Assembly: GCA_026415655.1 (NCBI GenBank)
Contig: JAOAGR010000002.1
Span: forward strand, 64,094 to 128,093
Direction of reading: 5' to 3'
Length of the DNA stretch: 64,000 bases
From: Candidatus Dojkabacteria bacterium
GTDB lineage: Bacteria > Patescibacteriota > Dojkabacteria > JAOAGR01
In this document: one piece after another, positions 1 through 64,000 of the stretch
How positions within the stretch are numbered: position 1 is the first letter of the stretch
How the letters are laid out: each line of letters starts with the position of its first letter
The notes under the pieces: model-generated
Told to the model about the DNA's origin: nothing
Database searches by the model: none
Seen by the model: the letters and a program-made list of their open reading frames with translations, nothing else
Program-made: the position numbers and the translations under genes

Positions 1-1
1 A

Positions 2-127
2 TACGTTGTCGTATTTTTTGCCTTTATGAATTTTGTTATGATGCAATCCGTTATTTCATTAATTGTTTTAATCATTATCATTGGTGCTGTATTTGCATAT
101 AATTATCTATTTCATTCTGCGCGTTAG
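2..127 (+). CDS. 3' end of a membrane-protein gene running off the window start (partial)
   Basis: Open frame from the window edge to TAG at 125-127. The translation is hydrophobic (...VLIIIIGAVFAYNYLFHSAR*). No start codon is visible in the window. Confidence 0.25.
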   Translation, partial: YVVVFFAFMNFVMMQSVISLIVLIIIIGAVFAYNYLFHSAR

Positions 128-133
128 TAAATA

Positions 134-1297
134 ATGTATAATAATCTTAGGATGATTAGAAAGTTATTTTTTATATTTTTTTTGATTACATTTTTATTCT
201 TCAGTGTACTTAACAATTCTTTTATTTTTGCAAATAATGATTTGGAAAATCAAAATCATATATATATAGCACGAGTAAGTGATGCAGAAAATATAGAAGA
301 ATATAAGCGTGTTTTAAACAGTAATATCCAGAAAGTAGAATTGGAGATATTTGCAGAAAATAATGTCCGATTTATAAAAAGAACTGAATTTAGCTTTCCA
401 AATAATCAATTCAAAAAGGCTCTTAATATTGGTGATCTTGTTATTGTAGAGACGACTTCAAAATTAGATGATAACTACGGCGGACCGATCAAAATTCTTA
501 CTTATTATCGGGAGAACAATATTTATCTTTGGATAATCATTGCTTTTATTCTTTTCTTGGTTGTAATGAGTTTTCGTTCAAACATAAAATATATTTATTT
601 TTTATCAATTCTTGTTATATCAGGAATATTTATAGTATTCTTCTTTAGAATTAATACTTATACGTTATTGATTGGTAATGTATTTTTACTATCTTCTATG
701 ACATTTCTCTATGCATTTTTTGTTTTGTACAAGCATAAGATGAATTCAATTTTACTTGCCCTATGTATATTTTTTAGCCAATTACTTTCATTTGTTCTTA
801 TATATATGCTTTCACAGTTTAAACTTGTTGGACCGACTTTTTTCTCTTTATTTTTTCCATCTATCATAGATACAAGAGAAGCATCAATATATGTATTTAG
901 TTCTATACTCGTATTTTTACATTCTATTTATTTGGCAGATCGAGTAATTTTGGATGCTATCAGTTTGAAAAAGAAAAATCCTAATATCACAAGAAATGAA
1001 CTAATTCAAAATCTACTTCTGGATACATCGAAAGTCTTATCTAATGTGATTCTTACTATTTTTGGCTTTGCCTTTGCCCTTTCTATTGTTGTCTTATTGA
1101 TAGCGAGTAATAATACTATTTTGTGGTGGAGTATAAATGCCAGTCCTTTTGTCGAATTTATAGGAATATTTGTATTTATTATTCTTAATATCCTTATTTA
1201 TGTACCTGTTATTGCTATAGTCGTTGGAAGTATTTTTGGTTCTTTAGATAGATATAAATTCACATCCGAGCAGATTGTAAAGTTAATTGATATATAA
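134..1297 (+). CDS. Hypothetical polytopic membrane protein: N-terminal signal/anchor, a soluble domain of about 120 aa, then at least 8 predicted TM helices
   Basis: 387-aa ORF. The N-terminal hydrophobic segment, the stretch 'ANNDLENQNHIYIARVSDAENIEE...' and the multiple long hydrophobic runs were read from the translation. I recognise no family motif. Confidence 0.5.
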   Translation: MYNNLRMIRKLFFIFFLITFLFFSVLNNSFIFANNDLENQNHIYIARVSDAENIEEYKRVLNSNIQKVELEIFAENNVRFIKRTEFSFPNNQFKKALNIGDLVIVETTSKLDDNYGGPIKILTYYRENNIYLWIIIAFILFLVVMSFRSNIKYIYFLSILVISGIFIVFFFRINTYTLLIGNVFLLSSMTFLYAFFVLYKHKMNSILLALCIFFSQLLSFVLIYMLSQFKLVGPTFFSLFFPSIIDTREASIYVFSSILVFLHSIYLADRVILDAISLKKKNPNITRNELIQNLLLDTSKVLSNVILTIFGFAFALSIVVLLIASNNTILWWSINASPFVEFIGIFVFIILNILIYVPVIAIVVGSIFGSLDRYKFTSEQIVKLIDI

Positions 1298-1398
1298 ATC
1301 AATTAGCTTTGTATTAGATTTAATTGATAGGTTAATTTACTTTATACTGAATTGCCTAATTTGTAATAAAGTAAACTTAAATTATTGTTATTTAAATT

Positions 1399-2271
1399 TT
1401 ATAAAGATTCTAGTTTTTCGTTTCGAGGTTTATTTATACCTATAAGATTTGCAAATCTTTCTGTTGTTGAAATTCTTTTGTGACCGACGACTGTGGCTAT
1501 AAATGATATACTTGCGCCTCTTGCAAGATGGTGAGCGATAAATGTATTTCTAAGATCATTTACTGTAGCGTTTTTGATGTTTGCCTTCTTAAACAATCTC
1601 TCAAGATAAAATCTTACATTTCTTTTCATTACAGGATTACCAGATTTTGTGAGAAACAACGCGGGATTGTTATAATACTTTGGTCTTATTGTTAAATATT
1701 CTTTTAATGTATTACTGGCAACGTCATTTAATGGAACGATTCTTTCGGGAGTGGACTCATACTTCTTAATTCTAATTTGTATAGGTCTATCACCCTGATA
1801 GATAATATCATCAAGCTCTATTCGACATAATTCACCCACACGCATTCCTGTCTGCAAAAGAAGCTCAACCATGGTATAGATTCTAATATCACGTTTTGCA
1901 AGGTCCCTGAGTCTATTGTATTCTTCAGGTGTTAATACACGAGGCATTTCCGCATATGCTTTGGGGCTTTTTATCTTCATTTGTGGTATAGAATTGGCAT
2001 AGTTATTTTCAATGGCAAATTTGAAGAAATTTTTAACTGCATTTAATTTACGATAAATACTTTTTAATGTGTAACCTTTATTTGTGTAATGATCTACATA
2101 AGCTTGTACGTCCTCATTCGTAATATCATTGAGCTTTTTATTTCTTACATTTTCACAAAATTCCAAGAACTGTTCAATATCTTTTGTGTAAGCGATAATG
2201 GTGTTAATAGACTTATTTGCATCTCGTAGGCTTTTTTCGTAAAGATTAACTAATTCCTTTATTTTACTCAT
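1399..2271 (-). CDS. Site-specific tyrosine recombinase, XerC/XerD / phage-integrase family
   Basis: 290 aa. The N-terminal core-binding-like region reads 'INTIIAYTKDIEQFLEFC'. The C-terminal catalytic region reads 'HHLARGASISFIATVVGHKRISTTERF' and 'GMRVGELCRIELDDI', matching the R...H-x-x-R...Y pattern of tyrosine recombinases. It lies immediately downstream of the tRNA-Arg 3' end. Confidence 0.8.
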   Translation of the reverse strand: MSKIKELVNLYEKSLRDANKSINTIIAYTKDIEQFLEFCENVRNKKLNDITNEDVQAYVDHYTNKGYTLKSIYRKLNAVKNFFKFAIENNYANSIPQMKIKSPKAYAEMPRVLTPEEYNRLRDLAKRDIRIYTMVELLLQTGMRVGELCRIELDDIIYQGDRPIQIRIKKYESTPERIVPLNDVASNTLKEYLTIRPKYYNNPALFLTKSGNPVMKRNVRFYLERLFKKANIKNATVNDLRNTFIAHHLARGASISFIATVVGHKRISTTERFANLIGINKPRNEKLESL

Positions 2272-2404
2272 AGTAAGCTATTTATATAATATTTGATCTA
2301 TTTTGACAAGTGATATTAGAATGGCGAACCTATCTAAACGTTTTTCCTGGTTTTGAGTTGAAATTTATGTCTAAACAATTTTATTTATAATTTGAATGGA
2401 TCCA

Positions 2405-2481
2405 TGGCACGCCCGGAGAGATTCGAACTCCCGACCCCTTGTTCCGAAGACAAGTGCTCTAATCCGCTGAGCTACGGGCGC
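2405..2481 (-). tRNA. tRNA-Arg (anticodon TCG), CCA encoded
   Basis: Reverse complement is GCGCCCGTAGCTCAGCGGATTAGAGCACTTGTCTTCGGAACAAGGGGTCGGGAGTTCGAATCTCTCCGGGCGTGCCA. It forms a cloverleaf with a 7-bp acceptor stem (one GU pair), D-stem GCTC/GAGC, anticodon stem CTTGT/ACAAG, loop CTTCGGA (anticodon UCG) and T-loop TTCGAAT. Confidence 0.85.
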
Positions 2482-2489
2482 GTGCATTT

Positions 2490-2516
2490 ATTATATCAAA
2501 TACACGAAATTCGTGT
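2490..2516 (-). promoter_or_regulatory. Candidate -10 box (TATAAT) plus a perfect 7-1-7 palindrome (ACACGAA-A-TTCGTGT) just upstream of tRNA-Arg(TCG). The palindrome could also be a weak terminator for the upstream rimK-like gene
   Basis: On the minus strand, TATAAT lies 8 nt before the mature tRNA 5' end. The palindrome at 2502-2516 overlaps the expected -35 position. Both were read directly from the sequence. Confidence 0.3.
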
Positions 2517-2643
2517 TTAGCTAATATTGAAAAGTATACATTACTTATTTTATTAGTTTGATTTTTGGCTTAGTTAAAATTACAAAAGTATTTAATTAAA
2601 CAGCTTTAATTTGATATTTAATTTCTGATAAAATGCATAAATT

Positions 2644-3540
2644 TTAGTCTGCATTTTTTATCATAAAATCTATTACCCTCTCTGCTATTTCTTTTCCAGC
2701 TGCTTTTGATATACCTTCCAGTCCTGGAGTACGATTTGCTTCTATTACATAAAACTTGCCGTATTTTGTGACCAATATATCTACACCAGATACTAAAAGT
2801 TCACAAGCTTGTGCAGCTTTTATAGCAGCTTGTTTTATTTCTTCTGAGGGATCAAATTTTTCTACACTACCTCCTAATGAAAAATTAGCTCTAAAATCGC
2901 CTTCTCTAGGTATTCGACGCATACAACCTATGTATTCATCACCAGCAATGATGATTCTCAGATCGTATTGATAATCCACTACTTCTTGAAGTAAAAACGC
3001 TGAAATTTTCTTTTCGTATTGAATAAGAATATTTTGAATGTCTTCAAGGCTATTTACTTTAAAGACTCTCGAACCTTGTCCAGTATTGGTTTGCTTCATA
3101 ATTAGAGGAAATCCTAATACACCACGATTTAGATATTCTTCTAGTTGTGACATTCTCAAAAATAAAAAGGTTTTAGGTACAGGTAAACCAGCAGAAGCAA
3201 GTTTTATCATATCTGCCCTTTTATTGATAAGATAATTTACTTTAGTCAAGTTATTATCAAATACTTTGATTCCGTTTCTACGACAATATTTGATAAGTTC
3301 TTTGGCTGTAGGTACACTGGAAAATCCTGATCTAGATATGACTATATCTACAAGATCCTTGTTTAATAATTTATCATCAAAATAAAATCTTACATTATCG
3401 GTTTCTATTTCTATATGCATTTTTCCAGGTTCAAGTATTATGACTTCAGATACGTCAGGATGTTTATAAAGTGCTTCCAATTCTGCTTTTTCTTCGTCTT
3501 TTACAGTGACTGTTTTATAAAGACCTACTTTTAATTTCAT
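2644..3540 (-). CDS. rimK: RimK-family ATP-grasp alpha-L-glutamate ligase
   Basis: 298 aa. 'DLRIIIAGDEYIGCMRRIPREGDFRANFSLGG', 'VSGVDILV' and 'VIEANRTPGLEGISKAAGKEIAE' align closely with E. coli RimK as I remember it (EGDFRSNLHRGG, VAGVDIL, EVNASPGLEGIEKTTG). Confidence 0.85.
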   Translation of the reverse strand: MKLKVGLYKTVTVKDEEKAELEALYKHPDVSEVIILEPGKMHIEIETDNVRFYFDDKLLNKDLVDIVISRSGFSSVPTAKELIKYCRRNGIKVFDNNLTKVNYLINKRADMIKLASAGLPVPKTFLFLRMSQLEEYLNRGVLGFPLIMKQTNTGQGSRVFKVNSLEDIQNILIQYEKKISAFLLQEVVDYQYDLRIIIAGDEYIGCMRRIPREGDFRANFSLGGSVEKFDPSEEIKQAAIKAAQACELLVSGVDILVTKYGKFYVIEANRTPGLEGISKAAGKEIAERVIDFMIKNAD

Positions 3541-3582
3541 AGTGTGATAATTATAATTCTAAAAATATATTTTTACGATACC

Positions 3583-4521
3583 ATGTCTAATAAAAAGTTC
3601 TGTATCTTTGGTCCTAGTTATAAAGGTGAAAGATCGCGTTCTATACATCTTATTTATGATGCGGCAAAAAGGATGGGATTGGATGTATATGTTTTACCAA
3701 AACGTAAATTATTAGGTTATATAGATGAAAATGGTATATTTAAATTCAGATCCCTAGATCCTGATATTGTTTTAGACGAGATAGATGTTTTTTATTTTCG
3801 TATGGTTACGGGTATTATTGATGGTAGGACTAAGGCAAGGTATAGGATTTTTCCTGAGATGATTACTTTTGCAAAATATTTGCATTTTCAACTTGGCAAG
3901 AAGGTATATGACTCTTTTCTTTTAAGGCCTGATCCTAACTTTACAAAAATTACTAATATGTATTTATTATCCCAGAATGGTATACCAAATATACAAACGT
4001 GGTTTTTTCTAAACAAAAAACAGGTACTTAAACATTTACATTTCATTAAGTTTCCTATCATAATAAAACCAGCAAATGGTACACAGGGTAGGGGAGTCAA
4101 AAGATTTGATACTAAAGAAGAATTTATTGAATATTTGAAGAATGAAGAAAGTATAATTTTCTATCCTAATATCATCCAAACAGCAATAGAAAATGATGGA
4201 GATTATAGACTTGTTGTAATAGGTGATCAGGTAGTGGCTGCACTGTGGAAAAAGCGCGATCCAAATAAAATAGTTGCAAATATGAGTCAAGGAAATAATG
4301 CAATACCTATCAAACCCGATAAAGAACTCGAAGAACTAGCAGTAAAGTCAGCAAAAATACTTGGAATAGATTTTGCAGGTGTTGATATTATCGAAGATAA
4401 AATTACAGGAAAAAGATATGTTTTAGAGGTAAATTTGTCACCGCAGATATTTTATAGTACAAAGTATAGCAATGTAAGTATTGCAGAGGAATTTGTCAAA
4501 TTTATCATTGAGAAGTCATAA
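3583..4521 (+). CDS. Second, more divergent RimK-like ATP-grasp ligase
   Basis: 'GDYRLVVIGDQVVAALWKKRDPNKIVANMSQGNNA', 'FAGVDII' and 'YVLEVNLSPQ' follow the ATP-grasp/RimK C-terminal pattern. The ORF-track start at 3544 is a GTG abutting the divergent gene, so the ATG at 3583 (MSNKKF...) is preferred. Confidence 0.7.
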   Translation: MSNKKFCIFGPSYKGERSRSIHLIYDAAKRMGLDVYVLPKRKLLGYIDENGIFKFRSLDPDIVLDEIDVFYFRMVTGIIDGRTKARYRIFPEMITFAKYLHFQLGKKVYDSFLLRPDPNFTKITNMYLLSQNGIPNIQTWFFLNKKQVLKHLHFIKFPIIIKPANGTQGRGVKRFDTKEEFIEYLKNEESIIFYPNIIQTAIENDGDYRLVVIGDQVVAALWKKRDPNKIVANMSQGNNAIPIKPDKELEELAVKSAKILGIDFAGVDIIEDKITGKRYVLEVNLSPQIFYSTKYSNVSIAEEFVKFIIEKS

Positions 4522-4541
4522 ATAAATTCATACAAAATTTG

Positions 4542-5072
4542 TTATAGATAATAAACTGATATTTCTGATCTTGGTACAGTATTGAGAATATCCGATGTCC
4601 TATGATTTAATCCTCTGTAGTTAACCAATACAAATGTATAAGTATTTCTATTGTCTAATAGTTTGTGAACTGCACTAAATAGCGTGGTGGTTTGTTCTGG
4701 AGTTAATTTAGGAATCCATGTTTGTGACTGTTCTCCAAAATATTCCATTGAGTCATGTGTCAGGTTAAAACCAGTTTCATTTGGCAGCGGTTGTCTATTT
4801 AAGTTGTTCAAATCGACATAATGTTGATGTACACCACTTAGCCTTGGGAATCTTCCTGCTCTATTTGGCTCTATACACCGATGTGGTATCACCAATATAT
4901 TAACTTGTCCTTTGTTAGTACTAGAAAATTCTTTGTATAATATCAGAGCAGTTTTTGAATCTTGCTTTCTATAATTGATGTTGAATATATAATACATGGT
5001 TATGTACATACAAAGTGTAACATATAAAAATTTATTTGTCGTTGAACATCCTCTATTATTTGGTACCGACAA
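4542..5072 (-). CDS. Hypothetical protein with weak HIT-like nucleotide hydrolase/transferase resemblance
   Basis: 'NILVIPHRCIE' resembles the HIT 'LVIPKKHI' segment. 'GVHQHYV' is only a partial H-x-H-x-H motif. The 5' end overlaps the start of the next + gene by 77 bp, so the true start is probably internal. Confidence 0.3.
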   Translation of the reverse strand: MSVPNNRGCSTTNKFLYVTLCMYITMYYIFNINYRKQDSKTALILYKEFSSTNKGQVNILVIPHRCIEPNRAGRFPRLSGVHQHYVDLNNLNRQPLPNETGFNLTHDSMEYFGEQSQTWIPKLTPEQTTTLFSAVHKLLDNRNTYTFVLVNYRGLNHRTSDILNTVPRSEISVYYL

Positions 5073-6429
5073 GAAGTATCTGTGTAAGTTTCATAAACAT
5101 AAACTGATTTTTTTACGTGCGGTTTTGAGAGCAAAGTATGATGAGTATCTCAATAAATTTGGACCAGATAGAGTCAAATATATTGAGTTTCATGAATATG
5201 ATGATGAATCTTTTTTTGCTAGATTAGCATCTCAAAGGTTAGAATATGAAGACACAGTTGATTTTGAACTAGAGCGAAGATTAAGGTTTTATGCAAAAAA
5301 ATATTGTATTGAACTAGTCAAGAGACCTAATCCATCATTTATTACGTCTGAATCTGATATCGAGGATTACCTCAATACCACAAATAATAAAAAATTTTTC
5401 CTTACTCATTTTTATATTTGGCAGAGGAAACGGCTAGGATTGCTTATGGACGGTCAAAAACCGCTCGGTGGCAAATGGACTTTTGATCAACAGAATAGAA
5501 AGAAAATCCCTAAAAATATTGATTTGCCCAGACATCTGAAACTAGAAATAAATAAATATATCGAAGAGGCAAAAACCTATGTACAAAAATATTTTTCTGA
5601 TAATCCCGGTGATATAGACAACTTTGGTTATGCTGTCACCAGAGAAGATGCGTTGAGAATATTAGATTATTTTTTTGAATACAATATACAAAGTTTCGGA
5701 CCGTATCAGGATGCTATCGATACACGAGATGATTATTGGTTTCATTCGGTTATTTCACCTTATCTAAATATAGGGTTGATCACGATACAAGATGTATTGA
5801 ATAGACTTAGTCAATATTTTGACATCAGATACATTGCTTCATTTGAAGGTTTCCTACGGCAAATCATTGGTTGGCGAGAATTCATACGAATGGTCTACCT
5901 CAAGAAGGGAGTAAAAGTCAGAAATGGTAATTTTTTTAATCATAAAAATAAGCTACCCAAGTTTTTTTATACAGGTGATTCAGGGATTATACCACTTGAT
6001 GATGTAATAAAAAAAGTCAATAAAATAGCTTATGCTCATCATATAGAGAGGCTTATGATATTAGGTAATTTCATGTTGCTAATGGAGGTGGATCCCGATG
6101 AGGTGTATCGCTGGTTTATGGAGATGTTTATTGATGCTTATGACTGGGTGATGGTGCCCAATGTGTATAGTATGAGTCAATATGCTGATGGAGGATTAAT
6201 CACTACAAAACCTTATTTTTCTGGTTCAAATTATATACTTAAAATGTCAAATTATAAAAAAGGAGAATGGTGTGATATCTGGGATGGATTGTTTTGGAGA
6301 TTCGTATACAAAAATAAAGAATTTTTATCTAAAAATATACTAGTAGGAGCGATAACCAGACGCGATATCAATCTGGTCAAAGATAAAATTGTGAAGGCAG
6401 AAAGATTTCTGGCTAAATGTTATAGTTAG
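4996..6429 (+). CDS. Cryptochrome/photolyase-related protein (deoxyribodipyrimidine photolyase-related, COG3046-like)
   Basis: 477 aa. 'GGKWTFDQQNRKKIP' and the overall length/arrangement match my memory of the DPRP family. The start is uncertain because of the overlap with the upstream minus ORF. Confidence 0.5.
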   Translation: MVMYIQSVTYKNLFVVEHPLLFGTDKKYLCKFHKHKLIFLRAVLRAKYDEYLNKFGPDRVKYIEFHEYDDESFFARLASQRLEYEDTVDFELERRLRFYAKKYCIELVKRPNPSFITSESDIEDYLNTTNNKKFFLTHFYIWQRKRLGLLMDGQKPLGGKWTFDQQNRKKIPKNIDLPRHLKLEINKYIEEAKTYVQKYFSDNPGDIDNFGYAVTREDALRILDYFFEYNIQSFGPYQDAIDTRDDYWFHSVISPYLNIGLITIQDVLNRLSQYFDIRYIASFEGFLRQIIGWREFIRMVYLKKGVKVRNGNFFNHKNKLPKFFYTGDSGIIPLDDVIKKVNKIAYAHHIERLMILGNFMLLMEVDPDEVYRWFMEMFIDAYDWVMVPNVYSMSQYADGGLITTKPYFSGSNYILKMSNYKKGEWCDIWDGLFWRFVYKNKEFLSKNILVGAITRRDINLVKDKIVKAERFLAKCYS

Positions 6430-6491
6430 GTTTTGAGTTTATAAAGTTCCCAATGATAAGGATATAGATATCTCTCTAGGCTATACATATT

Positions 6492-7034
6492 TTAAATGAT
6501 TTCGATTTTTTGACGGATCTTATCTGATTGAACAGGAAAAACAAACATAGGGGATTTGGGGTTAAAGGTGTTAATTATGTATTTGGGCTTCGTGTCAATT
6601 ATATTGTCTAGAAAACTGATTACCATTTTCTCATCTGTATAACCAGGTGTGTTTAGTGGATATTGGTAGACGTATTTATCCATACTCACACGTTTTGAGA
6701 AGAAGAATACTGATCCTTCAGCTCCCCATATAAGGATTCGGTCATGCAGTTCCGTAATTCTTACGATTTCATCGACAATAGTGGTTTTGATATTTATCTT
6801 ATGTAGTTCATTAATATAGGAAAGATAATTTTGGACATTAAGTAAAAATATTATCCCAATAATACTAATGCTCAGAAAGAATTTTGTGGTGACTTTATTC
6901 CTATCAATTTGAGATAATATATTATGATATATTTCTGATAATGTTTTTGCGGTAAGTATAGTAAATGTCGGTATCAAAACCATATAATAGTGATAAAATG
7001 CTCGGTCCGAAAGAGATATAAGCATTAGTTCCAC
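6492..7034 (-). CDS. C-terminal portion of the same GT39-like glycosyltransferase, separated by one in-frame TAA (possible pseudogene or split gene)
   Basis: Starts at GTG 7034-7032, exactly one codon after the TAA of the upstream ORF and in the same frame. Two further TM helices are followed by a soluble domain. The combined length of about 480 aa is typical for this family. Confidence 0.45.
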   Translation of the reverse strand: MELMLISLSDRAFYHYYMVLIPTFTILTAKTLSEIYHNILSQIDRNKVTTKFFLSISIIGIIFLLNVQNYLSYINELHKINIKTTIVDEIVRITELHDRILIWGAEGSVFFFSKRVSMDKYVYQYPLNTPGYTDEKMVISFLDNIIDTKPKYIINTFNPKSPMFVFPVQSDKIRQKIEII

Positions 7035-7037
7035 AGG

Positions 7038-7940
7038 TTAATTTATTAGGGATAAAAAGAGTATTGGGTGTCTAAATTTGTTTTTTAAAAAAAGTATATA
7101 CAAAAATCCTGTTAAGGAGAGTAATAATATTCCGGTGTCTTGCATTCGCACTAGACCCACCAGTATAGGATAGGATCTAGATAACTCCTGTGTCTCTATA
7201 CTAGAATATACAAAGTTGAAATGAAAATTCGCATCGTAGTATTCATTTAAGGAATTGTGACTCAGAAAAAATAAGTGCCAAAAAATGAAATTCAGAAAAA
7301 CGCCAATTCCTATTGACCCAATTTGTAAGATAAATTCTTTTGCTGTTTGTTTATTGATTTTTGATAAGAATTGAAATAGGAAATACAGCCCCACAGCAAT
7401 CCATATACCAATCGCAGTTTGTTTGGTAAAGAACGCTAAACCACCTAAAATTCCAATCAAAAATAAAATTTTCTTATTTTTGTTATGCGAATATTTGTGA
7501 AAGAGATAGATTCCTAATACCTGAAACAAAATAGTATATTCTGTAGTAAGATTTCCGCCTTCTAGTGCAAAAAAGAGAGTTATTGATGCGATACATATTG
7601 CAATGAGAGAAGTTTGTTTATCAAATATCGTGCTAACTAATTTGTGTAATAGTATAAAAGAGCTAAAAATGAATATAAGTTGGATGATCCAGACACCCCA
7701 ATGTTCATTTATTAGCAGACCTAGCGCGTTTAGGTAAAATATTATAGGTGGTTTGTGATCCCATACGTCTCTGTAAGGGATTTCTCCCTCTAAGATACGC
7801 CATCCTATGTACATAAATAGACCAGAATCGCGCAAAGTGTGTGTCATGAAATTAGGGTGTAAGGGCATCATAACCATCATCGAAAATATAAAGATTAACA
7901 ACTTATCCCCAATATGGTTGATGATCTTTTTTATTTTCAT
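7038..7940 (-). CDS. Glycosyltransferase family 39/83 (PMT/ArnT-like) membrane protein, N-terminal transmembrane portion
   Basis: 300 aa and polytopic. 'EIPYRDVWDHKPPIIFYLNA' resembles the ArnT/PMT-type first-loop motif. It ends at TAA 7038-7040, in frame with the next ORF. Confidence 0.55.
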   Translation of the reverse strand: MKIKKIINHIGDKLLIFIFSMMVMMPLHPNFMTHTLRDSGLFMYIGWRILEGEIPYRDVWDHKPPIIFYLNALGLLINEHWGVWIIQLIFIFSSFILLHKLVSTIFDKQTSLIAICIASITLFFALEGGNLTTEYTILFQVLGIYLFHKYSHNKNKKILFLIGILGGLAFFTKQTAIGIWIAVGLYFLFQFLSKINKQTAKEFILQIGSIGIGVFLNFIFWHLFFLSHNSLNEYYDANFHFNFVYSSIETQELSRSYPILVGLVRMQDTGILLLSLTGFLYILFLKNKFRHPILFLSLIN

Positions 7941-9205
7941 TATTGTTTGTAGTTTTTAATGATTATACTAATTTCACTATTTAGTCTGCGACTCTCAAAA
8001 AGTTTTTCAAGTTCGTCCTGATTGCTGATGTATTCTCTGACCACTTTGTTACCGAATAGGTATATATTTATTTTGTTATTGATGAATCCTGGTTGTGCTA
8101 GAGCAAATCCTCTGTATATTCGGTGTAAAAGTTGGTTTGTAGAATTTTTAGTCTTATTTAGAATTCTAGCTTTATTTAAAAATTGTTTTATGTTTTCTAA
8201 ATATTCATAAACAAAATATACAGGATAATTTTCAGCCAAGATTAGGGCGATTATACGTAAATAATATTTAATATTTATTAAATATTCAGATATATATTGT
8301 TCTAAAACTTTATCTTCAACATATGTTGCTATACCTTCTTCAACTAAAAATTCTTCATAAGAAGTGATAAGTCCGTTTATCCTAAAATAAGAATTATTAA
8401 TTTTTGTTCGTGTTGATTTATAGGCTCTATATATATGACCTTGTACTTCATGCTCAATTGTTTTTTGTAGATTAAAGTCATTAGAATGATATATCTTTGG
8501 TATCCTTATAGATCTACGGAGTGAATTGACTGATAAATTATGTTTTTCTGTAAAAATAAACTTATATCTTTTTCTAGGTATACCTAGATCGCGCATCTTT
8601 TGTTTTATCAATTGTTTGATATGTTGACCTGAAAACTCCCGTGATGTCAAAAAGCTTTTCTGGGCAAGCAAAATACATTCAGGATTTATTAATACTTTTA
8701 TATTTCCAATTTCATCTGTTTTATACAAATCGTATGATAGGTATTTTTTATCAATATCTATTTTTGTAAATTCATGGATAATCTTTAGTATTTGTATCCA
8801 CTCACTAACAAATATGTTTTTGAGTTTTTGTGGAAGTCTTGGGTATAAAGATTCATGGAGTTCTTTGTTTTTGATTATGTAATCATCAAAGGTTATATAC
8901 TTGGTTAAATACTCGATATTTAGAATGTTGATCCCTATATTTGTAATTATTCTCTGTATCAGATCATGATATAGATTGTAGGGGAATGTTTTGGGTATCT
9001 TCTCTTTAAGTTGAAAAAGTTTTTCTTCCTTATTCTTCAGATACCTCAAATAGTATTTAGGATTATGTACAATGATACGTGATTGATATCTGTCCGGTTG
9101 ACTGAAGTTATAGTTAGTATCAGTAATAATATGTCCCTTTTTCGTCTTTGAATATTTTTTAAGCTTTGAATATATCTCTTGATCCTCAAATACGATTTTA
9201 CCCAT
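7940..9205 (-). CDS. Hypothetical protein with a zincin-like 'HEVQGH...EEGIATY' signature (possibly the DUF1704 / QEGLA-motif family)
   Basis: 421 aa. 'TIEHEVQGHIYRAYK' is followed about 30 aa later by 'LVEEGIATYVE'. This resembles the QEGLA-motif proteins that I recall neighbouring RimK-like ligases, but the assignment is from memory only. Confidence 0.4.
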   Translation of the reverse strand: MGKIVFEDQEIYSKLKKYSKTKKGHIITDTNYNFSQPDRYQSRIIVHNPKYYLRYLKNKEEKLFQLKEKIPKTFPYNLYHDLIQRIITNIGINILNIEYLTKYITFDDYIIKNKELHESLYPRLPQKLKNIFVSEWIQILKIIHEFTKIDIDKKYLSYDLYKTDEIGNIKVLINPECILLAQKSFLTSREFSGQHIKQLIKQKMRDLGIPRKRYKFIFTEKHNLSVNSLRRSIRIPKIYHSNDFNLQKTIEHEVQGHIYRAYKSTRTKINNSYFRINGLITSYEEFLVEEGIATYVEDKVLEQYISEYLINIKYYLRIIALILAENYPVYFVYEYLENIKQFLNKARILNKTKNSTNQLLHRIYRGFALAQPGFINNKINIYLFGNKVVREYISNQDELEKLFESRRLNSEISIIIKNYKQ

Positions 9206-9210
9206 TATAT

Positions 9211-10143
9211 TTATTCAATTGATATAAGATATTTTTCTACCTCCAATGCGGCTTTACAACCACTTCCAGCCGCAGTAATAGCTTGTCTATATCTGTGATC
9301 AACTACGTCACCAGCAGCAAATATACCAGGTTTATTAGTAAAAACTTCGTTTTGTGTGACTATGTAGCCTTGTTCATCAGTTTCTAATAAATCTCTGACG
9401 AATTCTGTATTGGGTATATGACCTATTGCTAGAAAAACGCCATCAACTGCTAGTTCTGTTTGGGTATTATCAACTGTTGATTCTAGCACCACCGATCTTA
9501 AAACCTGATCCCCTCTGAACTCTTTTATTGTATTATTCCAGATAATTTCTATCTTGGGATTTTTGAATACCCTATCCTGCATTATTTTGCTTGCTCTAAA
9601 GGCATCACGACGGTGAATGATATAGACTTTTTGAGCCAGTTTTGACAAAAATAGTGCTTCTTCCATGGCTGAGTCACCACCACCAACAACTGCCACCGTT
9701 TTATTTCTATAAAATGCGCCATCACATGTAGCACAGGTAGATACCCCTCGTCCCTTATATTTTTCTTCTGATGGAATCTCTAGCCATCTTGCAGATGCTC
9801 CTGTAGCTATTATCGTTGTCTTTGCAAAAAAAGTTTGGTTTGTATCGGTGATTATTTTTTGTGTCTTAGTAGTTTCGTCATATTCTATTTTAATTACATT
9901 TTCCTCAATGATTTGGCATCCAAATCTTTCTGCCTGTTTTCTCATGTTATCCATTAATTGAGGGCCTAAGATACCTTCAGGAAATCCAGGGAAGTTTTCT
10001 ACTTCGCTTGTAAGCATTAGTTGGCCTCCGCTAATTCTGCCAGATATTAAAATTGGCTCTAGATTTGCTCTAGCTGTATATAGAGCTGCTGTATATCCTG
10101 CGGGACCAGAACCAATAATTATGACGTTTCTAATTCTATTCAT
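9211..10143 (-). CDS. trxB: Thioredoxin-disulfide reductase
   Basis: 'VIIIGSGPAGYTAALYTARA' (FAD-binding), redox-active 'CATCDGAFY' and 'VAVVGGGDSAMEEALFLS' (NADPH site). Confidence 0.9.
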   Translation of the reverse strand: MNRIRNVIIIGSGPAGYTAALYTARANLEPILISGRISGGQLMLTSEVENFPGFPEGILGPQLMDNMRKQAERFGCQIIEENVIKIEYDETTKTQKIITDTNQTFFAKTTIIATGASARWLEIPSEEKYKGRGVSTCATCDGAFYRNKTVAVVGGGDSAMEEALFLSKLAQKVYIIHRRDAFRASKIMQDRVFKNPKIEIIWNNTIKEFRGDQVLRSVVLESTVDNTQTELAVDGVFLAIGHIPNTEFVRDLLETDEQGYIVTQNEVFTNKPGIFAAGDVVDHRYRQAITAAGSGCKAALEVEKYLISIE

Positions 10144-10150
10144 CTTATAA

Positions 10151-10681
10151 TTATATAATAATTTCTTTTAATGCGTTTATTATGTCGCTGAATGTTCTTG
10201 TAAATATTTCTCTGTTATACTTACTTAAGACATAGTCTTTACCTGATATAAATTGTTTTTCTATGTTACTACGTCCATCTATACCTATTCGAATAAAGTT
10301 AAATTGATCAGTTTTGCACTTGGCTATGATGTCTTTTATGCCATTATGACTTTTTGGATACTTACCTTTTTGTATTTTAAATTTGCATTCCTCGATATCT
10401 AAATCGTCAAATACTATAAATATATCTTGGACATCAGGTTTATAAAACTGTTTGATTTCACTGACAGCATTTCCTGATAAATTCATATAAGTCTGGGGTT
10501 TTATCAAATATATTTTTTCACCTTTTGTATTAGTATAACTTATGGTTATCGAATTGAAATCATTTTTTATCTGTTTTTCTGATATTTTTGATGCTAGATA
10601 ATCTATAAAATCAAACCCTATATTGTGTCTTGTACCAGTGTATATAGATCCAGGGTTTCCGAGACCAAAGAAAAATTTCAT
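10151..10681 (-). CDS. pth: Peptidyl-tRNA hydrolase
   Basis: 'MKFFFGLGNPGSIYTGTRHNIGFDFIDYLA' is the classic Pth N-terminus. 176 aa. Confidence 0.9.
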   Translation of the reverse strand: MKFFFGLGNPGSIYTGTRHNIGFDFIDYLASKISEKQIKNDFNSITISYTNTKGEKIYLIKPQTYMNLSGNAVSEIKQFYKPDVQDIFIVFDDLDIEECKFKIQKGKYPKSHNGIKDIIAKCKTDQFNFIRIGIDGRSNIEKQFISGKDYVLSKYNREIFTRTFSDIINALKEIII

Positions 10682-10847
10682 ATCAAAGTATATAAAAATG
10701 GATAAATTATAAACAAGATTGTATAATAAATCATGTTAGATTGGCTAAACAAAATATCAGATAATGAGTTAATATCATATGGAATTTTAGTTATATATTC
10801 TGTTTTTTTTGTTTTTCTTTGTCTTTCTACTCTATTTTGAATTCTAT

Positions 10848-10924
10848 GCATCCGTAGCTCAGTTGGATAGAGCACAACTTTGCGGAAGTTGGGGTCAGAG
10901 GTTCGAGTCCTCTCGGATGCGCCA
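10848..10924 (+). tRNA. tRNA-Arg, anticodon read as GCG (unusual for bacteria), CCA encoded
   Basis: GCATCCGTAGCTCAGTTGGATAGAGCACAACTTTGCGGAAGTTGGGGTCAGAGGTTCGAGTCCTCTCGGATGCGCCA. Acceptor stem GCATCCG/CGGATGC, anticodon stem CAACT/AGTTG, loop TTGCGGA giving G34 C35 G36. Confidence 0.8.
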
Positions 10925-11531
10925 AGTAAATTTATAAATAGATTAGTTTTGTACTAGATTATTTTTCAAAGTCTTGAATAGATATATACATTTAAGTCAG
11001 GTAATTTACCGTATAAAGCTATTATAGAGATGATGTACTTTTGGGAAAGAAAATATTTATGTATATAGGTGATATGTTTTCATATTAATGCATGATGTTT
11101 TTCTCAATATATTTCGAAAATTACTTAGACAACCAATAAATGTTGATAATATTAGGATTATCCAATTATTACTAAATGAGTATGTTAATACCAAAGTAAA
11201 AGGATAGGATCCAAACATGGCACTGTCGATGGGATTGCAGTTGATTTAGTTAGAGATTTTTGAAAAAGTGTTTATTGGAATTGGTTCAGATAATAACATC
11301 GGTTCGAAAAGGCTCGATAATCTATGATTAGAAACAGTAAAAGCTTATAAAAATGGATTATTACAAATAATCGCATTTTAGATAACAATTATATTGTACA
11401 GTTTTGATAAAAATGTTCTTATAAAATTGTATGTGTAACTGTATTGAAAAGCTTACTAAATGATTTACAGTAGATGAAAAGTGTGAGTTTATTTGAATTT
11501 ATTTTTTTTGGATATAATTTTAAAAATATGA

Positions 11532-12851
11532 TTGATCGTGGAAAAGACAGAATCAAAAGTAGGTAACTCACACCGAGGAAATGACGGAAGAGGAGGAATA
11601 TATAGTGTGGTTACTCCATTAAAACGTGTAGCACAGAGAATAACAAATTTTGTTTTATGTGCTCTTATTGGCTTATCCCCTATACATACTCCTGATGGAC
11701 TTCATGAACAGCCGGAAACGTCTGAACAGTATCTGTGTATACGAAATCCCTATTATAGTTATTTTGCGTATAATAGATTGGATCCCAGTCGACGATTTGG
11801 TGATACGGGGGAAATAGCGCAGTTTTCTCCACGTGATCAATATTTTAAAGCTGTTGCCGTAGTATGTGGTGTTATATTTTATGCAGTCATGCCAGACAAT
11901 CATAGTCTTGAAGAGTTAGAGGAAATGACATTGAGCTTCATGGAATCATTACCTTCTTCATTACGTAAAATAGCTTCAAGGGGAGAAAATATTTTTACAG
12001 ATTATGCCTCTACTAGGAGGTATGTTGGATTTCATAACGGTGGAGAAAATTACATTTATGTTTACGGAAAAGACTTTGTGGATAAAGCATCTGTGTTTGC
12101 AATTTTTGCTCACGAATTAGCTCATAGACTTCAAGAAACTAATGCAAGTACTCTTCAAGATTATAACAATCGAATGATAACTTATATGCAGGGATTAAAT
12201 TTAAATGGTGAGGAATATAGGGTCAGAGCTGGTCCTTATGTCCCGATTATTGATGCTGAATCGTACTATAAAGATTATTCCTTTCCAGAACAAACCGTCA
12301 ACCTCGAATTTGGCCCATATCTTATCCAAAATATGGCATACGCGATGTACCAGATTTTACAAACGAAGGAAGAAGGTATAAGTCAAGATGAGATCAAACG
12401 CGAAATAAGTAACGCTATGAGGAAGATTGCTGTCGATATCGTTTTTGGTGAATCGGGGGATTACAATAGAAAATTATCATCGTTACTTGCTATAATTGAG
12501 GCAGAAGAGTGGTTCAAAAATGAGGAAGAACCGGGGTGGAGACATGCATTTAATGCCTTGCGAAGAGGGATAATAGGAAACATTGTTATAGCATATCTGA
12601 ACGACGAGAAGAGTTGGAAACCGTACATTGAAGGTTTACGTAATACATTTCCGGACGTGTATGAAGGGCTAAAATCTGTGATTAGTCGTGCTGAAAATAG
12701 TGAGCAAAGGAGACCGCTGTTCAAACATGGACCTGATGCTCATGTCAGAAGAGATTATTATATGCCTCAGGCAGCTATGCAACGCCGAAATACCCGAATT
12801 ACGGAACTTCAGGGCGATAGAGGGTCACACAAATATACGAGTAGAGGGTAA
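11532..12851 (+). CDS. Putative zinc metalloprotease (HExxH) of unknown family, inside a compositionally atypical (GC-richer) islet
   Basis: 439 aa. 'FAIFAHELAHRLQE' contains HELAH. Local GC of about 40-45% contrasts with about 30% in the flanks. I recognise no other domain. Confidence 0.5.
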   Translation: MIVEKTESKVGNSHRGNDGRGGIYSVVTPLKRVAQRITNFVLCALIGLSPIHTPDGLHEQPETSEQYLCIRNPYYSYFAYNRLDPSRRFGDTGEIAQFSPRDQYFKAVAVVCGVIFYAVMPDNHSLEELEEMTLSFMESLPSSLRKIASRGENIFTDYASTRRYVGFHNGGENYIYVYGKDFVDKASVFAIFAHELAHRLQETNASTLQDYNNRMITYMQGLNLNGEEYRVRAGPYVPIIDAESYYKDYSFPEQTVNLEFGPYLIQNMAYAMYQILQTKEEGISQDEIKREISNAMRKIAVDIVFGESGDYNRKLSSLLAIIEAEEWFKNEEEPGWRHAFNALRRGIIGNIVIAYLNDEKSWKPYIEGLRNTFPDVYEGLKSVISRAENSEQRRPLFKHGPDAHVRRDYYMPQAAMQRRNTRITELQGDRGSHKYTSRG

Positions 12852-13841
12852 ATTTTAATAAGGTATTAGTCACATTAATTTCAGATAATCTGAATAGTTG
12901 TTGATTACTAATTTGAAGATACAAATATCACAAGACTATAGAGATATACTAGAGCCTTGAACATAGAAGAGTCAAAAGGGAGGGTATCAAAATACAACAA
13001 GAAAGTACGAGTATTACGGCATGAGGGTGCAGCATCAATACTGCAGATACGAAAGATACAGATGGTGTAGGTTGTAGCTGATAATTATAAGGATCAGCTG
13101 GTGATCGGATGATAGCTAATAAAAGATAGACGTTATAAGGAGCAATTTAATCAACGATACAGATATATAGACATCGTTATTAATATGTGATATAATTACT
13201 ATACCATGACAGGAGCAAATACAGCATTCGGATTAAATTTGGAACTCGATAGTAGCCGTGCTGATACAGATGATAAGTATATAAGGCTACCAGATCTTTT
13301 GTATATTTTATTTGCAAGCTGTGTCGCTTCGGGTAATGGAGGTCCAACACTTTCTGATAACCCTTTCTATAGGGTGAATTCATGTGTTGAGGATGCCTTC
13401 AGAAATGGTGATTTTTGCCGTCGTTATCCTGATATAATGAGACCGGAAAGCATGCCCGTTGGGGCATTACTGGATGCCCTATCGGGTTTGGTATCAAGGC
13501 TCCGTCTCTCCTCACATCTCTTGATGCAAGGTGACATACAGGGAGTAGATAGTACTCCTTCAAGACAGAGGAGATCGAGCCGCACATGAGATGTTAGAAA
13601 TAACAGAAATGGTAGAACCTCTTTTATTTAAGTAAGAATTTGGTTCTAGTGCACACATACCACATGACCATGTGCATCAAACGGAGACAAAATACTCAAG
13701 TGATTAAGTATAGGTGCATCAACTAGCTAGGAATAAGCATATAAGCGTAAAGAGTGAATGTCTATCAATGTACTCAACATATTCTTCTCAAATCTTTATT
13801 TCTATTGTATACTCACGCAAGTAATATAATAAATACTCATT

Positions 13842-14186
13842 ATGAATACATTAGTGATATCAAAAGTAGAAGAGCCAAGATATAGACATAAGGATGTAGA
13901 CTTTAGAGTAGGAGATACTTTGAGACTAGGATTGAAAGTTAAAGATTCAAAGGAGGGAGAAAGAATACAGTACTTTCAGGGCATTTTGATTAGAGTATCT
14001 GGTTCAGGGCTTAGACAGACTCTTACAGTACGTAAAATCGGTGCCAATAGTATAGGTGTGGAAAAAATTATTCCACTACATTCACCAGTGCTTGATAGTA
14101 TAGAGGTTGTCAAGAGGTCCAAGGTTCGACGAGCTAGATTATATTATATGCGTGATAGAGTAGGTAAAAGTGCCTTAAACGTCTAA
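13842..14186 (+). CDS. rplS: 50S ribosomal protein L19
   Basis: 114 aa. 'FRVGDTLRLGLKVKDSKEGERIQYFQGILI...RKIGANSIGVEKIIPLHSP...RRARLYYMRDRVGK' is a typical L19. Confidence 0.9.
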   Translation: MNTLVISKVEEPRYRHKDVDFRVGDTLRLGLKVKDSKEGERIQYFQGILIRVSGSGLRQTLTVRKIGANSIGVEKIIPLHSPVLDSIEVVKRSKVRRARLYYMRDRVGKSALNV

Positions 14187-14223
14187 GCACTGTTTATTCA
14201 CTGACAATTTTGTATAATTTTTT

Positions 14224-15510
14224 ATGTTTTTTTTGTATGTTATTCGATCTGTTGTTTTCATATTACGTAAATTCAAAATAACCTCTTCAACAGCTTTTCC
14301 TGGTCTTTTAGTGGAAAAATATTTTCCTCATTTGGTGCCTGTTTTATTAAACAAGTTGAAAGATGTGATCGTTATCACAGGTACAAATGGAAAGACAACA
14401 GTTGCTAGTGCTATACATTATATTCTTGAAAATAGTGGGAAAAAATGTTTCATCAATGCTAGTGGCTCAAACATGCTGAGGGGTATTCTTTCTCATATCA
14501 TAATTAATCTTGATAATAAGCTAAATCTTGAGCATGATTATTCTATTTTAGAGCTTGAAGAGGCTACTTTTCCTAAATTAGTGAAATATATAAAACCTAA
14601 ATTAGTGATTGTTACAAATATTTTTCGTGATCAGCTAGATGCATATGGAGAGATAGATAAGACTTTTGCTTATATCAAGGACGGAATTGAAAATTCTAAT
14701 AATCCCACTGTTATATTAAACGCTTCTGATCAGAGACTTGTTCATCTGTACAAGTGTTCGAATCGAGTCATTTCCGTATCTGTGTCAGAAGAGGTTAAGA
14801 AATATTTATTTTTAGAGAGGTATTATGAAAAACCTCAAGAGTTAGATATTCATCCTGATGTTTTTATCCATAATATTGAACAAAAAGATATTGATCATAC
14901 ATTGATCACATTTGAATATAAAAATGAAAAATATGATCTAGAGACTAGCATTCTGGGTTTACATAACGCAATAAATCTGATTTTTGCCTGGTTGGCAGTT
15001 GTACATCTATTAGGTTTTAATGATACCGACAATAAAAGATTTTTAGATATCTTGGGGGATTTCAAGCCTGCTTTTGGTCGTGGTGAGAAAATAAATATTT
15101 CTAATACTGAATTTATCCTAATGCTTGTAAAAAATCCTGCTGGCATGAATATGAATCTCTATTCCTTATCTGATATTATTTCCGCAAATGATGCAATTTT
15201 GTTTATTTTAAATGATAATATAGCTGATGGACGTGACGTATCTTGGATATGGGATTGTGATTTTAATATTGTCAATCGTTTTCAGAACAATGTAATTTTG
15301 GTATCAGGGATTAGAAAAGATGATATAGCACTTAGGATTAGCTATGAAGTAAAAGACAAAGAAATAAAAGTCTTTGATGATTATGAAAAAATATTTGATC
15401 ATATTATGCAAAAAGAATATAAAAGAGTCTTTGTATTGCCAACATATACTGCAATGCTCAGTGTTAGAAAATTTTTATATAGTAAATTAGGTATAAAACA
15501 AAATTTATAA
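14224..15510 (+). CDS. murT: Lipid II isoglutaminyl synthase, Mur-ligase-like subunit
   Basis: 'IVITGTNGKTTVASAIHYIL' is the Mur ligase P-loop. The 428-aa length and the position immediately upstream of a GatD homolog are as in Gram-positive murT-gatD. Confidence 0.8.
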   Translation: MFFLYVIRSVVFILRKFKITSSTAFPGLLVEKYFPHLVPVLLNKLKDVIVITGTNGKTTVASAIHYILENSGKKCFINASGSNMLRGILSHIIINLDNKLNLEHDYSILELEEATFPKLVKYIKPKLVIVTNIFRDQLDAYGEIDKTFAYIKDGIENSNNPTVILNASDQRLVHLYKCSNRVISVSVSEEVKKYLFLERYYEKPQELDIHPDVFIHNIEQKDIDHTLITFEYKNEKYDLETSILGLHNAINLIFAWLAVVHLLGFNDTDNKRFLDILGDFKPAFGRGEKINISNTEFILMLVKNPAGMNMNLYSLSDIISANDAILFILNDNIADGRDVSWIWDCDFNIVNRFQNNVILVSGIRKDDIALRISYEVKDKEIKVFDDYEKIFDHIMQKEYKRVFVLPTYTAMLSVRKFLYSKLGIKQNL

Positions 15511-15514
15511 CACT

Positions 15515-16291
15515 ATGAAAAAGATAAGGATTAATCATCTGTATTCTCAGTCAATGAACATTTATGGTGATATAGGTAATATTAAAGCTCTCTTACACAT
15601 CCTGGATTTACATAACATCCCTTTTGAGATATTTTCAACGGAAATTGGAGATAATAAAGTAAAAGAGGCAGATATATATTTTTTAGGTGGGGGACAAGAC
15701 AAAGACCAATATAGTGTATTTAAAGATCTATTAAGACATAAATCTTTTATATCTGATGAGGTCAAAAAAGATAAGGTGTTTTTACTTATTTGTGGTGGTT
15801 ATCAACTCTTTGGAAAATTTTTTTTAGATGCTGAGGGAAATTTTATTGAAGGGTTGGGTATTTTAGATATCGAGACAAAAGCACCAGATAATAAAGTGAC
15901 ATCAAGATGCATTGGTAATATAGTAGTAAAATTAAATCCTGATTTTATTCAGAGATTTGATATAGATACTTCATTTTCAGATTATATAGTAGGTTTTGAA
16001 AATCATGGCGGACAAACATTTTTCAAAAATGATTCGTTGATTTTTTTAGGTGATGTTATACAAGGATTTGGTAATAACAGTTTTGAAAAAAAAGAAGGAT
16101 GCAATTATAAAGGAATAATAGGTACTTATATGCATGGGTCATTCTTGCCAAAAAATCCTCATATAACCTATGGAATCATCAACCGTGCATTACATAATCA
16201 AAATATCAATGCCATAAAAATGGATAAAACAAAACTAATTTACGAATCAAAAGCTCATAAATACATCCTTAATAAATACCAGATTGTTTAG
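15515..16291 (+). CDS. gatD: Lipid II isoglutaminyl synthase, glutamine amidotransferase subunit
   Basis: 'NIYGDIGNIKAL', 'IYFLGGGQDKDQ', 'LLICGGYQLFGK' (catalytic Cys), 'GLGILD', 'GFENHGGQTF' and 'LPKNPHIT' match S. aureus GatD closely as I remember it. Confidence 0.85.
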   Translation: MKKIRINHLYSQSMNIYGDIGNIKALLHILDLHNIPFEIFSTEIGDNKVKEADIYFLGGGQDKDQYSVFKDLLRHKSFISDEVKKDKVFLLICGGYQLFGKFFLDAEGNFIEGLGILDIETKAPDNKVTSRCIGNIVVKLNPDFIQRFDIDTSFSDYIVGFENHGGQTFFKNDSLIFLGDVIQGFGNNSFEKKEGCNYKGIIGTYMHGSFLPKNPHITYGIINRALHNQNINAIKMDKTKLIYESKAHKYILNKYQIV

Positions 16292-16300
16292 GTTATTATT

Positions 16301-16885
16301 TTATTCTACAAGATGTGAATATTCTTTTTCGTATCTTTCAGCACATTCAGCTAATATTTTTCTTGCTTCTTCTACACCGACAAATCCTTTGCTTACACAA
16401 GTACCTGGCTTTTTTAAATCTTTATAATGTTCCCAATAATATTCAGATTCTTTAATGAAATGTTCACCTAAATCTTCGATACTTTGGATATGATCTACTC
16501 TTTTATCATCATTTAAAACAGCAATTATTTTGTCGTCCACTTCTCCTCCATCTTCAAATCTCATTGCACCGATTATTCTTGCCTCCACTAGTGCTCCCGG
16601 TACGATTGGTTCGGTAACCTCAACAATCATGATATCAAGTGGATCACCATCTAGATCTAATGTTCTTGGTATAGCTCCATAAGTAAATGGATACGCAAGT
16701 GAAGAATATCCAACTCTATCAAGTTTTAGCTGGCCAGATTCTGTGATAATTTCGTATTTGTTTATAGTGCCTTGTTGTATTTCTACTATAGCGTTTACTA
16801 CTCCTGATTCTTCATCAGCATATGGTGATAATACGTGTAAAAGATTTAACTGATATTTTGAAGGTTTGTGGTTTATGTTCGCCAT
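16301..16885 (-). CDS. ppa: Inorganic pyrophosphatase (family I)
   Basis: 'DGDPLDIMIVEV...GALVEARIIGAMRFEDGGEVDDKIIAV' are the PPase signature aspartate clusters. 194 aa. Confidence 0.9.
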   Translation of the reverse strand: MANINHKPSKYQLNLLHVLSPYADEESGVVNAIVEIQQGTINKYEIITESGQLKLDRVGYSSLAYPFTYGAIPRTLDLDGDPLDIMIVEVTEPIVPGALVEARIIGAMRFEDGGEVDDKIIAVLNDDKRVDHIQSIEDLGEHFIKESEYYWEHYKDLKKPGTCVSKGFVGVEEARKILAECAERYEKEYSHLVE

Positions 16886-16950
16886 AATCGTTGAAATTAT
16901 ATAAATCTATAAAAATAAAGTAAATATTTGATATTACATTATTATGAGTT

Positions 16951-17451
16951 TTATCTATATATTCTAAAGATATCTTGCGAATTTATATTTAAAATGGCTT
17001 TATTTGTTTCCAAAAACGATATTTCAATGTTCTTTTTAACGATTTGTTTTGTAGTTTCTTCAAATGATTTTTTATAGTTGTCTTTAAAATCTTCTATTTC
17101 TTTAGGACATGTATTATTTTTACACCTAGGTGATTGTATCGATATCAATTCATAGTTATCAACAATTCCATATACTCTTAATCTATCCTTAAACGTAATA
17201 GAGAAAGAAATTCTTTCGTGTATTTTGACGTTATCTTTGAGATTTATAAATTTGTCGATAGTAGATTTATTAATAATAATCTCTATAGATTCGATACCTG
17301 CATTTTTAGTTTCTTCATTAAGTTCAATCTGCCATTTACCAATGTAAAAATTTGTATCTAAATACAGAAATAATGTAATAATGACTAATACAAAGGATAT
17401 TATAGATCCAAATATTATTTGTATTTTGTATTTTAATATTTTATCAAGCAT
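16951..17451 (-). CDS. Hypothetical membrane-anchored protein
   Basis: 166 aa with a single N-terminal TM segment (IIFGSIISFVLVIITLFLYL). No recognisable motif. Confidence 0.45.
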   Translation of the reverse strand: MLDKILKYKIQIIFGSIISFVLVIITLFLYLDTNFYIGKWQIELNEETKNAGIESIEIIINKSTIDKFINLKDNVKIHERISFSITFKDRLRVYGIVDNYELISIQSPRCKNNTCPKEIEDFKDNYKKSFEETTKQIVKKNIEISFLETNKAILNINSQDIFRIYR

Positions 17452-17460
17452 AATTTCCTT

Positions 17461-18153
17461 ATGGTTTTTAAAATATTAACAATTTTTCCCGAGTTTTATG
17501 AGAGTGTCTTAAAAACTTCTTTACTTGGGAAAAGTATTCAAAAAGGGATTATCAAAATAGAGATCTATAATCTGCGAAGTTGGTCTACTGATAGATCAAT
17601 ACATAAAAAAGTCGATGATAGACCTTATGGTGGTGGTCCAGGGATGATAATGATGATAGAACCTGTTTATAGAGCTCTTAAAGATATACAAAATCAGGAT
17701 CTTAAAAAACAAAAAAAAAGCTGTGTCATAATATTCTCTCCAAAAGGACAGGAGTACAATCAGACCTTTGCATATCATCTAAAAGATAAATATGACGAGA
17801 TAATAATGGTATGTCCACATTATGAAGGATTTGATGAGAGGATTATGTATTTTGCTGACTATGAGATTTCTATAGGAAAATATGTCCTCAGTGGAGGAGA
17901 TATACCTGCTTTGGTTGTTTTAGATAGTGTAGCGAGACTTATACCTGGATTTATGAAAAATCCGGAGTCAATCGTGGATGAATCTTATTCTATAGGGCAG
18001 GGTGAAGATGATTTGACAGAGTATCCCCAATATACTCGTCCTGCAATATTTAGATTAGATGATGGTACTGAGTTAAAAGTACCTGAAATATTACTATCTG
18101 GTGATCATGAAAGAATTAAAAAATGGCGTGAAGGACAAAAAAAGAAGATATAA
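17461..18153 (+). CDS. trmD: tRNA (guanine37-N1)-methyltransferase
   Basis: 'MVFKILTIFPEFYESVLKTSLLGKS' and 'VDDRPYGGGPGMIMMIEPV' are TrmD SPOUT-fold signatures. Confidence 0.9.
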   Translation: MVFKILTIFPEFYESVLKTSLLGKSIQKGIIKIEIYNLRSWSTDRSIHKKVDDRPYGGGPGMIMMIEPVYRALKDIQNQDLKKQKKSCVIIFSPKGQEYNQTFAYHLKDKYDEIIMVCPHYEGFDERIMYFADYEISIGKYVLSGGDIPALVVLDSVARLIPGFMKNPESIVDESYSIGQGEDDLTEYPQYTRPAIFRLDDGTELKVPEILLSGDHERIKKWREGQKKKI

Positions 18154-18207
18154 TGTCATGATTAGTTGTAATAATGGTGACATACTGATTATAATTGATT
18201 CGCTTTT

Positions 18208-19305
18208 ATGGAGTTGATGGAAGAATCTAAAAAGATTGATTTAACTGATGCACAATTAAGCATTTTAAACTTAAATGATGTAATAAATTACATTTTAGGC
18301 AAAAAAGATTACATTATTAATTATGAACGTAATTTGATATCTAAATCAGAAGAAGATGTAGAAAGAGAATTAAGTTTGTTAGAGTCTTTAAGCTATTTAC
18401 ACAATGAATTTTCACATTTAAGAGATAAAACTGTCGTTATTATACCGCCAAAATATGAGCTTTGGGTTTATCTCTGTTTCTCTTTTGTTTTGTTATTTAG
18501 TGGTCTAAAAGTTGTATTTGTATATCACGATTGGGCTTCAGAAGTGATAAAAGGAATTTTTATTGCTGTTGGTGATAAAAACGTAATTTTTAACAATCTC
18601 CAATATGTTCACATCGACAATGTCAAAGATCAAAGTTGGTCTGATCATATAATCTTAAACTTTTACGATGATATTGATAACATAAATAAGAATGTTCCTA
18701 ATTTCTCCACAGGGGTAATATGTCATGATGTAGATTTAGATTATACAATAAATTATGTTTTATCTAGTGTTAAATATTTTGCAGGATTATCAAAAAGTAG
18801 TTTAAAAAGGCTGATTGTCAATTCTAGTATTTATGATGAATTTTTATCTAGAATGAGATCTAAATTCAATCTGCTTACTGGTAGTGTAAAGTCTAAAGTT
18901 ATTTCAAAAAATTTTAAGGATACTATTAATGAATTATATTCAAGTGCAATAGCTGATGGCGCAGATATACTTATAGGAGGAAATATCTACTCGGATGATT
19001 TAGAGATGACAGTATTTACTGATGTAAATATGGATATGCGGATCTATCAAAAAGATTTCTTTGGACCGTTTTTATTGATATTAAAAACAGAAAGCACAGA
19101 CTCTGATATCGAATCACTACTTAGTTTACAACCATCAGATGGTATTCTTCTTTTTACCAAAGATACTTGTAGTTTTGTAGATAATTTACCCGATCAACAA
19201 AACAAGTATAAATTCCTAAAAAGACCAAATAAATTTGATCTGCCATTACATGATCTTTTAGATGCCTATCCTTCTTTGGAATATGCTCTGAAACTTATTT
19301 CTTGA
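18208..19305 (+). CDS. Divergent aldehyde-dehydrogenase-superfamily-like protein (possibly non-catalytic)
   Basis: 'GADILIGG', 'EMTVFTDVNMDMRIYQKDFFGP' and 'ILKTESTDSDIE' resemble the ALDH C-terminal half (GA.ll.GG; PTV..dv...m.i..eEiFGPV). The protein is only 365 aa and I do not see the canonical Cys/Glu catalytic context. Confidence 0.4.
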   Translation: MELMEESKKIDLTDAQLSILNLNDVINYILGKKDYIINYERNLISKSEEDVERELSLLESLSYLHNEFSHLRDKTVVIIPPKYELWVYLCFSFVLLFSGLKVVFVYHDWASEVIKGIFIAVGDKNVIFNNLQYVHIDNVKDQSWSDHIILNFYDDIDNINKNVPNFSTGVICHDVDLDYTINYVLSSVKYFAGLSKSSLKRLIVNSSIYDEFLSRMRSKFNLLTGSVKSKVISKNFKDTINELYSSAIADGADILIGGNIYSDDLEMTVFTDVNMDMRIYQKDFFGPFLLILKTESTDSDIESLLSLQPSDGILLFTKDTCSFVDNLPDQQNKYKFLKRPNKFDLPLHDLLDAYPSLEYALKLIS

Positions 19306-19567
19306 TAACTCTAGGTACTTGGATATATGTACCTTTCATTTGAGGGAATAACTTACTGGATATGGGTCTGTCTTCTCTGAGCTTTGGTAGTCTTACGCGC
19401 TTTCTGTCCAAATCAGAGTTATGTTGATTTAATTTAAAGTTTTTTATCTTATCAAACATGTTTAAAATATTGTTGATGTCAGCTGTGTAGCGTTTAACAT
19501 CGGTAACTCGAATCTTTACTGCATTTAATATCTGATTAAGTTTATTTATATCTATATTTTCTTTCAT
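19295..19567 (-). CDS. Hypothetical small basic protein
   Basis: 90 aa. Overlaps the upstream gene by 4 bp (operonic). No motif recognised. Confidence 0.35.
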   Translation of the reverse strand: MKENIDINKLNQILNAVKIRVTDVKRYTADINNILNMFDKIKNFKLNQHNSDLDRKRVRLPKLREDRPISSKLFPQMKGTYIQVPRVIKK

Positions 19568-20817
19568 ACCTGATATGAATCTGGACTTAATGCCTTTATG
19601 TAGTATATCATTTCTAGAGTACCTAGGTTAGTCTCGGCTTCGCAAATAAATACATAAATTGGATGGATGTATTTCGTATTGGTTATGTCTTCGTAAAAAT
19701 CCAATCTAACACGAAAGACGCCAATAGTTTTTATTTCTTTCAAGTCATCAGAATTTATCTCTGTGTTTGTTTGTTTATTTTTGATTGCAACAACGTATTT
19801 ATCAAAATTTTTTACTAAATCATCATATGCAGCACGTGGCACGATGATACGATAAGTTTGTACATCTTTACTATCTGATTTTATGTCTGATTCATTAATA
19901 GGCCAATTGTGATAGTACATTTCCACGAGATTTGTAGTTATATCTGTACTGTTATTGACTTGTGAAAGAGTAGTAAGCACCAAATAATTTGTACCACCAT
20001 AATAATCCGTATACGCTGCTAAAGCTGGAGCAGGTTTTTCCAAGGCGAGTTTGCTATTAGTTTGATATTTACGTATTGCAGTGATACGATAAAAAACAGT
20101 CTTATTGCTATTTACATCACTATTTAAAATAAATTTTTGAGTTTTCTCATCCCAGATTACAGTATTTACGACAAAGTTATATTCATCTAATTTTTGAGAT
20201 ATGCCTGATTTTGCAAGATAAGCTTCGAATAGACTTTTTAGATTTTCAGATCGTGTTGTATTTGTACCTTCTGTAACAAGAAAACTATCAGGATTTGAGG
20301 TAAATTTATCCCTTAGTTCGTAATTTTTATATCTAATAACAGAATACTTGCCATCTACGTACAATTCTATGTTATCTTTTCTCCATCTGTAGACACTATT
20401 TCCATCAATCAGAGTTTGAGTGCCATCTGATATTTTGAGGTTTTCGGCAATTCGTATGGGTAGAGTTGATGTGTTGATATCTTCTGCTTTTTGTTCGATA
20501 AGAAAGACATTTGCCAAAGCACCAACCTCATATTCTTTTGGATATTGATTGTCTGCGTCAAGATTACCACTTATTGTGTTTATTGAAAAACGTGGGGTAG
20601 AGTTTTTTATCTCAGAAGGTAATTGTAAATATCTTATTTGTATGTTGTTAAGTGGACCAAAACCATACTCAGGTTTATTATCTAGCACTGTTTCGTTGAC
20701 ACGAGTAAATCTTGTGACGATAGTATAATAGGTCAAAAAACCACAACCTATAAATAGTAATATAGATAATGCTACAAAAATCCTTTTCGTGATAAATATG
20801 CTTTTATACAGGGTCAT
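19564..20817 (-). CDS. Hypothetical membrane-anchored extracytoplasmic protein
   Basis: 417 aa with an N-terminal TM segment (IFVALSILLFIGCGFLTYYTIV) and a hydrophilic Asn/Thr-rich remainder. Confidence 0.5.
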   Translation of the reverse strand: MTLYKSIFITKRIFVALSILLFIGCGFLTYYTIVTRFTRVNETVLDNKPEYGFGPLNNIQIRYLQLPSEIKNSTPRFSINTISGNLDADNQYPKEYEVGALANVFLIEQKAEDINTSTLPIRIAENLKISDGTQTLIDGNSVYRWRKDNIELYVDGKYSVIRYKNYELRDKFTSNPDSFLVTEGTNTTRSENLKSLFEAYLAKSGISQKLDEYNFVVNTVIWDEKTQKFILNSDVNSNKTVFYRITAIRKYQTNSKLALEKPAPALAAYTDYYGGTNYLVLTTLSQVNNSTDITTNLVEMYYHNWPINESDIKSDSKDVQTYRIIVPRAAYDDLVKNFDKYVVAIKNKQTNTEINSDDLKEIKTIGVFRVRLDFYEDITNTKYIHPIYVFICEAETNLGTLEMIYYIKALSPDSYQV

Positions 20818-20905
20818 AAATTTATTTTAGCATAAAGAAATAAGAGTACTTTTGTAAAGATTTTTTGAATCTTCGTAATTAGTATTATATTATCATAGTT
20901 AGTTT

Positions 20906-22585
20906 TTGATAATGAGGTTAAAGGATAGATTAAAAAAAGGTATACCTGATAAGCAAGACGATAAGATGTTTGGTCACAACCAGCCTGTTAAAGTAGTTGA
21001 AATAGCGAAAAAGAATAACAACTTAGATTCTTCTGTGTTTGATACATCAGATAAGGTTCATGACAAAGAGATAAGTATTAATATTCGAGGAAAATCAACA
21101 AGGGTAGATTCATCGAAAAATAAAGGGAGAAATAGAAAAAGGTATATATTTAGAATCATTGCGCTGTTTATAATATTGGCTGTTCTCTCAGTACTTTTTT
21201 ATTATATAAACACTATATTTGTAACGTTGAACAAGTCAGGTATATCTATTAGTCCAACTGATAGTATTGGTATATTGTTCAATCTTGCGAACCAACAAAA
21301 GGTGGATGTCTTAAAAGATATAAAGCAAACTGATGGAAAAACTAACTTTTTGTTAATTGGGGTAGATGCTAGGAAAGGCTTCAGTTCTTTGTTAACTGAT
21401 TCTATTATGATATTTTCTTATGATCACAGTACAAATTCTGTTTTACAGATATCCCTACCACGAGATCTTCGAGCGAAGTATGGTTCTGGATTTACAAAGA
21501 TAAACTCTGTGTTTCCATTTTCATACAGTAACGAGTTATCCAGATCTGCTGATGTTAATAAGGCATATGAAAAAGCATTTGAAAATCTTTCTATTTCAAT
21601 AAAAGATATAACAGGTCTAGAGATTCACTATGGGATGTTGATAAATTTTCGAGGGTTTGTTGATTTTATTGATTCTATTGGTGGGGTAGAGATATTTGTT
21701 GAGAGATCGTTTACAGATTATGATTACCCTTCACCTTATGGAGATGGGACTATTACTATTTATTTTAACCAAGGATGGCAAAAAATGGATGGAGAAAGGG
21801 CTCTCATCTATGCACGCTCACGCAAAGGTGATAATGGTGAGGGCTCGGATTACCAAAGAGCCAGAAGGCAACAAAAGGTTGTCCAAGCGGTAATAGATAA
21901 AATTAGAAAAAATGACATTTTTTCTAATATAAATGCTATAAATGATATATTAAATATTTTCGGCGATAACATAAGATTTTATCAGGTAGATAAGACTTTG
22001 CTTGAAAAAGCATTTTCTGCGAAGGATCTTTTAATAAATGTATTTATTGAAAGTATAGTAATCGATCCAGATATCGGTAGTTTTCCTGGACAAGTGTTAA
22101 AAACGAGTACCGATGATATTATTGGTTTTCATGTATATCCAGTATCTGGAGATTATAAAGATGTAAGATATATTATTCGTTTTTTCCAATCAAATTCAGG
22201 TTTGCTTAGAGAAAATCCCAAGATAACTCTCATTTATAATGATAATAAACTTGTAAATGATTATTTAAAAATCAAACAAAATTTGTTTTCTAAATTTATA
22301 AAGTTTGATTTTTTTGATTATCCTGTTAAAACCAAGTTAGAAGATTTTACTACAGAAACAGATAATACTTTGACTCAATCACCATCAATTGTTGATAACG
22401 GTGGCGTTCAGTACTCCTCGGATTTGTATTTTATATACAAAAAAAATACGGATAAAACGAAAACAATAGAAGTATATCGTAAGCTTTTGGATGAGATGAA
22501 TCTAGATTATCAAATCATTCAGTCTGGTGAATTTCCTGATACTTATTTAGATTCTGATGTTGTGATCTGTTATTGTTCAATGTAA
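20906..22585 (+). CDS. LytR-CpsA-Psr (LCP) family cell-envelope phosphotransferase
   Basis: N-terminal TM segment, then 'KTNFLLIGVDARKGFSSLLTDSIMIFSYDHSTNSVLQISLPRDL...FTKINSVF', the LCP core. Confidence 0.75.
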   Translation: MIMRLKDRLKKGIPDKQDDKMFGHNQPVKVVEIAKKNNNLDSSVFDTSDKVHDKEISINIRGKSTRVDSSKNKGRNRKRYIFRIIALFIILAVLSVLFYYINTIFVTLNKSGISISPTDSIGILFNLANQQKVDVLKDIKQTDGKTNFLLIGVDARKGFSSLLTDSIMIFSYDHSTNSVLQISLPRDLRAKYGSGFTKINSVFPFSYSNELSRSADVNKAYEKAFENLSISIKDITGLEIHYGMLINFRGFVDFIDSIGGVEIFVERSFTDYDYPSPYGDGTITIYFNQGWQKMDGERALIYARSRKGDNGEGSDYQRARRQQKVVQAVIDKIRKNDIFSNINAINDILNIFGDNIRFYQVDKTLLEKAFSAKDLLINVFIESIVIDPDIGSFPGQVLKTSTDDIIGFHVYPVSGDYKDVRYIIRFFQSNSGLLRENPKITLIYNDNKLVNDYLKIKQNLFSKFIKFDFFDYPVKTKLEDFTTETDNTLTQSPSIVDNGGVQYSSDLYFIYKKNTDKTKTIEVYRKLLDEMNLDYQIIQSGEFPDTYLDSDVVICYCSM

Positions 22586-22637
22586 ATATTACGTTGTTAA
22601 TATTTTTATTTGATTTTGCTAATATGAAATAAAATAT

Positions 22638-23867
22638 ATGAGAATAAAATCCGTCAAAGCTAGACAAATACTAAATTCAAAAGGTCATCCTACACTTGAA
22701 GTCGAGATATCGACTAATAGATATACAGCATATTCATCTGTACCTACTGTATCGTCTAAAAGCAAGTATGAATATGTGGATATATATGATCATGATGTGC
22801 TCAAATTTGATGGTGATACACTTTCAGTAGTTGTAAGGAATATAGAAACGGTTGTTGCAAATGAATTGAAAGGTAAAAATGTACTGGATCAGGAGAGTAT
22901 AGATAATTTACTTTTGGATATAGATGCTACATATGATAGAAGCAAACTGGGTATAAGTGCTATTACATCAATATCTCAATGTGTAGCGAAACTTGGTGCG
23001 TTAGAATCAGAGATGCCTCTTTATAAATATATACGCGTTTTGTACGAGTTTGGTGATGAAAGTGTGATAAAACTTCATTCTGAATATAATATGCCATTGC
23101 CTGTTATCACTATACTCAAAAGCGGTGCTCATAACAGACAAAATAGTCTGCCTTTTCAGGAGATAATGCTTCTACCACGTAGTGATTTTCGTTATAGTGA
23201 AATAATTGATGTCTATAATGCTCTTAGAAGTCTTGATCTTATTGATAAACCTAAGTCATTTCTTGAACTACTGGATAGCGTTAATAAATTTATCAAAAAG
23301 TCAAAGTATAGATTTTATTTTGGGATAGATTTTAGCGCTTCTAGATATAAAGACACTGATACTGGCGAGTACATCCTACCAAATTTTTACTCAAAAGGTG
23401 AATTTTATAGAGCTGATACAAAAAAGATGGTGAAGCTTTATAAAGATTTGTTAGGTCGTTATGAGGCATTAGTTTTTTTGGAGGATGTATTTGATGAAGA
23501 TGATTTTGCATCGTGGAAAGAGACCCATAATCTGATAGAGTATAATCCGTCAGCGGTACAAATAGTCTCAGATGACCTAACAGCAGGCAATATAGAAAGA
23601 CTAGAAAAGGTTGGTATATTAGAGGTTGCTAATAATATAGTGCTGAAGCCAACACAGGTAGGTACAGTAACCGAAATGATAAGATTTGCATCGCGAGTGA
23701 AAAGATATAATCTTGGTCTCACAGTATCTTATCGAAGTGGAGAAACAGAGGATACATTTATATCAGATTTAGCGGTAGGAGTAGGAGCGGAGTTTATAAG
23801 GGTAGGATCTTATATAGGAAGTGAGTGTAATAGTAAAATAAATAGATTGTTGCAGATGGATGTATAA
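22638..23867 (+). CDS. eno: Enolase-superfamily protein, a divergent enolase homolog
   Basis: 'IKSVKARQILNSKGHPTLEVEI' resembles (ARE)ILDSRGNPTVEV. 'IEDVFDEDDFASW', 'VSDDLTAGN', 'NNIVLKPTQVGTVTE' and 'SYRSGETEDTFISDLAVG' match the enolase core. Tyr replaces the catalytic His of SHRSGETED and Arg the Lys of 'IKTG'. Confidence 0.75.
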   Translation: MRIKSVKARQILNSKGHPTLEVEISTNRYTAYSSVPTVSSKSKYEYVDIYDHDVLKFDGDTLSVVVRNIETVVANELKGKNVLDQESIDNLLLDIDATYDRSKLGISAITSISQCVAKLGALESEMPLYKYIRVLYEFGDESVIKLHSEYNMPLPVITILKSGAHNRQNSLPFQEIMLLPRSDFRYSEIIDVYNALRSLDLIDKPKSFLELLDSVNKFIKKSKYRFYFGIDFSASRYKDTDTGEYILPNFYSKGEFYRADTKKMVKLYKDLLGRYEALVFLEDVFDEDDFASWKETHNLIEYNPSAVQIVSDDLTAGNIERLEKVGILEVANNIVLKPTQVGTVTEMIRFASRVKRYNLGLTVSYRSGETEDTFISDLAVGVGAEFIRVGSYIGSECNSKINRLLQMDV

Positions 23868-24405
23868 GTTCTATTAACTTGAACTAACTCATTCATGGAT
23901 ACAAAAGAAGAACCATTCTGAAAAGACTAAACAAGCAGATATATACAATGGTATGCAAGTACTAGTAATACAATCGAATACAAGATGAGACAATCGACAG
24001 AATAACAGATACAAAAGAGATCCAAAACATATGTATGTTATTTTACTTTGTTTCTTAATATTTATATGAATCTATTTTGCTGTTTGTCCATTTTTTATGG
24101 AAACTGAACAAAGTACATTTTAAGCGTTTTGTTATGAAAGGTGCTAGTTATAAAGAACTTATCTTTAGGGTGAATATAAATCACACTTTGGCATTTAACA
24201 TGAGTATGTTAATTTAGTATTTAGTCTTTTTGTAGGGAATTTGTTGGAATAGTTAAAATAGATATCCTGAACCTCTATGGGTTGTATAAATATTGAGATA
24301 CAATTATACCTTATAAAGATTAATATATAAAGTATATAATGTCTATGCTATTTACGTACATATTAGGATTGACATATTGATAATCTTTGATATAATTTAT
24401 GAGTT

Positions 24406-24771
24406 ATGGGATTATCGAATTGCCTAATCCCAAGAAATATAATTAAATCATTACTTACTGTTGCATGCGTAGGTGTTTTATCCTTAAGTGGATGTGGTGG
24501 TCCTGACATGTCTAAGCCAAATGGTCCACAAAATAATGGTGGTGTTCAGCGACCTGTACCTACTCTGACTGCAGACGAAATAATTCGAATGTTAGAAACA
24601 GATCCCACATTTGCAGAGCGTGTTCTATGTGAGGTTGATAAAAAGCAGTCAAATGTCCTACATTGTAAGGATCCAAAGACTAATACCGAATTTACTGTGG
24701 TGGGGTTGTATGCTGGCGAGAATGGGCGCGTGGGACCGATAGACTTTAAACCATCAACACCAGGTCGGTAA
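24406..24771 (+). CDS. Small lipoprotein, hypothetical
   Basis: 121 aa. Lipobox 'LSLSGCGG'. Local GC is raised relative to the flanks. Confidence 0.5.
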   Translation: MGLSNCLIPRNIIKSLLTVACVGVLSLSGCGGPDMSKPNGPQNNGGVQRPVPTLTADEIIRMLETDPTFAERVLCEVDKKQSNVLHCKDPKTNTEFTVVGLYAGENGRVGPIDFKPSTPGR

Positions 24772-25093
24772 TAAAATATATAGATAGTATTACCTTTTTA
24801 ATTTTTATTTGATAAAATTTATTTGTTTTCTTAGTATGTTGATATAAGTATGATTTTGTTAAACATTAAATACTTAAATGAATTTAATATTTGATATATA
24901 AGAAGCAGAATCTTAAAATAGTTACAAATTAATTTTTGCACATATTTTGTCAGAATTACATTTTTTGTGTGGTGCAAATAAGCATGGATTTGTATACATA
25001 TAAGACCGACAAACACCTTTATATTAAAAGTAGAGATACTTATCTCATGGCATAAGAATATTTAATTCTTATATAATTGTACTATAACAAATT

Positions 25094-25405
25094 GTGGTAT
25101 CATATCGGCGTACCGAAAAAGTTATTCAACATTTTTCTATTGCAGCATTGTTTCTTTTATTATCGGCATGTGGTGGTATGAATGAACAAAATAGTAGTAA
25201 TAGGGCTGTTGTGGTGGATACAAAAAGTTCAATAGCGACGGAGTGCGAAACAGTTTATCAGGGTGGACAGAGGTGTTACGATGTATGTTGCCCAATGGTA
25301 ATAAGGTTAATTATACACTTTGGGTTACTCAAGGTCACAGTACTGGTAAATAATATATATTTTTGTTATTTTAGAAGGAATATACTCAATTTTACAGAGA
25401 GTTGA
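25094..25405 (+). CDS. Small putative lipoprotein, hypothetical
   Basis: 103 aa. 'LFLLLSACGG' lipobox-like signal. Cys-rich (CETVYQGGQRCYDVCCP). Confidence 0.4.
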   Translation: MVSYRRTEKVIQHFSIAALFLLLSACGGMNEQNSSNRAVVVDTKSSIATECETVYQGGQRCYDVCCPMVIRLIIHFGLLKVTVLVNNIYFCYFRRNILNFTES

Positions 25406-25524
25406 TGCAGTTATATGTTAGTACTGAGGTATTACATACAATTACGATAGAAAATCATTATAAATTTGATACATTACACGTAAATTATTGACGGAATTAT
25501 GTATAGAATGTAAAATTCCTAATT

Positions 25525-25923
25525 ATGCTTATTAAAAAGGTAAACAAGATAAATTTAAGAAGAAATGTTATTATAATTAGTTTTATTTCTCTTTTTTTGG
25601 GTATTTCCATAATCAGTCTATTGAATAATAACTCCCAGACATTAGCTATGATGTCAAATCCGGTTGATAATAGAAAGCCTATTCCATCACCTACACATAC
25701 GTCAAGACCATCACCTACACCCACTCCAACGTCTAAGCCAACCCCGACATTTAGACCGAATGTTGTAAAACCTACTATTGTAAAGCCCACAACCGCAAGG
25801 CCTACGCCTAAACCCTCGCCAAGACCGACGCGTAAACCTTACCGTACGAGTGATATATTTATGGATACTAAAGATGCAAAGATTGCGAAAATCACTGTAA
25901 ATAATACAAATATTGTAATATAG
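25525..25923 (+). CDS. Secreted Pro/Thr-rich low-complexity protein
   Basis: 132 aa. N-terminal signal/anchor followed by 'PSPTHTSRPSPTPTPTSKPTPTFRPNVVKPTIVKPTTARPTPKPSPRPTRKP'. The opposite-strand ORFs here are artefacts of the GC-rich repeat. Confidence 0.5.
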   Translation: MLIKKVNKINLRRNVIIISFISLFLGISIISLLNNNSQTLAMMSNPVDNRKPIPSPTHTSRPSPTPTPTSKPTPTFRPNVVKPTIVKPTTARPTPKPSPRPTRKPYRTSDIFMDTKDAKIAKITVNNTNIVI

Positions 25924-26391
25924 TTTTATATAACAATTTTCTTGTTTTGATAACATTAATAATAATTTTGTAATTAGTTAAGTTTTAAAGATTTATCGGG
26001 AGCTTTTGTGCAGATAGTGTACAAATAGTAAATTATAGATTCACAAGTAGAGAATCAATATGTGTTATTAGCAGCGTAAATAGGTACACATTTAGTGATA
26101 AAAATTTTTATCTTTGTCTATATAGAGTATATTTTGTTACATAATCTTCTTTTTATTTGTTATTTTGAGAGAAATGAAAAATAGTCCAAATGATAAAGTC
26201 GTGAGAATTCATATAAGAAAATATTTTCTAAATCATGTTGTTATTTGTATTCAATCTAATAATTTATTACATTTTTTAGGTTGACAATGCTAGAAAAATA
26301 CGTAATATAAAATTCCCATTTGATTTTTTTCAGATGTTTATTTTTATTAATTTTTATTTTACTAGATGTAGTGAAATTTAAGACAATATAT

Positions 26392-27495
26392 TCATGTTAT
26401 ATACGGAAGTAAGAAGTTAATTATACCCTGTACACTAACAAAAATAATCACAAATGCAAATGTATATTTGAGTATATCAAATATATCTTTTGGCAGTTTT
26501 GATATATATCCTGTTGCGATGCCATAAAAGCTTATGATTGGCACCGTACCTAAAATAAATGATAATAGTATCAGTGTACTTTCTATGAAATTTGCCTTTT
26601 GTATAGCTTCTAGTTGGGCTGTTAGACTAAATGCGCATGGTATAAATAATGTTGATAATCCAAGAGAAAATGATTCTAGATTGAATTTTTTTAAAATATT
26701 GTTTGTCTTTATTTGTATTTGAGATAAGTTTATATTTGGCAAGCTTATATTTTTTGATATTTTTGAAGTCAAACTAAAATCGATTAATTTGAAAGAAAAA
26801 AGATTTAATACATCAAGGCTCAATAAAATCATGATGATGTAGACAGCAATTGAGACAATATTATAAATATTTATATCTAATCTTATAATACCGCCAAAAT
26901 ACCCAAATATTATCCCTATTATTATTGCACCTAGTATACGCGCCAGATTAAAATTGATAATTGTGTATATTGTTTGTGTTTTTGGTTTTTCGGAGATTTG
27001 TTTGTTTATAAGACTTATCAAAACCCCACCTACTGTTGATGAACATGTAGATATTGATGCGATGATACCTAAGACAAAAAATCCTAAGTAACCAAGTTGA
27101 GTCACATCAAAGTTTAATGACCCACTTATGAACTTATTCAAAAAATGTATCAATAACCCAATAAATAATGCCAAAAAAAAGCTTATTATATAAATAATAT
27201 TTTTTTTGTTTAAAGATTTATCCGGCTTATTTGTCAGTATTTTGTATCCATTTGTGGCTATCTCTTCATTTAGTTTGTCGATTATCTCATCTATAGATCT
27301 TTTAGTATTTGAAATTTTTATTTTTAATTCACCGGTTTTATAATTTAACCTTTCTGTTTCTATATCATCTTGGGATTTTAGTTTTCTTTTTATGAAACTT
27401 TCACAAGCGTGACAATGCATACCCTCAACATATAAAGTAAATTCCTGATTTTCCTTTGAGTCTTTTTGATCAGATTTACGTTTTTTCCTATTCAT
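26392..27495 (-). CDS. Heavy-metal-associated (HMA) domain fused to a polytopic membrane domain (DsbD_2/TauE-like?)
   Basis: 'LYVEGMHCHACESFIKRKL' is a GMxCxxC metal-binding motif. It is followed by at least 6 TM helices with Cys in 'ISTCSSTVGG' and 'FIPCAF'. Confidence 0.5.
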   Translation of the reverse strand: MNRKKRKSDQKDSKENQEFTLYVEGMHCHACESFIKRKLKSQDDIETERLNYKTGELKIKISNTKRSIDEIIDKLNEEIATNGYKILTNKPDKSLNKKNIIYIISFFLALFIGLLIHFLNKFISGSLNFDVTQLGYLGFFVLGIIASISTCSSTVGGVLISLINKQISEKPKTQTIYTIINFNLARILGAIIIGIIFGYFGGIIRLDINIYNIVSIAVYIIMILLSLDVLNLFSFKLIDFSLTSKISKNISLPNINLSQIQIKTNNILKKFNLESFSLGLSTLFIPCAFSLTAQLEAIQKANFIESTLILLSFILGTVPIISFYGIATGYISKLPKDIFDILKYTFAFVIIFVSVQGIINFLLPYIT

Positions 27496-27513
27496 AGGAT
27501 AAATTTACAATTT

Positions 27514-28242
27514 TTATATCCATCCTAATATTATACGGTTTACTACATCTTGTAAACTGCGCATAATAGGAATTACTTTTCTAAAGTGCATTCTTTTAGG
27601 TCCTAGTACAGCGGCAACAATTCTTTCCTTTGCCATTAGTGTGAGTTCGGTGTAGACTATAGAACACTCATAAAGCATTTTTTCATTGGATTCTTCGCCG
27701 ATAATTACTTTGACCCTTGAATCGGTATAATTACGGTTAAACACATTAGAAAGCATATTGTAATCATCAAAACTTATTAATATATTTTTGAAAACATCAC
27801 GATCACTAAATTCTTGGTAGTCAATAAGATTATAAAGTCCAGCATAATGTATACCTTCTTCGGATAGTACGATTGATGCGTATTTTGTAATGTCTGCAAG
27901 TACCGCACATAATGCTCTCATCAATTTTTTATTGTTTATCTTATGTTTTTGAAGCTCTCGGGCAATTAAAATCTCCGTCATATAATCAATTGGTTCTTCC
28001 AGCATCAGATCAGAAATATATTTTCTATATCCAAGAACTGTTGGTATGCGCCCAGATGAAGAGTGGGACTTAGAAATATATCCTTCATCAGCTAGTTTTA
28101 CCATTTCATAGCGTATTGTGGCTGGTGATACATCAAGATTGTATTTGTACGAGATAAGATTAGATCCAACCGGTGTGGCGGTTTCTATAAATTCGGTTAC
28201 TATTGCATAAAGAATGGCTTTTTGTCTCTCAGTAAGATCCAT
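27514..28242 (-). CDS. hrcA: Heat-inducible transcription repressor HrcA
   Basis: 'LTERQKAILYAIVTEFIETATPVGSNLISYKYNLDVSPATIRYEMVKLADEGYISKSHSSSGRIPT' is the canonical HrcA winged-helix N-terminus. 242 aa (short form). Confidence 0.8.
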   Translation of the reverse strand: MDLTERQKAILYAIVTEFIETATPVGSNLISYKYNLDVSPATIRYEMVKLADEGYISKSHSSSGRIPTVLGYRKYISDLMLEEPIDYMTEILIARELQKHKINNKKLMRALCAVLADITKYASIVLSEEGIHYAGLYNLIDYQEFSDRDVFKNILISFDDYNMLSNVFNRNYTDSRVKVIIGEESNEKMLYECSIVYTELTLMAKERIVAAVLGPKRMHFRKVIPIMRSLQDVVNRIILGWI

Positions 28243-28251
28243 AATTTTATT

Positions 28252-28278
28252 TTAGCAGAGTAAAAAAGTAGATGCTAG
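28252..28278 (-). promoter_or_regulatory. CIRCE-like inverted repeat 10-36 bp upstream of the hrcA start (candidate HrcA operator)
   Basis: TTAGCAGAG-N9-AGATGCTAG compared with the CIRCE consensus TTAGCACTC-N9-GAGTGCTAA. It shares the TTAGCA...TGCTA core and the 9-nt spacer. Confidence 0.35.
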
Positions 28279-28303
28279 TTATTATCACTATCTGTGTATT
28301 TGA

Positions 28304-30868
28304 TTATTCTTGTAGTAAATTTTTGATTCTATGCAATACCTCCCAAGCTTGGATTGGTGATAATTTTTCAATTTCTAGATTTGTTATAATTTCTTTAAGT
28401 TCTTCATGTTTTTTGTCTTTTTCTTCCGAAAAATCATTATCTATTGTATCTATTAGTGATAGCGGGGTTGGTGCTAATAAATTTTCTTGCTTTTCTAATT
28501 TCTTTAAGATTTTTTCTGCCTTTTTTATTACATCCTCAGGTATTCCAGCTATTTTGGCTACATGTATTCCATAGCTTTTATCCGCCTTACCGGTAGCAAC
28601 CTCATGCATAAAAATTACTTCATTATTTCGCTCTATTACTTTTACATAAAGGTTTTTGACACTTGTATATTTGTTCGCTAGTTCTGTTAGTTCATGATAG
28701 TGTGTCGCAAATAAAACTATTCCTTTTTTTTCTATTAATTTCTCAGAAATGCCCCATGCAAGACTCATACCATCAAATGTTGCAGTACCACGTCCAACTT
28801 CGTCCAATATAATCAATGATTTTTTTGATGAGTTTTTAATTACGTTAGCTGTTTCTAGCATTTCTACAAGAAATGTACTTTGTCCCTCGGCGAGATTGTC
28901 TGATGCACCAATTCTCGAAAATATACCGTCTATAATTCCAATTGTTGCTTCTGATGCAGGCACATAAGATCCTATATGAGCAAGAATAACAATGATTGCT
29001 ACCATACGGATATATGTTGATTTACCACCCATATTTGGTCCGGTAATAAGAAAAAATCTATCTTTTTCGTTTGCGTAAAAAGAGTTTTTTACAAATATTT
29101 TATTTTCTCTGCGCAAAGTATACTCAACAACAGGATGCCAGCCGTTGATTATCTCTATTCTGTTTTCTTCTGTAATGAGTGGTAAAGTCCAATCATTTTC
29201 TAATGATAATAATGCTAAAGCAGAATATACGTCTATTAATCCTAGTTCATTACTAATATCTTGTAAGTCACCAATATAATTTTGTAATTCAGCTACTAAA
29301 TTATCAAATATCTTATTTTCTATTTCTTTTATTTTCTCATCGGCGGTCAGAAGCTTGTTTTCATATTCTTTGAGTTCCGGTGTTATGAATCTCTCAGCAT
29401 TCACAAGTGTTTGTTTGCGGACAAAATAGGCAGGTACGTTCTCAGATTTTTGTTTTGGTATCTCTATATAATATCCAAATACCTTGTTATACCTTACCTT
29501 TAAACTAGTAATCTGTGTTTTATTAATAAGTTCTTTTTCATAGTTATATAACCAATTACTGTCATTATTTTTTATTTCATAAAGCTCATCTAATTCGGCA
29601 TCTATGCTTGTTTTTATGCATCTATTATCTCTTATATTTTGAGGAGGTTCATCAATAATTGTATTAGATATTTTAATAATTATTTCTTTGAGATTGCTCA
29701 AAATTTTATTAATTCGTTCAATACCAGATTGATATAAAAACTCATTATTCTGAACTATATATTTAACTACTTTGTAAGCTTCAATACATGATATCTCAAT
29801 AGATTTTACTTCTCTGGGATTTATGTTTCTCATCCCAATCTTTGATGCTAGACGGGATAGATTTGAGGTTTGTTTTAATATATTCTGTATCTGTTTTATT
29901 CCATCGATTCCTAATGTTCTAAAATCTGTGATATCTCTTTGTCTTTTTTTCATTTGTTTAATATCTTGTAACGGCCTTTTAAGCCATTCTGTAAGCATTT
30001 TACTACCGTTGGTTGTGACTGTTCTATCTATTATCGTAAAAAGTGATAATCCTTTTTGCGAAAAAGATTCTAGTATTTCTAAATTTTTAAGACATATACT
30101 ATCAAGATGCATGTATTCTTTGAGTTTTATTTCCTCAATATTAGTGATGTGTATAAGTGCAGAGCGTTGTGTTGTATATAGATATTCAAGTAGTGTAATG
30201 ACAACTTTTTGTGTTTGTGAATCAAGTTTTTTTATTTTTTCCAAGATGCTTGTATTTACAAATTTACTTACATCGTGATTTTTACCTATATGTCCGAAAA
30301 TCCTATCAGAAAAACTGATTATATATTTTTGAATAAAATTTTTAATTTTATCATTTTCTTCGCAGATAAGTATCTCTTGTGGATTAATGCGATATATGGA
30401 TTCTTTGCATTCTTCATAACTTTGACAATAAACAAGAAAAATAGAATTTTGTGTAATATCAGTATACGCTAATAAGCAATCTTTTTCATTAACAACATCT
30501 AGAACTAGGATATAAGAATTAGTTTTTTTATCTTCTAATAAAATATCTGTTCCGGGGGTAACTATCCTTGTAACTTCACGCTTTACTACACCTTTAGCCT
30601 GTGCTGGATTTTCCATCTGTTCCACAACAACCACTCTTTTATTTGCTTTTGTCAATTTTGGTAGATAATTGTCCAAAGTGTGATAGGGGATACCAGCCAT
30701 TGGGATAGATTTTTCTTTATCCCTTGCTGTTAGTGTGATATTCAAGATCTTTGATACTTCATGGGCATCTTCATAGAAAGTCTCATAAAAATCACCCATT
30801 CTAAAAAGGATAATACAATCAGGATATTCATTCTTTATTGATAGATATTGTTGCATCGCTGGAGTCAT
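28304..30868 (-). CDS. mutS: DNA mismatch repair protein MutS
   Basis: 854 aa. 'MTPAMQQYLSIKNEYPDCIILFRMGDFYETFYEDA' (mismatch-binding domain) and 'ITGPNMGGKSTYIRMVAII' (Walker A). Confidence 0.9.
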   Translation of the reverse strand: MTPAMQQYLSIKNEYPDCIILFRMGDFYETFYEDAHEVSKILNITLTARDKEKSIPMAGIPYHTLDNYLPKLTKANKRVVVVEQMENPAQAKGVVKREVTRIVTPGTDILLEDKKTNSYILVLDVVNEKDCLLAYTDITQNSIFLVYCQSYEECKESIYRINPQEILICEENDKIKNFIQKYIISFSDRIFGHIGKNHDVSKFVNTSILEKIKKLDSQTQKVVITLLEYLYTTQRSALIHITNIEEIKLKEYMHLDSICLKNLEILESFSQKGLSLFTIIDRTVTTNGSKMLTEWLKRPLQDIKQMKKRQRDITDFRTLGIDGIKQIQNILKQTSNLSRLASKIGMRNINPREVKSIEISCIEAYKVVKYIVQNNEFLYQSGIERINKILSNLKEIIIKISNTIIDEPPQNIRDNRCIKTSIDAELDELYEIKNNDSNWLYNYEKELINKTQITSLKVRYNKVFGYYIEIPKQKSENVPAYFVRKQTLVNAERFITPELKEYENKLLTADEKIKEIENKIFDNLVAELQNYIGDLQDISNELGLIDVYSALALLSLENDWTLPLITEENRIEIINGWHPVVEYTLRRENKIFVKNSFYANEKDRFFLITGPNMGGKSTYIRMVAIIVILAHIGSYVPASEATIGIIDGIFSRIGASDNLAEGQSTFLVEMLETANVIKNSSKKSLIILDEVGRGTATFDGMSLAWGISEKLIEKKGIVLFATHYHELTELANKYTSVKNLYVKVIERNNEVIFMHEVATGKADKSYGIHVAKIAGIPEDVIKKAEKILKKLEKQENLLAPTPLSLIDTIDNDFSEEKDKKHEELKEIITNLEIEKLSPIQAWEVLHRIKNLLQE

Positions 30869-30918
30869 ATGGTTAGATTATAAATTATGCTAGTTAAATA
30901 GTTTTATAAATTGATATA

Positions 30919-32682
30919 ATGCTTTTTATGAAAAAAGTGATAATCGGTGCTGCGTGGCCGTATGTAAACGGGGATCTTCATCCTGGGCATATTGCAGGAT
31001 ACAACTTGCCTGCCGATATTTTTACAAGATATCAAAGACTTATCGGCAACGAAGTAATGCTTGTTTCCGGTGCGGATTGTTATGGTACTCCCATTACTTT
31101 ACAAGCAGACAAAGAAGGAACCACTCCAGAGCAAATCGTACAAAAATACGCACCTAGGACGAAAGAGCTTTTATGTGATATTTACAAAACATCTTATGAT
31201 ATTTTTACTCAAACTCATACAAAAATACATAATTTAATAGTACAAATATTTTTCTTAAATTTATTGAAAAATGGATACATAACTCGCAAATTTACAAGAC
31301 AATATTATTCTGAAAGGGATAACCGTTTTTATCCTGATAGATACGTAGAAGGCGAATGTATGTATTGTCATGCTAAGGATCAAAGAGCAGATCAGTGCGA
31401 GTCCTGTGGCCGTACCCTCATTCCCGGTGAGCTTGTAAATCCAAAGGCTAAACTTACAGGCTCAGAGGTTGCATTAAAAGAAACTGAGCATTATTTTTTT
31501 AGTTTATCTTCGTTTAAAGAAAGATTAAAAAATTATTTATATTCAAAAAAAGATATATGGCGTGAGTGGGTATGGAAAGAGACAGAGAAATGGATAAATG
31601 AACTTGAAGACAGATCCCTCACGCGTGATTTGGATTGGGGAGTAGAAATACCTGTTGAATATATGGATGAAAAAGATATTGTCGATCATGTCGAGAATAA
31701 ACGACTTTATGTGTGGTTTGATGCTGTCATAGGATATTTTAGTGCATCTTTTGTTTTGAAATTTGGTGATAAATTTGATTCTATCAATGACCTGATGCCT
31801 GTATTTAACGAGTTTGTATCAAAATATTGGGATAGTGATGATATTGATCTTGTTCATTATCTTTTTGTGGGTCAAGATAATCTCTTTTTTCACACAATTT
31901 GGTGGCCTGCTCTTTTAATGGGGCAAGAGATAAATTTGAAGTTACCAGACAATGTGGTTGTAAATTACTTTCTAAATTTAGAAGGACAAAAATTCTCTAA
32001 AAGTAGGGGAATATATATAAATGCTCGTGAATTGGTGAATACTTATGGGTTGGATGCTGTAAGGTATTATCTTATTCGTATCAATCCAGAAAATTCATCT
32101 ACTCACTGGTACTGGGATGATTTCAAGGACCGTATAAACAACGAATTGGTCGCCACACTTGGTAACTTTGTACATCGAACATTAGTTTTTTATGCTAAAT
32201 ACTTAGGTAACTCAATTTCATTAGAAAATGTGCAAGTAGATTATGAAGTGAAAAGCATTATAAATTCACTTTTTGTCGATTTTTACGGCAATGACGGCTT
32301 TGATGGATTGATTGGCAAAGCAAGGTTTAAAGATGCTTTAGATAAGCTTATGGATCTTGCTAGATTTGGAAACTTGTTTTTTGATAGATGTGCTCCCTGG
32401 AAAAGTGTAAAAGAAGATACAAAAAGCTGTGCCAATGCTATATATAATTGTTTGCATTTAATTTTGGCTATATCTTTATTGATCTCCATATTTTTACCAG
32501 ATGCTGGTTCGAAATTGGCGAAAATATTCTATGTCGATTTCTTATACGAAAGATATAGTAATAGACTTTTTCAAATGTATGATGACGATTATCTTGACAC
32601 TTTAATTAGAGAAAATTTATTGACTATTCCATCTGATTTGGCGCCGCTATTCAACAAGATAGATAAAATAATAAAAGTATGA
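30919..32682 (+). CDS. metG: Methionine--tRNA ligase
   Basis: 'PYVNGDLHPGHIAGY' (HIGH-type), Zn knuckle 'CMYCHAKDQRADQCESCG', 'KFSKSRG' (KMSKS). 587 aa. Confidence 0.9.
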   Translation: MLFMKKVIIGAAWPYVNGDLHPGHIAGYNLPADIFTRYQRLIGNEVMLVSGADCYGTPITLQADKEGTTPEQIVQKYAPRTKELLCDIYKTSYDIFTQTHTKIHNLIVQIFFLNLLKNGYITRKFTRQYYSERDNRFYPDRYVEGECMYCHAKDQRADQCESCGRTLIPGELVNPKAKLTGSEVALKETEHYFFSLSSFKERLKNYLYSKKDIWREWVWKETEKWINELEDRSLTRDLDWGVEIPVEYMDEKDIVDHVENKRLYVWFDAVIGYFSASFVLKFGDKFDSINDLMPVFNEFVSKYWDSDDIDLVHYLFVGQDNLFFHTIWWPALLMGQEINLKLPDNVVVNYFLNLEGQKFSKSRGIYINARELVNTYGLDAVRYYLIRINPENSSTHWYWDDFKDRINNELVATLGNFVHRTLVFYAKYLGNSISLENVQVDYEVKSIINSLFVDFYGNDGFDGLIGKARFKDALDKLMDLARFGNLFFDRCAPWKSVKEDTKSCANAIYNCLHLILAISLLISIFLPDAGSKLAKIFYVDFLYERYSNRLFQMYDDDYLDTLIRENLLTIPSDLAPLFNKIDKIIKV

Positions 32683-33617
32683 ATCTAATAGATATTTTTT
32701 TACCTCTGGCTTCTATATTTTTTGTATTTATTTTGGGGATTGGTATTATTTCAGTTGTTAATAAAATCACTTCTCTTGTGAATATATCTTCTTTTTTGTT
32801 TTCTTATTTTGTTTTGGGCTGTTTAACTACTATGGCCGAGATTTCAGTTGGTATTCATTCGATAATTGATGATAAAGATAGTGTATTTGTGGGCAATTTA
32901 GCAGGTGGTATTATTTTCTTAATAACTTTTTTAATTCCTTTGATAGGGATATTTTCCGGAGAGATCAAAATCTATAAAAGTGTAAAAAAAGATAATTTGG
33001 TGTACCTTTTAGGTTATCTATTGTTGCCATTCTTACTCATTTTGGATAATGAGGTAAACATATTAGATGCAATATTTCTAATAATAAGTTATATAGTGAT
33101 GTCTTTGAAATTATCGCGTGAAGACATAGACTCAGAAAAGATTAATTATATTTTTAGTTCTAATTTAATAAAAAAACTTATCTTGTGGACAATTGTCTTG
33201 TTTATTTTAATACTAGGTCTTATGTATGTCAGCAATTATGTTGTAGATCTAATTGTTAAATGGGCGAATGGAATTGGTAAGTCGTATTTTGATTTTAGCT
33301 TTTTATTGCTGCCTGTTATCACAAATATGCCAGAGATGGTCATTGCTATAGTCTCCCTTTTAAAAAAACAAAAGTCAGTTGCAATAGGTAATTATTTGGG
33401 ATCTTCTACATTTAACGCTTTTTTGATTGGAATACTATCTATGTTTGCGGGTCAGGTCTTTTTAAATACAAATCCTTTTTTAATTTTCATATTTTTCCTC
33501 TTCATGCTGATCTTAATCTATTTTTTTATGGATTCTGAAAATAAGTTAACAAGAAAAGAGAGTTTTATATTACTTATTTTTTCATTAATATTTATCTGTA
33601 TTGAGATATTCATCTGA
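32679..33617 (+). CDS. CaCA-family cation/Ca2+ antiporter-like membrane protein (YrbG-like)
   Basis: Two internal repeats: 'GCLTTMAEISVGI' and 'PVITNMPEMVIAIVSLLKKQKSVAIGNYLGSSTFNAFLIG', compared with the GTSLPEL...AIGNVIGSNIFNILLVLG alpha-repeats. Confidence 0.5.
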   Translation: MNLIDIFLPLASIFFVFILGIGIISVVNKITSLVNISSFLFSYFVLGCLTTMAEISVGIHSIIDDKDSVFVGNLAGGIIFLITFLIPLIGIFSGEIKIYKSVKKDNLVYLLGYLLLPFLLILDNEVNILDAIFLIISYIVMSLKLSREDIDSEKINYIFSSNLIKKLILWTIVLFILILGLMYVSNYVVDLIVKWANGIGKSYFDFSFLLLPVITNMPEMVIAIVSLLKKQKSVAIGNYLGSSTFNAFLIGILSMFAGQVFLNTNPFLIFIFFLFMLILIYFFMDSENKLTRKESFILLIFSLIFICIEIFI

Positions 33618-33624
33618 CGCATAA

Positions 33625-34041
33625 ATGATAAACAGAAATCTCTTAAAAACAATAACCAAGAAGATATATATATATTATGCATTAGGTATTGTTATCATCA
33701 TGATTTTCGTCTTTGTAATTTGGTTTTTTATTAGTGGTGGAAATATTAATTTTTTGGGATCAAATAATGTCAAAGAATTAAAAGAGATTATTGTATATAT
33801 AGATAAAAGACGTATGAAGGTAAATCATGATGTGTTTAGGGCGAAGGTTTTATACAATCTTATATTTATTAAATCAGAAGATGTTAATGACTGTGATAAC
33901 ATAGAAATACCGGAGATATTTTTTAGCCTAAGGCTGGTAGACAACCGTACAGAAATACCTTTTGTACATATGAGAGAGGGGGATATAACTATTCGTTGTT
34001 TCGAGAATAATAAGAAAACAACTACTATTAGATTAGTATAG
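33625..34041 (+). CDS. Hypothetical membrane-anchored protein
   Basis: 138 aa with an N-terminal TM segment. No motif. Confidence 0.4.
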   Translation: MINRNLLKTITKKIYIYYALGIVIIMIFVFVIWFFISGGNINFLGSNNVKELKEIIVYIDKRRMKVNHDVFRAKVLYNLIFIKSEDVNDCDNIEIPEIFFSLRLVDNRTEIPFVHMREGDITIRCFENNKKTTTIRLV

Positions 34042-34079
34042 ATTTTGAATAATTCTTCAAATTTTAATAACATGAACTA

Positions 34080-35297
34080 ATGGCAAAGATCGTAGATCTA
34101 AAGGCAAGGCAGATTCTTGGTACTAATGGAAATTATTGTATTGCTTGCGAAGTGATGCTTGATACTGGCGAAAAGAGTTTTATCCAAATGCCGGTCCTTC
34201 ATGACCATAACTTTATATCATGTTATGATGTTCCGAATTCTAAATCAAATATTATTAAAAGTGTATTAAAACAAGTTTTTTATATTAACAATAATATTAA
34301 GAAAATCTTGGTGGATCGCAAAATTGAAGATCTTGAAATTGTTGATGAGATCTTGTCACGTCTTGATAATGATCAGAGATGTTCTAACTTAGGTATAAAT
34401 ACTATTTCTGCAGTGTCCTGGTCATTATTTTTAGCAGCAGCCAAATCAAAGAATGTAGATTTGTTTAAATACATCTCCGAGTTCTGTGGTTTTGATAATA
34501 TTACTTATACTTTTCCATATGTTGTTTTTGATATATTTACGGATCCAGAAAAAAGAGTAATTCCATGGAGCGGAATTGGTATAGTGCCTGTTTTGAAAAC
34601 ACGTTTCAAGGATATGATTGATTTTGTTATCAGACTCTATGAACAGATTATAAAATCGAAAAAATACATATATCATATTAACTATGATGGGGGAATATTG
34701 CCAGATACTGACAATTTAGAAGGATTGTTAGAGGAGATTATTACAGCGGGAGAGAAGATCGGTTTTTACAATAAAAAAGATTTCTTTATAGTATTGGATG
34801 CTGGTTTAAATCGCAATCAAAACAATAAATATTTCATCAAATACAATTCGGATGATATTACAAGACTAGAATTAATTAAATATTATGAAAATTTAATAAA
34901 AAAATACTATTTAGGATCAATTATTAATCCGATTAATACTCATGACAAGGAAGGAATATCTACCATAATAGATGTATTGAGTAAAGATGTTCAGATAATA
35001 TTTGATTATCATTATTTTGACGATAAAGACCAGATATTTAGTTTTGATGATAATGTGACTGTCGGTATTCGTTTGGAAAATTTCTTAACAGCTACTTCCA
35101 TGCTAAATTTTTTATCAAAATTAAAAAATAAAAGTATTCCTTTTATTTTGAGGCATTCTTTGTTTGAGACGATCGATCATTTTTTGGCTGATATAGCTAT
35201 TGGCACAAGATCGATTCAGATAGATTTTGGTGGACTTTTTGGGGGACAAAATGTAGCAAAATACAACAGACTTTTAACTATAGAAGAACTGTCTTGA
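34080..35297 (+). CDS. Second enolase-superfamily paralog, strongly degenerate (probable pseudo-enzyme)
   Basis: 'IVDLKARQILGTNGNYCIACEV' aligns with the enolase N-terminus. 'LRHSLFETIDHFLADIAIG' aligns with SHRSGETEDTFIADLAVG but with key residues replaced. 'NVAKYNRLLTIEEL' resembles AKYNQLLRIEEEL. Confidence 0.55.
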   Translation: MAKIVDLKARQILGTNGNYCIACEVMLDTGEKSFIQMPVLHDHNFISCYDVPNSKSNIIKSVLKQVFYINNNIKKILVDRKIEDLEIVDEILSRLDNDQRCSNLGINTISAVSWSLFLAAAKSKNVDLFKYISEFCGFDNITYTFPYVVFDIFTDPEKRVIPWSGIGIVPVLKTRFKDMIDFVIRLYEQIIKSKKYIYHINYDGGILPDTDNLEGLLEEIITAGEKIGFYNKKDFFIVLDAGLNRNQNNKYFIKYNSDDITRLELIKYYENLIKKYYLGSIINPINTHDKEGISTIIDVLSKDVQIIFDYHYFDDKDQIFSFDDNVTVGIRLENFLTATSMLNFLSKLKNKSIPFILRHSLFETIDHFLADIAIGTRSIQIDFGGLFGGQNVAKYNRLLTIEELS

Positions 35298-35349
35298 AAG
35301 GGATATATTCTGATTTGCATAGAATCTTCTATTTTAGTAAAAAATAAAT

Positions 35350-37662
35350 GTGAGTCTTGCAAAAAAACAAATTGATAGTTTAAAAAAATACTTTCGTGCT
35401 GTAAATTATTTGTCTGCCATTCAAATATATCTTAAAAGTAATTTTTTACTTGAACGCAATCTAACTTTTGATGATATCAAACCAAGACTTTTGGGACATT
35501 GGGGAACATGTCCAGGTATAAATTTTCTTTATACTAATATTAACTTTTTTATAAAAAGAACTTCGCAAAAAACTGTTCTTCTGATAGGACCGGGGCACGG
35601 ACTCCCAGCTATACAAGCAAATGTTTATTTGGATGGTACTTTAGGGCAAAAATATCCGCAAGCGCAACACAATTTAGATGGTATTGAATTTATATCCAAA
35701 CTATTTTCCTGGCCTTATGGATTTCCAAGTCATGCAAGTCCCATGACTCCTGGAGTTTTATTAGAAGGCGGTGAACTTGGTTATGCACTAAGTATGGCTT
35801 TTGGGGTTACAAAATTTAAAAAGGATCTTCTTGTTATACCTTTTATAGGTGATGGAGAAGCGGAAACAGGACCAACAGCCACTTCTTGGTTTTTAAATAG
35901 ATTCTGGAATCCACTCGAGGATGGATTCATCATTCCGATAGTTCATGTAAATGGATATAAAATCTCAGGACCAACTATATATGGTCGCATGTCACTACTT
36001 GAATTAAAAGATCTTTTTTATGGATATGGCTACGATCCGATTTTTGTAGAATACAACGAATTTGAGGATATATTTGTAAAGATGCAGCAGGCACTCAGCA
36101 GATCTTATGAAATATCGCTCTCCATTCGATCTAAATATGCACAAGGATCTATATCTATTCCTAGGATTCCTGTGATCATCTTAAAAACTCCCAAAGGTTG
36201 GACAGGTATTAAATCTTATGAGAATGTTAAAATTGAAGATAATTATCTTTCTCATCAAGTTCCACTTTCAAATGCAAAATCAGATGAAAATCAATTGAGA
36301 GCTTTAGAAGATTGGTTAAGAAGTTATCATTTCGAGGAAGTATTTAATGAAGAATACGGATTTTCGAAGGATATTTTAGATATATTGCCCAGTGATGGAT
36401 TAAAAATTGCCGATGTTGTAGAAAATGAACTTCAACCTATGGATCTGATATCCGTTACCAATCCACAAGACCTGGCCAATTATCCAATTCATGCTCACCA
36501 AAGCTCGATGAAAGGCATTGGAAAGTATTTAAAAGAATTGATCAGATCAAATCCTAAAAGTTTTGCGGTATTTTCACCAGATGAAACTTACTCTAATAAA
36601 ATAAATGAGATTTTTCTCGTAACCAAAAGAGTAAATTTATGGCCGTTAAAATCTTCAGATGAAGATTTTGCTACTTCTGGAAATGTCTTTGAGATGTTGT
36701 CGGAGCACGCATTGTTTGGAATGTTAAAAGGATTTGTTATGTCAGGCAGATCTGGAGTATTTGTATCATATGAGGCTTTTGTGCAGATTATCACTAGCAT
36801 GGTAGATCAATACATTAAGTTCCTTAAACAATCAAGAAAGGTACATTGGAGGGCAAAACTAAATGCTTTAAACATAATTCTCACTTCGTCAGGATGGAGG
36901 CAAGACCATAATGGTTTTACACATCAAAATCCTGGATTTTTAAGTAATATTATTGAAAAACAAGATGTATCTGTACGAATATATTTTCCTGTAGATATAA
37001 ACACATCTGTTATTTTATTGGACAAGGTTTTGTATCAAAAGAATAGAATAAATGTCATATGTGTAGGAAAAACAGAGGAACCGGTATATTTTGATGCCCA
37101 TTCAGCAAGAACAGCGTTAGATGATGGCTACTGTATTTTTGATGATGAAATAAATACATCACCAGATATTGTGATTGTTGGTATTGGTGATTACATGGCA
37201 AAAGAGGCTTGGTACGCAAGTCAGATCTGTCGTTTTGAGTTAATCAAATTTCATATAAGACTTGTCTTTGTAATAGATTTTTACAAATTTCAAAAAATGC
37301 TAGAACTGAGTCCTAATAAGTTTAATTCTATTTTTAGAGCGAAATATTTGACAGTATGGAATTTTCACGGATATCCGCAGAGTCTAATGAAAATTTTATT
37401 TAATTCATCTGTATCATCCAATTCATATGTAAATGGATACATAGAGGTAGGATCAACGACGACACCTTTTGATATGCTCATTAGAAACAAAGTTTCGAGG
37501 TGGAATATATTTCTTCAGGTTTTGGATCGTTTATTAGATCTTGGAAAAATTTCCAAGAAACATTATAAGAAGTTGAAATTTAAATACGAAGAAAAATTTA
37601 GAAAACATAAGATATTTATTCAAAAATATGGATATGATCAAGATTGGATAAATATAGTATAA
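35350..37662 (+). CDS. xfp: Phosphoketolase (xylulose-5-P/fructose-6-P)
   Basis: 770 aa. 'LGHWGTCPGINFLYTN', 'GPGHGLPAIQANVYLDGTL' and 'EGGELGYALSMAFG' are phosphoketolase/ThDP signatures. Confidence 0.9.
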   Translation: MSLAKKQIDSLKKYFRAVNYLSAIQIYLKSNFLLERNLTFDDIKPRLLGHWGTCPGINFLYTNINFFIKRTSQKTVLLIGPGHGLPAIQANVYLDGTLGQKYPQAQHNLDGIEFISKLFSWPYGFPSHASPMTPGVLLEGGELGYALSMAFGVTKFKKDLLVIPFIGDGEAETGPTATSWFLNRFWNPLEDGFIIPIVHVNGYKISGPTIYGRMSLLELKDLFYGYGYDPIFVEYNEFEDIFVKMQQALSRSYEISLSIRSKYAQGSISIPRIPVIILKTPKGWTGIKSYENVKIEDNYLSHQVPLSNAKSDENQLRALEDWLRSYHFEEVFNEEYGFSKDILDILPSDGLKIADVVENELQPMDLISVTNPQDLANYPIHAHQSSMKGIGKYLKELIRSNPKSFAVFSPDETYSNKINEIFLVTKRVNLWPLKSSDEDFATSGNVFEMLSEHALFGMLKGFVMSGRSGVFVSYEAFVQIITSMVDQYIKFLKQSRKVHWRAKLNALNIILTSSGWRQDHNGFTHQNPGFLSNIIEKQDVSVRIYFPVDINTSVILLDKVLYQKNRINVICVGKTEEPVYFDAHSARTALDDGYCIFDDEINTSPDIVIVGIGDYMAKEAWYASQICRFELIKFHIRLVFVIDFYKFQKMLELSPNKFNSIFRAKYLTVWNFHGYPQSLMKILFNSSVSSNSYVNGYIEVGSTTTPFDMLIRNKVSRWNIFLQVLDRLLDLGKISKKHYKKLKFKYEEKFRKHKIFIQKYGYDQDWINIV

Positions 37663-37825
37663 ATTAAGATATGTGTTAGTTCTATTGTATTATCGAAGAT
37701 TATTTGTAAGATGAACAGTTATTAGTGCTTAATATTTTATATTTTAGTAAGCGTTCGAAGTCGGATTGTAAAATATCTAATATTGTCAGACTATTTATTT
37801 ATTTGCTAAACTACATTTTGAGAAT

Positions 37826-40471
37826 ATGGATAATTTTATTAATGAAAATTTTAGTAAAAATGCCATCCAAGCAATCAAAACAGCTATGGATGTATGCGTA
37901 AGAGTAGGAGATTCTTCACTCATGATTGAGCATATTTTTGTTGGGATTTTGCATGTTAAAGAAGGTATTGGAGCAAAGATACTCTCAAGGTTAGGTCTCG
38001 ATCCTGATGCTACTATTACGAGTATAGAACATGAATTGTCCAAAAGAATAGAAGTAGACAATCAGGACAAAAAGGTAGATGTGATTCAGATTACGCTTTC
38101 TGAGAGTGTCAAAGAACTTCTAAGAAGGTCTTATGAAGTAGCATCAGAGATGAATCATCCTTATGTGGGTACTGAGCATATATTGCTGTCTATATTAAAA
38201 TTTTCTGATAATCCGTTTGTACAAGAATTGCATAGATTAGGTATCACCTATGAACGTATTCAAAAAGAGATTGAAGAGTTTGTGACATACCCGGTTTATA
38301 ACCGTGTCAACAATAATTCACAGGTTGATAAACCTGAAAATCAAGACAATAAACAAGTTCCACCAACGCCAAGTATGCCACCATTTATACCGGGAATCGG
38401 AAATATCAATCCTAAGGCTTTATTAAACGATATGATGAAGATGTTTGGAGGTGGGCCAGGCGGATATAGTCCTGAAGGGTCATCTTTTCTAGAAACATAT
38501 GGAAGAAATCTCACTTTAGAAGCTAAAAAAGGTAAATTAGATCCTGTGATTGGTAGAGAGGAAGAAATTTTGAGAGTAATGCAAGTATTAGCTCGCAGGA
38601 CCAAAAATAATCCGATACTACTTGGAGATGCGGGTGTGGGAAAGACTGCTGTGGTTGAGGGGCTAGCTCAATATTTGATCTCTGAAGAGGCATCTCCTGT
38701 GCTTTCTAATTTTGAAATATGGTCCATTGATATTTCATCAATTATTGCTGGATCACAATTGCGTGGTGATGTGGAGGGTAAAATATTAGAGCTCATAAAG
38801 GAAGTTACATCAAAAGGCAATATTATCCTTTTCATAGATGAAATTCATACGATTATGGGGGCTGGTGCAACAACAAATAGTTCATTGGACGTGGCAAATA
38901 TATTAAAACCTGCTCTTGCAAGGGGTACTCTCAGATGTATAGGTGCAACAACCGTTGATGAATACAAACAACATTTTGACAATGATCCAGCTCTGCAACG
39001 TAGATTTATGCCTGTGTACATAGAAGAAATGAGTCCAGAGGATACTTTTGCCATTTTAAAAAATCTAAAGCCAATTTATGAAAATTATCACAACGTACAG
39101 ATAGAAGATAGTGCCCTATGGGCGGCTATAAATCTCACAAATAGATTTATTACAGATAGATATTTACCAGATAAGGCCATCGATGTCATAGATGAGGCTT
39201 GTTCTAAAAATAAAATCGAAAGAATAAAGATACCTAAGAAATTTAGAGAATTAAATGCGCAATTGGCAAATGTACGTTTAGCAAAGTATGATGCTGAAAA
39301 GAATGGTGACATAGATAAGGCAGCAGAACTTTTAAATCAAGAAAAAGAACTTACAAAAAAGATCGAGTCAGAAGCTAAGAAAATGCAGAAAAAATGGAAC
39401 ACGCAAAATAAATCTATAACTGTAAAAGATATAAGAAATATCATTGCAAAATGGAGTAAAGTACCATTGGCTACAGTGAGTGATGATGTGGAAACTTTAA
39501 TCAAAAAATTAGAAAAAGACCTAAGAGACAATGTCATTGGTCAGGACCACGCAGTGGATTTAGTTGTTAGTGCTATCAAAAGATCAAAAGCTGGATTGGC
39601 AGGTTATGATAGACCTTTAGCATCATTTCTTTTTGTTGGTGCCACAGGTGTTGGAAAAACAGAATTAGCAAAACAACTTGCAAAATCACTTTTTGGCTCT
39701 AAAGATGACCTTATACAGGTGGATATGAGTGAGTTTATGGAGTCTCATAGTGTATCAAAGCTTATCGGTTCGCCACCTGGATATGTAGGTTATGATCAGG
39801 GAGGACAATTGACAGATAAAGTACGTGAAAACCCATTTAGCGTGGTGCTATTTGATGAGATAGAAAAGGCGAGTCCTGATGTGTTAAATATACTTTTGCA
39901 AATTTTGGACGAAGGTAAGCTGACTGACAGCAAGGGAAGAACAGTTAATTTTAAAAATACCATAATCATAATGACCTCAAATATCGGTGCCGAGTTTGTA
40001 GGTAAAGATTCAAAAGTTGGTTTTTATCTTAAAAAAAAGGAAGAAACAAAAACTAATAAATATGAAAAAGCTTTGGCAGATATAAAAGAAAGAATTGTTG
40101 AAAGTTTAAAAGAATATTTGTCACCTGAATTTTTAAATCGAATAGATGATATTGTTGTATTTAGAGAATTAAATAAGTCAGATGTTGAAAAAATAACAAA
40201 ATTGCAACTTCAAAATCTTGCGAACAGATTGAAAAAAGAATTAAAAGTAGTTATTAAGAATTATGATTCACCTAAAATTGTTAAAGAAACAACGAGATTA
40301 GGCTATTCTGAAGAATACGGTGCACGTGAATTACGCAGAATTATTACATCCATGATTGAGACCAAAGTAGCTGATTTTATTATCAGCAAAAAATGGGATC
40401 CGGATGCTAAAAATGTTCTAAATATAAAGTTGCAAGTCAAAAACGGATCATTTATTGTAAGTGAAGCATAA
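37826..40471 (+). CDS. ClpC/ClpB-family AAA+ chaperone with ClpP-docking VGF loop and a Pro/Gly-rich insertion
   Basis: Clp_N repeats are present. Two Walker A motifs: 'LLGDAGVGKTAVVEGLA' and '[16 protein letters not shown]'. Short M-domain. 'KVGFYL' at 40016-40024 is an IGF-type ClpP loop. Insertion 'QVPPTPSMPPFIPGIGNINPKALLNDMMKMFGGGPGGYSPEGSS' lies after the N-domain. Confidence 0.85.
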   Translation: MDNFINENFSKNAIQAIKTAMDVCVRVGDSSLMIEHIFVGILHVKEGIGAKILSRLGLDPDATITSIEHELSKRIEVDNQDKKVDVIQITLSESVKELLRRSYEVASEMNHPYVGTEHILLSILKFSDNPFVQELHRLGITYERIQKEIEEFVTYPVYNRVNNNSQVDKPENQDNKQVPPTPSMPPFIPGIGNINPKALLNDMMKMFGGGPGGYSPEGSSFLETYGRNLTLEAKKGKLDPVIGREEEILRVMQVLARRTKNNPILLGDAGVGKTAVVEGLAQYLISEEASPVLSNFEIWSIDISSIIAGSQLRGDVEGKILELIKEVTSKGNIILFIDEIHTIMGAGATTNSSLDVANILKPALARGTLRCIGATTVDEYKQHFDNDPALQRRFMPVYIEEMSPEDTFAILKNLKPIYENYHNVQIEDSALWAAINLTNRFITDRYLPDKAIDVIDEACSKNKIERIKIPKKFRELNAQLANVRLAKYDAEKNGDIDKAAELLNQEKELTKKIESEAKKMQKKWNTQNKSITVKDIRNIIAKWSKVPLATVSDDVETLIKKLEKDLRDNVIGQDHAVDLVVSAIKRSKAGLAGYDRPLASFLFVGATGVGKTELAKQLAKSLFGSKDDLIQVDMSEFMESHSVSKLIGSPPGYVGYDQGGQLTDKVRENPFSVVLFDEIEKASPDVLNILLQILDEGKLTDSKGRTVNFKNTIIIMTSNIGAEFVGKDSKVGFYLKKKEETKTNKYEKALADIKERIVESLKEYLSPEFLNRIDDIVVFRELNKSDVEKITKLQLQNLANRLKKELKVVIKNYDSPKIVKETTRLGYSEEYGARELRRIITSMIETKVADFIISKKWDPDAKNVLNIKLQVKNGSFIVSEA

Positions 40472-40968
40472 TGAAATTTAACAGTAACAAAATCGGATAC
40501 ATCATTGTTATTTTTTTGTTTTTTTACGCTTTTTTACCTACTATTGCTCCTGTTTTAGTGTGGCTTGGAGATACTGCTATTTCTAGCTGGATATATAGTA
40601 TCTATTCATTTTTTTGTCATCAAAAATCTAGTAGGTCTATATTTATTTGCGGTAATCAATGTGGATTATGTGCTAGATGCACATTTATATGGTGGTCGAT
40701 GTTTTTTTCTGCTTTTTATACATTTGTAGGTTTTGCTAAATATTATATTAAACCGTTGCATTGGGCTGTAGCAGCAGGTTTTATGTTGCCAATGATTTTG
40801 GATGGTGGTTTACAATTTATCGCGACTCTTGTATCTATTTATACGCAAACAGATCCTTTTTACGAATCCACAAATACAATACGAGCGATTACAGGATCAC
40901 TTTTTGGTGTAGGACTTGGACTTTTTATATTTCCGTTGTTAAAAATAGATCTGAATAATGGTAAATAA
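40471..40968 (+). CDS. DUF2085-family membrane protein
   Basis: 'FFCHQKSSRSIFICGNQCGLCARCTFIW' contains the CHQ...RS...C..CARC signature I associate with DUF2085. The start overlaps the clp stop (ATGA). Confidence 0.55.
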   Translation: MKFNSNKIGYIIVIFLFFYAFLPTIAPVLVWLGDTAISSWIYSIYSFFCHQKSSRSIFICGNQCGLCARCTFIWWSMFFSAFYTFVGFAKYYIKPLHWAVAAGFMLPMILDGGLQFIATLVSIYTQTDPFYESTNTIRAITGSLFGVGLGLFIFPLLKIDLNNGK

Positions 40969-41521
40969 AAGTAACTTAATTTTATTCTCACGTATTGTGT
41001 CTTATGTTTTTGAACCTATATTTATATATTTTATTGCAATGGGCTATCATTTATTCATCAGAGCAAAAATAGACCTGTTTTCTTATGAGTTTTTCCTATA
41101 TTTTGTGCTACCAGTATTGTTATCAATTTTATTTTTGAAAATTTATGGAGTTAAAAAGATTGATTTGAGCAATTATGCTTTAAGAAAAAAATTAGTTTTT
41201 AAAATTTATCCTATATTTGTAGCCGTGATGTTGATTTCTATATTTTTGATCAAAGACCTGAAAACTCATATTTTTCTTACTTTATGTATGTCATTGTGGG
41301 TGATAAGCCTTCTTTACACTAAAACAAGTGCACATGTTTATTTTTTTGTTACATTGCCTTCTATTATAAATTTAGATGTAGGATTAGTATCTCTAATACT
41401 TATTGCTTCTACTTTCATTGCTTATGCACGTTATCAATTAAATAAACATACATTGAGAGATTTATCAGCGGCGTATTTTTTTTCAATTTTGTATTATATT
41501 TCGTATTTTATTTTAGTCTGA
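40958..41521 (+). CDS. Hypothetical polytopic membrane protein
   Basis: 187 aa with about 5 TM helices. Overlaps the preceding gene (translational coupling). Confidence 0.45.
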   Translation: MVNKSNLILFSRIVSYVFEPIFIYFIAMGYHLFIRAKIDLFSYEFFLYFVLPVLLSILFLKIYGVKKIDLSNYALRKKLVFKIYPIFVAVMLISIFLIKDLKTHIFLTLCMSLWVISLLYTKTSAHVYFFVTLPSIINLDVGLVSLILIASTFIAYARYQLNKHTLRDLSAAYFFSILYYISYFILV

Positions 41522-41551
41522 TTTGCGAGGTTATTATGTATATGATCAGGA

Positions 41552-41580
41552 TTGCTTAGACAATAGTCTTATGCTAAAAT
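41552..41580 (+). promoter_or_regulatory. Candidate sigma70-type promoter for tRNA-Asp (and possibly rpsT)
   Basis: -35 TTGCTT (41552-41557), 17-nt spacer, extended -10 TG-C-TAAAAT (41572-41580), about 9 nt before the tRNA 5' end. Confidence 0.4.
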
Positions 41581-41589
41581 CCAAATTAC

Positions 41590-41665
41590 GGGCTCGTAGT
41601 GTAGTGGTTAACATGCCTCCCTGTCACGGAGGAGATCGAGGGTTCGAGTCCCTTCGGGCCCGCCA
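41590..41665 (+). tRNA. tRNA-Asp (anticodon GTC), CCA encoded
   Basis: GGGCTCGTAGTGTAGTGGTTAACATGCCTCCCTGTCACGGAGGAGATCGAGGGTTCGAGTCCCTTCGGGCCCGCCA. Anticodon stem CCTCC/GGAGG, loop CTGTCAC. Confidence 0.9.
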
Positions 41666-41683
41666 ATAAAATTTTTTAAGAAG

Positions 41684-41959
41684 ATGGCAAACTTAAAATC
41701 GTCAAAAAAAGATATAAGACGTATCGAAAGGCGTACAGCTCGTAGAAAACCTTTTGCACGTAATGCAAAATTATTCCCTAAAAAACTAGAGAAACTTATT
41801 GCGCAAGGAAAAACACAAGAAGCACAAGAATTCTTACCCTTAGTATTTAAGACTTTAGACAAAGCTGCAAAGCAAAACATTATCCACAAAAATAAAGCTG
41901 CTAGGATCAAATCAAGAGTTTCTAAAAAGTTATATGCATTAGTTTCTCAGGCCAGCTAA
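41684..41959 (+). CDS. rpsT: 30S ribosomal protein S20
   Basis: 'MANLKSSKKDIRRIERRTARRKPFARNAKL...' is a typical S20. 91 aa. Confidence 0.9.
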   Translation: MANLKSSKKDIRRIERRTARRKPFARNAKLFPKKLEKLIAQGKTQEAQEFLPLVFKTLDKAAKQNIIHKNKAARIKSRVSKKLYALVSQAS

Positions 41960-42570
41960 TGTATATTGTAGGTATTGATGAAGCTGGTAGGGGACCATGG
42001 GCTGGTCCTCTTTTTGTTGCACTCACGGTCATAAATTATGAAAATTTATACAGGTTTATCGAATTGGGTGTTGATGATTCTAAAAAATTATCAGCAAAAA
42101 AAAGAGATAAACTGTTTGAATTTATAGTTTCAAATGTAGATTATTATTCTGTTTTATCAGCAGATGTCGATCTGATTGACAAACTTGGCGTTTATAAGAC
42201 TACGAAAAAACTTATTCAAGATCTTGTTTTTGAATTACCCATAAAATATATGTTTGATTCGAAAATAAAAATAGATGGGGTTTTTGATTCTTTAGACTTG
42301 AAAAGCCGGTGTATTAATTCTCACATAGATTTTGAATGTATTATTGATGGCGACATGAAAGAGGTGTGCATATCTGCAGCCTCTATTGTTGCTAAGGTTC
42401 TAAGGGATAGGGAAATGATTCGACTAGCATCTTTATATCCACAATATGGATTTGATAAACACAAGGGATATGGAACTAAATCTCATATTGAAGCATTGAA
42501 AAAATATGGTGTTTCCCCAGTACATAGAAAAAGTTTTAAACCTATACAGAAATTTTTGGCTTTTTTTTAA
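41959..42570 (+). CDS. rnhB: Ribonuclease HII
   Basis: 'MYIVGIDEAGRGPWAGPLFVA' (DEAGRG active site). 203 aa. Confidence 0.9.
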   Translation: MYIVGIDEAGRGPWAGPLFVALTVINYENLYRFIELGVDDSKKLSAKKRDKLFEFIVSNVDYYSVLSADVDLIDKLGVYKTTKKLIQDLVFELPIKYMFDSKIKIDGVFDSLDLKSRCINSHIDFECIIDGDMKEVCISAASIVAKVLRDREMIRLASLYPQYGFDKHKGYGTKSHIEALKKYGVSPVHRKSFKPIQKFLAFF

Positions 42571-42925
42571 ATCTCCAATAAATTATCTCTCTACCAATTT
42601 CAGCTATTAATGTCTCAAAATCATCTGTCTCCGGATCAAATAGTATTTCAAGAGTTGTATTATCTGTAAAAATGATCAGTATATAATCAGCGTGTATTTT
42701 GATTACATGATAGTTAAATTGATCAATAATTTCATTAATGACTTCAACTTTTCCATCGGCAAGTTTGGACACTTCATTTATATGAACTATTGTCAAATTA
42801 TCACCAAGTTCTTCTTTTAAGATGTTGTAAGCACTATTCATCATCTCCTCAATCTCTGACCAAACAACAACAACTTCTTTTGTAGACTCACATTTGTGCA
42901 GTTGATATGAAAATAATTTTCTCAT
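42542..42925 (-). CDS. Small single-Cys protein co-transcribed with sufS, a possible SufE-like sulfur acceptor
   Basis: 4-bp overlap with sufS. 'LHKCESTKEVVVVW' loosely resembles the SufE 'GCQSQVWL' region. Single cysteine. Weak. Confidence 0.3.
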   Translation of the reverse strand: MRKLFSYQLHKCESTKEVVVVWSEIEEMMNSAYNILKEELGDNLTIVHINEVSKLADGKVEVINEIIDQFNYHVIKIHADYILIIFTDNTTLEILFDPETDDFETLIAEIGREIIYWRFKKKPKISV

Positions 42926-44163
42926 CTGAATATTTTTTTAATTTCTTTTAATGCGTTAATAAATATATCTATTTCTTCCATAGTATTGTAGAAGCATAAA
43001 GATGCTCTTGCAACAGAATTTACTTTTAGTTCGTTCATAATAATCTGTGTGCAATTATGTCCTGTGCGGATTGCTATACCAAAATCATCAAGTATAGTCC
43101 CTACATCATGGGAGTGTACACCTTCAATATTAAATGAAAATATTGGTAAACGTTTCTTATGACTTTTTGACCCATAAAGTGTCAAAAAATTAATATCTAG
43201 TAACTTTTCCAGCATATATTTTGTAAGTTCTTCTTCGTATACCTTTATATTCTCAACACCGATTGATTGGATAAATTTTATTGATGCGTCGAATGCTATT
43301 ACATCGGCTATATTTGGTGTGCCAGCCTCAAATTTATAGGGAATGTCAGCATAAGTTGTATTTTCTCGTGTTACGGTTTTTATCATATCGCCACCGCCCA
43401 TCAGGGGTGTCATTTCTTGTAATAGAGTTTTTTTTCCTATGAGTATTCCTACTCCTGTTGGTCCTAAACATTTGTGTGCTGAGAATGTAAAGAAATCAGT
43501 ATTAATTTGAGTTATATTAACATCAAAATGCCCACAAGCTTGAGCACCATCCACGATGATAATGGCATCGGGATTTTTTTGTCGGATTTTACGGATTATT
43601 GTTTCAACATCATTTATAGATCCAAAAGTATTTGAAACATAAGAGATGGAAACTATTTTTGTGTTTTGATCCACTTTGTCTACTAGATCATCTATATCAA
43701 TATAACCTTCATTTGTAAACTTAGCATATCTAGTCTCAAATTTGCGGTATTTTCTTAAAATCTGCCATGGAACTATATTAGAATGATGTTCAAGATCAGT
43801 AAGTACGATGTTACTTTCCTCTGTAATCAATTCTATACAACCATAAGCAACTATATTTATACTTTCAGTATCATTTTTAGTAAAAATTATTTCATATTCT
43901 TCAGATACATGAAGAAAATTTTTTATTGTATTGCGTACATTTTCATATTTTTCAGTTGCTTCTTGGGATAATGTGTGCACCCCCCTATGAATATTTGCAT
44001 TATAATTTTCATAATATTCGACTAAAGCATCTATCATTACTCTAGGCTTTTGTGTAGTTGCAGCATTATCAAAATATATTAAATTTTTGCCATTTATTTT
44101 TCTTTTAAGTATTGGAAACTGTTTGCGAATATCTGATACATTAAACATGTTATGATTATACAA
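42922..44163 (-). CDS. sufS: Cysteine desulfurase (class II, SufS/CsdA-like)
   Basis: 'NAATTQKPRVMIDALVEYYENYNANIHRGVHTLS', 'FSAHKCLGPTGVGIL' (PLP Lys) and 'RTGHNCTQ' (persulfide Cys), compared with SufS SGHKxxGPTG and RAGHHCA. Confidence 0.85.
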   Translation of the reverse strand: MYNHNMFNVSDIRKQFPILKRKINGKNLIYFDNAATTQKPRVMIDALVEYYENYNANIHRGVHTLSQEATEKYENVRNTIKNFLHVSEEYEIIFTKNDTESINIVAYGCIELITEESNIVLTDLEHHSNIVPWQILRKYRKFETRYAKFTNEGYIDIDDLVDKVDQNTKIVSISYVSNTFGSINDVETIIRKIRQKNPDAIIIVDGAQACGHFDVNITQINTDFFTFSAHKCLGPTGVGILIGKKTLLQEMTPLMGGGDMIKTVTRENTTYADIPYKFEAGTPNIADVIAFDASIKFIQSIGVENIKVYEEELTKYMLEKLLDINFLTLYGSKSHKKRLPIFSFNIEGVHSHDVGTILDDFGIAIRTGHNCTQIIMNELKVNSVARASLCFYNTMEEIDIFINALKEIKKIFR

Positions 44164-44168
44164 CGATT

Positions 44169-44939
44169 ATGCGCGGAAATATAAAAGCTCTTTTATTCTT
44201 CTTGCAGGATTATAATATAGATTTTGTTCAATATGATAAGAACTTCATTGAGGTAAAGTGTGGTTCCAAGAAGTTACTCTTTATCAACTGTCGTGTGCCT
44301 TTTAATGACCATTCAACATCTTCTCTTTTTACAGATAAGTATTTTACTTATCTATTTCTTAAAGATCACATAAAAATGCCAACTACACATTTTTATCTTG
44401 ATCCTTATATAGAAAAAAAATTCTCTAGATATAGAAAGTTTAAAGATTACCAATCAATAATAGACGACATAAACTCACATTTTACTATTCCTTTAGTATT
44501 GAAGCCCAATAGACTATCAAGGAGAAGAAACTTCTTTTTGATAGATGATTCGGCAAAAATAGAAATAGCCGTTCGACGGATTTTTGATCACAAAAGTAAA
44601 AATTATGATTATGGTATGATATCTCAAGAATTTGTTAATATAAAGGAAGAGTATAGAGTAATTGTTATAGCTAACGAAGTTAAACTTGTATATAAAAAGT
44701 GGAGATTTATCAAGATCCATGAGAGGAATATTTTAGACAGAATAGAAACAGTTGTTCAGAACATTACAAAATTTGTAGATCTAAATTTTGTAGGTATAGA
44801 TATAGTTAAAAATAAAGACGAGGAGATATTTTTATTAGAAATAAATAGTGCACCCGATTTTGGACCGTACATCAAACATAATAATATTCAAGATATAGTA
44901 GAAATTTACAAATTTGCTTTTGAGAAATATGTATTTTAA
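44169..44939 (+). CDS. Stand-alone ATP-grasp domain protein (short)
   Basis: 'PLVLKPNRLSRRRNFFLID', 'QEFVNIKEEYRVIVIANEVKLVYKK' and 'VGIDIVKNKDEEIFLLEINSAPDF' follow the ATP-grasp pattern (VlKP..g..G.gv; Rv.vi.g.vv; vlEvN..Pg). 256 aa. Confidence 0.5.
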   Translation: MRGNIKALLFFLQDYNIDFVQYDKNFIEVKCGSKKLLFINCRVPFNDHSTSSLFTDKYFTYLFLKDHIKMPTTHFYLDPYIEKKFSRYRKFKDYQSIIDDINSHFTIPLVLKPNRLSRRRNFFLIDDSAKIEIAVRRIFDHKSKNYDYGMISQEFVNIKEEYRVIVIANEVKLVYKKWRFIKIHERNILDRIETVVQNITKFVDLNFVGIDIVKNKDEEIFLLEINSAPDFGPYIKHNNIQDIVEIYKFAFEKYVF

Positions 44940-44940
44940 A

Positions 44941-45918
44941 TTATCTGATCGCTTTTTCGAGCACGGGTTTTATACCGATCTCATAATTTTGATTTCCTAC
45001 GATTTTTGCCAACAAATTATATGTTTTGGTTTGGCTGGTTTTGCCATCCAAAGTTTTTGTTGTTACCTCTTTAATTTCGTATAAATAAAAAGTAGGTGTT
45101 CCGGTAGTACCCAAAATGTCACTACTGAACCCAGAAATTTTTCTGACGTGCTCTTCATATTGGCCCGAATTTATACATGATTCAAATTTATTAATATCTA
45201 ATGTTTTGCTTGATTTTATGCTATTAAAATATTCTTTTGCCTTATTTAGATCAAATGCCGTAAAATTTTTATAATATATTGTTTTTAATTCAAAAAATGC
45301 TTTAGCATCCTGTTCTCCAGCACAATATAAAGATGAATGCTTTTTTATATCGCCTAAGCCTTGTTTGTCTATAAAAATATAGGTGAGTTTGCCTGTGATC
45401 AAAAAATCACGGGAGAGTTTTTCAAAACTAGAGTCCCTGTTTTGCTGATATCCATGAAACTTTGCACAATTTATACAATCTAAATCGCTGTTTTCAACAA
45501 ATATATATTTTGCGTTTACGTTGTAAGTAAGTATCGGCTGGCCTTCTAATACACTATTTGTAGAGTCATAGTTTTGTGGTATTTTAAAAGAGTAAAATGC
45601 GTATTTTGGTAATATATAAATTAAATTTTTATATATAACATTATGTAAATTGAAAGCAAAAATAAATGTAACCGATACAATGAGACTGCTAACAATAATA
45701 CTTATGGATACTAATAAATTAAAATTGTACTTAAATTTTTTTAATTTACTTTCAATTCGTGGAAATTTTAAATCAAAACTCTGGAATCTCAGTAGAAGAT
45801 TGTGTATTTGTGATTGTATTCGTTTGATTAGAAGTGGTATCGATCTTTTCATGATATAAATATTTTCTATTATATACTGTTTTAAGAAGAATTTCATTAT
45901 AGGGTTGAGGAAGTACAA
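44941..45918 (-). CDS. Membrane-anchored DsbA-like thiol:disulfide oxidoreductase
   Basis: N-terminal TM segment. 'LDCINCAKFHG' is a CxxC motif. 'TTGTPTFYLYE' is a cis-Pro loop like DsbA's 'V.GTPtf'. Confidence 0.55.
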   Translation of the reverse strand: MYFLNPIMKFFLKQYIIENIYIMKRSIPLLIKRIQSQIHNLLLRFQSFDLKFPRIESKLKKFKYNFNLLVSISIIVSSLIVSVTFIFAFNLHNVIYKNLIYILPKYAFYSFKIPQNYDSTNSVLEGQPILTYNVNAKYIFVENSDLDCINCAKFHGYQQNRDSSFEKLSRDFLITGKLTYIFIDKQGLGDIKKHSSLYCAGEQDAKAFFELKTIYYKNFTAFDLNKAKEYFNSIKSSKTLDINKFESCINSGQYEEHVRKISGFSSDILGTTGTPTFYLYEIKEVTTKTLDGKTSQTKTYNLLAKIVGNQNYEIGIKPVLEKAIR

Positions 45919-46208
45919 TATTAGTCTGTTCTATTAGCTTTGGATCTACTTCAAATTTGCTAGATTGATGAAAAAATTCTGCAGCTATCCATATTATTGA
46001 TCCTACTATTACTATTCCTAAAAATATTGATATGCGCAGTGATATAGATTGCATAATAAATACTAACAATCATGAGTTTATTTTACAAGTATAAAATTTA
46101 TCTTATTGAACTTGCTATCACATTTAACATAAATGCAAGAGTTAAAATGCCGACTAAGATAAAAACAAACAAAAATACTATACGAGTTATATTATTGTTC
46201 ATATAAAT

Positions 46209-47489
46209 TTAAATTTTTATTATCATTCCTTTTTGTTTTGTAGGCGTAGTATAAAATTCTATTTCCGAATTTTCAAATTTTTTAGCTAAATCTATCTCTA
46301 GATGTACAATTGGTACTCTGTTTTTATTACGCGAGTTAGTGTATATGGCATTATTAATAACCAATCTAAAAGTACGACCGTTTTTGTTTTTCATCCCAGA
46401 AAGACTAAAACAATAAACAAAATTGGAATTATTGAAATTAAATAAGGGCTGTGTTTTTATTCCTTCAAATGTCAAGTTGTTAAAATGAACAAATTCTACT
46501 GTGGGAGTGTCTAAGCTGAATTTTAAATAATTCTTATTATCACCAAAAGGAACATTTAGTTTACCCAACCTAACAATATATTGCTTTTCTGCGACTGTAC
46601 CATATGAGGTGAATCTATATGACCCCGGCTGTTGTTTTAACATCGGATCATAAGCGATACTTGCCCTACCAAATAATTTTCTTTTTTCAATAAAGTCCTG
46701 AATTTTATATATTGATTTGTCTAATACAATGTTTGTCGAAGAAAAATTGGATAAGAAAAATTCTGTAAGTATTTCCTCGGTGGCTTGTGGACTGAAAACT
46801 ATCGAGCTGTTTTGTAGATTTGCTGTTTTTACTTCTTTAGATTTTTCAAAGAATTCATAATAGTTTCCCACAAATGATAAAATATCGCTAATCTCCTTTA
46901 GTGATGGTTGATAAGATACTGTGTAACTCCAATTTACTACTTTAGGTATAGTTATTTTTAAATCAAACTTAGTATATATAAATTCTTCAGTTATACCACG
47001 AGAACTGTAGAGATATTTGGTTCCATCTATTACTTCTAGATTATAATCTAAGCGTATATTGAGTATTTTGGCTGTTTCTTCTATTAGTTTTATTATCTTG
47101 AATAAATATTCTGGCTCGTAAATAGAATTTGATAATTGTCTGTCATTACATATAACAAGAGGATAAAGACTTTTTGATGGTATAAATATTTTTTCATTAT
47201 CACAAAGAGATAACCTGTTTTCATAAGCTGTTTCTATCCATTCATCAATTTTGTTCAAATAGGTGTTGTCAACTTCACCTTCAGAATATTCCATATCGTT
47301 CCAAACAATCGTATAGAGACCCTTTGAATTTTCTTCTATTTCTATAGGTTTATTTAAATGATGGTTTTTATCAATTTTGTTGTTGAATTCAACTTTATAA
47401 TATTCATTGTTGTAAAGAACATAATCAACTATCTGCTTTTTAGAAAGTAAATTTTGCAATTTTTGAGCGAGCTTTTCGGTTAAATTCAT
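46209..47489 (-). CDS. Hypothetical protein (426 aa), last gene of a three-gene operon
   Basis: 4-bp overlap with the upstream gene. No motif confidently recognised. A faint TldD/PmbA-like C-terminal impression that I cannot substantiate. Confidence 0.45.
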   Translation of the reverse strand: MNLTEKLAQKLQNLLSKKQIVDYVLYNNEYYKVEFNNKIDKNHHLNKPIEIEENSKGLYTIVWNDMEYSEGEVDNTYLNKIDEWIETAYENRLSLCDNEKIFIPSKSLYPLVICNDRQLSNSIYEPEYLFKIIKLIEETAKILNIRLDYNLEVIDGTKYLYSSRGITEEFIYTKFDLKITIPKVVNWSYTVSYQPSLKEISDILSFVGNYYEFFEKSKEVKTANLQNSSIVFSPQATEEILTEFFLSNFSSTNIVLDKSIYKIQDFIEKRKLFGRASIAYDPMLKQQPGSYRFTSYGTVAEKQYIVRLGKLNVPFGDNKNYLKFSLDTPTVEFVHFNNLTFEGIKTQPLFNFNNSNFVYCFSLSGMKNKNGRTFRLVINNAIYTNSRNKNRVPIVHLEIDLAKKFENSEIEFYTTPTKQKGMIIKI

Positions 47490-48547
47490 ATCAGAGTTGC
47501 TTTGTTTTTGGCTATAGTAAATAAAGTAAATTTATTATTTACGTAAGTTGGATTTGAAATAGATTTGACGATAATGAAATCATAATTTAAGAGATCCATT
47601 TGTTTTCCGTCAAAATAGAAAGTTTCATCAAGTACGATAGTATTGTTTTTTTCTAGATCTACCTCTCTGGATGATATACAAAAAATGACTGGTGTCTTAA
47701 TTGAAATATTTTGGCATATTTCATTGAGATAATCTGTACTATAAAGGAAATCAGGTCTTGCAAGCAATTTTAGATTTATGAAAGACTGATTGTTTTCTTT
47801 ATCGGTACTATAAGAATTCGATGATGTATTAAATATAAGTAGTAAGTAACCGTTTACCTTATTCCTTTTAGATAATTTCTTCTTTTTTTTATTTTGTTTT
47901 ATCTCAATGTATGATAAATGAGTTTCTAACGTGTAGCTTCTGTTTTTGATCAGCCCGGCATCTATGTAGATATTTTTTTTACTAATTAAATTCGAATCTT
48001 TATAGATAAAAATTTCCAAATATATGTGTGATTTACTGTTTGTCGATAGTTGTTTTGAAGATTTTGTGTAATATTGGCAAAGATTATTTTCAATTACTAA
48101 TCTGTATTCGATATTTATATCAGAATTGATATTTGTAATCTGATCTACACTTTTGATTAGTATTTCTTTTAAATACTCAAAATCAGATTTGTCTATGCTT
48201 TGGTTGTTCTGTTCCGGTTCTTCTATATTGATATAAATATTATTTACATAAACTTGCGATGACTTTTTATAAAATTGATAAATGTTTTCGCTATAAGAAT
48301 AAAGTCTTTGTGACAGATCTGCAAGGTGTGTTCTGTCCGATCTATCGTTTAATACTAAATCTTTGTAAGCTTTTGTTAAACATATTCGTTCTTTTGTTTT
48401 GTGATATGACTTAATAATTCGTTTATTTACTGTATGTAAGCTAAAGTTTTCTATTGATTCTACTTTGATATAGATCTGTTTATTTTGGTTGGATTTAGAA
48501 CAGGTTTTAATTATGTAAGGCTTGTGATTGTCATATTGATATATCAT
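47486..48547 (-). CDS. Hypothetical protein (353 aa), middle gene of the operon
   Basis: Asn/Lys/Ser-rich. No recognisable domain. Lies between the PPDK-like gene and the 426-aa gene on the same strand. Confidence 0.45.
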   Translation of the reverse strand: MIYQYDNHKPYIIKTCSKSNQNKQIYIKVESIENFSLHTVNKRIIKSYHKTKERICLTKAYKDLVLNDRSDRTHLADLSQRLYSYSENIYQFYKKSSQVYVNNIYINIEEPEQNNQSIDKSDFEYLKEILIKSVDQITNINSDINIEYRLVIENNLCQYYTKSSKQLSTNSKSHIYLEIFIYKDSNLISKKNIYIDAGLIKNRSYTLETHLSYIEIKQNKKKKKLSKRNKVNGYLLLIFNTSSNSYSTDKENNQSFINLKLLARPDFLYSTDYLNEICQNISIKTPVIFCISSREVDLEKNNTIVLDETFYFDGKQMDLLNYDFIIVKSISNPTYVNNKFTLFTIAKNKATLI

Positions 48548-48653
48548 GATTTATGTAATCTTTAATCATCAGATTATACATGGAAAACATATATACCATC
48601 AATGAAACATAGTAATAATAAATAAGTTGTGAAGTTATTTGAATAATTGACTT

Positions 48654-51545
48654 TTATAACCTCTTGCTTAATTCTTTCTGTTCTAATTCCCTTAGAATTG
48701 TTTTTACTATATCACAATTATTCATACGACATGCTATCTGAGTGAAATTGTTATTAAATACATATTCTGCAACCTCATTCGGTTTTTCAAATCCACTGAT
48801 ATCTAAAATAGAATTATCTTTTAAACTATCTCGTTGTGATAGATATGTGACTAGATTCCGCATACCTTCAACAAATTTTGTTGATGCAGTAAGTTTTTCT
48901 ACACCGAGCATGTTCATCTTTAATCTGAATAGATCATAATAGCGTCCGTCAACAAGCATATCATCAACTACTTCATCTAGTCTAAAAACATTTATCATGC
49001 GTGATACATTTGCATAAATAGAAAAAGTTGATGATCTTTTGAGTCCGATTTTATTTAAAGATTGCTTCATCTGAACAATATCTTTTTTATTTCGATAATC
49101 GGGTAAAATAAGTGAAACATTCTTAAATTTTGATCTTATACTATGTATCTGTGACATGTAATTTACTAAAGCTTGACTTTCATAAGGTGGACATATTACT
49201 AATACTTTTTTTTCTAGACCTATTATTTGTAAATTCTGTAAAAGTAAATTTAGACCCACAGGCATATCTTCTGTAAAAGAAAAAATTACACCATCATAAT
49301 TGGCTAGAGAACTATCGATAACTTCATCTATCAAATGAACATATACTTTTGATATTGTGGGAATAAAATCCAAATATTTTTTATATTTTTTAGGAGTATT
49401 AATTTCATGTATATATGTCTCTTCTAAGTCAAAATTAAATTCTTTACTCTGAGTAGATATTGTATTAAGCTCATAATTGATAGAATCAATTGCTGTTGTT
49501 GCATGTTGTGGATTAACTTCGCTACTTGTTCTAACTAGCTTCTGCAAACTATTGGCCCATAGTTTCGTTTGATCAGATTCGCTGATTCCTTGTACTGCAT
49601 CTAAACTATTATTATTTCCAATATTTTGTGGATCTTTATCTTCAGTTACATAGCTTAATATACTTTCTAAGATACTTTGTTTATCTTCTTTATTTGTTTC
49701 TGCTATATAAATAGAGCTTTCAGAAATATCTGACTTGACATCCGCCTGAATGATATATTCTTTTTCAGGTTCTACTGGTATAGATAGCGATTCACCTTCT
49801 ATACCTTCATTTGTTTGTTTTTCTAATTGGATGGTTAAATCAATCTGGTTTTCTGTGTTCTCTTCTTCAAATGATGCCTGTGATGAAGCTGAGTTATCAA
49901 TAGCTACATTCAAACTTCCAGTATCTGATTCCTCGGTATTTGTTGATAAATTCATTTTTTGGTTATCATTTGCGTTCGGATCAGAAACAAATATACTGCC
50001 ATTGTTAGGATCAATTTTTATTGGTTCTCCTTCTTTTAATAGTCTATTTGCCAAAGGGGCACCGGTAATAACAGGAACTTTAAAGTGTTCATAAAGCCTT
50101 ATTGCTAGTATCTCTGATGGTTCTACTATTATAAAGCCTTTGACTTTTAGATCGGCTCTGATATCTTCAAAACCTTCAAGAATCAAAATACTATCTTCGC
50201 TTGGAGATTCATAATTAAATGTTGCTTTTCCGATAACTGTTGAGTTTCCTCTATAATATTGCCCTTCTATAAGAGGACGTGTTTTGAACACTATGCTGTC
50301 GTTCATATGATTATAGATTACATTTTTTTGGGATTCTTTTCTAGTATTGTTTTCGATTGCGAGATTTTGTGTTGCATTTTTCTCTACCAATGAAATATTT
50401 TCATCAGCATTGATGGCCATATTACTATCTTGTATGGCTGGTAAAACCATCTGAAGAGAAATCTCAGGTTGTTCCGCTGGAGATGTAAATTTATCTTCAT
50501 TTATTTGGGCTAGAAATTCGCTATGTTTTGAACTTAATGTGTGATCTTCTAGTGGTTTAGCTATGGGATTAATTTCGTTTTGGATATATGTAATAGCCAC
50601 ATCTTTTTCTGGTTCTTTTTCAATCTCATCTATTTGAAGATCATTAGGTTCCTTGGGTGTTTGATTACTGACTTCTATTTCTATTTTGTTTATTTCATCG
50701 TCAAAAATAATATCTTCCGTTTTCTTCTTCGGAATGTAATCTATTTGATTGATGTAGTATATCCACATCTTGCCATTATCAAGCATCCAATGTATTTCGT
50801 AATCATTTTGTAGCTCTTCTGATATGATTTTTATAGTTTTAGTTAATGATTTGATGTGTTTATCATCTATTTTCTGTTTTTTTTGCCATGCGACGGAGAC
50901 TTCTATTTGTTTATATGGTAAAGCATCATGCCCACGAATGTACATGAATTTTTGTTCCGTTATGTGCTTTTCAAGAATTTTCTCACTTTCTTTATCTACA
51001 ATATAAGTATCATATTCGATATTTAAATTATTCACAGGTATTCCATAAGCTGCCTCTATAAGTATTGACTCATCAGAGTTATTCAATACATTCTTAGAAA
51101 AAGCATATCCAAATGAATCACAATTATTTGATTTCAATATAAGAATGTTAATTGTTACATCCGAACAACGTTTCAAAACATCTTTTTGCAGGTTATTAAT
51201 AATATCTTCTATTGAGAAGATGATCTTTTGCACACCTTTTACTTGATATACGCATAGATCTTTTATGATTTGACTATTGTCATTAGATTTTACAAAAACG
51301 AAGATGTTGACATATGATTCAGTTAATCCAGATATTGATTCGTATTGATCAATAACTTCTTTGAGAATCGATTCTTTAACTTTTGAATCAACCTCAGTGG
51401 ATAGTTTTGTTATTCCGCTATGGCTGATTATAAATCCATTTGGTATAGGTAGTAGTTCTTTATACAAATCTGATAACAAAACTACCAAGTCAGTAAAATC
51501 TTCATCTGCTTTGATTTTTTCTTGTAGACTGTATACGTGCTTCAT
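48654..51545 (-). CDS. PEP-synthase / pyruvate-phosphate-dikinase / rifampicin-phosphotransferase-like protein: N-terminal PPDK_N ATP-grasp domain, His-less swivel domain, long acidic disordered linker
   Basis: 963 aa. 'LPIPNGFIISHSGITKL' resembles PpsA 'VSVPNGFATTADAF'. 'EIHWMLDNGKMWIYYINQIDYIP' resembles 'DIEWAKDG..GKLFIVQARP'. 'PSEILAIRLYEHFKVPVITGAPLA' sits in the place of the phospho-His motif GGRTSHAAIIARELGIPAVVG, with no His. Residues about 520-700 are D/E/S/N-rich. Confidence 0.55.
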   Translation of the reverse strand: MKHVYSLQEKIKADEDFTDLVVLLSDLYKELLPIPNGFIISHSGITKLSTEVDSKVKESILKEVIDQYESISGLTESYVNIFVFVKSNDNSQIIKDLCVYQVKGVQKIIFSIEDIINNLQKDVLKRCSDVTINILILKSNNCDSFGYAFSKNVLNNSDESILIEAAYGIPVNNLNIEYDTYIVDKESEKILEKHITEQKFMYIRGHDALPYKQIEVSVAWQKKQKIDDKHIKSLTKTIKIISEELQNDYEIHWMLDNGKMWIYYINQIDYIPKKKTEDIIFDDEINKIEIEVSNQTPKEPNDLQIDEIEKEPEKDVAITYIQNEINPIAKPLEDHTLSSKHSEFLAQINEDKFTSPAEQPEISLQMVLPAIQDSNMAINADENISLVEKNATQNLAIENNTRKESQKNVIYNHMNDSIVFKTRPLIEGQYYRGNSTVIGKATFNYESPSEDSILILEGFEDIRADLKVKGFIIVEPSEILAIRLYEHFKVPVITGAPLANRLLKEGEPIKIDPNNGSIFVSDPNANDNQKMNLSTNTEESDTGSLNVAIDNSASSQASFEEENTENQIDLTIQLEKQTNEGIEGESLSIPVEPEKEYIIQADVKSDISESSIYIAETNKEDKQSILESILSYVTEDKDPQNIGNNNSLDAVQGISESDQTKLWANSLQKLVRTSSEVNPQHATTAIDSINYELNTISTQSKEFNFDLEETYIHEINTPKKYKKYLDFIPTISKVYVHLIDEVIDSSLANYDGVIFSFTEDMPVGLNLLLQNLQIIGLEKKVLVICPPYESQALVNYMSQIHSIRSKFKNVSLILPDYRNKKDIVQMKQSLNKIGLKRSSTFSIYANVSRMINVFRLDEVVDDMLVDGRYYDLFRLKMNMLGVEKLTASTKFVEGMRNLVTYLSQRDSLKDNSILDISGFEKPNEVAEYVFNNNFTQIACRMNNCDIVKTILRELEQKELSKRL

Positions 51546-51584
51546 TAATTATTTATGTAGCATATTTCGGGGTTGGTCACAAGA

Positions 51585-51611
51585 TTAGCAGACAGTTGCG
51601 TGGTTTGCTAA
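51585..51611 (+). promoter_or_regulatory. CIRCE-like inverted repeat about 35 bp upstream of the clpC-like gene
   Basis: TTAGCAGAC-AGTTGCGTG-GTTTGCTAA matches CIRCE TTAGCACTC-N9-GAGTGCTAA at 7/9 in each half-site. It has the same variant left arm (TTAGCAGA) as the element upstream of hrcA. Confidence 0.45.
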
Positions 51612-51644
51612 AAATAACTGTTTGTACTACAATATAAATTAACT

Positions 51645-54089
51645 ATGGAAAATTATTTTAGTAATAGTGCTAAACAGGTTTTACAAGAGGCTGCACAGAT
51701 AGCGGTAGAACGTGGTACAACATATATAGACACGGAGCATATTTTATATGCGGCTGTACAGACTGAAATAAATAGAAAGATATTAGAAGAAATAAATAAA
51801 AATCCAGAAACTATTATTGAATATCTAGATAACAACATGCCTACATTTTCTAGAAGATTTTACGGAACCATTACTGCAGACTTAACGCCACGTGCGAAAC
51901 AAACTCTAAATCTTGCTTTTGAATTCGCAAGGGAATTTGGACATGGATATGTAGGTGTGGAACATATTCTTTTAGGAATTTTGGAAGAGAGCGAAGGTTT
52001 TGGAGCACAAGTTTTAAGAAGGTTTGGTATTACAGTTGAGGACTTAAAAAAAGCAATTAAAAAAGTGCTTGGTGAGGGTAGCAAACAAACTACAAAATCA
52101 GACACTCCTACTCTTGACAAGTATTGTCGAGATGTTACAAAACTAGCGCGAGAGGGTAAAATAGATCCGGTTATTGGGCGTAAAAATGAGATTGAAAGAG
52201 TTACTCAGATTCTTTCACGACGAAGAAAAAACAACCCTGTTCTTATTGGAGAACCCGGAGTTGGAAAAACAGCAATCGTGGAAGGATTAGCATTGAAAAT
52301 TGTTCAGGGGAACGTTCCAGATGTACTGCAGGATAAACGCGTTTTGGCTTTGGATATGGGATTGCTTATTGCTGGAACCAAATATCAAGGTGAATTCGAA
52401 GAAAGAGTAACTAAAATCATAAAAGAGTTACAATCATCTGGCGGAAATATAATTCTCTTCTTGGATGAATTACACACTATTGTTGGAGCCGGAGCAGCTG
52501 AGGGAAAAACTGATCTATCTAATCTTCTCAAACCCGCATTAGCAAGGGGAGAATTGCAAGCCATCGGTGCAACGACATTAATAGAATATAAAAAGTATAT
52601 AGAAAAAGATCCAGCGCTAGAAAGGAGATTTCAACCTGTTATTGTCTTGGAACCAACAGTCGAAGATGCAATACAAATATTAAAGGGATTAAGAGATAAA
52701 TACGAAGCACATCATAAAATTCAGATTTCTGATGAAGCAATAGAAGCCGCTGTAAATTTAAGCGTCAAATATATAAGTGACAGGTTTTTACCCGATAAAG
52801 CCTTAGATGTACTTGATGAAGCGGCATCAATGCTTAGACTTAAAACTATAAATGAGCCTGAACCGATTAGAAATATAAAACAAAAAATATCTGATTTAGA
52901 AAGGGAGAGAGAAGCCTTAACGCGTTCTAGAGAGTATGAAAAAGCAGCATTAGTGAAACAAGAAATTGAAAAATTGAAGGGTGAACTTCAACCATTAGAG
53001 GAAGAGTGGTTGAAAACAAGGGGTACCGGTACCCCAATATTAGGCGTAAATGAAATTGCAGAAGTAGTCTCAAATATGACCGGTATACCAGCAAATAAGA
53101 TTAATAAACAGGAAAAAGAGATACTAGCAAATTTAGAACAACTTTTACATAAGCGTGTTGTTGGGCAGGACAAAGCAGTAAGTGCTGTTGCCGATGCCGT
53201 ACGTAGATCTAGATTAGGTTTATCTGATGAAAAAAGGCCAATTGCATCATTTCTATTTGTTGGACCTACCGGTGTTGGAAAAACAGAACTGGCAAAAGCT
53301 CTTGCCGAAAATTTGTTTGGGCATGAGTCAAATCTCATACGTATAGATATGAGTGAATATATGGAGAAACATTCTGTTGCTCGTTTGATTGGTGCTCCGC
53401 CAGGTTATGTTGGTTATGAGGAAGGTGGACAGTTAACGGAAAAGGTGAGACGTAAGCCGTATTCTGTCATATTGTTAGACGAGATAGAAAAGGCACATCC
53501 TGATGTGGCCAATATACTTTTACAAATTTTAGAAGATGGACGTTTAACCGATGGACATGGGAGAACGGTTAATTTTAGAAATACCATAATTATTGCTACT
53601 TCAAATATCGCTTCAAATCAAATTTTTGAATACTATGAGAAGCAAATGAAAAACAGTAATGAAAAACCAGAAAGTACTATTTTGAAATTTAAAGAGAATG
53701 AAGAAGATAAGAAGGATATTGAGTCTGTTGTAATTAATGCTTTGAAAAATGTTTTTCGTGTTGAATTGATAAATAGGTTTGATGATATCATCATCTTTGA
53801 ACCACTTAGTAAAGACATAATAAACCAAATTGTCAGACTACATCTTGATAGATTAGTAGAAAAATTGGCAAGAAATGAAATAAAACTGTCTTATTCAGCT
53901 GAGATTGTTGAATATATAGCTGATAAGAGTTACAATCCGCGATTTGGTGCAAGAGAAGTCCGTAGATTTATACAAAAAAATGTGGAAAATCTGATTTCTA
54001 ACTATTTGATATCCCAAGACTCGAATATAAATCTAGATCTAAGTTTGACAATTGAAAACGATCAGATAAATGTAGTACCAAAAAATTAA
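51645..54089 (+). CDS. clpC: ATP-dependent Clp protease ATP-binding subunit ClpC-like (UVR-type M-domain, no obvious ClpP loop)
   Basis: 814 aa. Clp_N repeats. '[17 protein letters not shown]' and '[19 protein letters not shown]'. M-domain '[38 protein letters not shown]' is UVR-like. The region after '[13 protein letters not shown]' lacks a GF tripeptide. Confidence 0.85.
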
Positions 54090-54302
54090 TTGTAGTTCTT
54101 GTATGCAATTTCGTATTACGAAGTTGTAAATTGAATGATTCATTTGAGAATTTATCATACTGTCAAAGAAAGTTGTAGATAAATTTTTGCTCATCAATTT
54201 TTGCAAGGAGGTTGGATTCTTATGTATTTTGATCTGATCAAATATTGAAACTGAATTTATTTTAATTTACTCTATTGATAAATTTACTATAATATCTCTA
54301 TC

Positions 54303-55811
54303 ATGAATGACACAGAATTCATTCCTATTATTGGTCTAGAGATACATGTTCAGCTAAAGACTGCATCAAAACTTTTTTGCTCATGTAGCACTGATGAAGC
54401 AGATCCTAATAGCAATGTTTGTGAAATTTGTCTAGCTTATCCTGGATCTATGCCAAGTCTTAATTTGGAAGGTGTGCGTAAATCGATTATGGCTGGTATT
54501 GCTTTAAACAGTCATATAGCAGATATTACTTCATGGGACAGGAAAAGTTATATGTATCCTGATCTTTTTAAGGGTTATCAGATAAGCCAGTATGATAGGC
54601 CTATTTGTTATGATGGTAATGTAGAATTTATAGTTAGGTCTAGAAAAAATTACTACTCATCAGATGCTTATATTAAGCGTATTGGTATTTTTAGAGCTCA
54701 CTTAGAAGAAGATACAGCAAAGTCTACTCACGAAGGGGATTTCACATATATAGATGCTAATAAGGCAGGTATACCTCTTTTAGAAATTGTAACAAAGCCA
54801 GAATTGTATTCTGTGGATGAAGCAGTCAGTTTTGCCAAAAAGGTTAGAGATTTGATGAGATGGTTTGATATATCAGAATGTGATATGGAAAAAGGTCACA
54901 TGCGCTTTGATGCTAATATTTCTATATGTGTGAATAATCCTAATATTAAGTCAAAAAGCTATGAAGAATGGGAAGATATATTGTTTACTCCAATTGTTGA
55001 AATTAAAAATTTAAATTCTTTTGGAAATCTGGAGGCAGCATTAGAATATGAGATAAAAAGGCAAATTGAAGAGTATAAACAAACTGGTAATTTGTATTCG
55101 AAAGGACAAAAAGAAACAAGAGGTTTTGATGCGGATAAAGGAATTACATATATTCAGAGAAAGAAAGAAGAAGCAAATGAATATAGATATATTCCAGAAC
55201 CTGATATTCCATATTTAGAAATAACTCAGGAAGATATAGATCAGATCAAATCTCAAATGGGTATTACGCCATTAGAGGCTGCAGATTCGATTAGATCTGA
55301 TGTACCAAATATTAGTGAATATGTAATAGAGTTGATTTTAGGAGAGAGAAGATTATTTGATATATATATTGACCTAAAACAAGAGACAGGATTGGAACCG
55401 AGGAAATTAATTAATTTGATAACAAACGAACTAAAACCGGATCTTGATCTATTGATTGACCAACAAGATAAGTTATCTGATTGGTTAAATCAAATCATAC
55501 AAGTATTGATTTATTTTAGGGACAATAAAGTTTCACAGAATCAATTAAAAATTATGTTTTCCAAACACCAGGTTGGTGAGACGGATTTTGAAAAATTATT
55601 AAGTGAACTAAAAAATGATGAGGTCGATATCGATTTGCAAAGTATTGTGAATACCGTTGTCGAATCTAATCCTTCTGTCGTAGAGCAGATAAAAGGCGGC
55701 AAAGAATCCGCAAAGATGTTTCTTGTTGGGCAAGTGATGAAGATAACAAAAGGTAAGGCAGATCCAAACGAGATAAAATCATTAATAGATAAAAAGATAA
55801 ATGAAATATAA
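54303..55811 (+). CDS. gatB: Asp-tRNA(Asn)/Glu-tRNA(Gln) amidotransferase subunit B
   Basis: 'PIIGLEIHVQLKTASKLFCSCS' is the GatB N-terminus. 502 aa. Confidence 0.9.
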   Translation: MNDTEFIPIIGLEIHVQLKTASKLFCSCSTDEADPNSNVCEICLAYPGSMPSLNLEGVRKSIMAGIALNSHIADITSWDRKSYMYPDLFKGYQISQYDRPICYDGNVEFIVRSRKNYYSSDAYIKRIGIFRAHLEEDTAKSTHEGDFTYIDANKAGIPLLEIVTKPELYSVDEAVSFAKKVRDLMRWFDISECDMEKGHMRFDANISICVNNPNIKSKSYEEWEDILFTPIVEIKNLNSFGNLEAALEYEIKRQIEEYKQTGNLYSKGQKETRGFDADKGITYIQRKKEEANEYRYIPEPDIPYLEITQEDIDQIKSQMGITPLEAADSIRSDVPNISEYVIELILGERRLFDIYIDLKQETGLEPRKLINLITNELKPDLDLLIDQQDKLSDWLNQIIQVLIYFRDNKVSQNQLKIMFSKHQVGETDFEKLLSELKNDEVDIDLQSIVNTVVESNPSVVEQIKGGKESAKMFLVGQVMKITKGKADPNEIKSLIDKKINEI

Positions 55812-55815
55812 ATTT

Positions 55816-56343
55816 TTAGATATTTTTAATTTTATTGCTGATTTTGATAAATATTATTAGTGAAAGAACAGCTGACAATCCATAAAATATAATTAATATA
55901 TTGTCATCAAATAGATGATATCCAAATCTTTTCCAAGCATATCCTGGCCAATTTTGTAATATTGCGGGAAGTTGCCATATACATCCTCCTAGAACCTGAC
56001 TTATAGAACCGATTAAAATTGATAGACAAACAAAAATAATAATTTCATAAAAAAGTATCTCAATTTTACGATCTATGAATTTGAATTGATTTTTCTCTTT
56101 GAAATAAAGTAATATAGCCATTAGAATAGGAAAATACCATAAAAATGGAATTATAAGCTTTTCGTGAAACCATTCCCAAGATATCCAATAATCTTTGGAT
56201 AAAAAGAAAAAGTGTGGAAGAATAAATAAATTTGAAATCAACAACAAATAAATAACATAATATTTTAATTTAGAAAACAATATCTTTGTAATATCAATGA
56301 TGTAGTCTAGTATTTTCGCTGTTTTTATAGAATAATACTTCAT
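55816..56343 (-). CDS. Hypothetical polytopic membrane protein
   Basis: The ORF track gives 55816..56478, but that overlaps yidC by 134 bp. The internal Met (MKYYSIKTAK...) at 56343 removes the overlap. Confidence 0.4.
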   Translation of the reverse strand: MKYYSIKTAKILDYIIDITKILFSKLKYYVIYLLLISNLFILPHFFFLSKDYWISWEWFHEKLIIPFLWYFPILMAILLYFKEKNQFKFIDRKIEILFYEIIIFVCLSILIGSISQVLGGCIWQLPAILQNWPGYAWKRFGYHLFDDNILIIFYGLSAVLSLIIFIKISNKIKNI

Positions 56344-56344
56344 T

Positions 56345-57232
56345 ATGTTTGATGTAATTATACTAAATCCGCTAACAAACTTACTTATTGGGTTGTATTT
56401 CCTTTTATGGGAGAACATGGGTTTAGCTATTATTGTGTTTACAATTTTAATAAGATTGTTGTTATTGCCATTAAACATACAGCAGATAAAAACTCAACGT
56501 AAGATTGCCAAATTACAGCCGAAGTTATTGGAATTACAATCCAAAAAGGACCCAAACAAACTTACTCTTGACGACATTAATCTTGTCAAAGAAACAACTG
56601 TTGGTTTTTTTGGGGGGTGTCTATTTCTTATTCTTCAAATACCAGTGTTTTGGGCTTTGAATGTACTTATTCATGATATTTCAAGCGTTAACAGCGATCC
56701 AAATAAGGGAGGAGATTTTTTCAACAATCGAATTTATTTTGACTTTTTGAAAAGAGATCATTCGTATATATTTAATACTAATTTTTTAGGTATTGACTTG
56801 ACTTTAATCCCATCTCAGTTGGATTTTAATCAGTTTTCAACTGTTATCATTATCGTTCTTTCTCTAGTATTTTTATCACAATATTTTTCTTCACTTTTAA
56901 TGTTGCGGATGCAAGATCTAAGTGCCGTATTTAACAAAAACAAAAAAAAGAAAAAGATTAAAAGTAAGGAAGAGCAGGAGCGTGAAGAAATGATCGAAAT
57001 GCAAAAAAAGACTATGAGGTTCCAAATGCTTTATTTGATACCTGGAATGGTTGTATTTGGAGCGTATTATTTTAGCATTGCATTATCATTGTATTGGATT
57101 GTACAGAATATACTTGGAATAATTCAGATAGTGGTTCAGTATTCCTATACAAAAGGTAGAATTGATTATGATAAAATGCAAGAGATATTAGGATATAAAT
57201 TAATAAAAAATTTATGGCAGAAGAAAAACTAA
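56345..57232 (+). CDS. yidC: Membrane protein insertase YidC (short Gram-positive/Oxa1 type)
   Basis: 'GLAIIVFTILIRLLLLPLNIQQIKTQRKIAKLQPKLLELQ' is the YidC TM1/C1 signature. 295 aa. It sits immediately upstream of jag. Confidence 0.8.
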   Translation: MFDVIILNPLTNLLIGLYFLLWENMGLAIIVFTILIRLLLLPLNIQQIKTQRKIAKLQPKLLELQSKKDPNKLTLDDINLVKETTVGFFGGCLFLILQIPVFWALNVLIHDISSVNSDPNKGGDFFNNRIYFDFLKRDHSYIFNTNFLGIDLTLIPSQLDFNQFSTVIIIVLSLVFLSQYFSSLLMLRMQDLSAVFNKNKKKKKIKSKEEQEREEMIEMQKKTMRFQMLYLIPGMVVFGAYYFSIALSLYWIVQNILGIIQIVVQYSYTKGRIDYDKMQEILGYKLIKNLWQKKN

Positions 57233-57702
57233 ATATAGTTAAGGAAATAATAAGCAGATTTTTACAATCATTATTCGAAGATGATAAGTATCAATATGAG
57301 GTAGAACTCATTTCACAGAATGAAATAAAAATATATATTGGTGGTGAGTATTCAGCTTATTTGATAGGCAAAAAAGGTAATACTTTATTAGCATTACAAC
57401 ATATAATTAGGCAGATCTATATACAAAATACTGGTGATTTTGCAGAGAATGTAAAATTAATTATTGATGTGGATAATTACAAGAGAAAAAGATTAGAAAA
57501 ACTGTATCAAATTGTAGAAAAATATGTAAATGAAAATTCAGATAAAGAAAGGATTGCTTTACCATCAATGAAAGCATCTGACAGAAAAATTATTCATAAC
57601 TATATTGCTCAGAAATATCCTCAGTATACTACTAAAAGTGAAGGAGAAGAACCACGAAGAAGGGTTGTTTTATTCTTGAACAATGCACAAAAGAATCAAT
57701 AA
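57214..57702 (+). CDS. jag: Jag/KhpB-like RNA-binding protein (KH + R3H)
   Basis: 'YLIGKKGNTLLALQHI' (KH GxxG) and 'MKASDRKIIHNYI...GEEPRRRVVL' (R3H). The yidC-jag pairing is conserved. Confidence 0.75.
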   Translation: MAEEKLNIVKEIISRFLQSLFEDDKYQYEVELISQNEIKIYIGGEYSAYLIGKKGNTLLALQHIIRQIYIQNTGDFAENVKLIIDVDNYKRKRLEKLYQIVEKYVNENSDKERIALPSMKASDRKIIHNYIAQKYPQYTTKSEGEEPRRRVVLFLNNAQKNQ

Positions 57703-59194
57703 ACTAACACAAAAATTAATTAATAGTCCAAGATTTTACCGTTTCTTGGAGATGCTTCCAGGTATACTATCTCTTGGTTTTATTTGTCTTCCTTTGGTAT
57801 TGGCCCTTTTCAATCCCATGTGGGCTGCTTATTTTATCCTTTTGTACATGGTTTATTGGACATATAACAGTATAAAGTTTGTTGTATATGCTTTTATAGC
57901 GCATAAAAAGGTTTTAACGGTAAAATCCATTGACTGGCTGGAAAAGTTAAAAAATGATTATCCAGGTGAATGGAACAAATTTTATTATGTAGCACTCATA
58001 CCTTTTGCTTCCGAATCGATAAATGTATTGCGACCTACAGTACAATCTATAGTTGATAATAACTGGCCAAAAGAACGTAAAATATTATGTTTATCTTCAG
58101 AAAAAGCCATTCCAAAAGGAAAACAGGTTGCCGAAGAGCTTAGAGATATTTATAAAGATGAATTTGCATATATCTTTATTACAGAGCACGAACTAAAAGA
58201 AGGAGAGCTGAAGGGAAAATCAGCCAATCAAAACCATGCCGCTAGATTTTTGTATGATGAACTAACGAAATTAAGTTTTGAGCCAAAATATGTTTTATTA
58301 ACAAGCAATGATGCAGATGTACGAAATGACAAAGAGTATATTCCTTATTTAATATATAAGTTTTTATCTGAAGGCGATGATCGTTATTTTCGCATTTTCC
58401 AGCCTATACCAACAGATTATTCTGATTTCTGGGATGCCAAATTTTTTTCGCGTTTGATTGTTTCTATAGGTGCAAATTGGAGACTAGCTCTGCAACAGAG
58501 AGATAACTATCGTTGTACGGTTTATTCATTTTATTCGATGAGTTTATATACATTAAAAGAAATTGGATTTTGGGATGTGGATCTTATTCCGGAGGACGAG
58601 CGTACAATGTTTAAAGCTTTATTTCGATTTGGAGAAAAATTTAAAGTTGTGCCTTTATTTATTAATACGTATGGTAATCCTGTTCAATCGGATTCATTCT
58701 GGAAGGCAGCAAAAGAACAGTACATACAGGTCCGCCGTTGGGCTTGGGGCGCATCGGAGTTCGCCTATTCTTTTACTCATGCATTAAAAAATACACATGT
58801 CTCGTGGAGAGTAAAACTCTTACCCATATTCAATCAATTACGAACAGTAGTAGAATGGTCTTCATCATCTATATTACCTTTGTTAGGAGGATACATACCA
58901 GGACTTTTCAGTGAGGAATTTAGACTTACTACACTGAATTATTATCTGGGTTCAACTATTGTTTTACTCATACAGTTAGCTTCATTATTGGTTTTGATGA
59001 TTGTTTATATAGAGTATCAGTTAATACCGAAAAACGATAAAACCAAAGGTATGACTAGGTTGTTAAAGTATGTCCATTGGATACTTATGCCTTATGTTGG
59101 TTTGATTTTTAGCTCGATACCCGCTTTAGATGCGCAAATAAGACTTCTTTTGAACAGACGTATTGTTTATGTCGAAAGCAAAAAAGAAAAGTAA
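57683..59194 (+). CDS. Membrane-embedded family-2 glycosyltransferase (processive, QxxRW type)
   Basis: 'LLTSNDADVRND' (DxD-like) and 'EQYIQVRRWAWGASEF' (QxRRW), with N- and C-terminal TM helices. 503 aa. Confidence 0.5.
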   Translation: MHKRINKLTQKLINSPRFYRFLEMLPGILSLGFICLPLVLALFNPMWAAYFILLYMVYWTYNSIKFVVYAFIAHKKVLTVKSIDWLEKLKNDYPGEWNKFYYVALIPFASESINVLRPTVQSIVDNNWPKERKILCLSSEKAIPKGKQVAEELRDIYKDEFAYIFITEHELKEGELKGKSANQNHAARFLYDELTKLSFEPKYVLLTSNDADVRNDKEYIPYLIYKFLSEGDDRYFRIFQPIPTDYSDFWDAKFFSRLIVSIGANWRLALQQRDNYRCTVYSFYSMSLYTLKEIGFWDVDLIPEDERTMFKALFRFGEKFKVVPLFINTYGNPVQSDSFWKAAKEQYIQVRRWAWGASEFAYSFTHALKNTHVSWRVKLLPIFNQLRTVVEWSSSSILPLLGGYIPGLFSEEFRLTTLNYYLGSTIVLLIQLASLLVLMIVYIEYQLIPKNDKTKGMTRLLKYVHWILMPYVGLIFSSIPALDAQIRLLLNRRIVYVESKKEK

Positions 59195-60332
59195 TTTTCA
59201 TTCTCAAAAAATTTTGGTAACAGGGGGACACTTAACACCTGCACAAGCCTGTATAGAAGAATTAATTGCAAAAAATTATAAAAATATCGTCTATGTTGGA
59301 CAAAAACGTACGATTTTATTTGATAAAAATTTGTCTGCAGAATATAAAGTGATTACTTCATTGAATTTAAAGTTTATAAGCATCATTGCAGGTAAATACT
59401 CTAGGTTTTTAAATTTTCATGCTTTAATTTGGCTTTTTAGAATCCCCATAGGCTTTATTCATGCACTCTTGATTCTTTTATCAGAAAGGCCTAAATTAGT
59501 TTTGAGTTTTGGGAGTCATGTTGCATTGCCTATTGTATTCTGGGCAAGAATGTTATCGATACCAGTTGTTACACACGAACAAACGGTTACTATTGGTTTG
59601 TCAAATAAAATAATCCAATTTTTTGCTGATAAAGTATGTTATTCATGGGAAAACAATGAATATAATGTCGATAATGATAAATATATATTAACAGGTAATC
59701 CTGTACGTAAAGCAATCAGAGAAAGTTACAATTCGATTAGTAGTATGACTAAAAACAATGACGGTAATATTACTATACTTGTTACTGGAGGAAATCAAGG
59801 GGCTCATGTTATAAATCAATATATTTGCGATAATATTCACACCCTCATTAAAAAATATAGAATAATTCATTTAACAGGTTCAAATACCATTTTTAATGAT
59901 TATTCAAAAGCTAAACAAATAGAAAACATTATTAATAACAAATTTGATCAGCCAAGATATTTTGTTTATGACTACGTTTCTGTAAATGATATGATTAATT
60001 TTTATAAAAAAGCCGATATATTAATAACTAGAGCAGGGGCAAATACCGTAGCTGAAATAATAATTTTAAGAAAAAAAGCACTGGTTATACCCATAAAGAC
60101 AACATCAGGAAATGAACAATTTTTAAATGCAAAATTACTAGAAAAACTGGGATTAGGTCACACTATTAATCAAGATGATTTATATAGAGTTAATTTGGAT
60201 AAATTAATAGTTGATCTTTTAAAAACCAGTATTGAGGAAAAAGAAATAGAGAGTATATCAAAATTACATTTAAATGCTCACAAAAACATAGTCAAACTTG
60301 TATTAGACATATTAGAAGAAAAAACACTATAA
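59163..60332 (+). CDS. murG: MurG-like GT28 glycosyltransferase (undecaprenyl-PP-MurNAc-pentapeptide GlcNAc transferase)
   Basis: 'KILVTGGHLTPAQACIEEL' resembles the MurG 'GGTGGHvfPalA' N-terminus. 'ILVTGGNQGAHVIN' resembles 'lvvGGSqGA..lN'. 389 aa. Confidence 0.55.
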   Translation: MFMSKAKKKSNFHSQKILVTGGHLTPAQACIEELIAKNYKNIVYVGQKRTILFDKNLSAEYKVITSLNLKFISIIAGKYSRFLNFHALIWLFRIPIGFIHALLILLSERPKLVLSFGSHVALPIVFWARMLSIPVVTHEQTVTIGLSNKIIQFFADKVCYSWENNEYNVDNDKYILTGNPVRKAIRESYNSISSMTKNNDGNITILVTGGNQGAHVINQYICDNIHTLIKKYRIIHLTGSNTIFNDYSKAKQIENIINNKFDQPRYFVYDYVSVNDMINFYKKADILITRAGANTVAEIIILRKKALVIPIKTTSGNEQFLNAKLLEKLGLGHTINQDDLYRVNLDKLIVDLLKTSIEEKEIESISKLHLNAHKNIVKLVLDILEEKTL

Positions 60333-60345
60333 GAACAGATATATA

Positions 60346-60576
60346 TTACATAGGCAATATTGTTTGATTATCATCTAAGTTTTGAGATCCGCATCTTGGG
60401 CATTTTGTATGTTTTGTACTTCCTTCATACACATAGCCGCAATCCTTACATATGATATGGTATATCACGATATTAGTCGTTTGATTTAAGTTGTTTGGTG
60501 TTCTTGAAGTATCTATTACGCCCGCCAATATATCGGGGTCTAATTGATAATCTTGACTGCTGCTTTGGTTTGGCAT
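60346..60576 (-). CDS. Small zinc-ribbon protein, hypothetical
   Basis: 76 aa. 'CKDCGYVYEGSTKHTKCPRCG' has a CxxC...CxxC pattern. Confidence 0.35.
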   Translation of the reverse strand: MPNQSSSQDYQLDPDILAGVIDTSRTPNNLNQTTNIVIYHIICKDCGYVYEGSTKHTKCPRCGSQNLDDNQTILPM

Positions 60577-60631
60577 CTTATATTTTTATTGATATATTTT
60601 ATTAAAACTGATAATATTATCAAGTTTAATT

Positions 60632-60925
60632 ATGGCATCTACAAAAAATCAAAAAAGTGATATTTTAAGTATGACTGACGAAGAGATAATTTCTACATTT
60701 GCTGTGTCAGAAAAAGATACAGGTTCTCCTGAAGTTCAGGTAGCTTTATTTACTAAAAGAATACAAAATTTGATTGAGCACTTGAAAAAAAATAAAAAGG
60801 ATCTTCATTCAAGGCGAGGGCTTCTGCAGATGATTGGAAAAAGAAGAAGAATGCTTGAGTATCTTAAAAGAAAAGATGAGGCAAGGTACAAGAAAATAAT
60901 TGATGCTGTTGGACTAAAAAGATAG
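60632..60925 (+). CDS. rpsO: 30S ribosomal protein S15
   Basis: '[52 protein letters not shown]' is a typical S15. Immediately upstream of pnp. Confidence 0.9.
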
Positions 60926-60927
60926 CT

Positions 60928-63039
60928 ATGCAAAAAAATAAATTTTCTTTCGATTTTTACGATAAAGAATATGTTATAGAATTTGGACATATTGGTTTTA
61001 ATTCGGATGTATGTTTCTTATTGACCTGTAGAGGGACTTCGGTGCTTTTAAATCTGGTAATTGGAAAAGAAGACACTGCTTTAGATTTCTTTCCTTTAAC
61101 AGTCGAGTATATTGAGAAGCTTTATGCATCTGGACAAATAGCATCTTCACCTTATATCAAAAATGAAGGTAAGCCCAATGATCATGAAATATTACATGCG
61201 CGTTTAATAGATCATGCCATACGTTCTTTATTTCCATCTGATCTTAGAAGAGAGGTACAAATCGTGTGTCAAGTTGTTTCTTATGATGGAGTTGTAGATC
61301 CTGTTTTGGTATCAATAGTTGGCGTTAGTTTTGCAATCACATACTCCGGCTTACCTTTTTTAGGACCCTACGGAACAACAAAGATTGGTTATAAAAACGG
61401 TGACTTCTTGATTAATGCGGATCTAAGTGAATTTGTTGATTCCGAAATGGAAATGTTTGTGTCTAGTGTAGAGAAGGGAATAGTCTCTATCGAGGCAGAT
61501 ATACATAATTTGTCCGATGAAATAGTAAAAGAAGCCATTAAAATAGCGCATGAAAGGAATTTTTATTTAATTGAGAAACAAAAAGAATTTGTAAATTTAT
61601 TTTCACCCAAAACTTTAGATATAGTAAAAGAGAAAGATGAGAGTCTTTTGCAACCATATTATGATGAAATTTATACAACTTTTAAAAATGATATAGAAGC
61701 TGCAATTTATGTAACAGACAAAAAAAATAGAGAGAATAATATCAGGGAACTGTATGAAAAGATAAAAAGTCATTTTACTGAAAACTTTAATGACCAACAA
61801 ATTGATGAGAATGTTATAAAGCAGGCTTTCGAAAAAGCTCAAAAAAAGATTGTCAGATCAAATATAATTGATTATGAAAAAAGACCTGATGGAAGAAAAT
61901 TGGACGAAATAAGATCAATATCGATCCAAGTGGGTGTTCTTCCTTCGGTCCATGGTTCATCGTTATTTACTAGGGGTGAGACTCAATCTCTGACTGTTGT
62001 GACTCTTGGTACGGATCAGGATGCGTTAATCTATCAAAATTTGGAAGGTGATCTCGCTAAAAGATATTTTCATCACTATAACATGCCAGGTTATGCTAAT
62101 GGAGAGATCGATAGAAAGATAGGATTTCAAAATAGGCGTGCAATAGGTCATGGTGCTATCGGTGAAAAATCGTTAAAAAACGTGTTACCAAAATACGAAG
62201 AGTTTCCTTATACCATCAGGGTAGTTTCAGAAATAGTATCATCAAATGGTTCTACTTCTATGGCAGCTACGTGTGGATCCACACTTGCTTTAATGGATGC
62301 AGGTGTTCCTATCAGGGATGTTATTGGTGGTATTGGTGTTGGTCTTGTTTATGAAAGTGAAGAAAAATATAAAATCTTAACTGATATTATAAATATTGAG
62401 GATTTTTATGGTGATATGGATTTTAAGATAACAGGTTCAGAACGTGGTATTACGGCCATTCAGTTAGACAACAAGCTATCAGGTATCCCCATAGACATTA
62501 TATTAGAAGCGATTGATGCTTCTGCTAGAGGTAGAAAATTTGTTATTGAACAGATGAAAAAATACATAAGCTCACCACGTTCTAAGGTTGCGGATAATGC
62601 ACCTAAAGTAAAGATTATAAAAATAAACCCAGAAAAAATCGCTGAGTTGATTGGTCCTGGAGGAAAAAATATAAAAGATATCATTGAAAAAACAAATACA
62701 GAAATAAAAATAAATCCTGATGGAACTGTAATTATTTATGGTAGGGAAGAGAACGGATTGAATAATGCAGTACAACAGATTAATAATATAGGATTTATTC
62801 TTGATGAAAATACAGAGTATCAAGCTGAGGTGATAAGAGTTGAAGAGTATGGTGCAATTGTACAAATTTTAAATACCAACACATTTGGTCTTATACATAT
62901 ATCTACGTTTAATAATTCATCAGACCACAAATTTGTCAAAATTGATCTAAATAAAGTATTTAAAGTTGGTGATCTAGTTAAGGTAAAATACATAGGTAAT
63001 GATGTTAAGGGAAGACCCAAATTTAGACTTGCACAATAA
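60928..63039 (+). CDS. pnp: Polyribonucleotide nucleotidyltransferase (PNPase)
   Basis: 703 aa. 'RPDGRKLDEIRSISIQVGVLPSVHGSSLFTRGETQSL' (RNase PH domain), plus KH and S1 ('YQAEVIRVEEYGAIVQI') at the C-terminus. Confidence 0.9.
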   Translation: MQKNKFSFDFYDKEYVIEFGHIGFNSDVCFLLTCRGTSVLLNLVIGKEDTALDFFPLTVEYIEKLYASGQIASSPYIKNEGKPNDHEILHARLIDHAIRSLFPSDLRREVQIVCQVVSYDGVVDPVLVSIVGVSFAITYSGLPFLGPYGTTKIGYKNGDFLINADLSEFVDSEMEMFVSSVEKGIVSIEADIHNLSDEIVKEAIKIAHERNFYLIEKQKEFVNLFSPKTLDIVKEKDESLLQPYYDEIYTTFKNDIEAAIYVTDKKNRENNIRELYEKIKSHFTENFNDQQIDENVIKQAFEKAQKKIVRSNIIDYEKRPDGRKLDEIRSISIQVGVLPSVHGSSLFTRGETQSLTVVTLGTDQDALIYQNLEGDLAKRYFHHYNMPGYANGEIDRKIGFQNRRAIGHGAIGEKSLKNVLPKYEEFPYTIRVVSEIVSSNGSTSMAATCGSTLALMDAGVPIRDVIGGIGVGLVYESEEKYKILTDIINIEDFYGDMDFKITGSERGITAIQLDNKLSGIPIDIILEAIDASARGRKFVIEQMKKYISSPRSKVADNAPKVKIIKINPEKIAELIGPGGKNIKDIIEKTNTEIKINPDGTVIIYGREENGLNNAVQQINNIGFILDENTEYQAEVIRVEEYGAIVQILNTNTFGLIHISTFNNSSDHKFVKIDLNKVFKVGDLVKVKYIGNDVKGRPKFRLAQ

Positions 63040-63041
63040 TT

Positions 63042-63482
63042 ATGATAAAATTATTACATATGAGACTAAGCTCGGGGTTGAACAGATTTTTACTTTTTTT
63101 ATTAATTAATTTCTTATCATTTTTAATAATTATTCCTGATGTATTGGCACAAAGTAATAATACAACCAGTCAATGCCCGGCTAACGCTATTTACAATCCT
63201 TTAGATCCTAATTGTGATAGAAACCTTAATCTAGGTATAATATTTAATGTAATACTTAATGTAGTTCCATTCATAGTAGTACTTATAGCAGTCGGATTTT
63301 TTGCTTGGGGGGCAATAAAAATTATTATTGCTGGTGAAGACAGCAACGCAAGAGAAAAAGGTATAGAAACCATGAGAAATGCGATAATAGGGTTGGTAGC
63401 GTTCTTTCTCATTGGGATGATTCTTTGGATTGTATCATTAGTGACCGGTTCTGATATAGCATCGTTTATTTTGGGTAATTAA
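63042..63482 (+). CDS. Small secreted two-TM protein, possible TrbC/VirB2-like pilin
   Basis: 146 aa. Long signal peptide ending '..DVLAQ'. Cys pair (QCPANAIYNPLDPNCD). Two hydrophobic helices separated by 'AGEDSNAREKGIETMRN'. Architecture as in T4SS pilins. Confidence 0.4.
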   Translation: MIKLLHMRLSSGLNRFLLFLLINFLSFLIIIPDVLAQSNNTTSQCPANAIYNPLDPNCDRNLNLGIIFNVILNVVPFIVVLIAVGFFAWGAIKIIIAGEDSNAREKGIETMRNAIIGLVAFFLIGMILWIVSLVTGSDIASFILGN

Positions 63483-63485
63483 ATT

Positions 63486-64000
63486 ATGTGGATGTCAAAA
63501 AATAAAATAAAAATAATTAATTTTATTTTATTTATACTGATTTTTATATTATTCTTTGTTTATAGTTCTAATATCTTTCCTGTTTTTGCCAATACGACAC
63601 CTACTAATACATGTGATATTAACTGTCTAAGGCAGAAGCTTGGTCTTGTCGATCAACAAGGCAATAATACTGTACAAGATACATTTGGACTTCTTGAGCC
63701 AAGAGATCCAAATGATTTTATTATACTAGTTTTTCAGATACTTATTTATGCTGCTTTGATAATAGCTGTTGGTAGCATAGTTTTTGCGGGGTATAAGATT
63801 GCGGGGGCAGGTGATAATGCTGAAGAAAGAAAAAAAGGTTTTGATAGATTAATTTGGTCTATCGTCGGATTTGTTTTGGCAATTTTAGCACTTACAATTA
63901 TAAATCTGATTTCATCTTTTTTTGGCTACCAATTTGATGGTAATATTACTGAGCAACTTTGTAAGAATTTACAAAATTATCCAAATCCCGATCAGAAACT
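63486..64000 (+). CDS. Paralog of the preceding small secreted two-TM protein (3' end beyond the window)
   Basis: ATG at 63486. Signal peptide, Cys pair (NTCDINC). 'IAVGSIVFAGYKIAGAGDNAEERKKGFDRLIWSIVGFVLAILAL' parallels 'IAVGFFAWGAIKIIIAGEDSNAREKGIETMRNAIIGLVAFFLI' of the upstream gene. No stop before the window end. Confidence 0.4.
   Translation, partial: MWMSKNKIKIINFILFILIFILFFVYSSNIFPVFANTTPTNTCDINCLRQKLGLVDQQGNNTVQDTFGLLEPRDPNDFIILVFQILIYAALIIAVGSIVFAGYKIAGAGDNAEERKKGFDRLIWSIVGFVLAILALTIINLISSFFGYQFDGNITEQLCKNLQNYPNPDQK

Follow-up and report, generated by a model that had tools for sequence, protein, structure and literature searches.

Two genes for RimK-family ATP-grasp ligases stand head to head in a contig of a Candidatus Dojkabacteria bacterium, with no gene for a substrate in sight, and the question raised by this locus is what such a pair of enzymes would make. 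The window considered here is the whole stretch of DNA that was analysed, 64,000 nucleotides (64 kb) in length, and the features on which the argument turns are the following:

2644..3540, minus strand: ligase A, an A-type RimK-family ATP-grasp ligase (298 aa, ATG start, intact)
3541..3582, no strand: shared divergent control region, the 42 nt between the starts of A and B
3583..4521, plus strand: ligase B, a RimK-family ATP-grasp ligase of the 'second-ligase' class, rare B clade (312 aa, intact)
4542..4997, minus strand: orphan gene adjoining B and convergent on it (151 aa)
44169..44939, plus strand: third RimK/R2K-like ATP-grasp gene (256 aa)

The pair is one half, in rearranged form, of a membrane-linked peptide-ligase module of four genes that many Patescibacteria have conserved; the other half lies just outside the start of the window, so that the gene context of the pair is no longer empty. 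As to function, the reading that we favour, with a probability of about 0.55, is that A and B catalyse consecutive steps, two in number, by which a Rlo/Rim-like system assembles an acidic oligo- or poly-amino acid with ATP and without the ribosome.

Family, catalytic residues and conservation of the two ligases

An earlier note on this DNA described two paralogous RimK-family ligases arranged back to back with starts about 40 bp apart, and this description stood. Both proteins match the Pfam RimK family (PF08443, cut-off 21 bits), ligase A with 123 bits (E 1.1e-35) and ligase B with 94 bits (E 1.4e-26); between the two proteins, identity is 27% across 232 residues (E 4e-23), and their divergent genes have start codons 42 nt apart when ligase B is started at 3583. 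The mechanical reading frame of ligase B spans 3544..4521 on the plus strand with a GTG at 3544; the ATG at 3583 was taken as the true start because the close homologues are all of 312 aa and open with MxxKKFCIFG.

Judged from sequence, A and B are members of the broad RimK superfamily at the edge of the curated TIGR00768 (rimK_fam) subfamily, where, with a cut-off of 143.4 bits, A falls just below (138 bits) and B narrowly below (126.5 bits). The profile alignment covers ligase A almost end to end and ligase B from residue 122 onward only, and the distinction between one near-canonical and one divergent enzyme was thus a fair one. The solved structures nearest to ligase A are the E. coli and Pseudomonas RimK enzymes (E about 1e-20), and the best solved sequence relatives of ligase B are RimK enzymes as well; the alignment to the solved RimK chains begins at residue 34 at the earliest in A and at residue 122 in B.

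Neither ligase reaches the curated score of RimK, LysX, MptN, CofF, the graspetide maturases or cyanophycin synthetase. The S6-glutamate ligase equivalog (NF007764/PRK10446, cut-off 331 bits) gives 85.2 bits for A and 59.1 bits for B, which places both outside the orthodox RimK clades. The LysX equivalog (TIGR02144, cut-off 275.6) gives 99 and 105 bits, MptN (cut-off 350) 104 and 103 bits, CofF (cut-off 300) 82.5 and 50 bits, and GRASP_SAV_5884 (TIGR04187, cut-off 350) 38 and 19 bits for A and B, respectively; the score on MvdC (TIGR04185) is 19 bits with a cut-off of 425. On the cyanophycin synthetase model the scores are 30 and 57 bits with a cut-off of 850, and the two proteins, of 298 and 312 aa, each consist of a single ATP-grasp module. 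A defence-system or phage origin of the pair was also considered and dropped: no PADLOC anti-phage defence model was matched by A, B, the orphan, the third ligase or a 387-aa membrane protein, and the phage proteins that match ligase A are all about 30% identical to it or less.

The ATP-grasp catalytic set (the nucleotide-binding Lys, the Arg of D-x-R, the Mg-binding Asp and E-x-N) is invariant in each family, as read from alignments A1, A2 and A5 and from every clade of a 105-sequence alignment. In P. aeruginosa RimK, the poly-Glu chain is held by S7, R8, S14, R64, S68, R189 and N262, of which R189 and N262 contact the last glutamate of the bound chain (PMC10092738). The D-x-R and E-x-N of A and B are the equivalents of R189 and N262 and are conserved, and a conserved Arg (R70 in A, R73 in B) may correspond to R64. 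The first 30-120 residues of A and B do not align with RimK in sequence, so that the positions of the chain-holding S7, R8 and S14 cannot be placed in them.

The motifs VFDNN, GDFRANFSLGG and E-x-N-R-T-P-G are invariant in the family of ligase A (alignment A2). Ligase B keeps NDGDYR and E-V-N-L-S-P-Q, whereas its substrate loop reads VANMSQGN against FRSNLHRGG in RimK; the Phe-Arg and the Gly-Gly of that loop are lost, so that glutamate is a guess in the case of B. The predicted structure of ligase B (pLDDT 87) finds its best fold matches in ArgX, RimK, LysX and PsnB, with TM 0.7-0.8 at about 20% identity, a comparison that does not separate RimK-like, LysX-like and graspetide-like substrates.

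When compared with the related locus L001, ligases A and B are 0.84 and 0.85 identical in nucleotides and 92% and 89% in amino acids, while their neighbours reach 0.78-0.79 in nucleotides. The two ligases are under purifying selection and, the tRNA-Arg apart, are the best-conserved protein-coding genes of the compared region; this, along with the retention of the system in tiny genomes, points to an important function. The spacer between them is identical to that of L001 at 38 of 42 nt (0.90), compared with 0.84-0.85 for the genes that flank it and 0.78-0.79 for the neighbouring ones. It holds the palindrome-like ATAATTATAAT, in which TATAAT is read on both strands, and promoter-like hexamers lie at 3544-3571 (plus) and 3589-3562 (minus); despite these candidates, the hexamer count over the scanned region as a whole was at chance level.

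The orphan gene that converges on ligase B, which had been called weakly HIT-like, is a real and fast-evolving gene. It is 34% identical to its L001 counterpart, compared with 89-92% for the flanking ligases, and has only three true relatives among 1.84 billion representatives. The HIT relationship found no support; profile searches of the protein gave no family match, and its fold model is weak and PH-like.

A four-gene module and its break-up in the window lineage

The partners of the pair were found on a contig near-identical to the window (L093; 11 differences over 9,049 overlapping bases), on which a 7TM gene (227 aa) and then an ST-retropepsin gene (473 aa) lie 2.5-4.6 kb before the window start, i.e. 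outside the window and about 6 kb to the left of the pair. Between the two halves of the module are five genes and a tRNA, including three surface or membrane protein genes, the tRNA-Arg and the gene for a recombinase of 290 aa with Xer-like domains (Phage_int_SAM_1 and Phage_integrase), whose position is kept in relatives. An integrated element at the tRNA-Arg was considered and set aside, since a search for an att-like direct repeat of the tRNA end gave none.

A survey of amidoligases by Iyer and colleagues in 2009 reportedly predicted, from genomes, ATP-grasp amidoligase systems with a membrane protein of the 7TM/transglutaminase type, and Pseudomonas systems of this type have recently been tied to osmotic tolerance, cell shape, biofilm and antibiotic tolerance. 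RloABC of Pseudomonas aeruginosa consists of the secreted retropepsin RloA, RloB with a 7TM part and an inactive transglutaminase, and the ATP-grasp protein RloC (PMC11957051). Both RloA and RimB of Pseudomonas cleave polyglutamate, rloB and rloC belong to the rloA pathway, and Rlo mutants are defective under osmotic stress (PMC11957051).

The partner genes of the module resemble all three Rlo components, namely a RloC-family ATP-grasp protein (TIGR02291), a membrane protein like the 7TM part of RloB, and a RloA/RimB-like retropepsin domain. The ST protein scores 269-276 bits on TIGR02291 (hypothetical-equivalog cut-off 314) and 245 bits on Pfam ATPgrasp_ST. Its C-terminal domain, in proteins of 473-478 aa, reaches 41.5 bits on the Pfam Zn_protease/RimB-like family (cut-off 27), with weak RloA3/RimB matches, and carries the retropepsin motif D-T-G-A (D-S-G-A in L033). 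The 7TM protein of locus L017 scores 84 bits on Pfam 7TM_transglut and, over the final 200 positions of the RloB model, 54 bits, while the transglutaminase-like part of RloB found no match in the 7TM proteins of the module. No Pfam family is matched by the 227-aa protein of the window lineage, which was assigned by gene position, by a C-terminal similarity seen by eye and by BLAST clustering with short Dojkabacteria 7TM proteins.

The module differs from RloABC in several respects. It has two, and sometimes three, extra RimK-type ligases; its retropepsin, where present, is fused to the cytoplasmic ATP-grasp protein and has no separate signal peptide, unlike the secreted RloA; its 7TM protein resembles only the 7TM part of RloB; and all scores are under the curated Rlo cut-offs.

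Linkage of these genes is conserved well beyond the window lineage. A second RimK-like ligase lies within two genes of the A-type gene at 44 of 48 Patescibacteria loci (33 on the same strand, 11 on the opposite one), an ATPgrasp_ST gene lies within three genes of A at 31 of the 48, and a 7TM gene is found at at least 22. In an independent set seeded from the B side (40 metagenome loci, each of at least 6 kb), ATPgrasp_ST was present anywhere in the locus in 31 and 7TM in 27, and most of these loci have the genes arranged as 7TM, ST, ligase, ligase. The usual operon is a RloB-like 7TM protein, a RloC-like ATP-grasp protein (sometimes fused to a RimB/RloA-like retropepsin), the A-type ligase and a second ligase; in L011 its genes overlap or almost touch, with a 4-nt overlap or a 3-nt gap. 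However, in the clade nearest to the window (L004, L005, L007, L013-L016), no ST or 7TM gene was found within 3-4 genes of A, so that the linkage is loose exactly where it matters. The literature search found no mention of RimK in the context of CPR/Patescibacteria.

Ligase A belongs to an A clade of 40 loci and has 150 homologues, the named ones being from Patescibacteria only; Y-x-x-D-L-R and T-P-G are common to all A-type ligases. For ligase B, only nine full-length relatives were found in a collection of 5.8 billion sequences, and one more in JGI metagenomes. NDGD-x-R and x-P-Q-[FWI] are common to all second ligases (R292, B, B' and R588), but ligase B is equidistant, at 24% overall identity, from the R292 class and from A; its orthology to the usual second ligase therefore rests on two short motifs and gene position.

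The third ligase of the window matches Pfam RimK (8e-8) and R2K_2 (9e-7) and shares 27% identity with L011_R295 across 252 residues (E 1e-9). Ligases of the R295 type come after the second ligase in L011 and L041. Since its nearest relative thus sits inside the operon in two other genomes, the third ligase may be a dispersed component of the system, with a link to the A/B pair that we infer from that position.

What the ligases may make

The flanks of the pair had been said to hold no rpsF, LysW-like carrier or small precursor gene, and the absence was found to extend across the window. No rpsF was detected in the 64 kb or in 91 fetched loci (about 1.3 Mb; tblastn with an E. coli S6 query), no acidic C-terminal tail among the reading frames of at least 25 codons across the whole 64 kb, and no LysW-like carrier, LysY/Z/J/K or precursor peptide gene in the window; neither a LysW-like gene nor a conserved small ORF with an acidic tail was found in 48 related loci. 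The gaps around the pair, of 162, 42 and 20 nt, leave no room for a precursor gene, and the short reading frames inside the pair lie antisense within both ligase genes, as artefacts of the kind that had been supposed. A possible conserved family of small proteins ('Family X'), suspected between A and B in the distant loci L004, L005, L007 and L008, was dropped as a substrate candidate; the similarities concerned (E 0.002-0.03) came from a tiny database, and phmmer found no further members.

In the reading that we favour, a four-component Rlo/Rim-like system, made up of a RloB-like 7TM protein, a RloC-like ATP-grasp enzyme (here fused to a retropepsin), an A-type ligase and a 'second' ligase, would have been broken up in the window lineage, with the ligase pair flipped head to head around the conserved 42-nt control region. 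Each ligase would turn a carboxylate into an acyl-phosphate and then add an amino acid. As the substrate loops of A and B differ and each is separately conserved, the two would do different steps, for example priming and elongation, or the addition of two distinct residues. What they build, with no genetic template, would be an oligo- or poly-amino acid that is acidic and of the poly-glutamate type; its trimming would fall to the retropepsin domain, and its coupling to the membrane or the cell surface to the 7TM protein. The chemistry, the product and this division of labour are what we infer for the pair. A bolder version, which we hold only tentatively and think improbable as it stands, is a template-free assembly line in which three different ATP-grasp ligases build a new acidic poly-amino acid, hetero-oligomeric or branched and related to cyanophycin or capped polyglutamate, that the 7TM protein passes to the surface. 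CphA1 likewise performs template-free poly-amino acid synthesis by means of an ATP-grasp domain, and the idea of several ligases acting on one polymer would be our own analogy with it; CphA1 differs in being one protein of about 900 aa with an extra Mur-like ligase domain.

It is possible, though we consider it doubtful, that the pair instead performs a Rim-type modification of protein tails with the ST-fused retropepsin domain as eraser, as RimB is for RimK in Pseudomonas. A and B share with RimK the Pfam family, the three-domain ATP-grasp fold and the catalytic Lys, D-x-R, Asp and E-x-N, and RimK enzymes are the best solved sequence relatives of both; ligase A comes just under the rimK_fam cut-off and keeps, in GDFRANFSLGG, the FR-x-N-x-x-x-GG loop of RimK. 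A RimB-like retropepsin belongs to the Patescibacteria system too, and RimB is a binding partner and regulator of RimK (PMC11957051). The closest solved folds (ArgX, RimK, LysX and PsnB) all use protein or peptide substrates and act on their termini, so that protein-tail modification fits equally well on this point. However, A and B are only about 20-30% identical to RimK and miss the S6-ligase equivalog widely, the N-terminal chain-holding residues of RimK cannot be placed in them, and no rpsF was found in the window or the 91 loci searched; moreover, the Patescibacteria ligases are found as pairs or triplets in linkage with a 7TM protein and a RloC-like enzyme, and extra ligases and a 7TM protein would be superfluous for S6 modification. 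A soluble product is less probable still and, in our judgement, unlikely: A and B would be L-amino-acid ligases whose product is a peptide of two or three residues or an acidic compound with a cap, for instance an osmolyte like N-acetylglutaminylglutamine amide, NAAG or beta-citrylglutamate, and the membrane protein would play no part. NAAG and beta-citrylglutamate are the products of RIMKLA and RIMKLB, RimK-like enzymes of mammals; the Pseudomonas Rlo mutants have an osmotic-stress defect; and in some lineages accessory genes suggest capping or amidation, with a GNAT gene that comes after the pair in loci of Dojkabacteria and, at the end of the L011 operon, a gene for a class-I glutamine amidotransferase. 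These accessory genes are, however, lineage-specific and absent in the window; the match of ligase A to the NAGGN synthetase model TIGR03103 (E 2.5e-11) is weak, at 43 bits with a cut-off of 569; and few partners are linked as consistently as the 7TM gene.

Modification of a cell-surface protein, e.g. a pilin of the T4SS type, with the ligases decorating or processing small membrane proteins encoded beside the system, is very unlikely. Arrays of 4-7 paralogous genes (105-140 aa) lie directly upstream of, and divergent from, the 7TM gene in about 18 of the 40 metagenome loci, the three representatives tested matched T4SS_pilin/TrbC-VirB2, and, in the lineage of the window, the module halves are kept apart by three genes for surface or membrane proteins. 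Yet the arrays are limited to one lineage, with ST proteins 59-95% identical to one another, so that inherited synteny is enough to explain the adjacency; none was seen in the first 91 loci, 80 of them from species-representative genomes, and the pilin genes of the window (at about 63.0-64.0 kb) are 58 kb from the pair. The carrier-protein biosynthesis of LysX/ArgX with LysW and the maturation of graspetide RiPPs, both raised in the earlier note, are largely refuted and can be given hardly any weight. LysX and ArgX are among the best structural matches of ligase B (TM 0.75-0.82) and their chemistry, an acyl-phosphate formed on a carboxylate followed by amide formation, would be shared with A and B; PsnB also resembles B in fold, and ATP-grasp genes side by side recall the paired MdnB/MdnC genes of microviridin clusters. 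But the LysX scores are about a third of the cut-off and those on GRASP_SAV_5884 and MvdC near noise; carrier, LysY/Z/J/K and precursor genes are missing from the window, as are downstream Lys/Arg pathway genes from the pair, and the 48 related neighbourhoods have no conserved small ORF with an acidic tail; and graspetide maturases form side-chain lactone or lactam rings, not chain extensions.

Meaning for the family and for Patescibacteria

For annotation, the practical lesson is that the names S6-glutamate ligase, F420 ligase and LysX are to be avoided for genes of the A and B types. Many Patescibacteria retain a version of the system that has three or four ligase genes, although their genomes are tiny and their biosynthetic capacity is small. 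This enlarged version is a second and simpler protein set from which the product may be identified and, as RimK-type and RloC-type ligases occur together in a single operon of it, it may also reveal the relationship between Rim and Rlo. If the bolder assembly-line version were true, the polymer would be of importance to the envelope of these ultra-small bacteria or to their attachment lifestyle, and the assembly line could be an evolutionary link between the ribosome-modifying Rim system and the Rlo system of envelope stress.

The head-to-head ligases and their surroundings

The earlier note described a divergent RimK-like pair, and this was borne out: in DNA of about 30% G+C, two open reading frames face apart and both match Pfam RimK, with E values of 1.1e-35 (ligase A) and 1.4e-26 (ligase B). 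The two proteins share 27% identity (E 4e-23). The mechanical reading frame of ligase B starts at a GTG at 3544; its start was placed at the ATG at 3583 because all close homologues are 312 amino acids long and begin at the equivalent ATG, and the start codons of A and B are thus 42 nt apart. The intergenic gaps around the pair measure 162, 42 and 20 nt and therefore leave no space for a small gene. As also proposed earlier, the short reading frames here are antisense, all lying inside A and B on the opposite strand. The contig L093, which is near-identical to the window (11 of 9,049 overlapping bases differ), reaches 9.9 kb further left and gives the following order from the 7TM gene to ligase B; the orphan gene of the window is listed last.

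L093, leftmost: 7TM gene (RloB-like membrane protein), intact, 227 aa, absent from the gene caller's output
L093, second from left: ST-retropepsin gene (ST, RloC-like ATP-grasp), 473 aa
L093, after ST-retropepsin: three surface or membrane protein genes, 335, 534 and 387 aa, the last being window 134-1297
1399-2271: Xer-like recombinase gene, right of the 387-aa gene
2405-2481: tRNA-Arg, between the recombinase gene and ligase A
2644-3540, minus: ligase A, 298 aa
3583-4521, plus: ligase B, 312 aa, ATG start set by homologues
4542-4997 (most likely), minus: orphan gene, a real gene

Since L093 carries the 7TM and ST-retropepsin genes to the left, the four core genes lie within about 9 kb, half of them beyond the window. 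When the region was compared with L001, a more distant relative, the protein-coding genes that had changed least were A (0.84 nucleotide and 92% amino acid identity) and B (0.85 and 89%); the 42-nt spacer is 0.90 identical and the neighbouring genes 0.78-0.79. A sharp mosaic boundary was observed within the recombinase gene, near 2100. For about 12 kb to its left, contig L092 (ERZ3623746) and the window strain (contig L093) are about 99.95% identical; identity drops to 80-87% over the next 7 kb or so (tRNA spacers, A, B, orphan, DPRP and PMT_2) and then recovers to 94-98%. Either the ligase segment was exchanged between strains by recombination or the metagenome assembly is chimeric.

The orphan had been noted as a weakly HIT-like reading frame. 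It is a real gene, but the HIT label is unsupported: no family match was found, its model is mediocre, and the fold matches are weak and PH/PTB-like only. It has three true relatives among 1.84 billion representatives and evolves fast, with 34% identity to the L001 counterpart and 34-40% across counterparts in genomes whose ligases are about 90% identical. Its tie to the ligases is one of position only, seen in four closely related, fully syntenic genomes. The orphan ATG overlaps that of the divergent, photolyase-related DPRP gene (CATG, 4995-4998). The latter is one 477-aa frame in the window (4996-6429, plus), while its L001 counterpart (11411-12840) was called as two genes of 328 and 125 aa. 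Beyond it, a PMT_2 glycosyltransferase gene (6492-7940, minus) has one in-frame stop codon, the TAA at 7035-7037, that splits it. The L001 counterpart is an unbroken gene of 507 aa, and L093 was called with the same split as the window; this may be a pseudogene or a strain-specific nonsense mutation.

Further right, the ribosomal protein L19 gene (13842-14186) lies just upstream of a MurT-like Mur ligase gene and, following it, a gene for a GatD-like CobB/CobQ-type amidotransferase (14224-16291, plus); in Gram-positive bacteria MurT and GatD together amidate the stem peptide of peptidoglycan. Three stretches (12001-14000, 38001-40000 and 52001-54000) have G+C of 0.36-0.375 against about 0.30, with strongly positive AT skew; neither rRNA nor any other RNA family was detected in them. 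The first overlaps a 439-aa frame (11532-12851) with a weak DUF6782 metallopeptidase match.

Two ligase families and the named enzymes

A and B belong to separate families, both under purifying selection and each with its own conserved substrate loop. The A family is large and named for Patescibacteria only; little or no variation is seen in its motifs VFDNN, GDFRANFSLGG and E-x-N-[RH]-T-P-G. The B clade is rare, with nine full-length relatives in a collection of 5.8 billion sequences and one more in JGI metagenomes. Where RimK has the loop FRSNLHRGG, ligase B has VANMSQGN. The second ligases, as the partners of A are called here, split into several clades (R292, B, B' and R588) that share NDGD-x-R and x-P-Q-[FWI]; every A-type protein has Y-x-x-D-L-R and T-P-G.

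NCBIfam profile scores were compared with the curated cut-offs. The rimK_fam subfamily cut-off (143.4 bits) was narrowly missed by A (138) and B (126.5), and every equivalog cut-off was missed by a wide margin. The comparison suggested in the earlier note thus put both proteins outside the S6-glutamate ligase equivalog.

Equivalog scores (bits) of A and B against the cut-off
S6-glutamate ligase: A 85, B 59, cut-off 331
LysX: A 99, B 105, cut-off 275.6
MptN: A 104, B 103, cut-off 350
CofF: A 82.5, B 50, cut-off 300
GAK-system ligase: A 78, B 38, cut-off 300
GRASP_SAV_5884: A 38, B 19, cut-off 350
MvdC: A 19, B not listed, cut-off 425
Cyanophycin synthetase: A 30, B 57, cut-off 850

Among proteins of solved structure, RimK enzymes come closest in sequence to both A (E about 1e-20) and B (E 5e-14). 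Ligase B was modelled with confidence (pLDDT 87), and the model fits ArgX, RimK, LysX and the graspetide ligase PsnB equally well (TM 0.7-0.8, about 20% identity); the fold therefore does not discriminate between their substrates. Catalytic residues are intact in both ligases, including the D-x-R arginine and E-x-N asparagine, the counterparts of R189 and N262, which in P. aeruginosa RimK contact the terminal residue of the bound poly-Glu chain (PMC10092738). No alignable counterpart was found in A or B for the N-terminal RimK residues that grip the remainder of the chain.

The conserved operon

Two samples were examined. The first comprised 48 Patescibacteria loci from species-representative genomes, seeded with the A family and with frames called and clustered anew: 44 have a second RimK-like gene within two genes of A (33 on the same strand, 11 on the opposite), 31 have an ATPgrasp_ST gene no more than three genes away, and at least 22 have a 7TM gene. 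The genes usually run 7TM, ST, A, second ligase and overlap or nearly abut. The order is mostly the same in 40 metagenome loci of at least 6 kb seeded independently from B, where partners were counted anywhere in the locus (ST in 31, 7TM in 27). Conserved linkage thus joins A and the second ligase to a third ATP-grasp of RloC-like type, to a 7TM membrane protein and, in many cases, to a retropepsin.

These partners resemble Rlo components. ST scores 269-276 bits against TIGR02291 ('alpha-L-glutamate ligase-like protein'), and the 7TM protein has matches to 7TM_transglut and to RloB in its C-terminal part. In Dojkabacteria and the window lineage ST ends in a RimB/RloA-like retropepsin domain with a D-T-G-A motif. 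Genome analysis had already revealed systems of this kind (ATP-grasp amidoligase, 7TM protein and retropepsin), and Pseudomonas genetics has now done so too. In the literature searched, no description was found of such a system enlarged by two or three RimK-type ligases, of the system in Patescibacteria, or of the split, head-to-head form of the window lineage.

Several variants were observed. Some second ligases carry a fused C-terminal extension of about 300 aa (L005 4482-6248; L016 5997-7775; L021, L036, L120, L138, L140) without a solid family match (DUF3541, 18.5 bits, below cut-off); in L005 it is followed by genes for a membrane protein of 243 aa and a protein of 282 aa without family match. 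In several Woesebacteria loci the operon has a small HTH_17 protein before it and a SAM-binding-like GxGxG protein (motif read by eye) after it. Several MAGs with small genomes, recorded as 'uncultured Gammaproteobacteria' or as 'uncultured Pseudomonadales' (L017, L018, L021, L022, L070 and others), also have the operon in its typical Patescibacteria form. These are binchicken assemblies, such as the 810-kb OZ246419.1, and one of their proteins is assigned by NCBI to a Patescibacteria group bacterium; the organism names in the titles look unreliable. Within the window, a third ATP-grasp gene (44169-44939, plus, 256 aa; Pfam RimK 8e-8, R2K_2 9e-7) lies 40 kb from A and B, between genes for a SufS-like aminotransferase (42922-44163, minus) and a Thioredoxin_4 membrane protein (44941-45918, minus); the protein it most resembles is the third ligase in the operon of L011. 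A T4SS_pilin (TrbC/VirB2-like) gene lies at 63042-63482 (plus), and a second similar frame runs from about 63700 to the window end at 64000.

Possible products of the system

Modification of S6 or another protein in the Rim manner is rather unlikely, as it leaves the membrane protein and the extra ligases unexplained. No rpsF gene, from which the S6 tail might be read, turned up in the window or in the 91 loci searched. Less probable still is a soluble capped di- or tripeptide, e.g. an osmolyte, which is suggested by GNAT and amidotransferase genes in some lineages: a GNAT (Acetyltransf_3) bearing a long C-terminal extension ends the operon in Dojkabacteria loci L033, L047, L048, L050, L054 and L056, and a class-I glutamine amidotransferase does so in OZ246419.1 (L011 8641-9540). 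In one metagenomic lineage (e.g. L096, L137, L143, L160), arrays of four to seven pilin genes lie immediately upstream of, and divergent from, the 7TM-ST-ligase-ligase operon. This adjacency prompted the idea of T4SS-type pilin modification, but the lineage is narrow and inherited synteny is enough to explain the arrays, so that this reading is very improbable. Maturation of a LysW-type carrier or a graspetide, which the earlier note had raised, is scarcely credible, given that the LysX, GRASP_SAV_5884 and MvdC cut-offs were all missed and that gene context is also contrary.

It was reported that the RimK product is poly-alpha-glutamate, free or on S6, that RimB and RloA cleave polyglutamate, and that rloA, whose pathway also includes rloB and rloC, influences osmotic tolerance, cell shape and biofilm (PMC11957051). 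The reading preferred here, held as a whole at slightly better than even odds (about 0.55), is that A and B would perform different steps in building, without a template, an acidic oligo- or poly-amino acid that the retropepsin would trim and the 7TM protein would couple to the envelope.

Follow-up and report, generated by a model that had tools for sequence, protein, structure and literature searches.

The gap between the tRNA-Arg(GCG) gene and rplS is probably a long-established hot spot of gene turnover, resident in its clade, that holds a birth-and-death array of putative membrane-associated zincins. Within a 64,000-nucleotide stretch of DNA (hereafter the window), we demonstrated that the gap keeps its synteny in related genomes, that it contains pseudogenes with recognizable homologies and an indel that separates sister haplotypes, and that the hallmarks of a mobile element are absent. 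As the same kind of patch is found in related genomes, gene turnover accounts for it better than a newly imported island. We propose that the gap is occupied by a tandem array of fast-diverging genes for HExxH...E proteins (putative zinc metallopeptidases), several with a predicted N-terminal hydrophobic anchor or signal sequence. Copies would duplicate, diverge, and decay, and whole array alleles could be exchanged by homologous recombination via the conserved flanks. The array of the window would then comprise an old AT-drifted pseudogene (10945-11363), the intact ORF439, and ~0.9 kb of younger GC-rich coding wreckage (12858-13766).

The window was compared with the sister sequences L001, L002, L003, L004, L088, and L089 and with two other lineages, L006 and L090. 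The clade is one of small Patescibacteria (CPR), whose members are labelled Dojkabacteria or Saccharibacteria in public records. The features of the locus are the following:

10848-10924, + strand: tRNA-Arg, anticodon GCG (ARAGORN and Rfam), left anchor of the variable gap
10945-11363, + strand: pseudogene A, an eroded HExxH paralogue resembling the 264-aa gene of L006 (L6_264; tblastn, blastn)
11493-11518, + strand: putative promoter-like pair TTGAAT ... TATAAT upstream of ORF439, read from the sequence
11532-12851, + strand: ORF439, orphan putative zincin of 439 aa, with HELAH at aa 194-198 (nt 12111-12125)
12858-13766, no strand assigned: 909-bp segment found in the window, L002, L003, L004, L088, and L089 and absent from L001 (blastn, junction reading)
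13002-13178, + strand: C-terminal relic of another L6_264-like paralogue, with two in-frame stops (significant match at 13074-13175)
13168-13196, + strand: promoter-like site TAGACA, 17 nt, TG-TATAAT, with 11/12 matches, the best of the region, 10 nt before the ORF127 ATG
13206-13589, + strand: ORF127, 127 aa, coding relic that makes up the region's GC-richest core; its frame is open in the window alone
13572-13751, + strand: further coding relic, period-3 GC of 0.27/0.55/0.28, in a different frame from ORF127
13770-13841, + strand: conserved stretch upstream of rplS that anchors the gap on the right
13842-14186, + strand: rplS (ribosomal protein L19), native gene (PF01245 on the called gene)

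The order pth, tRNA-Arg(GCG), variable gap, and rplS-murT is common to the window, L001, L090, and L006, and MurT is 82% identical to that of the window in L090 and 77% in L006. The tRNA holds an identical position in L001, L006, and L090, and the rplS upstream region is conserved in each of them, with identities of 98% in L001 (13770-14300), 93% in L090 (13785-13841), and 85% in L006 (13782-13841). The distance from tRNA to rplS is 2.9 kb in the window, 2.0 kb in L001, 5.8 kb in L090, and 4.3 kb in L006, and DNA similarity between lineages is confined to the edges of the gap. In the three lineages found in the databases searched (window/L001, L090, and L006, a very small sample), every gap carries HExxH ORFs: HELAH in the window, HEIFH, HEVLH, and a degenerate NESYH in L006, and HEWMH and HEGAH in L090. 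L090 shows decay as well: its 378-aa gene has a paralogue at 5375-6251 that spans the full length but is frameshifted (E 6e-35). The initial annotation had asked whether the insert is lineage-specific, and the synteny gives no support for this, as HExxH genes and pseudogenes occupy the gap in all three lineages. It had also set the occurrence of the same gene at this place across the whole clade against its own reading, and what we found agrees with that by half: the same kind of genes lie at the same site, but the individual genes have diverged beyond BLAST recognition. A metagenome scan with rplS returned distant taxa only (≤55% identity), with no useful synteny and no family members in those 78 loci.

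The gap proteins share a P-S/T motif, a G..Y.G beta-strand, the HExxH motif, and a Glu ~60 residues downstream; in an alignment of low identity, Glu259 of ORF439 is matched by a Glu in all members whose HExxH is intact. Between lineages, BLASTP detected no similarity among the HExxH proteins; hhalign run pairwise on the HExxH core gave E values of 6e-4, 4e-4, and 3e-3, and L6_392 and L6_131 are linked by no score. From these weak pairwise scores, the order of the motifs, and the shared position, we infer that the HExxH paralogues of the different lineages form one family.

The 439-aa ORF with HELAH described in the initial annotation was recovered at 11532-12851. Its probable start is the GTG at 11607, 10 nt past a GGAGG (11592-11596), rather than the TTG at 11532. 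Hydrophobic segments at aa 37-51 and 104-119 leave the topology ambiguous, as both lie toward the N terminus, and the role of secreted protease or effector suggested in the initial annotation is conjectural. The HExxH motif sits in a predicted helix preceded by beta-strands, the conserved Glu259 is encoded at nt 12306-12308, and the C-terminal third is variable. HELAH is conserved in P0002, and 5 of the 7 L006 and L090 paralogues carry HExxH. The protein had been called an orphan with a metalloprotease-like motif, and so it proved, since no homologue besides its own allele was found among 1.84 billion representative proteins. The nearest profiles were Pfam PF20573 (DUF6782, described as a putative metallopeptidase family), against which residues 113-220 scored 19 bits (cutoff 27), and PF01435 (Peptidase_M48), which gave 12.4 bits (cutoff 20.3), both below threshold. 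No match was found in NCBIfam, PHROGs, PADLOC, or PDB sequences, and a literature search on DUF6782 or on hypervariable metalloproteases in Saccharibacteria returned nothing relevant. AlphaFold2 was run on the full-length protein with 3 sequences (pLDDT 35.4) and on aa 120-355 as a single sequence (pLDDT 38.3), and neither model was good enough to search for a fold. ORF439 has in common with HExxH zincin/gluzincin metallopeptidases the predicted HExxH helix preceded by beta-strands and a Glu ~60 residues on, a candidate for the third zinc ligand of gluzincins, but differs from them in scoring below the curated cutoffs and in having no PDB relative by sequence and no homologue outside its own species. 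In our reading, ORF439 may be a working peptidase that acts at the cell envelope.

Relics of pseudogenes lie on each side of ORF439, which bears out the description of the stretch as partly eroded. On the 5′ side, a tblastn search of the whole window with L006 3886-4680 detected pseudogene A with E values of 2.5e-9 and 2.6e-7, and blastn with L006 gave 80% identity across 144 nt. In-frame stops, shifts of frame, and a deletion inside the gene mark this copy, whose motif has decayed to HDVFL. The region 11062-11500 is ~98% identical in L001, and the decay of pseudogene A is therefore older than the split between the haplotypes. On the 3′ side, the 909-bp segment is decayed coding DNA and not an RNA gene. 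Signatures of period-3 GC and purine composition run through this 0.9-kb stretch on the + strand in three frames. The relic at 13002-13178 has a period-3 GC pattern in the same frame as its match (13074-13175; E 0.006 with the whole window as the search space), which was the sole match outside pseudogene A. ORF127 has GC1/GC2/GC3 values of 0.50/0.49/0.34, which are coding-like, and purine periodicity in the same frame; it has no Pfam match and is disrupted by 1-, 4-, and 5-nt indels in L002, L003, and L089, sister strains that are ~99.7% identical. The lack of a convincing ORF in the ~1 kb at 12852-13841, as first reported, thus stands, with ORF127 broken in sister strains. For most of 13206-13766, no parent gene was found. 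When the six-frame fragments of 12852-13841 were joined into a single protein query, nothing was returned at E ≤ 0.1, and the same search also missed the 76-aa call of L003, making its sensitivity uncertain. A further candidate, a C-terminal tail relic at 13616-13723, was dropped when a profile of the family's C-terminal tail gave E 41. In annotation, 10945-11363 and 12858-13766 would best be labelled pseudogene remnants, and ORF439, whose family has no name, a putative HExxH metallopeptidase.

The GC-rich core of this stretch (~13227-13601) might instead specify a structured non-coding RNA particular to the strain, or be a mobile RNA element that is non-autonomous, which we consider highly improbable. 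Three overlapping 150-nt windows there fold better than shuffles (z -3.2, -2.7, and -3.7), which places them in the top 1-3% of the window, but the 1st percentile of folding z across the window is -3.07, with ten windows elsewhere in the 64 kb at -3.0 or lower in ordinary positions, and the opposite strand folds equally well (z over the whole 990 nt of -2.3 on the + strand and -2.4 on the - strand). The GC content of up to 0.46 in a 31% GC genome would suit an RNA gene, yet the composition has a codon-like period of 3. A good promoter-like site lies directly upstream, and the total count of such sites in the region is no higher than in shuffles. Like an accessory element, the stretch varies and can be dispensed with, but its GC-rich core is the most indel-polymorphic part among near-identical strains: in five of them, 13201-13501 has one 5-nt deletion, one 4-nt insertion, three 1-nt indels, and 6 SNPs. 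Also against this alternative, Rfam gave no match at the gathering threshold or at E ≤ 10, the window has no other copy of the stretch, terminal repeats are lacking, and no collection searched contained a homologue.

The initial annotation had explained the locus as a foreign islet acquired horizontally beside a tRNA gene and by now eroded in part, the HExxH protein having come in with it. Its description of the sequence holds in large part. The tRNA-Arg(GCG) gene is next to the gap, at 10848-10924, and the ~600-bp AT-rich, gene-free stretch on its 3′ side is found at 10925-11531, where GC is 0.245 (0.309 for the window) and there is no substantial ORF. The compositional anomaly, for which a sliding GC and tetranucleotide check had been proposed, is also real, as the profile is not flat: tetranucleotide deviation in 1-kb windows reaches its maximum, the highest in the window, at 12751-13750 (z = 4.05). 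The term GC-rich islet fits in part, as the 500-nt windows inside 12201-13900 are the GC-richest of the 64 kb (up to 0.42, with a 99th percentile of 0.395), but the first 600 bp lie below the genome average. The GC of ORF439, estimated at 40-45%, was computed as 0.387, the top value among 47 ORFs.

The strongest tetranucleotide and GC anomaly of the window, the adjacency to a tRNA, the orphan state of ORF439, and the presence or absence of 909 bp between haplotypes would all agree with import. However, we consider a recently acquired foreign islet quite unlikely. The synonymous codon usage of ORF439 is native: its RSCU distance from the window mean ranks 29 of 46 ORFs and is no outlier, and its GC excess falls mainly on codon positions 1 and 2 (GC1 0.49, GC2 0.38), with a GC3 of 0.29 that is only +1.7 sd from the mean (0.236, sd 0.033). 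ORF439 and ORF127, the two ORFs in the gap that reach 100 aa, are not recombinase-like, and the nearest Phage_integrase gene seen lies at the left end of L001, some 9.6 kb upstream. The last 45 nt of the tRNA share no k-mer of at least 10 nt with 10925-14300, where there is also no fuzzy match to the final 16-24 nt, and no similarity to phages, plasmids, or viral contigs was found. Together with the lack of an integrase, these results give no support to the claim of horizontal acquisition at the tRNA. The gap resembles tRNA-linked genomic islands and integrative elements in its location 3′ of a tRNA gene, its anomalous oligonucleotides, its strain-variable content, and its decay; it differs from them in lacking an integrase, an att repeat, mobility genes, and any mobile-element match, in being occupied in every lineage found, and in the native codon usage of ORF439. 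No empty site was seen among L001, L090, and L006, whose gaps are all filled (2.0-5.8 kb with HExxH genes, of the same kind in L090 and L006), and the variable part is confined to the 909-bp sub-segment that is missing in the sister haplotype L001. L001 has pseudogene A too, and a gene of L006 is its homologue; the array is therefore older than these lineages. Adjacency to a tRNA, odd composition, and an ORF-free stretch can result from gene birth and death in place, and import is not required to produce them.

Recombination between array alleles, as proposed for gene turnover in the gap, is visible between the window and L001, which form a recombination mosaic with 86.2% identity over 1841-12857 and 99.86% over 13770-23761. 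The 909-bp segment sits exactly at the breakpoint between the 86%- and the 99.86%-identical stretches; it has no target duplication, no terminal inverted repeat, and no second copy in the window. The 909-bp difference is compatible with either a deletion in L001 or a gain in the window.

The evolution of ORF439 between alleles is relaxed or diversifying. Its dN/dS against the L001 allele is 1.28-1.37, while the flanking genes have values of 0.12-0.15. Amino acid changes number 9 in the 120 residues of aa 200-319 and 39 in the 120 of aa 320-439. As dN/dS is not significantly different from 1 and the N terminus is lost in L001, ORF439 may be drifting toward loss. A stronger version, in which ORF439 is a non-functional, long open relic evolving neutrally and nothing in the interval is active today, seems unlikely to us. 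It would explain why dN/dS does not depart significantly from 1 in either the core (0.95) or the C-terminal third (1.70), why the 84 substitutions relative to L001 are split 31:31:22 over the codon positions, and why the 5 SNPs among five near-identical strains, which have no indel in the gene, all hit codon positions 1 or 2. The N terminus of the L001 allele, which is frameshifted and no longer in frame, and the promoter-like spacer of merely 14 nt in the window point the same way. On the other hand, the frame stays open in just 2.5% of neutral simulations with these 84 substitutions, and there are 0 indels in 937 nt of ORF439 against 8 events in the preceding 964 nt. The HExxH motif, Glu259, and aa 200-319 are well kept between alleles, and an SD-like GGAGG precedes the in-frame GTG.

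CPR genomes are tiny, with little room for junk, and a 3-6 kb patch of orphans and pseudogenes in every available lineage therefore marks something repeatedly reinvented. The gap plausibly encodes an activity, on the cell surface or secreted, that takes part in an arms race. A more specific version, which we find doubtful, is that the gap is a dedicated diversification locus of episymbiotic CPR bacteria, with clade-restricted, envelope-anchored zincins that no database family represents, kept under diversifying selection, notably in the C-terminal third, that would be renewed by duplication, decay, and allele exchange, perhaps switched by a variable poly-T promoter spacer, and serve in host-cell or phage interaction. 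A diversity-generating retroelement target was considered and rejected, as the gap has no RT-like ORF and no internal repeat and the substitution spectrum is not A-biased. In bacteria with reduced genomes, variable surface proteins can be encoded by tandem families such as the Mycoplasma vlp/vsa type loci. The array resembles them in its tandem fast-diverging genes, N-terminal hydrophobic or lipobox-like leaders, adjacent pseudogenes, and strain-variable homopolymer in a promoter spacer, but differs in having no tandem repeats within the proteins, no site-specific recombinase, and a catalytic-looking motif. A lipobox is absent from ORF439 and was found in the 80-aa ORF of L006 only. The homopolymer is a T8 tract at 11502-11509, and the spacer that contains it measures 14 nt in the window, 18 nt in L001, and 20 nt in L089, where the tract is T14.

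The initial annotation had pointed to an anomalous stretch beside a tRNA gene, and this was essentially right. The interval between tRNA-Arg(GCG) and rplS, referred to here as the gap, has the following layout:

10848-10924, + strand: tRNA-Arg(GCG)
607 bp after the tRNA: ORF-poor stretch, GC 0.245
11532-12851, + strand: ORF439, 439 codons, containing the HELAH motif
990 bp between ORF439 and rplS: a sole long ORF of 127 codons (ORF127), 13206-13589
from 13842: rplS

Against a window GC of 30.9%, the proposed GC-rich islet is a real anomaly but not a uniform one, as AT content in its first 600 bp exceeds that of the genome. The GC of about 40-45% claimed for ORF439 was too high, but the computed value of 0.387 is still the highest among the 47 ORFs with 150 aa or more (mean 0.306, sd 0.032). 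This surplus sits in codon positions 1 and 2, with a GC3 of 0.29, and synonymous codon usage is ordinary (rank 29 of 46). The composition profile is not flat: the most GC-rich 500-nt windows of the whole sequence fall within 12201-13900, and tetranucleotide deviation is maximal at 12751-13750 (z = 4.05, the highest in the 64 kb).

ORF439 is a genuine orphan. When 5.8 billion proteins were searched by word index, the sole matches were its own cluster, P0001 (99%), and a single allele, P0002, which is 82% identical across aa 120-438. HMMER, run in full against 1.84 billion representative proteins, matched P0002 alone. In Pfam, DUF6782 was sub-threshold (19 bits, cutoff 27) and M48 weaker still; NCBIfam, PHROGs, PADLOC and PDB sequences gave no match, and two AlphaFold2 runs yielded no usable model (pLDDT 35 and 38). 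With an in-frame GTG at 11607, 10 nt downstream of a GGAGG, taken as the start, hydrophobic segments at aa 37-51 and 104-119 lie N-terminal to the HExxH region. Upstream, a TTGAAT...TATAAT pair (11493-11518) encloses a poly-T tract (T8, 11502-11509), and the spacer varies by strain: 14 nt here, 20 nt in the near-identical strain L089 (T14, about 630-660) and 18 nt in the sister haplotype L001 (TAAT insertion, about 9575-9600). Either an on/off switch of the slipped-strand type or assembly noise could explain this.

The collections searched yielded just two lineages beyond L001, namely L006, a MAG labelled Saccharibacteria (MurT 77% against the window), and L090 (MurT 82%); the NCBI label of the window's own MurT is from a Dojkabacteria MAG. 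In both, pth is followed by tRNA-Arg(GCG), the gap, rplS and murT, and DNA similarity of their gaps to ours is confined to the edge next to the tRNA and to the region upstream of rplS. The idea of a lineage-specific insert found no support in this syntenic comparison, as both gaps also carry HExxH ORFs:

L006 (4.3 kb): an 80-aa ORF with a lipobox, directly before the 264-aa ORF
L006: 264 aa (HEIFH), 392 aa (degenerate NESYH) and 131 aa (HEVLH)
L090 (5.8 kb): 330 aa (HEWMH), 378 aa (HEGAH) and a 122-aa fragment

The aligned proteins have a common motif order (P-S/T, a G..Y.G strand, HExxH and a Glu ~60 residues on), the Glu being retained wherever HExxH is intact. Over the core, hhalign linked ORF439 to the 330-aa L090 protein (E 6e-4) and to the 264-aa L006 protein (3e-3), these two to each other (4e-4), and the 378-aa and 122-aa L090 ORFs to each other (6.5e-12). 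Since BLASTP alone gave no link between lineages, a single family is only probable.

Wrecked paralogues flank ORF439, so the description of the region as partly eroded was correct. In a tblastn search of the whole window (E 2.5e-9 and 2.6e-7), the match of the 264-aa L006 protein to 10945-11363 (pseudogene A, + strand) falls into three pieces, with in-frame stops, frame changes, a missing middle and HDVFL as the motif. The stretch after the tRNA, AT-rich and lacking a real ORF as annotated but not gene-free in origin, is thus an old pseudogene of an HExxH paralogue, common to L001 at ~98% identity. The only other match of this protein in the 64 kb is of its C-terminal 34 residues to 13074-13175, with two in-frame stops (tblastn E 0.006). 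The same decay process is displayed more clearly in L090, where the 378-aa gene has next to it, at 5375-6251, a full-length but frameshifted paralogue (E 6e-35) whose HExxH is changed to HERAY. A weaker relic at L090 6755-6844 resembles the 330-aa gene (E 0.019), and "ORF-free" parts of that array are also pseudogenes.

The 909-bp segment at 12858-13766 is dead coding DNA and not an RNA gene. Its + strand has a codon-like period-3 composition, with GC by phase of 0.43-0.50/0.22-0.32/0.35-0.37 at 12912-13211, 0.48/0.45/0.25 at 13212-13391, where purines peak at phase 0 as in ORF439, and 0.27/0.55/0.28, in a different frame, at 13572-13751. Across five strains ~99.7% identical, 13201-13501 varies by six SNPs, three 1-nt indels, a deletion of 5 nt and an insertion of 4 nt; ORF439, at 1320 nt, has five SNPs and zero indels. 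These indels break ORF127 in L002 and L003, which bears out the earlier view that the ~1 kb before rplS lacks a convincing ORF. Three 150-nt windows in 13227-13601 do have folding z-scores of -2.7 to -3.7, but across the 64 kb the first percentile is -3.07, and ten windows at other places equal them; together with an Rfam search of the segment that gave no match, the period-3 pattern and the frameshifting indels, this led us to reject an RNA gene. The high GC of 13206-13766, compared with the AT-drifted pseudogene A, suggests that its parent coding sequence decayed recently.

L001 (ENA ERZ3623746) is syntenic with the window but lacks these 909 bp, so that rplS begins 82 bp after the ORF439 stop codon. 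The junctions have no target duplication or terminal inverted repeat, and nothing there is transposon-like. The two sequences form a recombination mosaic: identity is 86.2% over 1841-12857 and 99.86% over 13770-23761, with identical MurT proteins, and the indel coincides exactly with this breakpoint. Within the gap, divergence is patchy (~25% at 10925-11060, ~2% at 11062-11500, ~20% with frameshifting indels at 11500-11800, and ~9% without an indel at 11889-12825). dS climbs leftwards from pth (0.11) through trxB (0.21) to a 421-aa ORF (0.47), and this rise and the identity contrast across the gap indicate that a large tract, with its end at the region upstream of rplS, was imported by recombination. 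The 421-aa ORF (7940-9205, - strand), which adjoins trxB and has no Pfam match, encodes a conserved, as yet uncharacterised CPR protein. L001, L090 and L006 (64% aa identity) all have it, and it diverges fast between haplotypes (88% nucleotide identity).

Compared with L001, ORF439 has a dS of 0.05-0.07 and a dN of 0.075-0.09 (ratio 1.28-1.37); dN/dS of flanking genes is 0.12-0.15. The ratio is 0.95 in the core (aa 120-319) and 1.70 in the C-terminal third, neither significantly different from 1. Amino-acid changes cluster in aa 320-439 (39/120), and aa 200-319, directly downstream of the motif, have 9/120. The L001 copy has lost the in-frame N-terminus, and ORF439 might be a relic drifting towards loss. 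However, it has no indels, unlike the preceding sequence, and its frame stays open in just 2.5% of neutral simulations. We therefore read ORF439 as being kept open while its sequence, the C-terminal third above all, is free or driven to change.

Horizontal acquisition, as initially proposed, is unsupported, as the gap lacks an integrase, a repeat of the 3′ end of the tRNA and similarity to phage, plasmid or IMG/VR sequences. The best explanation is an array of putative membrane-associated zincins, ancestral and subject to gene birth and death, that occupies the gap at a hot spot of recombination flanked by two conserved anchors. The phenomenon is of a known kind; the protein family is unnamed and very narrow.

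A PMT_2-type glycosyltransferase gene (6426-7940, - strand) is a single 504-aa ORF in L002 and is split here by two nonsense codons (Ser301 and Lys483 to stop) into 300-aa and 180-aa ORFs, either as a strain-specific pseudogene or through sequence error. TATAAT lies only ~10-12 nt before the ATG of rplS (13824-13842) and ORF127 (13191-13206), with no Shine-Dalgarno, which suggests that the source organism may use leaderless or near-leaderless mRNAs. The usual bacterial arginine CGN tRNA is of the ACG (inosine) type; those found here are GCG, conserved in L001, L006 and L090, and TCG (2405-2481), and this set hints at decoding without TadA.

Follow-up and report, generated by a model that had tools for sequence, protein, structure and literature searches.

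Canonical enolases (Escherichia coli Eno, b2779; yeast Eno1; Mycobacterium tuberculosis Rv1023; family model TIGR01060) have a two-domain fold, which is common to both proteins described here. Their Glu211 (in yeast numbering) is considered essential for enolase activity. Poyner et al. 1996 reportedly found that the yeast E211Q exchange cuts kcat about 10^5-fold. In mandelate racemase (MR), muconate lactonising enzyme (MLE) and the acid-sugar dehydratases, metal-assisted alpha-proton abstraction is kept while acid/base residues shift between strand ends, and some superfamily dehydratases use His or Tyr as acid/base. The enolase subgroup is considered isofunctional. In an SFLD figure legend, the enolase family is the only one named from this subgroup (PMC5467563).

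Loss of catalytic residues with retention of the fold under purifying selection is found in the trypanosomatid AdoMetDC prozyme and DHS paralog, each of which coexists with a homolog having the catalytic set (PMC5201418, PMC3663545); the second of our proteins (copy 2) resembles them in all these respects. The enolase fold also serves as a binding platform in the RNase E degradosome, in RibD-enolase and in Csm/AcrIIIA2/enolase (2fym, 5ohg, 9no2 and 9no4 are among our fold matches), but those enolases are catalytically intact. The Thermococcales family NF006223 (PRK08350, "hypothetical protein") is a curated enolase-related family which both copies match weakly (E about 1e-11); membership was rejected for both, as the matches are confined to ~70 residues within the N-terminal domain, with 42 bits against a cut-off of 624.

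RESULTS

Two enolase-fold genes in a Dojkabacteria contig

The window (the whole stretch of DNA analysed, 64 kb) carries two genes, copy 1 and copy 2 (Table 1), which are intact enolase-fold proteins under purifying selection. An earlier note had described them as enolase-family genes altered at catalytic positions, and Pfam matches and a residue alignment bear this out. Enolase_N and Enolase_C match copy 1 at 2.3e-32 and 5.9e-38, and copy 2 at 9.3e-17 and 9.1e-20. Against TIGR01060 the copies score 238 and 147 bits, respectively, below the NCBIfam cut-off of 300. The AF2 model of copy 1 (pLDDT 87.2, pTM 0.90) matches solved enolases with a TM of 0.82-0.89, that of copy 2 (pLDDT 86.1, pTM 0.87) matches enolases with 0.86-0.91. 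Both reading frames are full-length and intact, of native composition, and identical proteins were obtained from several independent samples. Neither a signal peptide nor an extra domain was found in either copy. The dN/dS values, which are approximate because dS is near saturation, are 0.045 for copy 1 (pN 0.08 vs. pS 0.69) and 0.07-0.12 for copy 2 (pN 0.12-0.18 vs. pS 0.57-0.74); the neighbouring genes are alike in this.

Table 1. Coordinates of the two enolase-family genes, their active-site elements and the genes flanking copy 2. Positions refer to the window; residue equivalents are in E. coli numbering unless stated otherwise.
Feature	Position	Strand	Remarks
Copy 1, 409-aa enolase-family protein	22638..23867	+	ORF; member of a Dojkabacteria-wide subfamily with Tyr370, Arg393 and no Glu209 loop
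Loop 1, residues 36-45 (PTVSSKSKYE)	22743..22772	+	In place of canonical PSGASTGxxE; signature analysis vs. 75 canonical enolases
Insertion of ~8 residues, 140-147 (DESVIKLH)	23055..23078	+	Clade-specific; precedes barrel strand 1; alignments
Gln174-Glu175 (Gln167-Glu168)	23157..23162	+	Retained; invariant in clade
Shortened alpha1-alpha2 connector, residues 198-207 (SLDLIDKPKS)	23229..23258	+	Site of VGDEGGFAP loop; gap in 34/34 clade members
Asp231 (Asp246), Mg ligand	23328..23330	+	Retained; invariant
Glu282 (Glu290), Mg ligand	23481..23483	+	Retained; invariant
Asp312 (Asp317), Mg ligand	23571..23573	+	Retained; invariant
Lys337 (Lys342, yeast Lys345), C2-proton-abstracting base	23646..23648	+	Retained; invariant
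Tyr365, TAT (His370, yeast His373)	23730..23732	+	Tyr in 34/34 of clade vs. His in 75/76 canonical; codon check
Arg388, AGG (Lys393, yeast Lys396)	23799..23801	+	Arg in 34/34 of clade vs. Lys in 76/76 canonical; codon check
Gly394 (Arg399)	23817..23819	+	Gly in 97% of clade vs. Arg in 76/76 canonical
138-aa hypothetical protein	33625..34041	+	Directly 5' of copy 2 (38-bp gap); synteny in three genomes
Copy 2, 405-aa enolase-fold protein, pseudo-enolase	34080..35297	+	ORF; three related genomes only
Remnant of SHRSGETED...DLAVG motif in copy 2, LRHSLFETIDHFLADIAIG	35148..35204	+	His359 kept; phosphate-binding Arg-Ser changed to Ser-Leu
Phosphoketolase (XFP)	35350..37662	+	Directly 3' of copy 2 (52-bp gap); Pfam XFP_N, XFP, XFP_C

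The active site of copy 1

Residues were mapped by aligning the copies to E. coli Eno together with 75 canonical enolases (n = 76; E. coli numbering); residue roles were taken from Poyner et al. 1996 and from a study of M. tuberculosis enolase (PMC10619443). Copy 1 shares with canonical enolases the Mg ligands, Lys342, Gln167/Glu168, His159, Arg371, the "RSGETED" core and the C-terminal "NRLL"; it differs in the lost Glu209 loop, Tyr370, Arg393, Gly399, a remodelled loop 1 and the 8-residue insertion. Every member of its clade keeps Arg371 and the Ser42 equivalent (Ser40 of copy 1), whereas two members lack His159.

The exchanges of His to Tyr and of the Lys of "IKTG" to Arg, reported in the earlier note, were confirmed by codon check and extend to the entire clade. 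The Tyr365 codon falls inside SYRSGETEDTFISDLAVG, and Tyr365 is the sole new potential proton donor fixed across the clade. It lies at the end of strand 7, the position of the catalytic His in the MR subgroup. The residues which were exchanged had, however, been taken for the general acid/base pair. His370 and Lys393 are not that pair: Lys393 contacts the carboxylate/enolate, and the actual base, Lys342, is retained. The observation itself is real and was understated. The largest change in copy 1, deletion of the VGDEGGFAP core, had been overlooked, as had Arg399Gly and the altered loop 1. This core of ~9 residues, within a connector of ~20, bears the general acid Glu209 (yeast Glu211), which is present in 76/76 canonical enolases. 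The AF2 model of copy 1 shows a helix (186-197), a short loop and another helix (208-221) in this region. Column composition revealed no invariant acidic substitute for Glu209 in the clade, Asp/Glu being found at position 203 in 20/33.

The clade has three fixed changes in loop 1, namely G40A/V, T43K and G44S; within its insertion, Leu146 is conserved. The phosphate contact Ser372, a Ser in 12/12 tabulated canonical sequences, is H/F/Y/S/Q/L/K/N in the clade, and this free variation suggests an altered substrate pose. With Tyr, Arg and the absent Glu209 loop recurring in 34/34 members, the substitutions are, to judge from the alignment, not due to chance.

Distribution of the copy-1 clade

The clade consists of 34 protein clusters scoring 535-736 bits, ~45-57% identical overall; the next match has 367 bits, with no intermediates. 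The only names attached to it are Candidatus Dojkabacteria, including the complete genome AP026679.1, and by all available evidence the subfamily is spread across Dojkabacteria. One member carries the PGAP label "hypothetical protein". In three other genomes, the copy-1 type is present as a single gene among conserved housekeeping genes, and no copy-2 gene was found in its vicinity. Copy 1 belongs clearly to the enolase subgroup by sequence (Pfam Enolase_N/C) and not to the MR or MLE subgroups, which are compared here for how it may work. Its identity to any canonical enolase is at most 38%, while canonical enolases share at least 39% among themselves, and both copies lie outside that range. 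As CPR surveys have used a TIGR01060 threshold of 215 bits (PMC7304191, Table S2), copy 1, at 238 bits, would count as an enolase in them.

Copy 2 and its neighbourhood

Copy 2 had been called far more eroded, rightly so: 10 of its 13 catalytic/ligand positions are changed relative to canonical enolases. The losses comprise one Mg ligand, the base Lys, the Glu168/Gln167 pair, the phosphate-binding Arg/Ser, Lys393 and the Ser42 loop. Retained are His370 and the 209 loop, the latter as YDGG (Asp); the insertion of the copy-1 clade is absent. With metal, substrate and base residues gone, copy 2 cannot, as judged from its sequence, be an enolase.

The two copies had also been regarded as paralogs, which does not hold in any recent sense. 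In the PDB ranking, copy 2 scores 98-114 bits with bacterial and 63-79 bits with eukaryotic enolases, and it has 129 bits to a Moranbacteria enolase vs. ~65 bits to copy 1. By these matches, copy 2 is a descendant of a bacterial-type enolase. As the copies are of different enolase lineages and about 22% identical, they are no recent duplicate pair. In an exhaustive profile search, copy 2 matched its own cluster with 845 bits, and the next match had 150 bits. This cluster stands alone among 1.84 billion representatives, and the identical protein occurs on 8 contigs from several samples.

In every genome having copy 2 (three related genomes), it adjoins the phosphoketolase gene. No terminator-like sites were found between 30.9 and 37.7 kb, and copy 2 is probably co-expressed with the adjacent phosphoketolase. 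The 138-aa protein on its other side has no Pfam or NCBIfam match. A PNPase gene is located in the window at 60928-63039, 26 kb away. No third enolase was detected in the 64-kb window (tblastn) or in ~9 kb beyond its 3' end, which covers ~73 kb of a genome of roughly 0.7-0.9 Mb.

DISCUSSION

We consider it most likely, with about even confidence, that copy 1 is the working enolase of the lineage with a rewired second half-reaction and that copy 2 is a retained pseudoenzyme. The DNA comes from a Candidatus Dojkabacteria-type (CPR/Patescibacteria) cell whose two enolase-family genes separated long ago and both encode functional proteins. Copy 1 would be the housekeeping 2-phosphoglycerate/PEP enolase. 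The conserved half of its site would carry out metal-assisted C2-proton abstraction (Asp246/Glu290/Asp317, Lys342, Gln167/Glu168, Arg371, Ser42 equivalent and the nearly constant His159), and the rebuilt half would deal with the hydroxyl at C3 and with finer contacts to the substrate (Glu209 loop, His370, Lys393, Arg399, Ser372, loop 1). The retained Glu168 may protonate the leaving hydroxyl, helped by Tyr365 and/or water, and Arg388 would replace Lys393 at the carboxylate. Copy 2 would be a former bacterial-type enolase held by purifying selection. The earlier note had offered a choice between one copy with a "non-canonical catalytic set" and recruitment of both to other roles. The former fits copy 1, a lineage-wide, single-copy gene of housekeeping type that has kept its metal site and the Lys which abstracts the proton. 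Copy 2, conserved yet dismantled, fits a "regulatory or structural pseudo-enzyme". Counting against a working enolase are the lack of a Glu209 substitute, the variable Ser372 and the score under the equivalog cut-off.

These same features, together with the position of the clade outside the canonical identity range, would be accounted for if copy 1 had acquired a new reaction, which we consider possible but rather unlikely. Lys342 would then enolise the metal-bound carboxylate of another substrate, or towards another product (proton exchange, epimerisation, or a beta-elimination whose leaving group is better and needs no general acid); the pocket enlarged by the loop deletion would fit another substrate, and the true enolase would be elsewhere or absent. 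The conserved part of copy 1 is exactly the partial reaction shared by the superfamily, and the changes surround the C3-OH, carboxylate and phosphate (Glu209 loop, H370Y, K393R, R399G, Ser372, loop 1). Enolisation machinery kept with a changed specificity half is the classic sign that a member of the enolase superfamily has taken up a new reaction, and the clade has no replacement acid. However, these minimal genomes hold very few genes for metabolism, and the clade gene occurs in them once, in a housekeeping context and with no operon partners pointing to a new pathway. The constancy of Arg371 and near-constancy of His159, the conservative nature of Lys393 to Arg, and the fact that the bacterial-type enolase of the same genome was let die also speak against a new reaction, as does, weakly, that among the 86 canonical enolases listed none was matched to a known Dojkabacteria contig.

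That neither protein is catalytic, with binding or scaffold roles (moonlighting, RNA-decay complex, surface) and PEP/pyruvate made otherwise or obtained from a host, seems improbable. Enolases do recur as binding partners (among the PDB matches are their complexes with RNase E, with RibD and with Csm/AcrIIIA2), degenerate enolase homologs are many in metagenomes, and CPR bacteria are host-dependent, with enolase patchy among them (PMC7304191). Yet the Mg ligands, Lys342, Glu168 and Gln167 are invariant across clusters of such moderate overall identity, with His159 almost so, a pattern difficult to account for unless copy 1 is catalytic or at least binds metal and substrate; the lack of signal peptides and extra domains also argues against such roles. 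For copy 2 alone, a non-catalytic role already belongs to the reading favoured above. Slightly less probable again is a heterodimer whose dead subunit, copy 2, would activate or regulate an impaired copy 1, as does the trypanosomatid "prozyme" (PMC5201418, PMC3663545). Both genes are kept together in the three genomes having copy 2, which possesses the two elements lost from copy 1 (His370 and, as Asp, the 209 loop), and enolases are obligate dimers. Their active sites, however, lie within one subunit, so that neither subunit can supply residues to the other. A distance of 10 kb separates the two genes, which are not co-transcribed. Unlike the prozyme case, the candidate partner copy 1 stands alone in most of the lineage, the cluster of copy 2 being unique and no copy-2 gene lying near copy 1 in three other genomes, and the conserved neighbour of copy 2 is phosphoketolase. 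Decaying pseudogenes or assembly/sequencing artefacts, which the many lost canonical residues and the scores of both copies below curated thresholds might suggest, have a negligible probability given the intact frames and confident folds; this reading is refuted by the identical proteins from independent samples and by orthologs with pN far below pS.

The freedom of copy 2 to lose catalysis implies that the cell had another source of enolase activity. In the reconstruction of a complete WS6 genome, the only energy route found leads from PGA via pyruvate to acetate, together with RuBisCO, so that the enolase step is needed (PMC5113843). If this glycolytic step, which energy metabolism would require, is run at all, a non-standard enzyme would thus run it.

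Two intact and constrained genes

ORF calling recovered both of the genes that the earlier note had described as enolase-like and altered at catalytic positions (see the feature table for coordinates). The two-domain architecture is present in copy 1 (Pfam Enolase_N, E = 2.3e-32; Enolase_C TIM barrel, 5.9e-38) and in copy 2, which also matches Enolase_N and Enolase_C, and both copies match dozens of solved enolases. Identity between the two is only ~22%. Neither reaches 300 bits, the curated cut-off of the NCBIfam equivalog model for enolase (TIGR01060): copy 1 scores 238.2 bits, with the match split into two stretches, and copy 2 scores 147 bits. AlphaFold2 models are confident for copy 1 (pLDDT 87.2, pTM 0.90) and copy 2 (pLDDT 86.1, pTM 0.87). 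The predicted structures superpose on solved enolases with TM scores of 0.82-0.89 (copy 1) and 0.86-0.91 (copy 2), and the copy 1 model suggests an intact barrel with a short connector at the site of the Glu209 loop.

Both proteins recur unchanged, each on 8 contigs drawn from several independent samples. Synteny is complete in the closest genome (GCA_964503755.1), with 87% amino-acid identity for copy 1 and 70% for copy 2, and a third genome carries a copy 2 with 77% identity. Nei-Gojobori estimates of dN/dS (copy 1, 0.045; copy 2, 0.07-0.12) lie inside the range of the neighboring genes (0.013-0.16), these ratios being approximate because dS is near saturation; pN is far below pS for both copies. 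Both genes are real and constrained, and the finding is reproducible across samples and genomes; that they are artefacts or pseudogenes is hardly conceivable. Recent horizontal transfer of either copy was rejected, as neither gene departs from the usual GC and GC3 of the genome.

Features of the window and of related loci
Feature	Location	Strand	Remark
Copy 1	22638-23867	+	ORF call, 409 aa
Tyr365 (TAT) of copy 1, = His370 position	23730-23732		within SYRSGETEDTFISDLAVG; codon check
Arg388 (AGG) of copy 1, = Lys393 position	23799-23801		within IRVG; codon check
Copy 2	34080-35297	+	ORF call, 405 aa
Copy 2 motif LRHSLFETIDHFLADIAIG	35148-35204		codon check
Phosphoketolase (XFP)	35350-37662	+	next to copy 2
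Tyrosine recombinase/integrase	1399-2271	-	adjoins tRNA-Arg(TCG)
tRNA-Arg(TCG)	2405-2481	-
RimK-like ATP-grasp ligase	2644-3540	-
RimK-like ATP-grasp ligase	3544-4521	+
RimK-like ATP-grasp ligase	44169-44939	+
Aldehyde-dehydrogenase homolog	18208-19305	+	short, 365 aa
Small ORFs, copy 1 to HMA/DsbD gene	24000-26300		differ among related genomes
Sigma-70 consensus match	24369-24396		perfect 12/12, extended -10 TG
Lipoprotein-like ORF	24406-24771		follows the sigma-70 match
Pro/Thr-rich ORF	25525-25923		132 aa
Protein with PPDK_N segment	48654-51545	-	963 aa
T4SS-pilin-like gene	63042-63482	+
T4SS-pilin-like genes, past window end	L034 12115-13817		locus reaching past the window
Fer4_15 ferredoxin, other Dojkabacteria	L004 9449-9742
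Fer4_15 ferredoxin, other Dojkabacteria	L032 9331-9627
Fer4_15 ferredoxin, other Dojkabacteria	L033 9380-9667

Catalytic positions

Residues are numbered after E. coli Eno (eno from NC_000913); the alignment also contained the two copies, sequences related to them, and canonical enolases. Residue roles follow a study of the M. tuberculosis enolase (PMC10619443), and Poyner et al. (1996) reportedly describe them as well. The C2 proton is taken by Lys342 (yeast 345), and the C3 hydroxyl is protonated by Glu209 (yeast 211) as it leaves. The catalytic Mg is coordinated by Asp246, Glu290, and Asp317 and the second Mg by Ser42. Phosphate is bound by Arg371 and Ser372, Lys393 (yeast 396) is in contact with the carboxylate, and the hydroxyl/water network includes Glu168 and His370 (yeast 373).

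State of catalytic and ligand positions in the two copies (E. coli Eno numbering)
Position	Copy 1	Copy 2
Ser42 (second Mg)	kept	loop lost
His159	kept	deleted
Gln167/Glu168	kept	Ser-Gly
Glu209	loop VGDEGGFAP deleted	Asp (YDGG)
Asp246	kept	kept
Glu290	kept	Ile
Asp317	kept	kept
Lys342	kept	Arg
His370	Tyr	kept
Arg371/Ser372	Arg and Ser kept (Ser372 variable in clade)	Ser-Leu
Lys393	Arg	Asp
Arg399	Gly	Gly

The substitutions that the earlier note had listed for copy 1, Tyr for His and Arg for the Lys of the IKTG segment, are real and were confirmed at codon level. Copy 2 is heavily eroded, as had been claimed, with an altered motif and 10 of the 13 tabulated positions changed; only Asp246, Asp317, and His370 are intact. 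The extent of the change was understated, however, for alignment to E. coli Eno shows that copy 1 has also lost the Glu209 loop. Naming the His and the Lys as acid/base residues was imprecise: the base, Lys342, is retained, and what is missing is the acid, Glu209. Copy 1 is more striking than had been described.

Loop 1 of copy 1 reads TVSSKS in place of SGASTG, and eight inserted residues lie ahead of barrel strand 1. The enolase-superfamily set is present, with conserved metal ligands at the ends of strands 3-5, the base Lys337 (= Lys342), and a barrel predicted to be intact. Judged from the alignment, the conserved half of the site is the metal-assisted enolisation machinery, and the changed half surrounds the C3 hydroxyl, the carboxylate, and the phosphate.

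A lineage-wide subfamily

A search of 5.8 billion proteins with copy 1 yielded 34 clusters (43-100% identical, 406-418 aa), below which identity falls abruptly to ~35% (ordinary enolases). A search with the clade profile recovered the identical 34 clusters at 535-736 bits, followed by a gulf down to 367 bits. The higher-scoring 'merc' hits (proteins P0035-37) and the two hits directly under the gulf were rejected as intermediates, being concatenated canonical eukaryotic enolases, and the clade is thus without evolutionary intermediates. Canonical enolases from all domains share 39-100% identity among each other (mean 53%) versus 26-38% (mean 33%) between the clade and canonical enolases, which places the clade outside the known envelope.

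Loop deletion, Tyr370, and Arg393 are found in 34 of 34 clade members, and Gly399 in all except P0029 (Asp). The equivalents of Asp246, Glu290, and Asp317 (copy 1 Asp231, Glu282, Asp312) are invariant, Lys342 (copy 1 Lys337), Gln167, Glu168, and Arg371 are retained in every member, and His159 is retained except in P0028 (Ser) and P0031 (Thr). The equivalent of Ser42 is Ser or Thr, and Ser372 is variable (H/F/Y/S/Q/L/K/N). When compared to 75 canonical enolases, the clade has the fixed differences D14N, G40A, T43K, G44S, E50D, K103R, N152T, deletion of 206-214, V321A, H370Y, K393R, and R399G. Neither a newly fixed Asp, Glu, or His nor an invariant acidic replacement for Glu209 was found across the clade. 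A catalytic acid kept in the shortened connector was rejected, position 203 being Asp or Glu in only 20 of 33 members. This leaves Tyr365 as the sole new residue that could donate a proton.

In the genome collection, clade hits come from MAGs that carry the name Candidatus Dojkabacteria, among them the complete genome AP026679.1 (738 kb), and also from automatically named 'Saccharibacteria' MAGs. The copy-1 type is a lineage-wide enolase subfamily devoid of the canonical general-acid loop. The only protein names on the clade are 'enolase' (BDQ04849.1) and 'hypothetical protein' (MFW5720145.1), both [Candidatus Dojkabacteria bacterium]. Naming is split, with 'enolase' from DFAST and JGI versus 'hypothetical protein' from NCBI PGAP; the latter label is consistent with the sub-threshold TIGR01060 score. 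A literature search for altered catalytic residues of CPR enolases found no paper.

Outside the clade, P0313 (NCBI, on a 1,082,443-bp contig) is an independent enolase variant that carries Glu209Val, Asp208Ala, His159Gln, Asn152Gly, and Lys393Arg. Given this protein, general-acid loss together with Lys393Arg may have arisen more than once.

Genomic context

In three other Dojkabacteria contigs (354-917 kb), the copy-1-type gene lies downstream of PheS/PheT. At these loci (L004, L032, and L033), it is always preceded by a ~95-aa Fer4_15 ferredoxin gene and followed by signal peptidase I and RadA. The lineage of the window is rearranged, with LytR upstream of copy 1 in place of the ferredoxin. 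No copy-2-like gene was found within 10 kb of the copy-1-type gene in L004, L032, or L033. The copy-1 type behaves like a single-copy housekeeping gene, and no operon partners hint at a new pathway.

In the source genome, ~73 kb of perhaps 0.7-0.9 Mb was examined for enolases: tblastn found no third enolase-like sequence in the 64-kb window, and no canonical enolase was found in the ~9 kb past its 3' end. Likewise, none was found within 10 kb of the copy-1-type gene at six related loci. As weak evidence, no canonical enolase among the clade-profile hits listed was on a contig whose length matched that of a known Dojkabacteria contig.

The gene content of the window is that of a typical small CPR genome (MurT/GatD, LytR, HrcA, MutS, MetRS, two ClpB, GatB, YidC, MurG, PNPase, T4SS-type pilins, and phosphoketolase); Rfam matches are confined to three tRNAs. 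The integrase gene and tRNA-Arg may mark the edge of an integrated element. Three RimK-like ligase genes are found within 64 kb of a minimal genome, and PNPase is followed by a run of three T4SS-pilin-like genes, two of which lie past the window end. The aldehyde-dehydrogenase homolog covers only ALDH profile positions ~240-390 and is conserved in GCA_964503755.1 (dN/dS 0.135). The 963-aa protein is conserved in sibling contigs; nothing in it is recognisable except for residues ~129-263, which weakly match an ATP-grasp segment of the PPDK_N / PEP-synthase type, and its assignment as PEP synthase or PPDK was rejected. The sigma-70 match downstream of copy 1 comes from a scan at shuffled level.

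Copy 2 and other altered homologs

An exhaustive HMMER search of 1.84 billion representatives with a copy-2 profile (three sequences) gave 845 bits for its own cluster, and no other hit exceeded 150 bits. Copy 2 thus forms a single 50%-identity cluster versus 34 clusters of the copy-1 type. Against PDB, the best bacterial entries score 98-114 bits and eukaryotic ones 63-79 bits; copy 2 scores 129 bits against a Moranbacteria enolase and ~65 bits against copy 1. It has the 209 loop and lacks the clade insertion. The bacterial-leaning scores, the loop, and the missing insertion show that copy 2 is not derived from the copy-1 type; it is an orphan of bacterial-type enolase descent. No sister group was found, as identity to all other homologs alike is 25-28%. 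Its nearest canonical matches are from AT-rich Dependentiae and Fonsibacter, an affinity which is probably due to compositional attraction.

In all genomes with copy 2, a gene for a 138-aa hypothetical protein precedes it and phosphoketolase follows after ~40-50 bp. The terminator scan, overall at shuffled-sequence level, found no terminator-like site anywhere between MetRS and the XFP end. Site counts from both the promoter and the terminator scan are no higher than in shuffled sequence, so that the scans are uninformative beyond the missing terminator between MetRS and XFP. We infer that copy 2 is co-transcribed with its neighbors. It shows the pattern of a pseudoenzyme (fold retained, catalytic residues lost, purifying selection) and is best described as such, with the adjacency to phosphoketolase as its sole functional lead. 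A dead bacterial-type enolase accompanies the copy-1 subfamily in one sublineage.

The phosphoketolase itself is under every phosphoketolase cut-off (best NCBIfam score 753 versus 777 bits). Sub-threshold scores are therefore common in this lineage; loss of catalytic residues was checked for the enolases only.

Among 138 full-length top hits of the copy-2 profile, 63 have at least one of the 13 catalytic/ligand positions substituted and 36 have six or more, both counts being approximate as they come from automatic alignment of very divergent sequences. The profile hits (proteins P0124-P0272, outside the window) include, as one example of a degenerate homolog, P0174 (QQR53526.1, 'hypothetical protein [bacterium]', from ~1.09-Mb genomes). 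There is a large, diverse, mostly unnamed, and undescribed metagenome population of enolase homologs with dismantled active sites.

Metabolic setting

A complete WS6 genome retains the steps from PGA via pyruvate to acetate, fed by form II/III RuBisCO (Wrighton et al., PMC5113843). The enolase step is therefore part of the sole route inferred to yield ATP. Dojkabacteria were described by Jaffe et al. (2020, PMC7304191) as 'extremely minimal', with TIGR01060 at 215 bits used as criterion for enolase. At this threshold, copy 1 passes (238 bits) and copy 2 fails (147 bits). In our reading, the 'Eno' of such reconstructions would be the copy-1 subfamily.

Discussion

Few enzymes are known to be as conserved as enolase, and the acid-base pair Lys345/Glu211 (yeast numbering) is its textbook mechanism. 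Whether copy 1 is still the enolase we consider an even call on the sequence data. These minimal genomes need the step, and the gene occurs once, amid housekeeping genes. Arg371 is retained, His159 is present in all but two members, and the change of Lys393 is conservative. Moreover, a canonical-type enolase in the same cell, from which copy 2 descends, could afford to lose catalysis, which implies that enolase activity was supplied by something else. For copy 1 to act in this way, Glu168 and/or Tyr365 or a water would protonate the leaving hydroxyl, and Arg388 would take over from Lys393. On the other side, nothing replaces a Glu that was supposedly indispensable, Ser372 varies, canonical sequence space does not include the clade, and the split into conserved and changed parts follows the classical divergence pattern of the enolase superfamily. 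That copy 1 has a new reaction is possible, if rather unlikely. Also unlikely is that the Dojkabacteria 'enolase' is not an enolase and that the enolase subgroup has in it a first member catalysing another reaction, its enolisation half-site kept and its specificity half-site rebuilt.

A purely non-catalytic role of copy 1 is quite improbable. A heterodimer of copy 1 and copy 2 of the 'prozyme' type we consider very improbable because most of the lineage has copy 1 but no copy 2; the partners of a prozyme-type heteromer would be expected to co-occur wherever the catalytic one does, which copy 1 and copy 2 fail to do.

Minimal bacteria of an entire lineage at candidate-phylum level have fixed an enolase version that lacks the Glu211 loop and has His373 and Lys396 replaced by Tyr and Arg. 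The case also illustrates a practical annotation problem, as HMM thresholds split on the copy-1 subfamily (PGAP versus DFAST/JGI). If the copy-1 type makes PEP, a different set of residues can run the second half-reaction, and the subfamily would be a natural experiment on what Glu211 is needed for. If no PEP is made, metabolic reconstructions of Dojkabacteria are wrong at their central step; in our reading these count the copy-1 type as enolase, on the one route inferred to yield ATP. Should it not be an enolase then, with copy 2 dead, these bacteria would be without conversion of 2-PGA to PEP, and the published model leading from RuBisCO via PGA and pyruvate to acetate, their only ATP-yielding pathway, would need revision.

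Follow-up and report, generated by a model that had tools for sequence, protein, structure and literature searches.

The locus considered here raises the question of what controls a solitary hrcA gene and two Clp ATPase genes in an uncultured bacterium, and whether the short inverted repeats that stand immediately before these genes are operators of the repressor HrcA. The source organism belongs to the Dojkabacteria (formerly WS6), a lineage of the Candidate Phyla Radiation (CPR). Almost nothing was known before about regulation in this uncultured CPR lineage, and a literature search turned up no paper dealing with HrcA in Patescibacteria. The DNA analysed is a single stretch of 64 kb with a G+C content of ~30%, hereafter referred to as the window. 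Three inverted repeats in the window are probably lineage-specific CIRCE operators, to which HrcA is predicted to bind. The sites are statistically and phylogenetically specific to hrcA and two families of clp genes.

An initial annotation of the window had pointed out two of the repeats, one upstream of hrcA and one upstream of the gene for an 814-aa Clp ATPase, and both have exactly the sequences that it described (Table 1). The other clp paralog, which encodes an 881-aa Clp ATPase and begins at 37826, had been credited with a half-site only. This was wrong, as a full 9-N9-9 site ends 16 nt 5' of the ATG of this gene and is conserved in its orthologues. The site before the 814-aa clp gene ends 33 nt 5' of the ATG (51645), within the divergent intergenic region that this gene shares with a PPDK_N-like gene. 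All three sites have the operator geometry of the HrcA/CIRCE system, with 9-bp inverted arms, a 9-bp spacer and the outer hexamers TTAGCA/TGCTAA; in these 12 outer bases the 51585 site has no mismatch, the 28252 site has one and the 37783 site has two. The canonical full consensus, TTAGCACTC-N9-GAGTGCTAA, was not found in a scan of the window, where no match with up to three mismatches occurs and the best site has four.

Table 1. Genes, predicted promoters and CIRCE-type sites of the window, and the corresponding sites of related loci (L numbers). Spacers are in lower case where given; sites of related loci are listed in the same arm-spacer-arm form.
Feature	Position or locus	Strand	Sequence	Remark
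hrcA	27514..28242	minus		242-aa HrcA; Pfam PF01628, E 4e-18
881-aa ClpC-type ATPase gene	37826..40471	+		Pfam domains; VGF at ClpP-docking loop
814-aa Clp/Hsp100 ATPase gene	51645..54089	+		Pfam: N domain, two AAA+ modules, short M domain
CIRCE-type site before hrcA, window	28252..28278	forward strand shown	TTAGCAGAG-taaaaaagt-AGATGCTAG	read from the sequence
Same site, gene orientation		minus	CTAGCATCT-actttttta-CTCTGCTAA	ends 9 nt 5' of ATG (28242, minus strand)
CIRCE-type site before 814-aa clp, window	51585..51611		TTAGCAGAC-agttgcgtg-GTTTGCTAA	strongest site; 8/9 palindromic
CIRCE-type site before 881-aa clp, window	37783..37809		TTGTCAGAC-tatttattt-ATTTGCTAA	third site; full 9-N9-9
Predicted sigma-70-type promoter, 814-aa clp	51605..51633	+	TTGCTA-17-TACAAT	promoter scan
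Predicted promoter, 881-aa clp	37783-37812		TTGTCA-18-TAAACT	with upstream TG; coincides with 37783 site
hrcA site	L086		ATGGCAGAT-N9-GTCTGCTAA	
hrcA site	L087		GTAGCAAAC-N9-CTCTGCTAA	
hrcA site	L084		ATAGCATTT-N9-GACTGCCAA	
hrcA site	L103		GTAGCATTG-N9-GTTTGCTAA	
hrcA site	L104		GTAGCATAC-N9-GTTTGCTAA	
hrcA site	L105		ATAGCATTC-N9-GTCTGCTAA	
814-aa clp site	L089		TTAGCAGAC-N9-GATTGCTAA	
814-aa clp site	L092		TTGGCAGAC-N9-GCTTGCTAA	
814-aa clp site	L090		TTGGCAGAG-N9-TCTTGCTAA	
814-aa clp site	L091		TTGGCAAAC-N9-TTCTGCTAA	
814-aa clp site	L084		TTGGCAGTA-N9-GCTTGCTAA	
814-aa clp site	L104		TTGGCAGAC-N9-ATCTGCTAA	
814-aa clp site	L105		TTGGCAGTA-N9-CTTTGCTAA	
881-aa clp site	L097		TTGGCAGAT-N9-ATTTGCTAA	
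881-aa clp site	L098		TTAGCGGAC-N9-TTCTGCTAA	
881-aa clp site	L096		CTGTCACTC-N9-GTCTGCTAA	

The bare pattern TTAGCA-N15-TGCTAA, with up to two mismatches allowed, is not enriched in the window (5 occurrences, 4.84 expected). Since it occurs at chance frequency, a match to the pattern alone is weak evidence, and a position weight matrix (PWM) was used instead. The matrix was symmetric and independent of the window, being derived from 77 CIRCE-type sites taken from 80 metagenomic loci that belong to other CPR bacteria. Its three highest-scoring matches in the window are the sites at 51585 (25.4 bits), 37783 (10.5 bits) and 28252 (9.6 bits); the fourth, at 48074, scores 7.0 bits and lies within a coding region. 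Matches of at least 8 bits number three in the window, compared with 0.54 expected from Markov shuffles. The flanks scanned in the source genome (10 kb on each side, 20 kb in all) have no match above 4.2 bits, and the ~84 kb of source genome formed by window and flanks hold the three sites only.

The window's clade was defined by about 37 relatives of the 242-aa HrcA at 55-63% identity; many more relatives, at 31-40% identity and all of ~240 aa, are found in other CPR lineages. The clade sequence examined comprised 14 loci from 11 related contigs, together with the window and its 10-kb flanks. Loci of the 814-aa Clp ATPase were fetched using the divergent, lineage-specific PPDK_N-like neighbour as an anchor, and the remaining loci were hrcA neighbourhoods and neighbourhoods of 881-aa Clp orthologues. 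A 9-N9-9 site precedes the hrcA orthologue in six of six related genomes (7/7 with the window), the 814-aa Clp orthologue in seven of seven (8/8 with the window) and the 881-aa Clp orthologue in three of three (4/4 with the window). The PWM scores are 10.9-17.5 bits for the orthologous hrcA sites (L084, L086, L087, L103, L104, L105) and 15.0-18.3 bits for the orthologous 881-aa clp sites (L096, L097, L098).

The arms are kept from genome to genome, with no relation among the spacers or among the flanks. The mean relative entropy reaches 1.13 bits for the arms, a figure inflated by the picking of clade sites by PWM score, and amounts to 0.27 for the spacer and 0.18 for the flanks. The 28 half-sites of the clade give the consensus T-T-(A/G)-G-C-A-(G/A)-A-C, or TTRGCARAC, compared with TTAGCACTC in canonical CIRCE. 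Across 229 kb of clade loci, 14 of the 16 PWM matches of at least 6 bits fall at orthologous hrcA or clp positions, the two exceptions being a match of 6.5 bits in a coding region and one of 11.5 bits between the convergent genes greA and serS in L098. In three further loci, the site before hrcA is again among the best matches, joined in L104 and L105 by the one before the 814-aa clp orthologue; L103 ends short of that orthologue. The motif is nearly absent elsewhere in the ~290 kb of clade DNA, and across about 370 kb it is confined to three gene families.

The serious rival to an operator is a promoter, since TTGGCA...TGCTAAAAT resembles a -35 element followed by an extended -10. The repeats would then be core promoters only, with no repressor involved, composed of a -35-like TTGGCA, TTAGCA or TTGTCA and an extended -10-like TGCTAAAAT or TGCTAAACT placed 18 nt apart, and their likeness to CIRCE would be a coincidence of the AT-rich genome. 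The sites and the predicted promoters do overlap. The promoter predicted for the 881-aa clp gene falls exactly at the 37783 site, and the right arm of the 51585 operator doubles as the predicted -35 of the 814-aa clp gene, with TACAAT equally spaced in L089, L092 and L090. The proximal arm of the hrcA site overlaps the extended -10-like TGCTAAAAT (28257..28249, minus strand), a sequence that serves as the hrcA proximal arm in most clade members, and in the window the distal arm has a GATAAT 2 nt upstream of it. All clade hrcA sites read TGC(T/C)AAAAT or TGCTAATAT, and the clp site of L104 ends 8 nt before the ATG. The conservation of the 28252 and 37783 sites may thus partly reflect promoter function.

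A general promoter, however, would be expected before many genes, and the motif is found at only three places in the source genome and, in the relatives, only at hrcA and clp orthologues, with the greA/serS match as the exception. The left arm of the 814-aa clp site lies upstream of the -35 and is kept there at a fixed distance of 15 nt in eight of eight genomes; promoters need no specific sequence upstream of the -35. The arms are reverse-complementary out to position 9, and a palindromic symmetry that reaches positions 7-9 (e.g. TTAGCAGAC / GTCTGCTAA) goes beyond what a promoter alone requires. The 'n' of the TGn is invariably C: this C is invariant in the TGCTAA of the sites, whereas TGNTAA across the window has C in 39 of 289 occurrences. 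The position of the motif relative to the TATAAT/TACAAT boxes also shifts between orthologues, those of the 881-aa clp gene having a TATAAT box 8-14 nt downstream of the site instead. We consider it decidedly unlikely that the repeats are promoters and nothing else, and regard them as operators that overlap promoters.

A narrower doubt is whether all three operators are real. Only the 51585 site is significant by score alone: in 200 Markov shuffles the maximum per shuffle had a mean of 8.0 bits and a 95th percentile of 14.8 bits, with an overall maximum of 20.9 bits, and the 28252 and 37783 sites are in the range of these chance maxima, near their mean. They might accordingly be decayed sites or chance look-alikes in the source genome, and at 28252 the perfect inverted repeat is just 5 bp long. 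Both lie, however, no more than 16 nt from the starts of genes whose orthologues carry better sites. Chance should produce about 0.3-0.5 matches scoring this high per 64 kb, and less than 0.3% of the window consists of target regions, which puts the chance of each placement at ~1e-3. That 51585 is the only genuine site is, on these figures, very unlikely. It is because of their position, within 16 nt of an hrcA or clp start codon, and their conservation in orthologues that the other two sites are convincing as HrcA operators.

The candidate repressor is a short HrcA, 100% identical to a protein (locus tag N3A71_00790) of a metagenome-assembled genome labelled Candidatus Dojkabacteria bacterium. 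The Pfam PF01628 profile was matched from position 77 of 215 only, and residues 2-79 of the protein align to the winged helix-turn-helix (wHTH) of T. maritima HrcA (PDB 1stz) with an E-value of 1e-13. In a BLASTP comparison with a 346-aa HrcA, residues 1-128 showed 37% identity, and residues ~129-222 of the canonical protein had no counterpart, the window HrcA lacking ~95 residues of the canonical B. subtilis-type repressor. Its predicted structure (pLDDT 91) has 1stz as the best fold match, with TM-scores of 0.73 normalised to the query and 0.57 normalised to 1stz. The hrcA gene of the window thus encodes the conserved N-terminal wHTH, and the short protein pairs this wHTH with a GAF-like domain. 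The paper on the 1stz structure reportedly describes canonical HrcA as having three parts, a wHTH, a GAF-like domain and an inserted dimerizing domain. This three-part architecture is not present here: the inserted domain is absent, and we take the insert missing from the 242-aa HrcA to be the dimerizing domain of the canonical protein. Its absence is common to the whole 240-aa HrcA family.

The window's hrcA is solitary, lying downstream of mutS with no grpE-dnaK after it. No grpE was found in the 64-kb window, and neither the window nor its 10-kb flanks contain dnaK or groES/groEL. DnaK and GroES queries from CPR bacteria gave no match by tblastn against the clade loci fetched first, and six further hrcA or clp neighbourhoods are likewise devoid of these genes, the gene tables of the later loci listing none.

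The link between this protein and the repeats was examined in 80 loci (L004-L083) of other CPR lineages that carry the same short HrcA family; among the matches listed in a metagenome scan with the HrcA alignment, the relatives are distant (31-39% identity). In 68 of the 80, the pattern TTAGCA-N15-TGCTAA, with up to one mismatch, occurs no more than 260 nt upstream of hrcA, and in eight more the spacing is 16 nt. The left arm reads TTAGCAGTC about as frequently as the canonical TTAGCACTC. Sites were also found upstream of DnaK genes in L056, L062, L063 and L065 (CTAGCAGTC-N9-GTCTGCTAA) and upstream of GroES genes in L053 and L073 (TTGGCAATC-N9-(ATC/AGC)TGCTAA). Judged by sequence, the CPR motif family behaves like CIRCE, with apparent autoregulation of hrcA and control of dnaK and groES.

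The window's clade shares with these lineages the 240-aa HrcA family, the 9-N9-9 arrangement and the G that is common at half-site position 7 (TTAGCAGTC). Its sites appear to be a drifted version of the CPR motif, mainly by a change from T to A at half-site position 8 (T in 75% in the other CPR, A in 19 of the 28 half-sites of the clade), and the variant falls within the range of the other CPR sites. The operator of the other CPR is usually interleaved with a TTGACA...TATAAT-type promoter, and their hrcA heads a grpE-dnaK cluster, in contrast to the solitary gene of the window. The Clp-like genes in L032, L043 and L049 have no site, so Clp control is not a general CPR feature. Together with the sites found in every related genome before hrcA (6/6) and the 814-aa clp gene (7/7), the 68 CPR loci support the proposal of the initial annotation that these two genes have a lineage-specific HrcA operator in common.

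Another regulator, or a stress-dedicated alternative sigma factor, might nevertheless bind the motif, with HrcA as a target rather than the binder. The link from HrcA to the sites is drawn from sequence comparison, the inner triplets are unlike those of canonical CIRCE and the HrcA itself is atypically short. Yet the motif agrees with CIRCE in its outer hexamers, TTAGCA/TGCTAA, and in its 9-nt spacer, and it precedes the short hrcA in most CPR loci, which is the classic signature of autoregulation, as well as dnaK and groES. CtsR-type heptads are absent at the clp genes, the dyad symmetry argues against the promoter of a sigma factor, and the sites presumably fit neither the consensus of HAIR (HspR) nor that of ClgR. 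A binder other than HrcA is most unlikely, and HrcA is kept as the predicted ligand of the three operators.

Three further explanations of the repeats were considered and rejected. A sigma-54 promoter (TGGCAC-N5-TTGC) would have a spacing of 5 nt, and TGGCAG and TTGC are 13 nt apart here; no intrinsic terminator of mutS was predicted at the hrcA-proximal repeat, the stem of which is just 5 bp; and the only known RNA families in the window are three tRNAs.

From the three sites we infer HrcA binding, repression, stress induction and stress sensing as follows. The short HrcA (27514-28242) would bind each site as a dimer. At 51585 the operator would cover the -35 of the 814-aa clp gene, at 37783 the region from -35 to -10 of the 881-aa clp gene, and at 28252 the extended -10 and start region of hrcA. 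Since every arrangement has the operator overlying the core promoter or the start, RNA polymerase would be kept out by a bound HrcA dimer, and under normal conditions transcription of the three genes would be blocked. Under heat or protein-folding stress, HrcA would be inactivated, and hrcA and both Clp/Hsp100 genes would be derepressed. In model organisms, HrcA activity is lost as unfolded proteins titrate GroEL away, and GroE modulates HrcA binding (PMC9696931). By analogy with these organisms, derepression in response to proteotoxic stress, and its dependence on GroEL, may hold in the present lineage as well (PMC9696931).

It is conceivable, but unlikely, that the minimal HrcA is uncoupled from grpE-dnaK, its regulon comprising mainly or only the two Hsp100 ATPases and HrcA itself. 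If so, this HrcA would dimerize and sense stress unlike the canonical GroEL-dependent protein. As operators of HrcA, the three sites would provide a testable wiring for an uncultured CPR lineage, in which one repressor acts through three operators on its own gene and on those of two protein-quality-control ATPases. A repressor-operator pair that ranks among the most conserved in bacteria would persist in these reduced genomes, its half-site drifted and its repressor truncated, and the motif TTRGCARAC-N9-GTYTGCYAA could be used for annotating the heat-shock regulons of Dojkabacteria.

Compared with the B. subtilis-type class I regulon (hrcA-grpE-dnaK-dnaJ, groESL), the window shares an HrcA that begins with a winged HTH, an operator in which 9-bp inverted arms flank a 9-bp spacer, with the outer hexamers TTAGCA/TGCTAA and an overlap with the promoter or start, and the placement of an operator before hrcA itself, in keeping with autoregulation. 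It differs in the inner triplets, which are (G/A)AC in the window's clade and CTC in canonical CIRCE, and in the apparent targets, which are two Clp ATPase genes.

Control of a Clp ATPase by HrcA rather than CtsR had been proposed in the initial annotation, with some streptococci as the precedent. The clp genes of streptococci and lactobacilli are under dual control by CtsR and HrcA (S. salivarius clpP, L. gasseri clpL). These bacteria, like the window, have CIRCE elements before clp-family genes, but they also have CtsR and CtsR boxes, whereas no CtsR box was found at the clp genes of the window and no ctsR was seen. Matches to the CtsR heptad RGTCAAANANRGTCAAA with up to three mismatches number 20 in the window (13.8 expected), and none lies in the regions upstream of the two clp genes (37663-37825 and 51546-51644), so the earlier remark that a CtsR heptad repeat is lacking holds. 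The genes upstream of both clp genes, a phosphoketolase gene and the divergent PPDK_N-like gene, are unrelated ones, and visual inspection of the ORFs listed for the window revealed none resembling CtsR, the Pfam scan having covered the larger ORFs. The conserved sites and the lack of CtsR boxes at the clp genes are consistent with the proposal that the Clp ATPases would be under HrcA and not CtsR. The streptococcal precedent stands as far as CIRCE before clp genes is concerned; the regulon of the Mollicutes is the closer one (PMC5138195).

As far as the account of Chang et al. 2008 given in PMC5138195 goes, the HrcA/CIRCE regulon of Mollicutes comprises the dnaK operon together with clpB and lon, and their CIRCE is described as extremely conserved (PMC5138195). 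Like the window's lineage, the Mollicutes are genome-reduced and have few regulators; they lack CtsR, as the window's lineage apparently does, and their HrcA/CIRCE controls an Hsp100-family ATPase, as proposed here, along with classical chaperones. In contrast to the window's clade, with its variant operator and short HrcA, they have canonical CIRCE and a full-length HrcA. Our best reading is that HrcA/CIRCE repression probably extends to its own gene and to two Hsp100-family Clp ATPases, apparently without CtsR, as in Mollicutes. This appears to be a solid but unsurprising extension of the known HrcA/CIRCE system, with a modest, lineage-specific twist.

The ATPases themselves differ from the Mollicutes target, ClpB, in being two paralogs of ClpC length, one with and one without a ClpP-docking loop. 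Both have the domains of ClpC, namely an N domain, two AAA+ modules and a short middle domain. The label 'clpC-like', given to the 814-aa protein in the initial annotation, is a loose one, as the xGF tripeptide of the ClpP-docking loop, (I/L/V)GF in the D2 of ClpC, is absent in this protein and in its L084 orthologue in an alignment with ClpC of C. difficile and Thermanaeromonas, and is present in the 881-aa protein only. The 881-aa orthologous group (53-59% identity) is separate from the 814-aa type, and the 881-aa protein has a long Pro/Gly-rich linker after the N domain.

The HrcA encoded in the window is only ~240 aa long, as it is in many lineages of CPR bacteria (family P0001-P0094). It aligns to residues 1-128 and 223-337 of canonical HrcA and is without ~95 residues, which in T. 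maritima HrcA form the inserted domain responsible for dimerization. The predicted structure of the short HrcA (pLDDT 91) comprises a wHTH and a GAF-like domain, with 1stz as its best match. The gene is solitary in the Dojkabacteria clade of the window, with mutS directly 5' of it in the window and in the clade loci L084, L086 and L104; in two others (L087 and L105) it is sited elsewhere and not behind mutS. Neither grpE nor dnaK was observed in the clade loci; most loci from other CPR lineages have dnaK ~1.2 kb 3' of hrcA.

Examination of the CPR loci encoding short HrcA (L004-L083) revealed that promoter and operator are interleaved in most of them, in the order cTTGACA, 4-6 nt, TTAGCA(C/G)TC, a 9-nt spacer and nnnTGCTAA, with an extended -10 (gtgGTAtAnt) inside the spacer. 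In a minority (L040, L053, L073, L074 and L079), a TATAcT box is followed immediately by the operator, which ends 0-2 nt 5' of the start codon. In the window and in L104, start codons lie 6-13 nt from the operator or the predicted -10, and these short gaps contain no Shine-Dalgarno-like sequence, which suggests that the hrcA and clp mRNAs are leaderless or nearly so.

Coordinates of the features discussed (window positions unless a locus is named)
Feature	Position	Strand
hrcA	27514-28242	-
hrcA neighbourhood	27514-30868	
881-aa Clp gene	37826-40471	
814-aa Clp gene	51645-54089	
Operator of 814-aa Clp gene (strongest)	51585-51611	
GTCACAA	51570-51576	
PPDK_N-like gene	51545	
Gaps before start codons	28243-28251; 37810-37825; 51634-51644; L104:17691-17698	
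Interleaved layout, examples	L006:930; L043:9956; L032:9941	
Off-target matrix match	L098:5320-5346	
tRNA-Arg(gcg)	10848-10924	
G+C-richer stretch	11600-13600	
Enolase-family paralogs	22638-23867; 34080-35297	
Phosphoketolase gene	35350-37662	
T4SS_pilin gene region	63042-63482; L101:10451-11703	

The two Clp paralogs are distinguished by the ClpP-docking loop: the 881-aa protein carries VGF at this position (KDSKVGFYLK), and the 814-aa protein and its orthologue in L084 are without xGF. Judging from its loop sequence, the 814-aa protein, whose gene has the strongest operator, may be a ClpP-independent unfoldase. The 881-aa protein has a Pro/Gly-rich linker of ~65 residues behind the N domain, and the UVR motif is absent from both paralogs.

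The heptamer GTCACAA is located 2-3 nt 5' of the left operator arm of the 814-aa clp gene in the window and in L089, and likewise of the 881-aa clp gene in the clade locus L097. On the opposite strand the heptamer reads TTGTGAC, a possible -35 for a divergent promoter, for which the window provides a candidate (TTGTGA-N17-TACATA) before the PPDK_N-like gene. HrcA might thus also affect the divergent gene.

The only sizeable off-target match in the clade loci to the weight matrix built from 77 CIRCE-type sites of other CPR bacteria is TTGTCACTT-N9-AAGTGCTAA (11.5 bits) in L098. It is situated between the convergent greA and serS, and may have arisen by chance or represent a palindrome of the terminator type.

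Elsewhere in the window, a stretch just past tRNA-Arg(gcg) has a G+C content of 34-44%, compared to ~30% elsewhere; Rfam detects no rRNA in it, and one of its ORFs (439 aa) carries an HExxH motif (FAHELAHRLQE). This stretch is possibly a foreign island. The enolase family is represented by two divergent paralogs of 409 and 405 aa, with Enolase_N and Enolase_C domains in the precomputed Pfam table (L001); they lie ≤12 kb apart, and a phosphoketolase gene adjoins one of them. A PNPase gene is followed by three tandem small T4SS_pilin (PF18895) genes.
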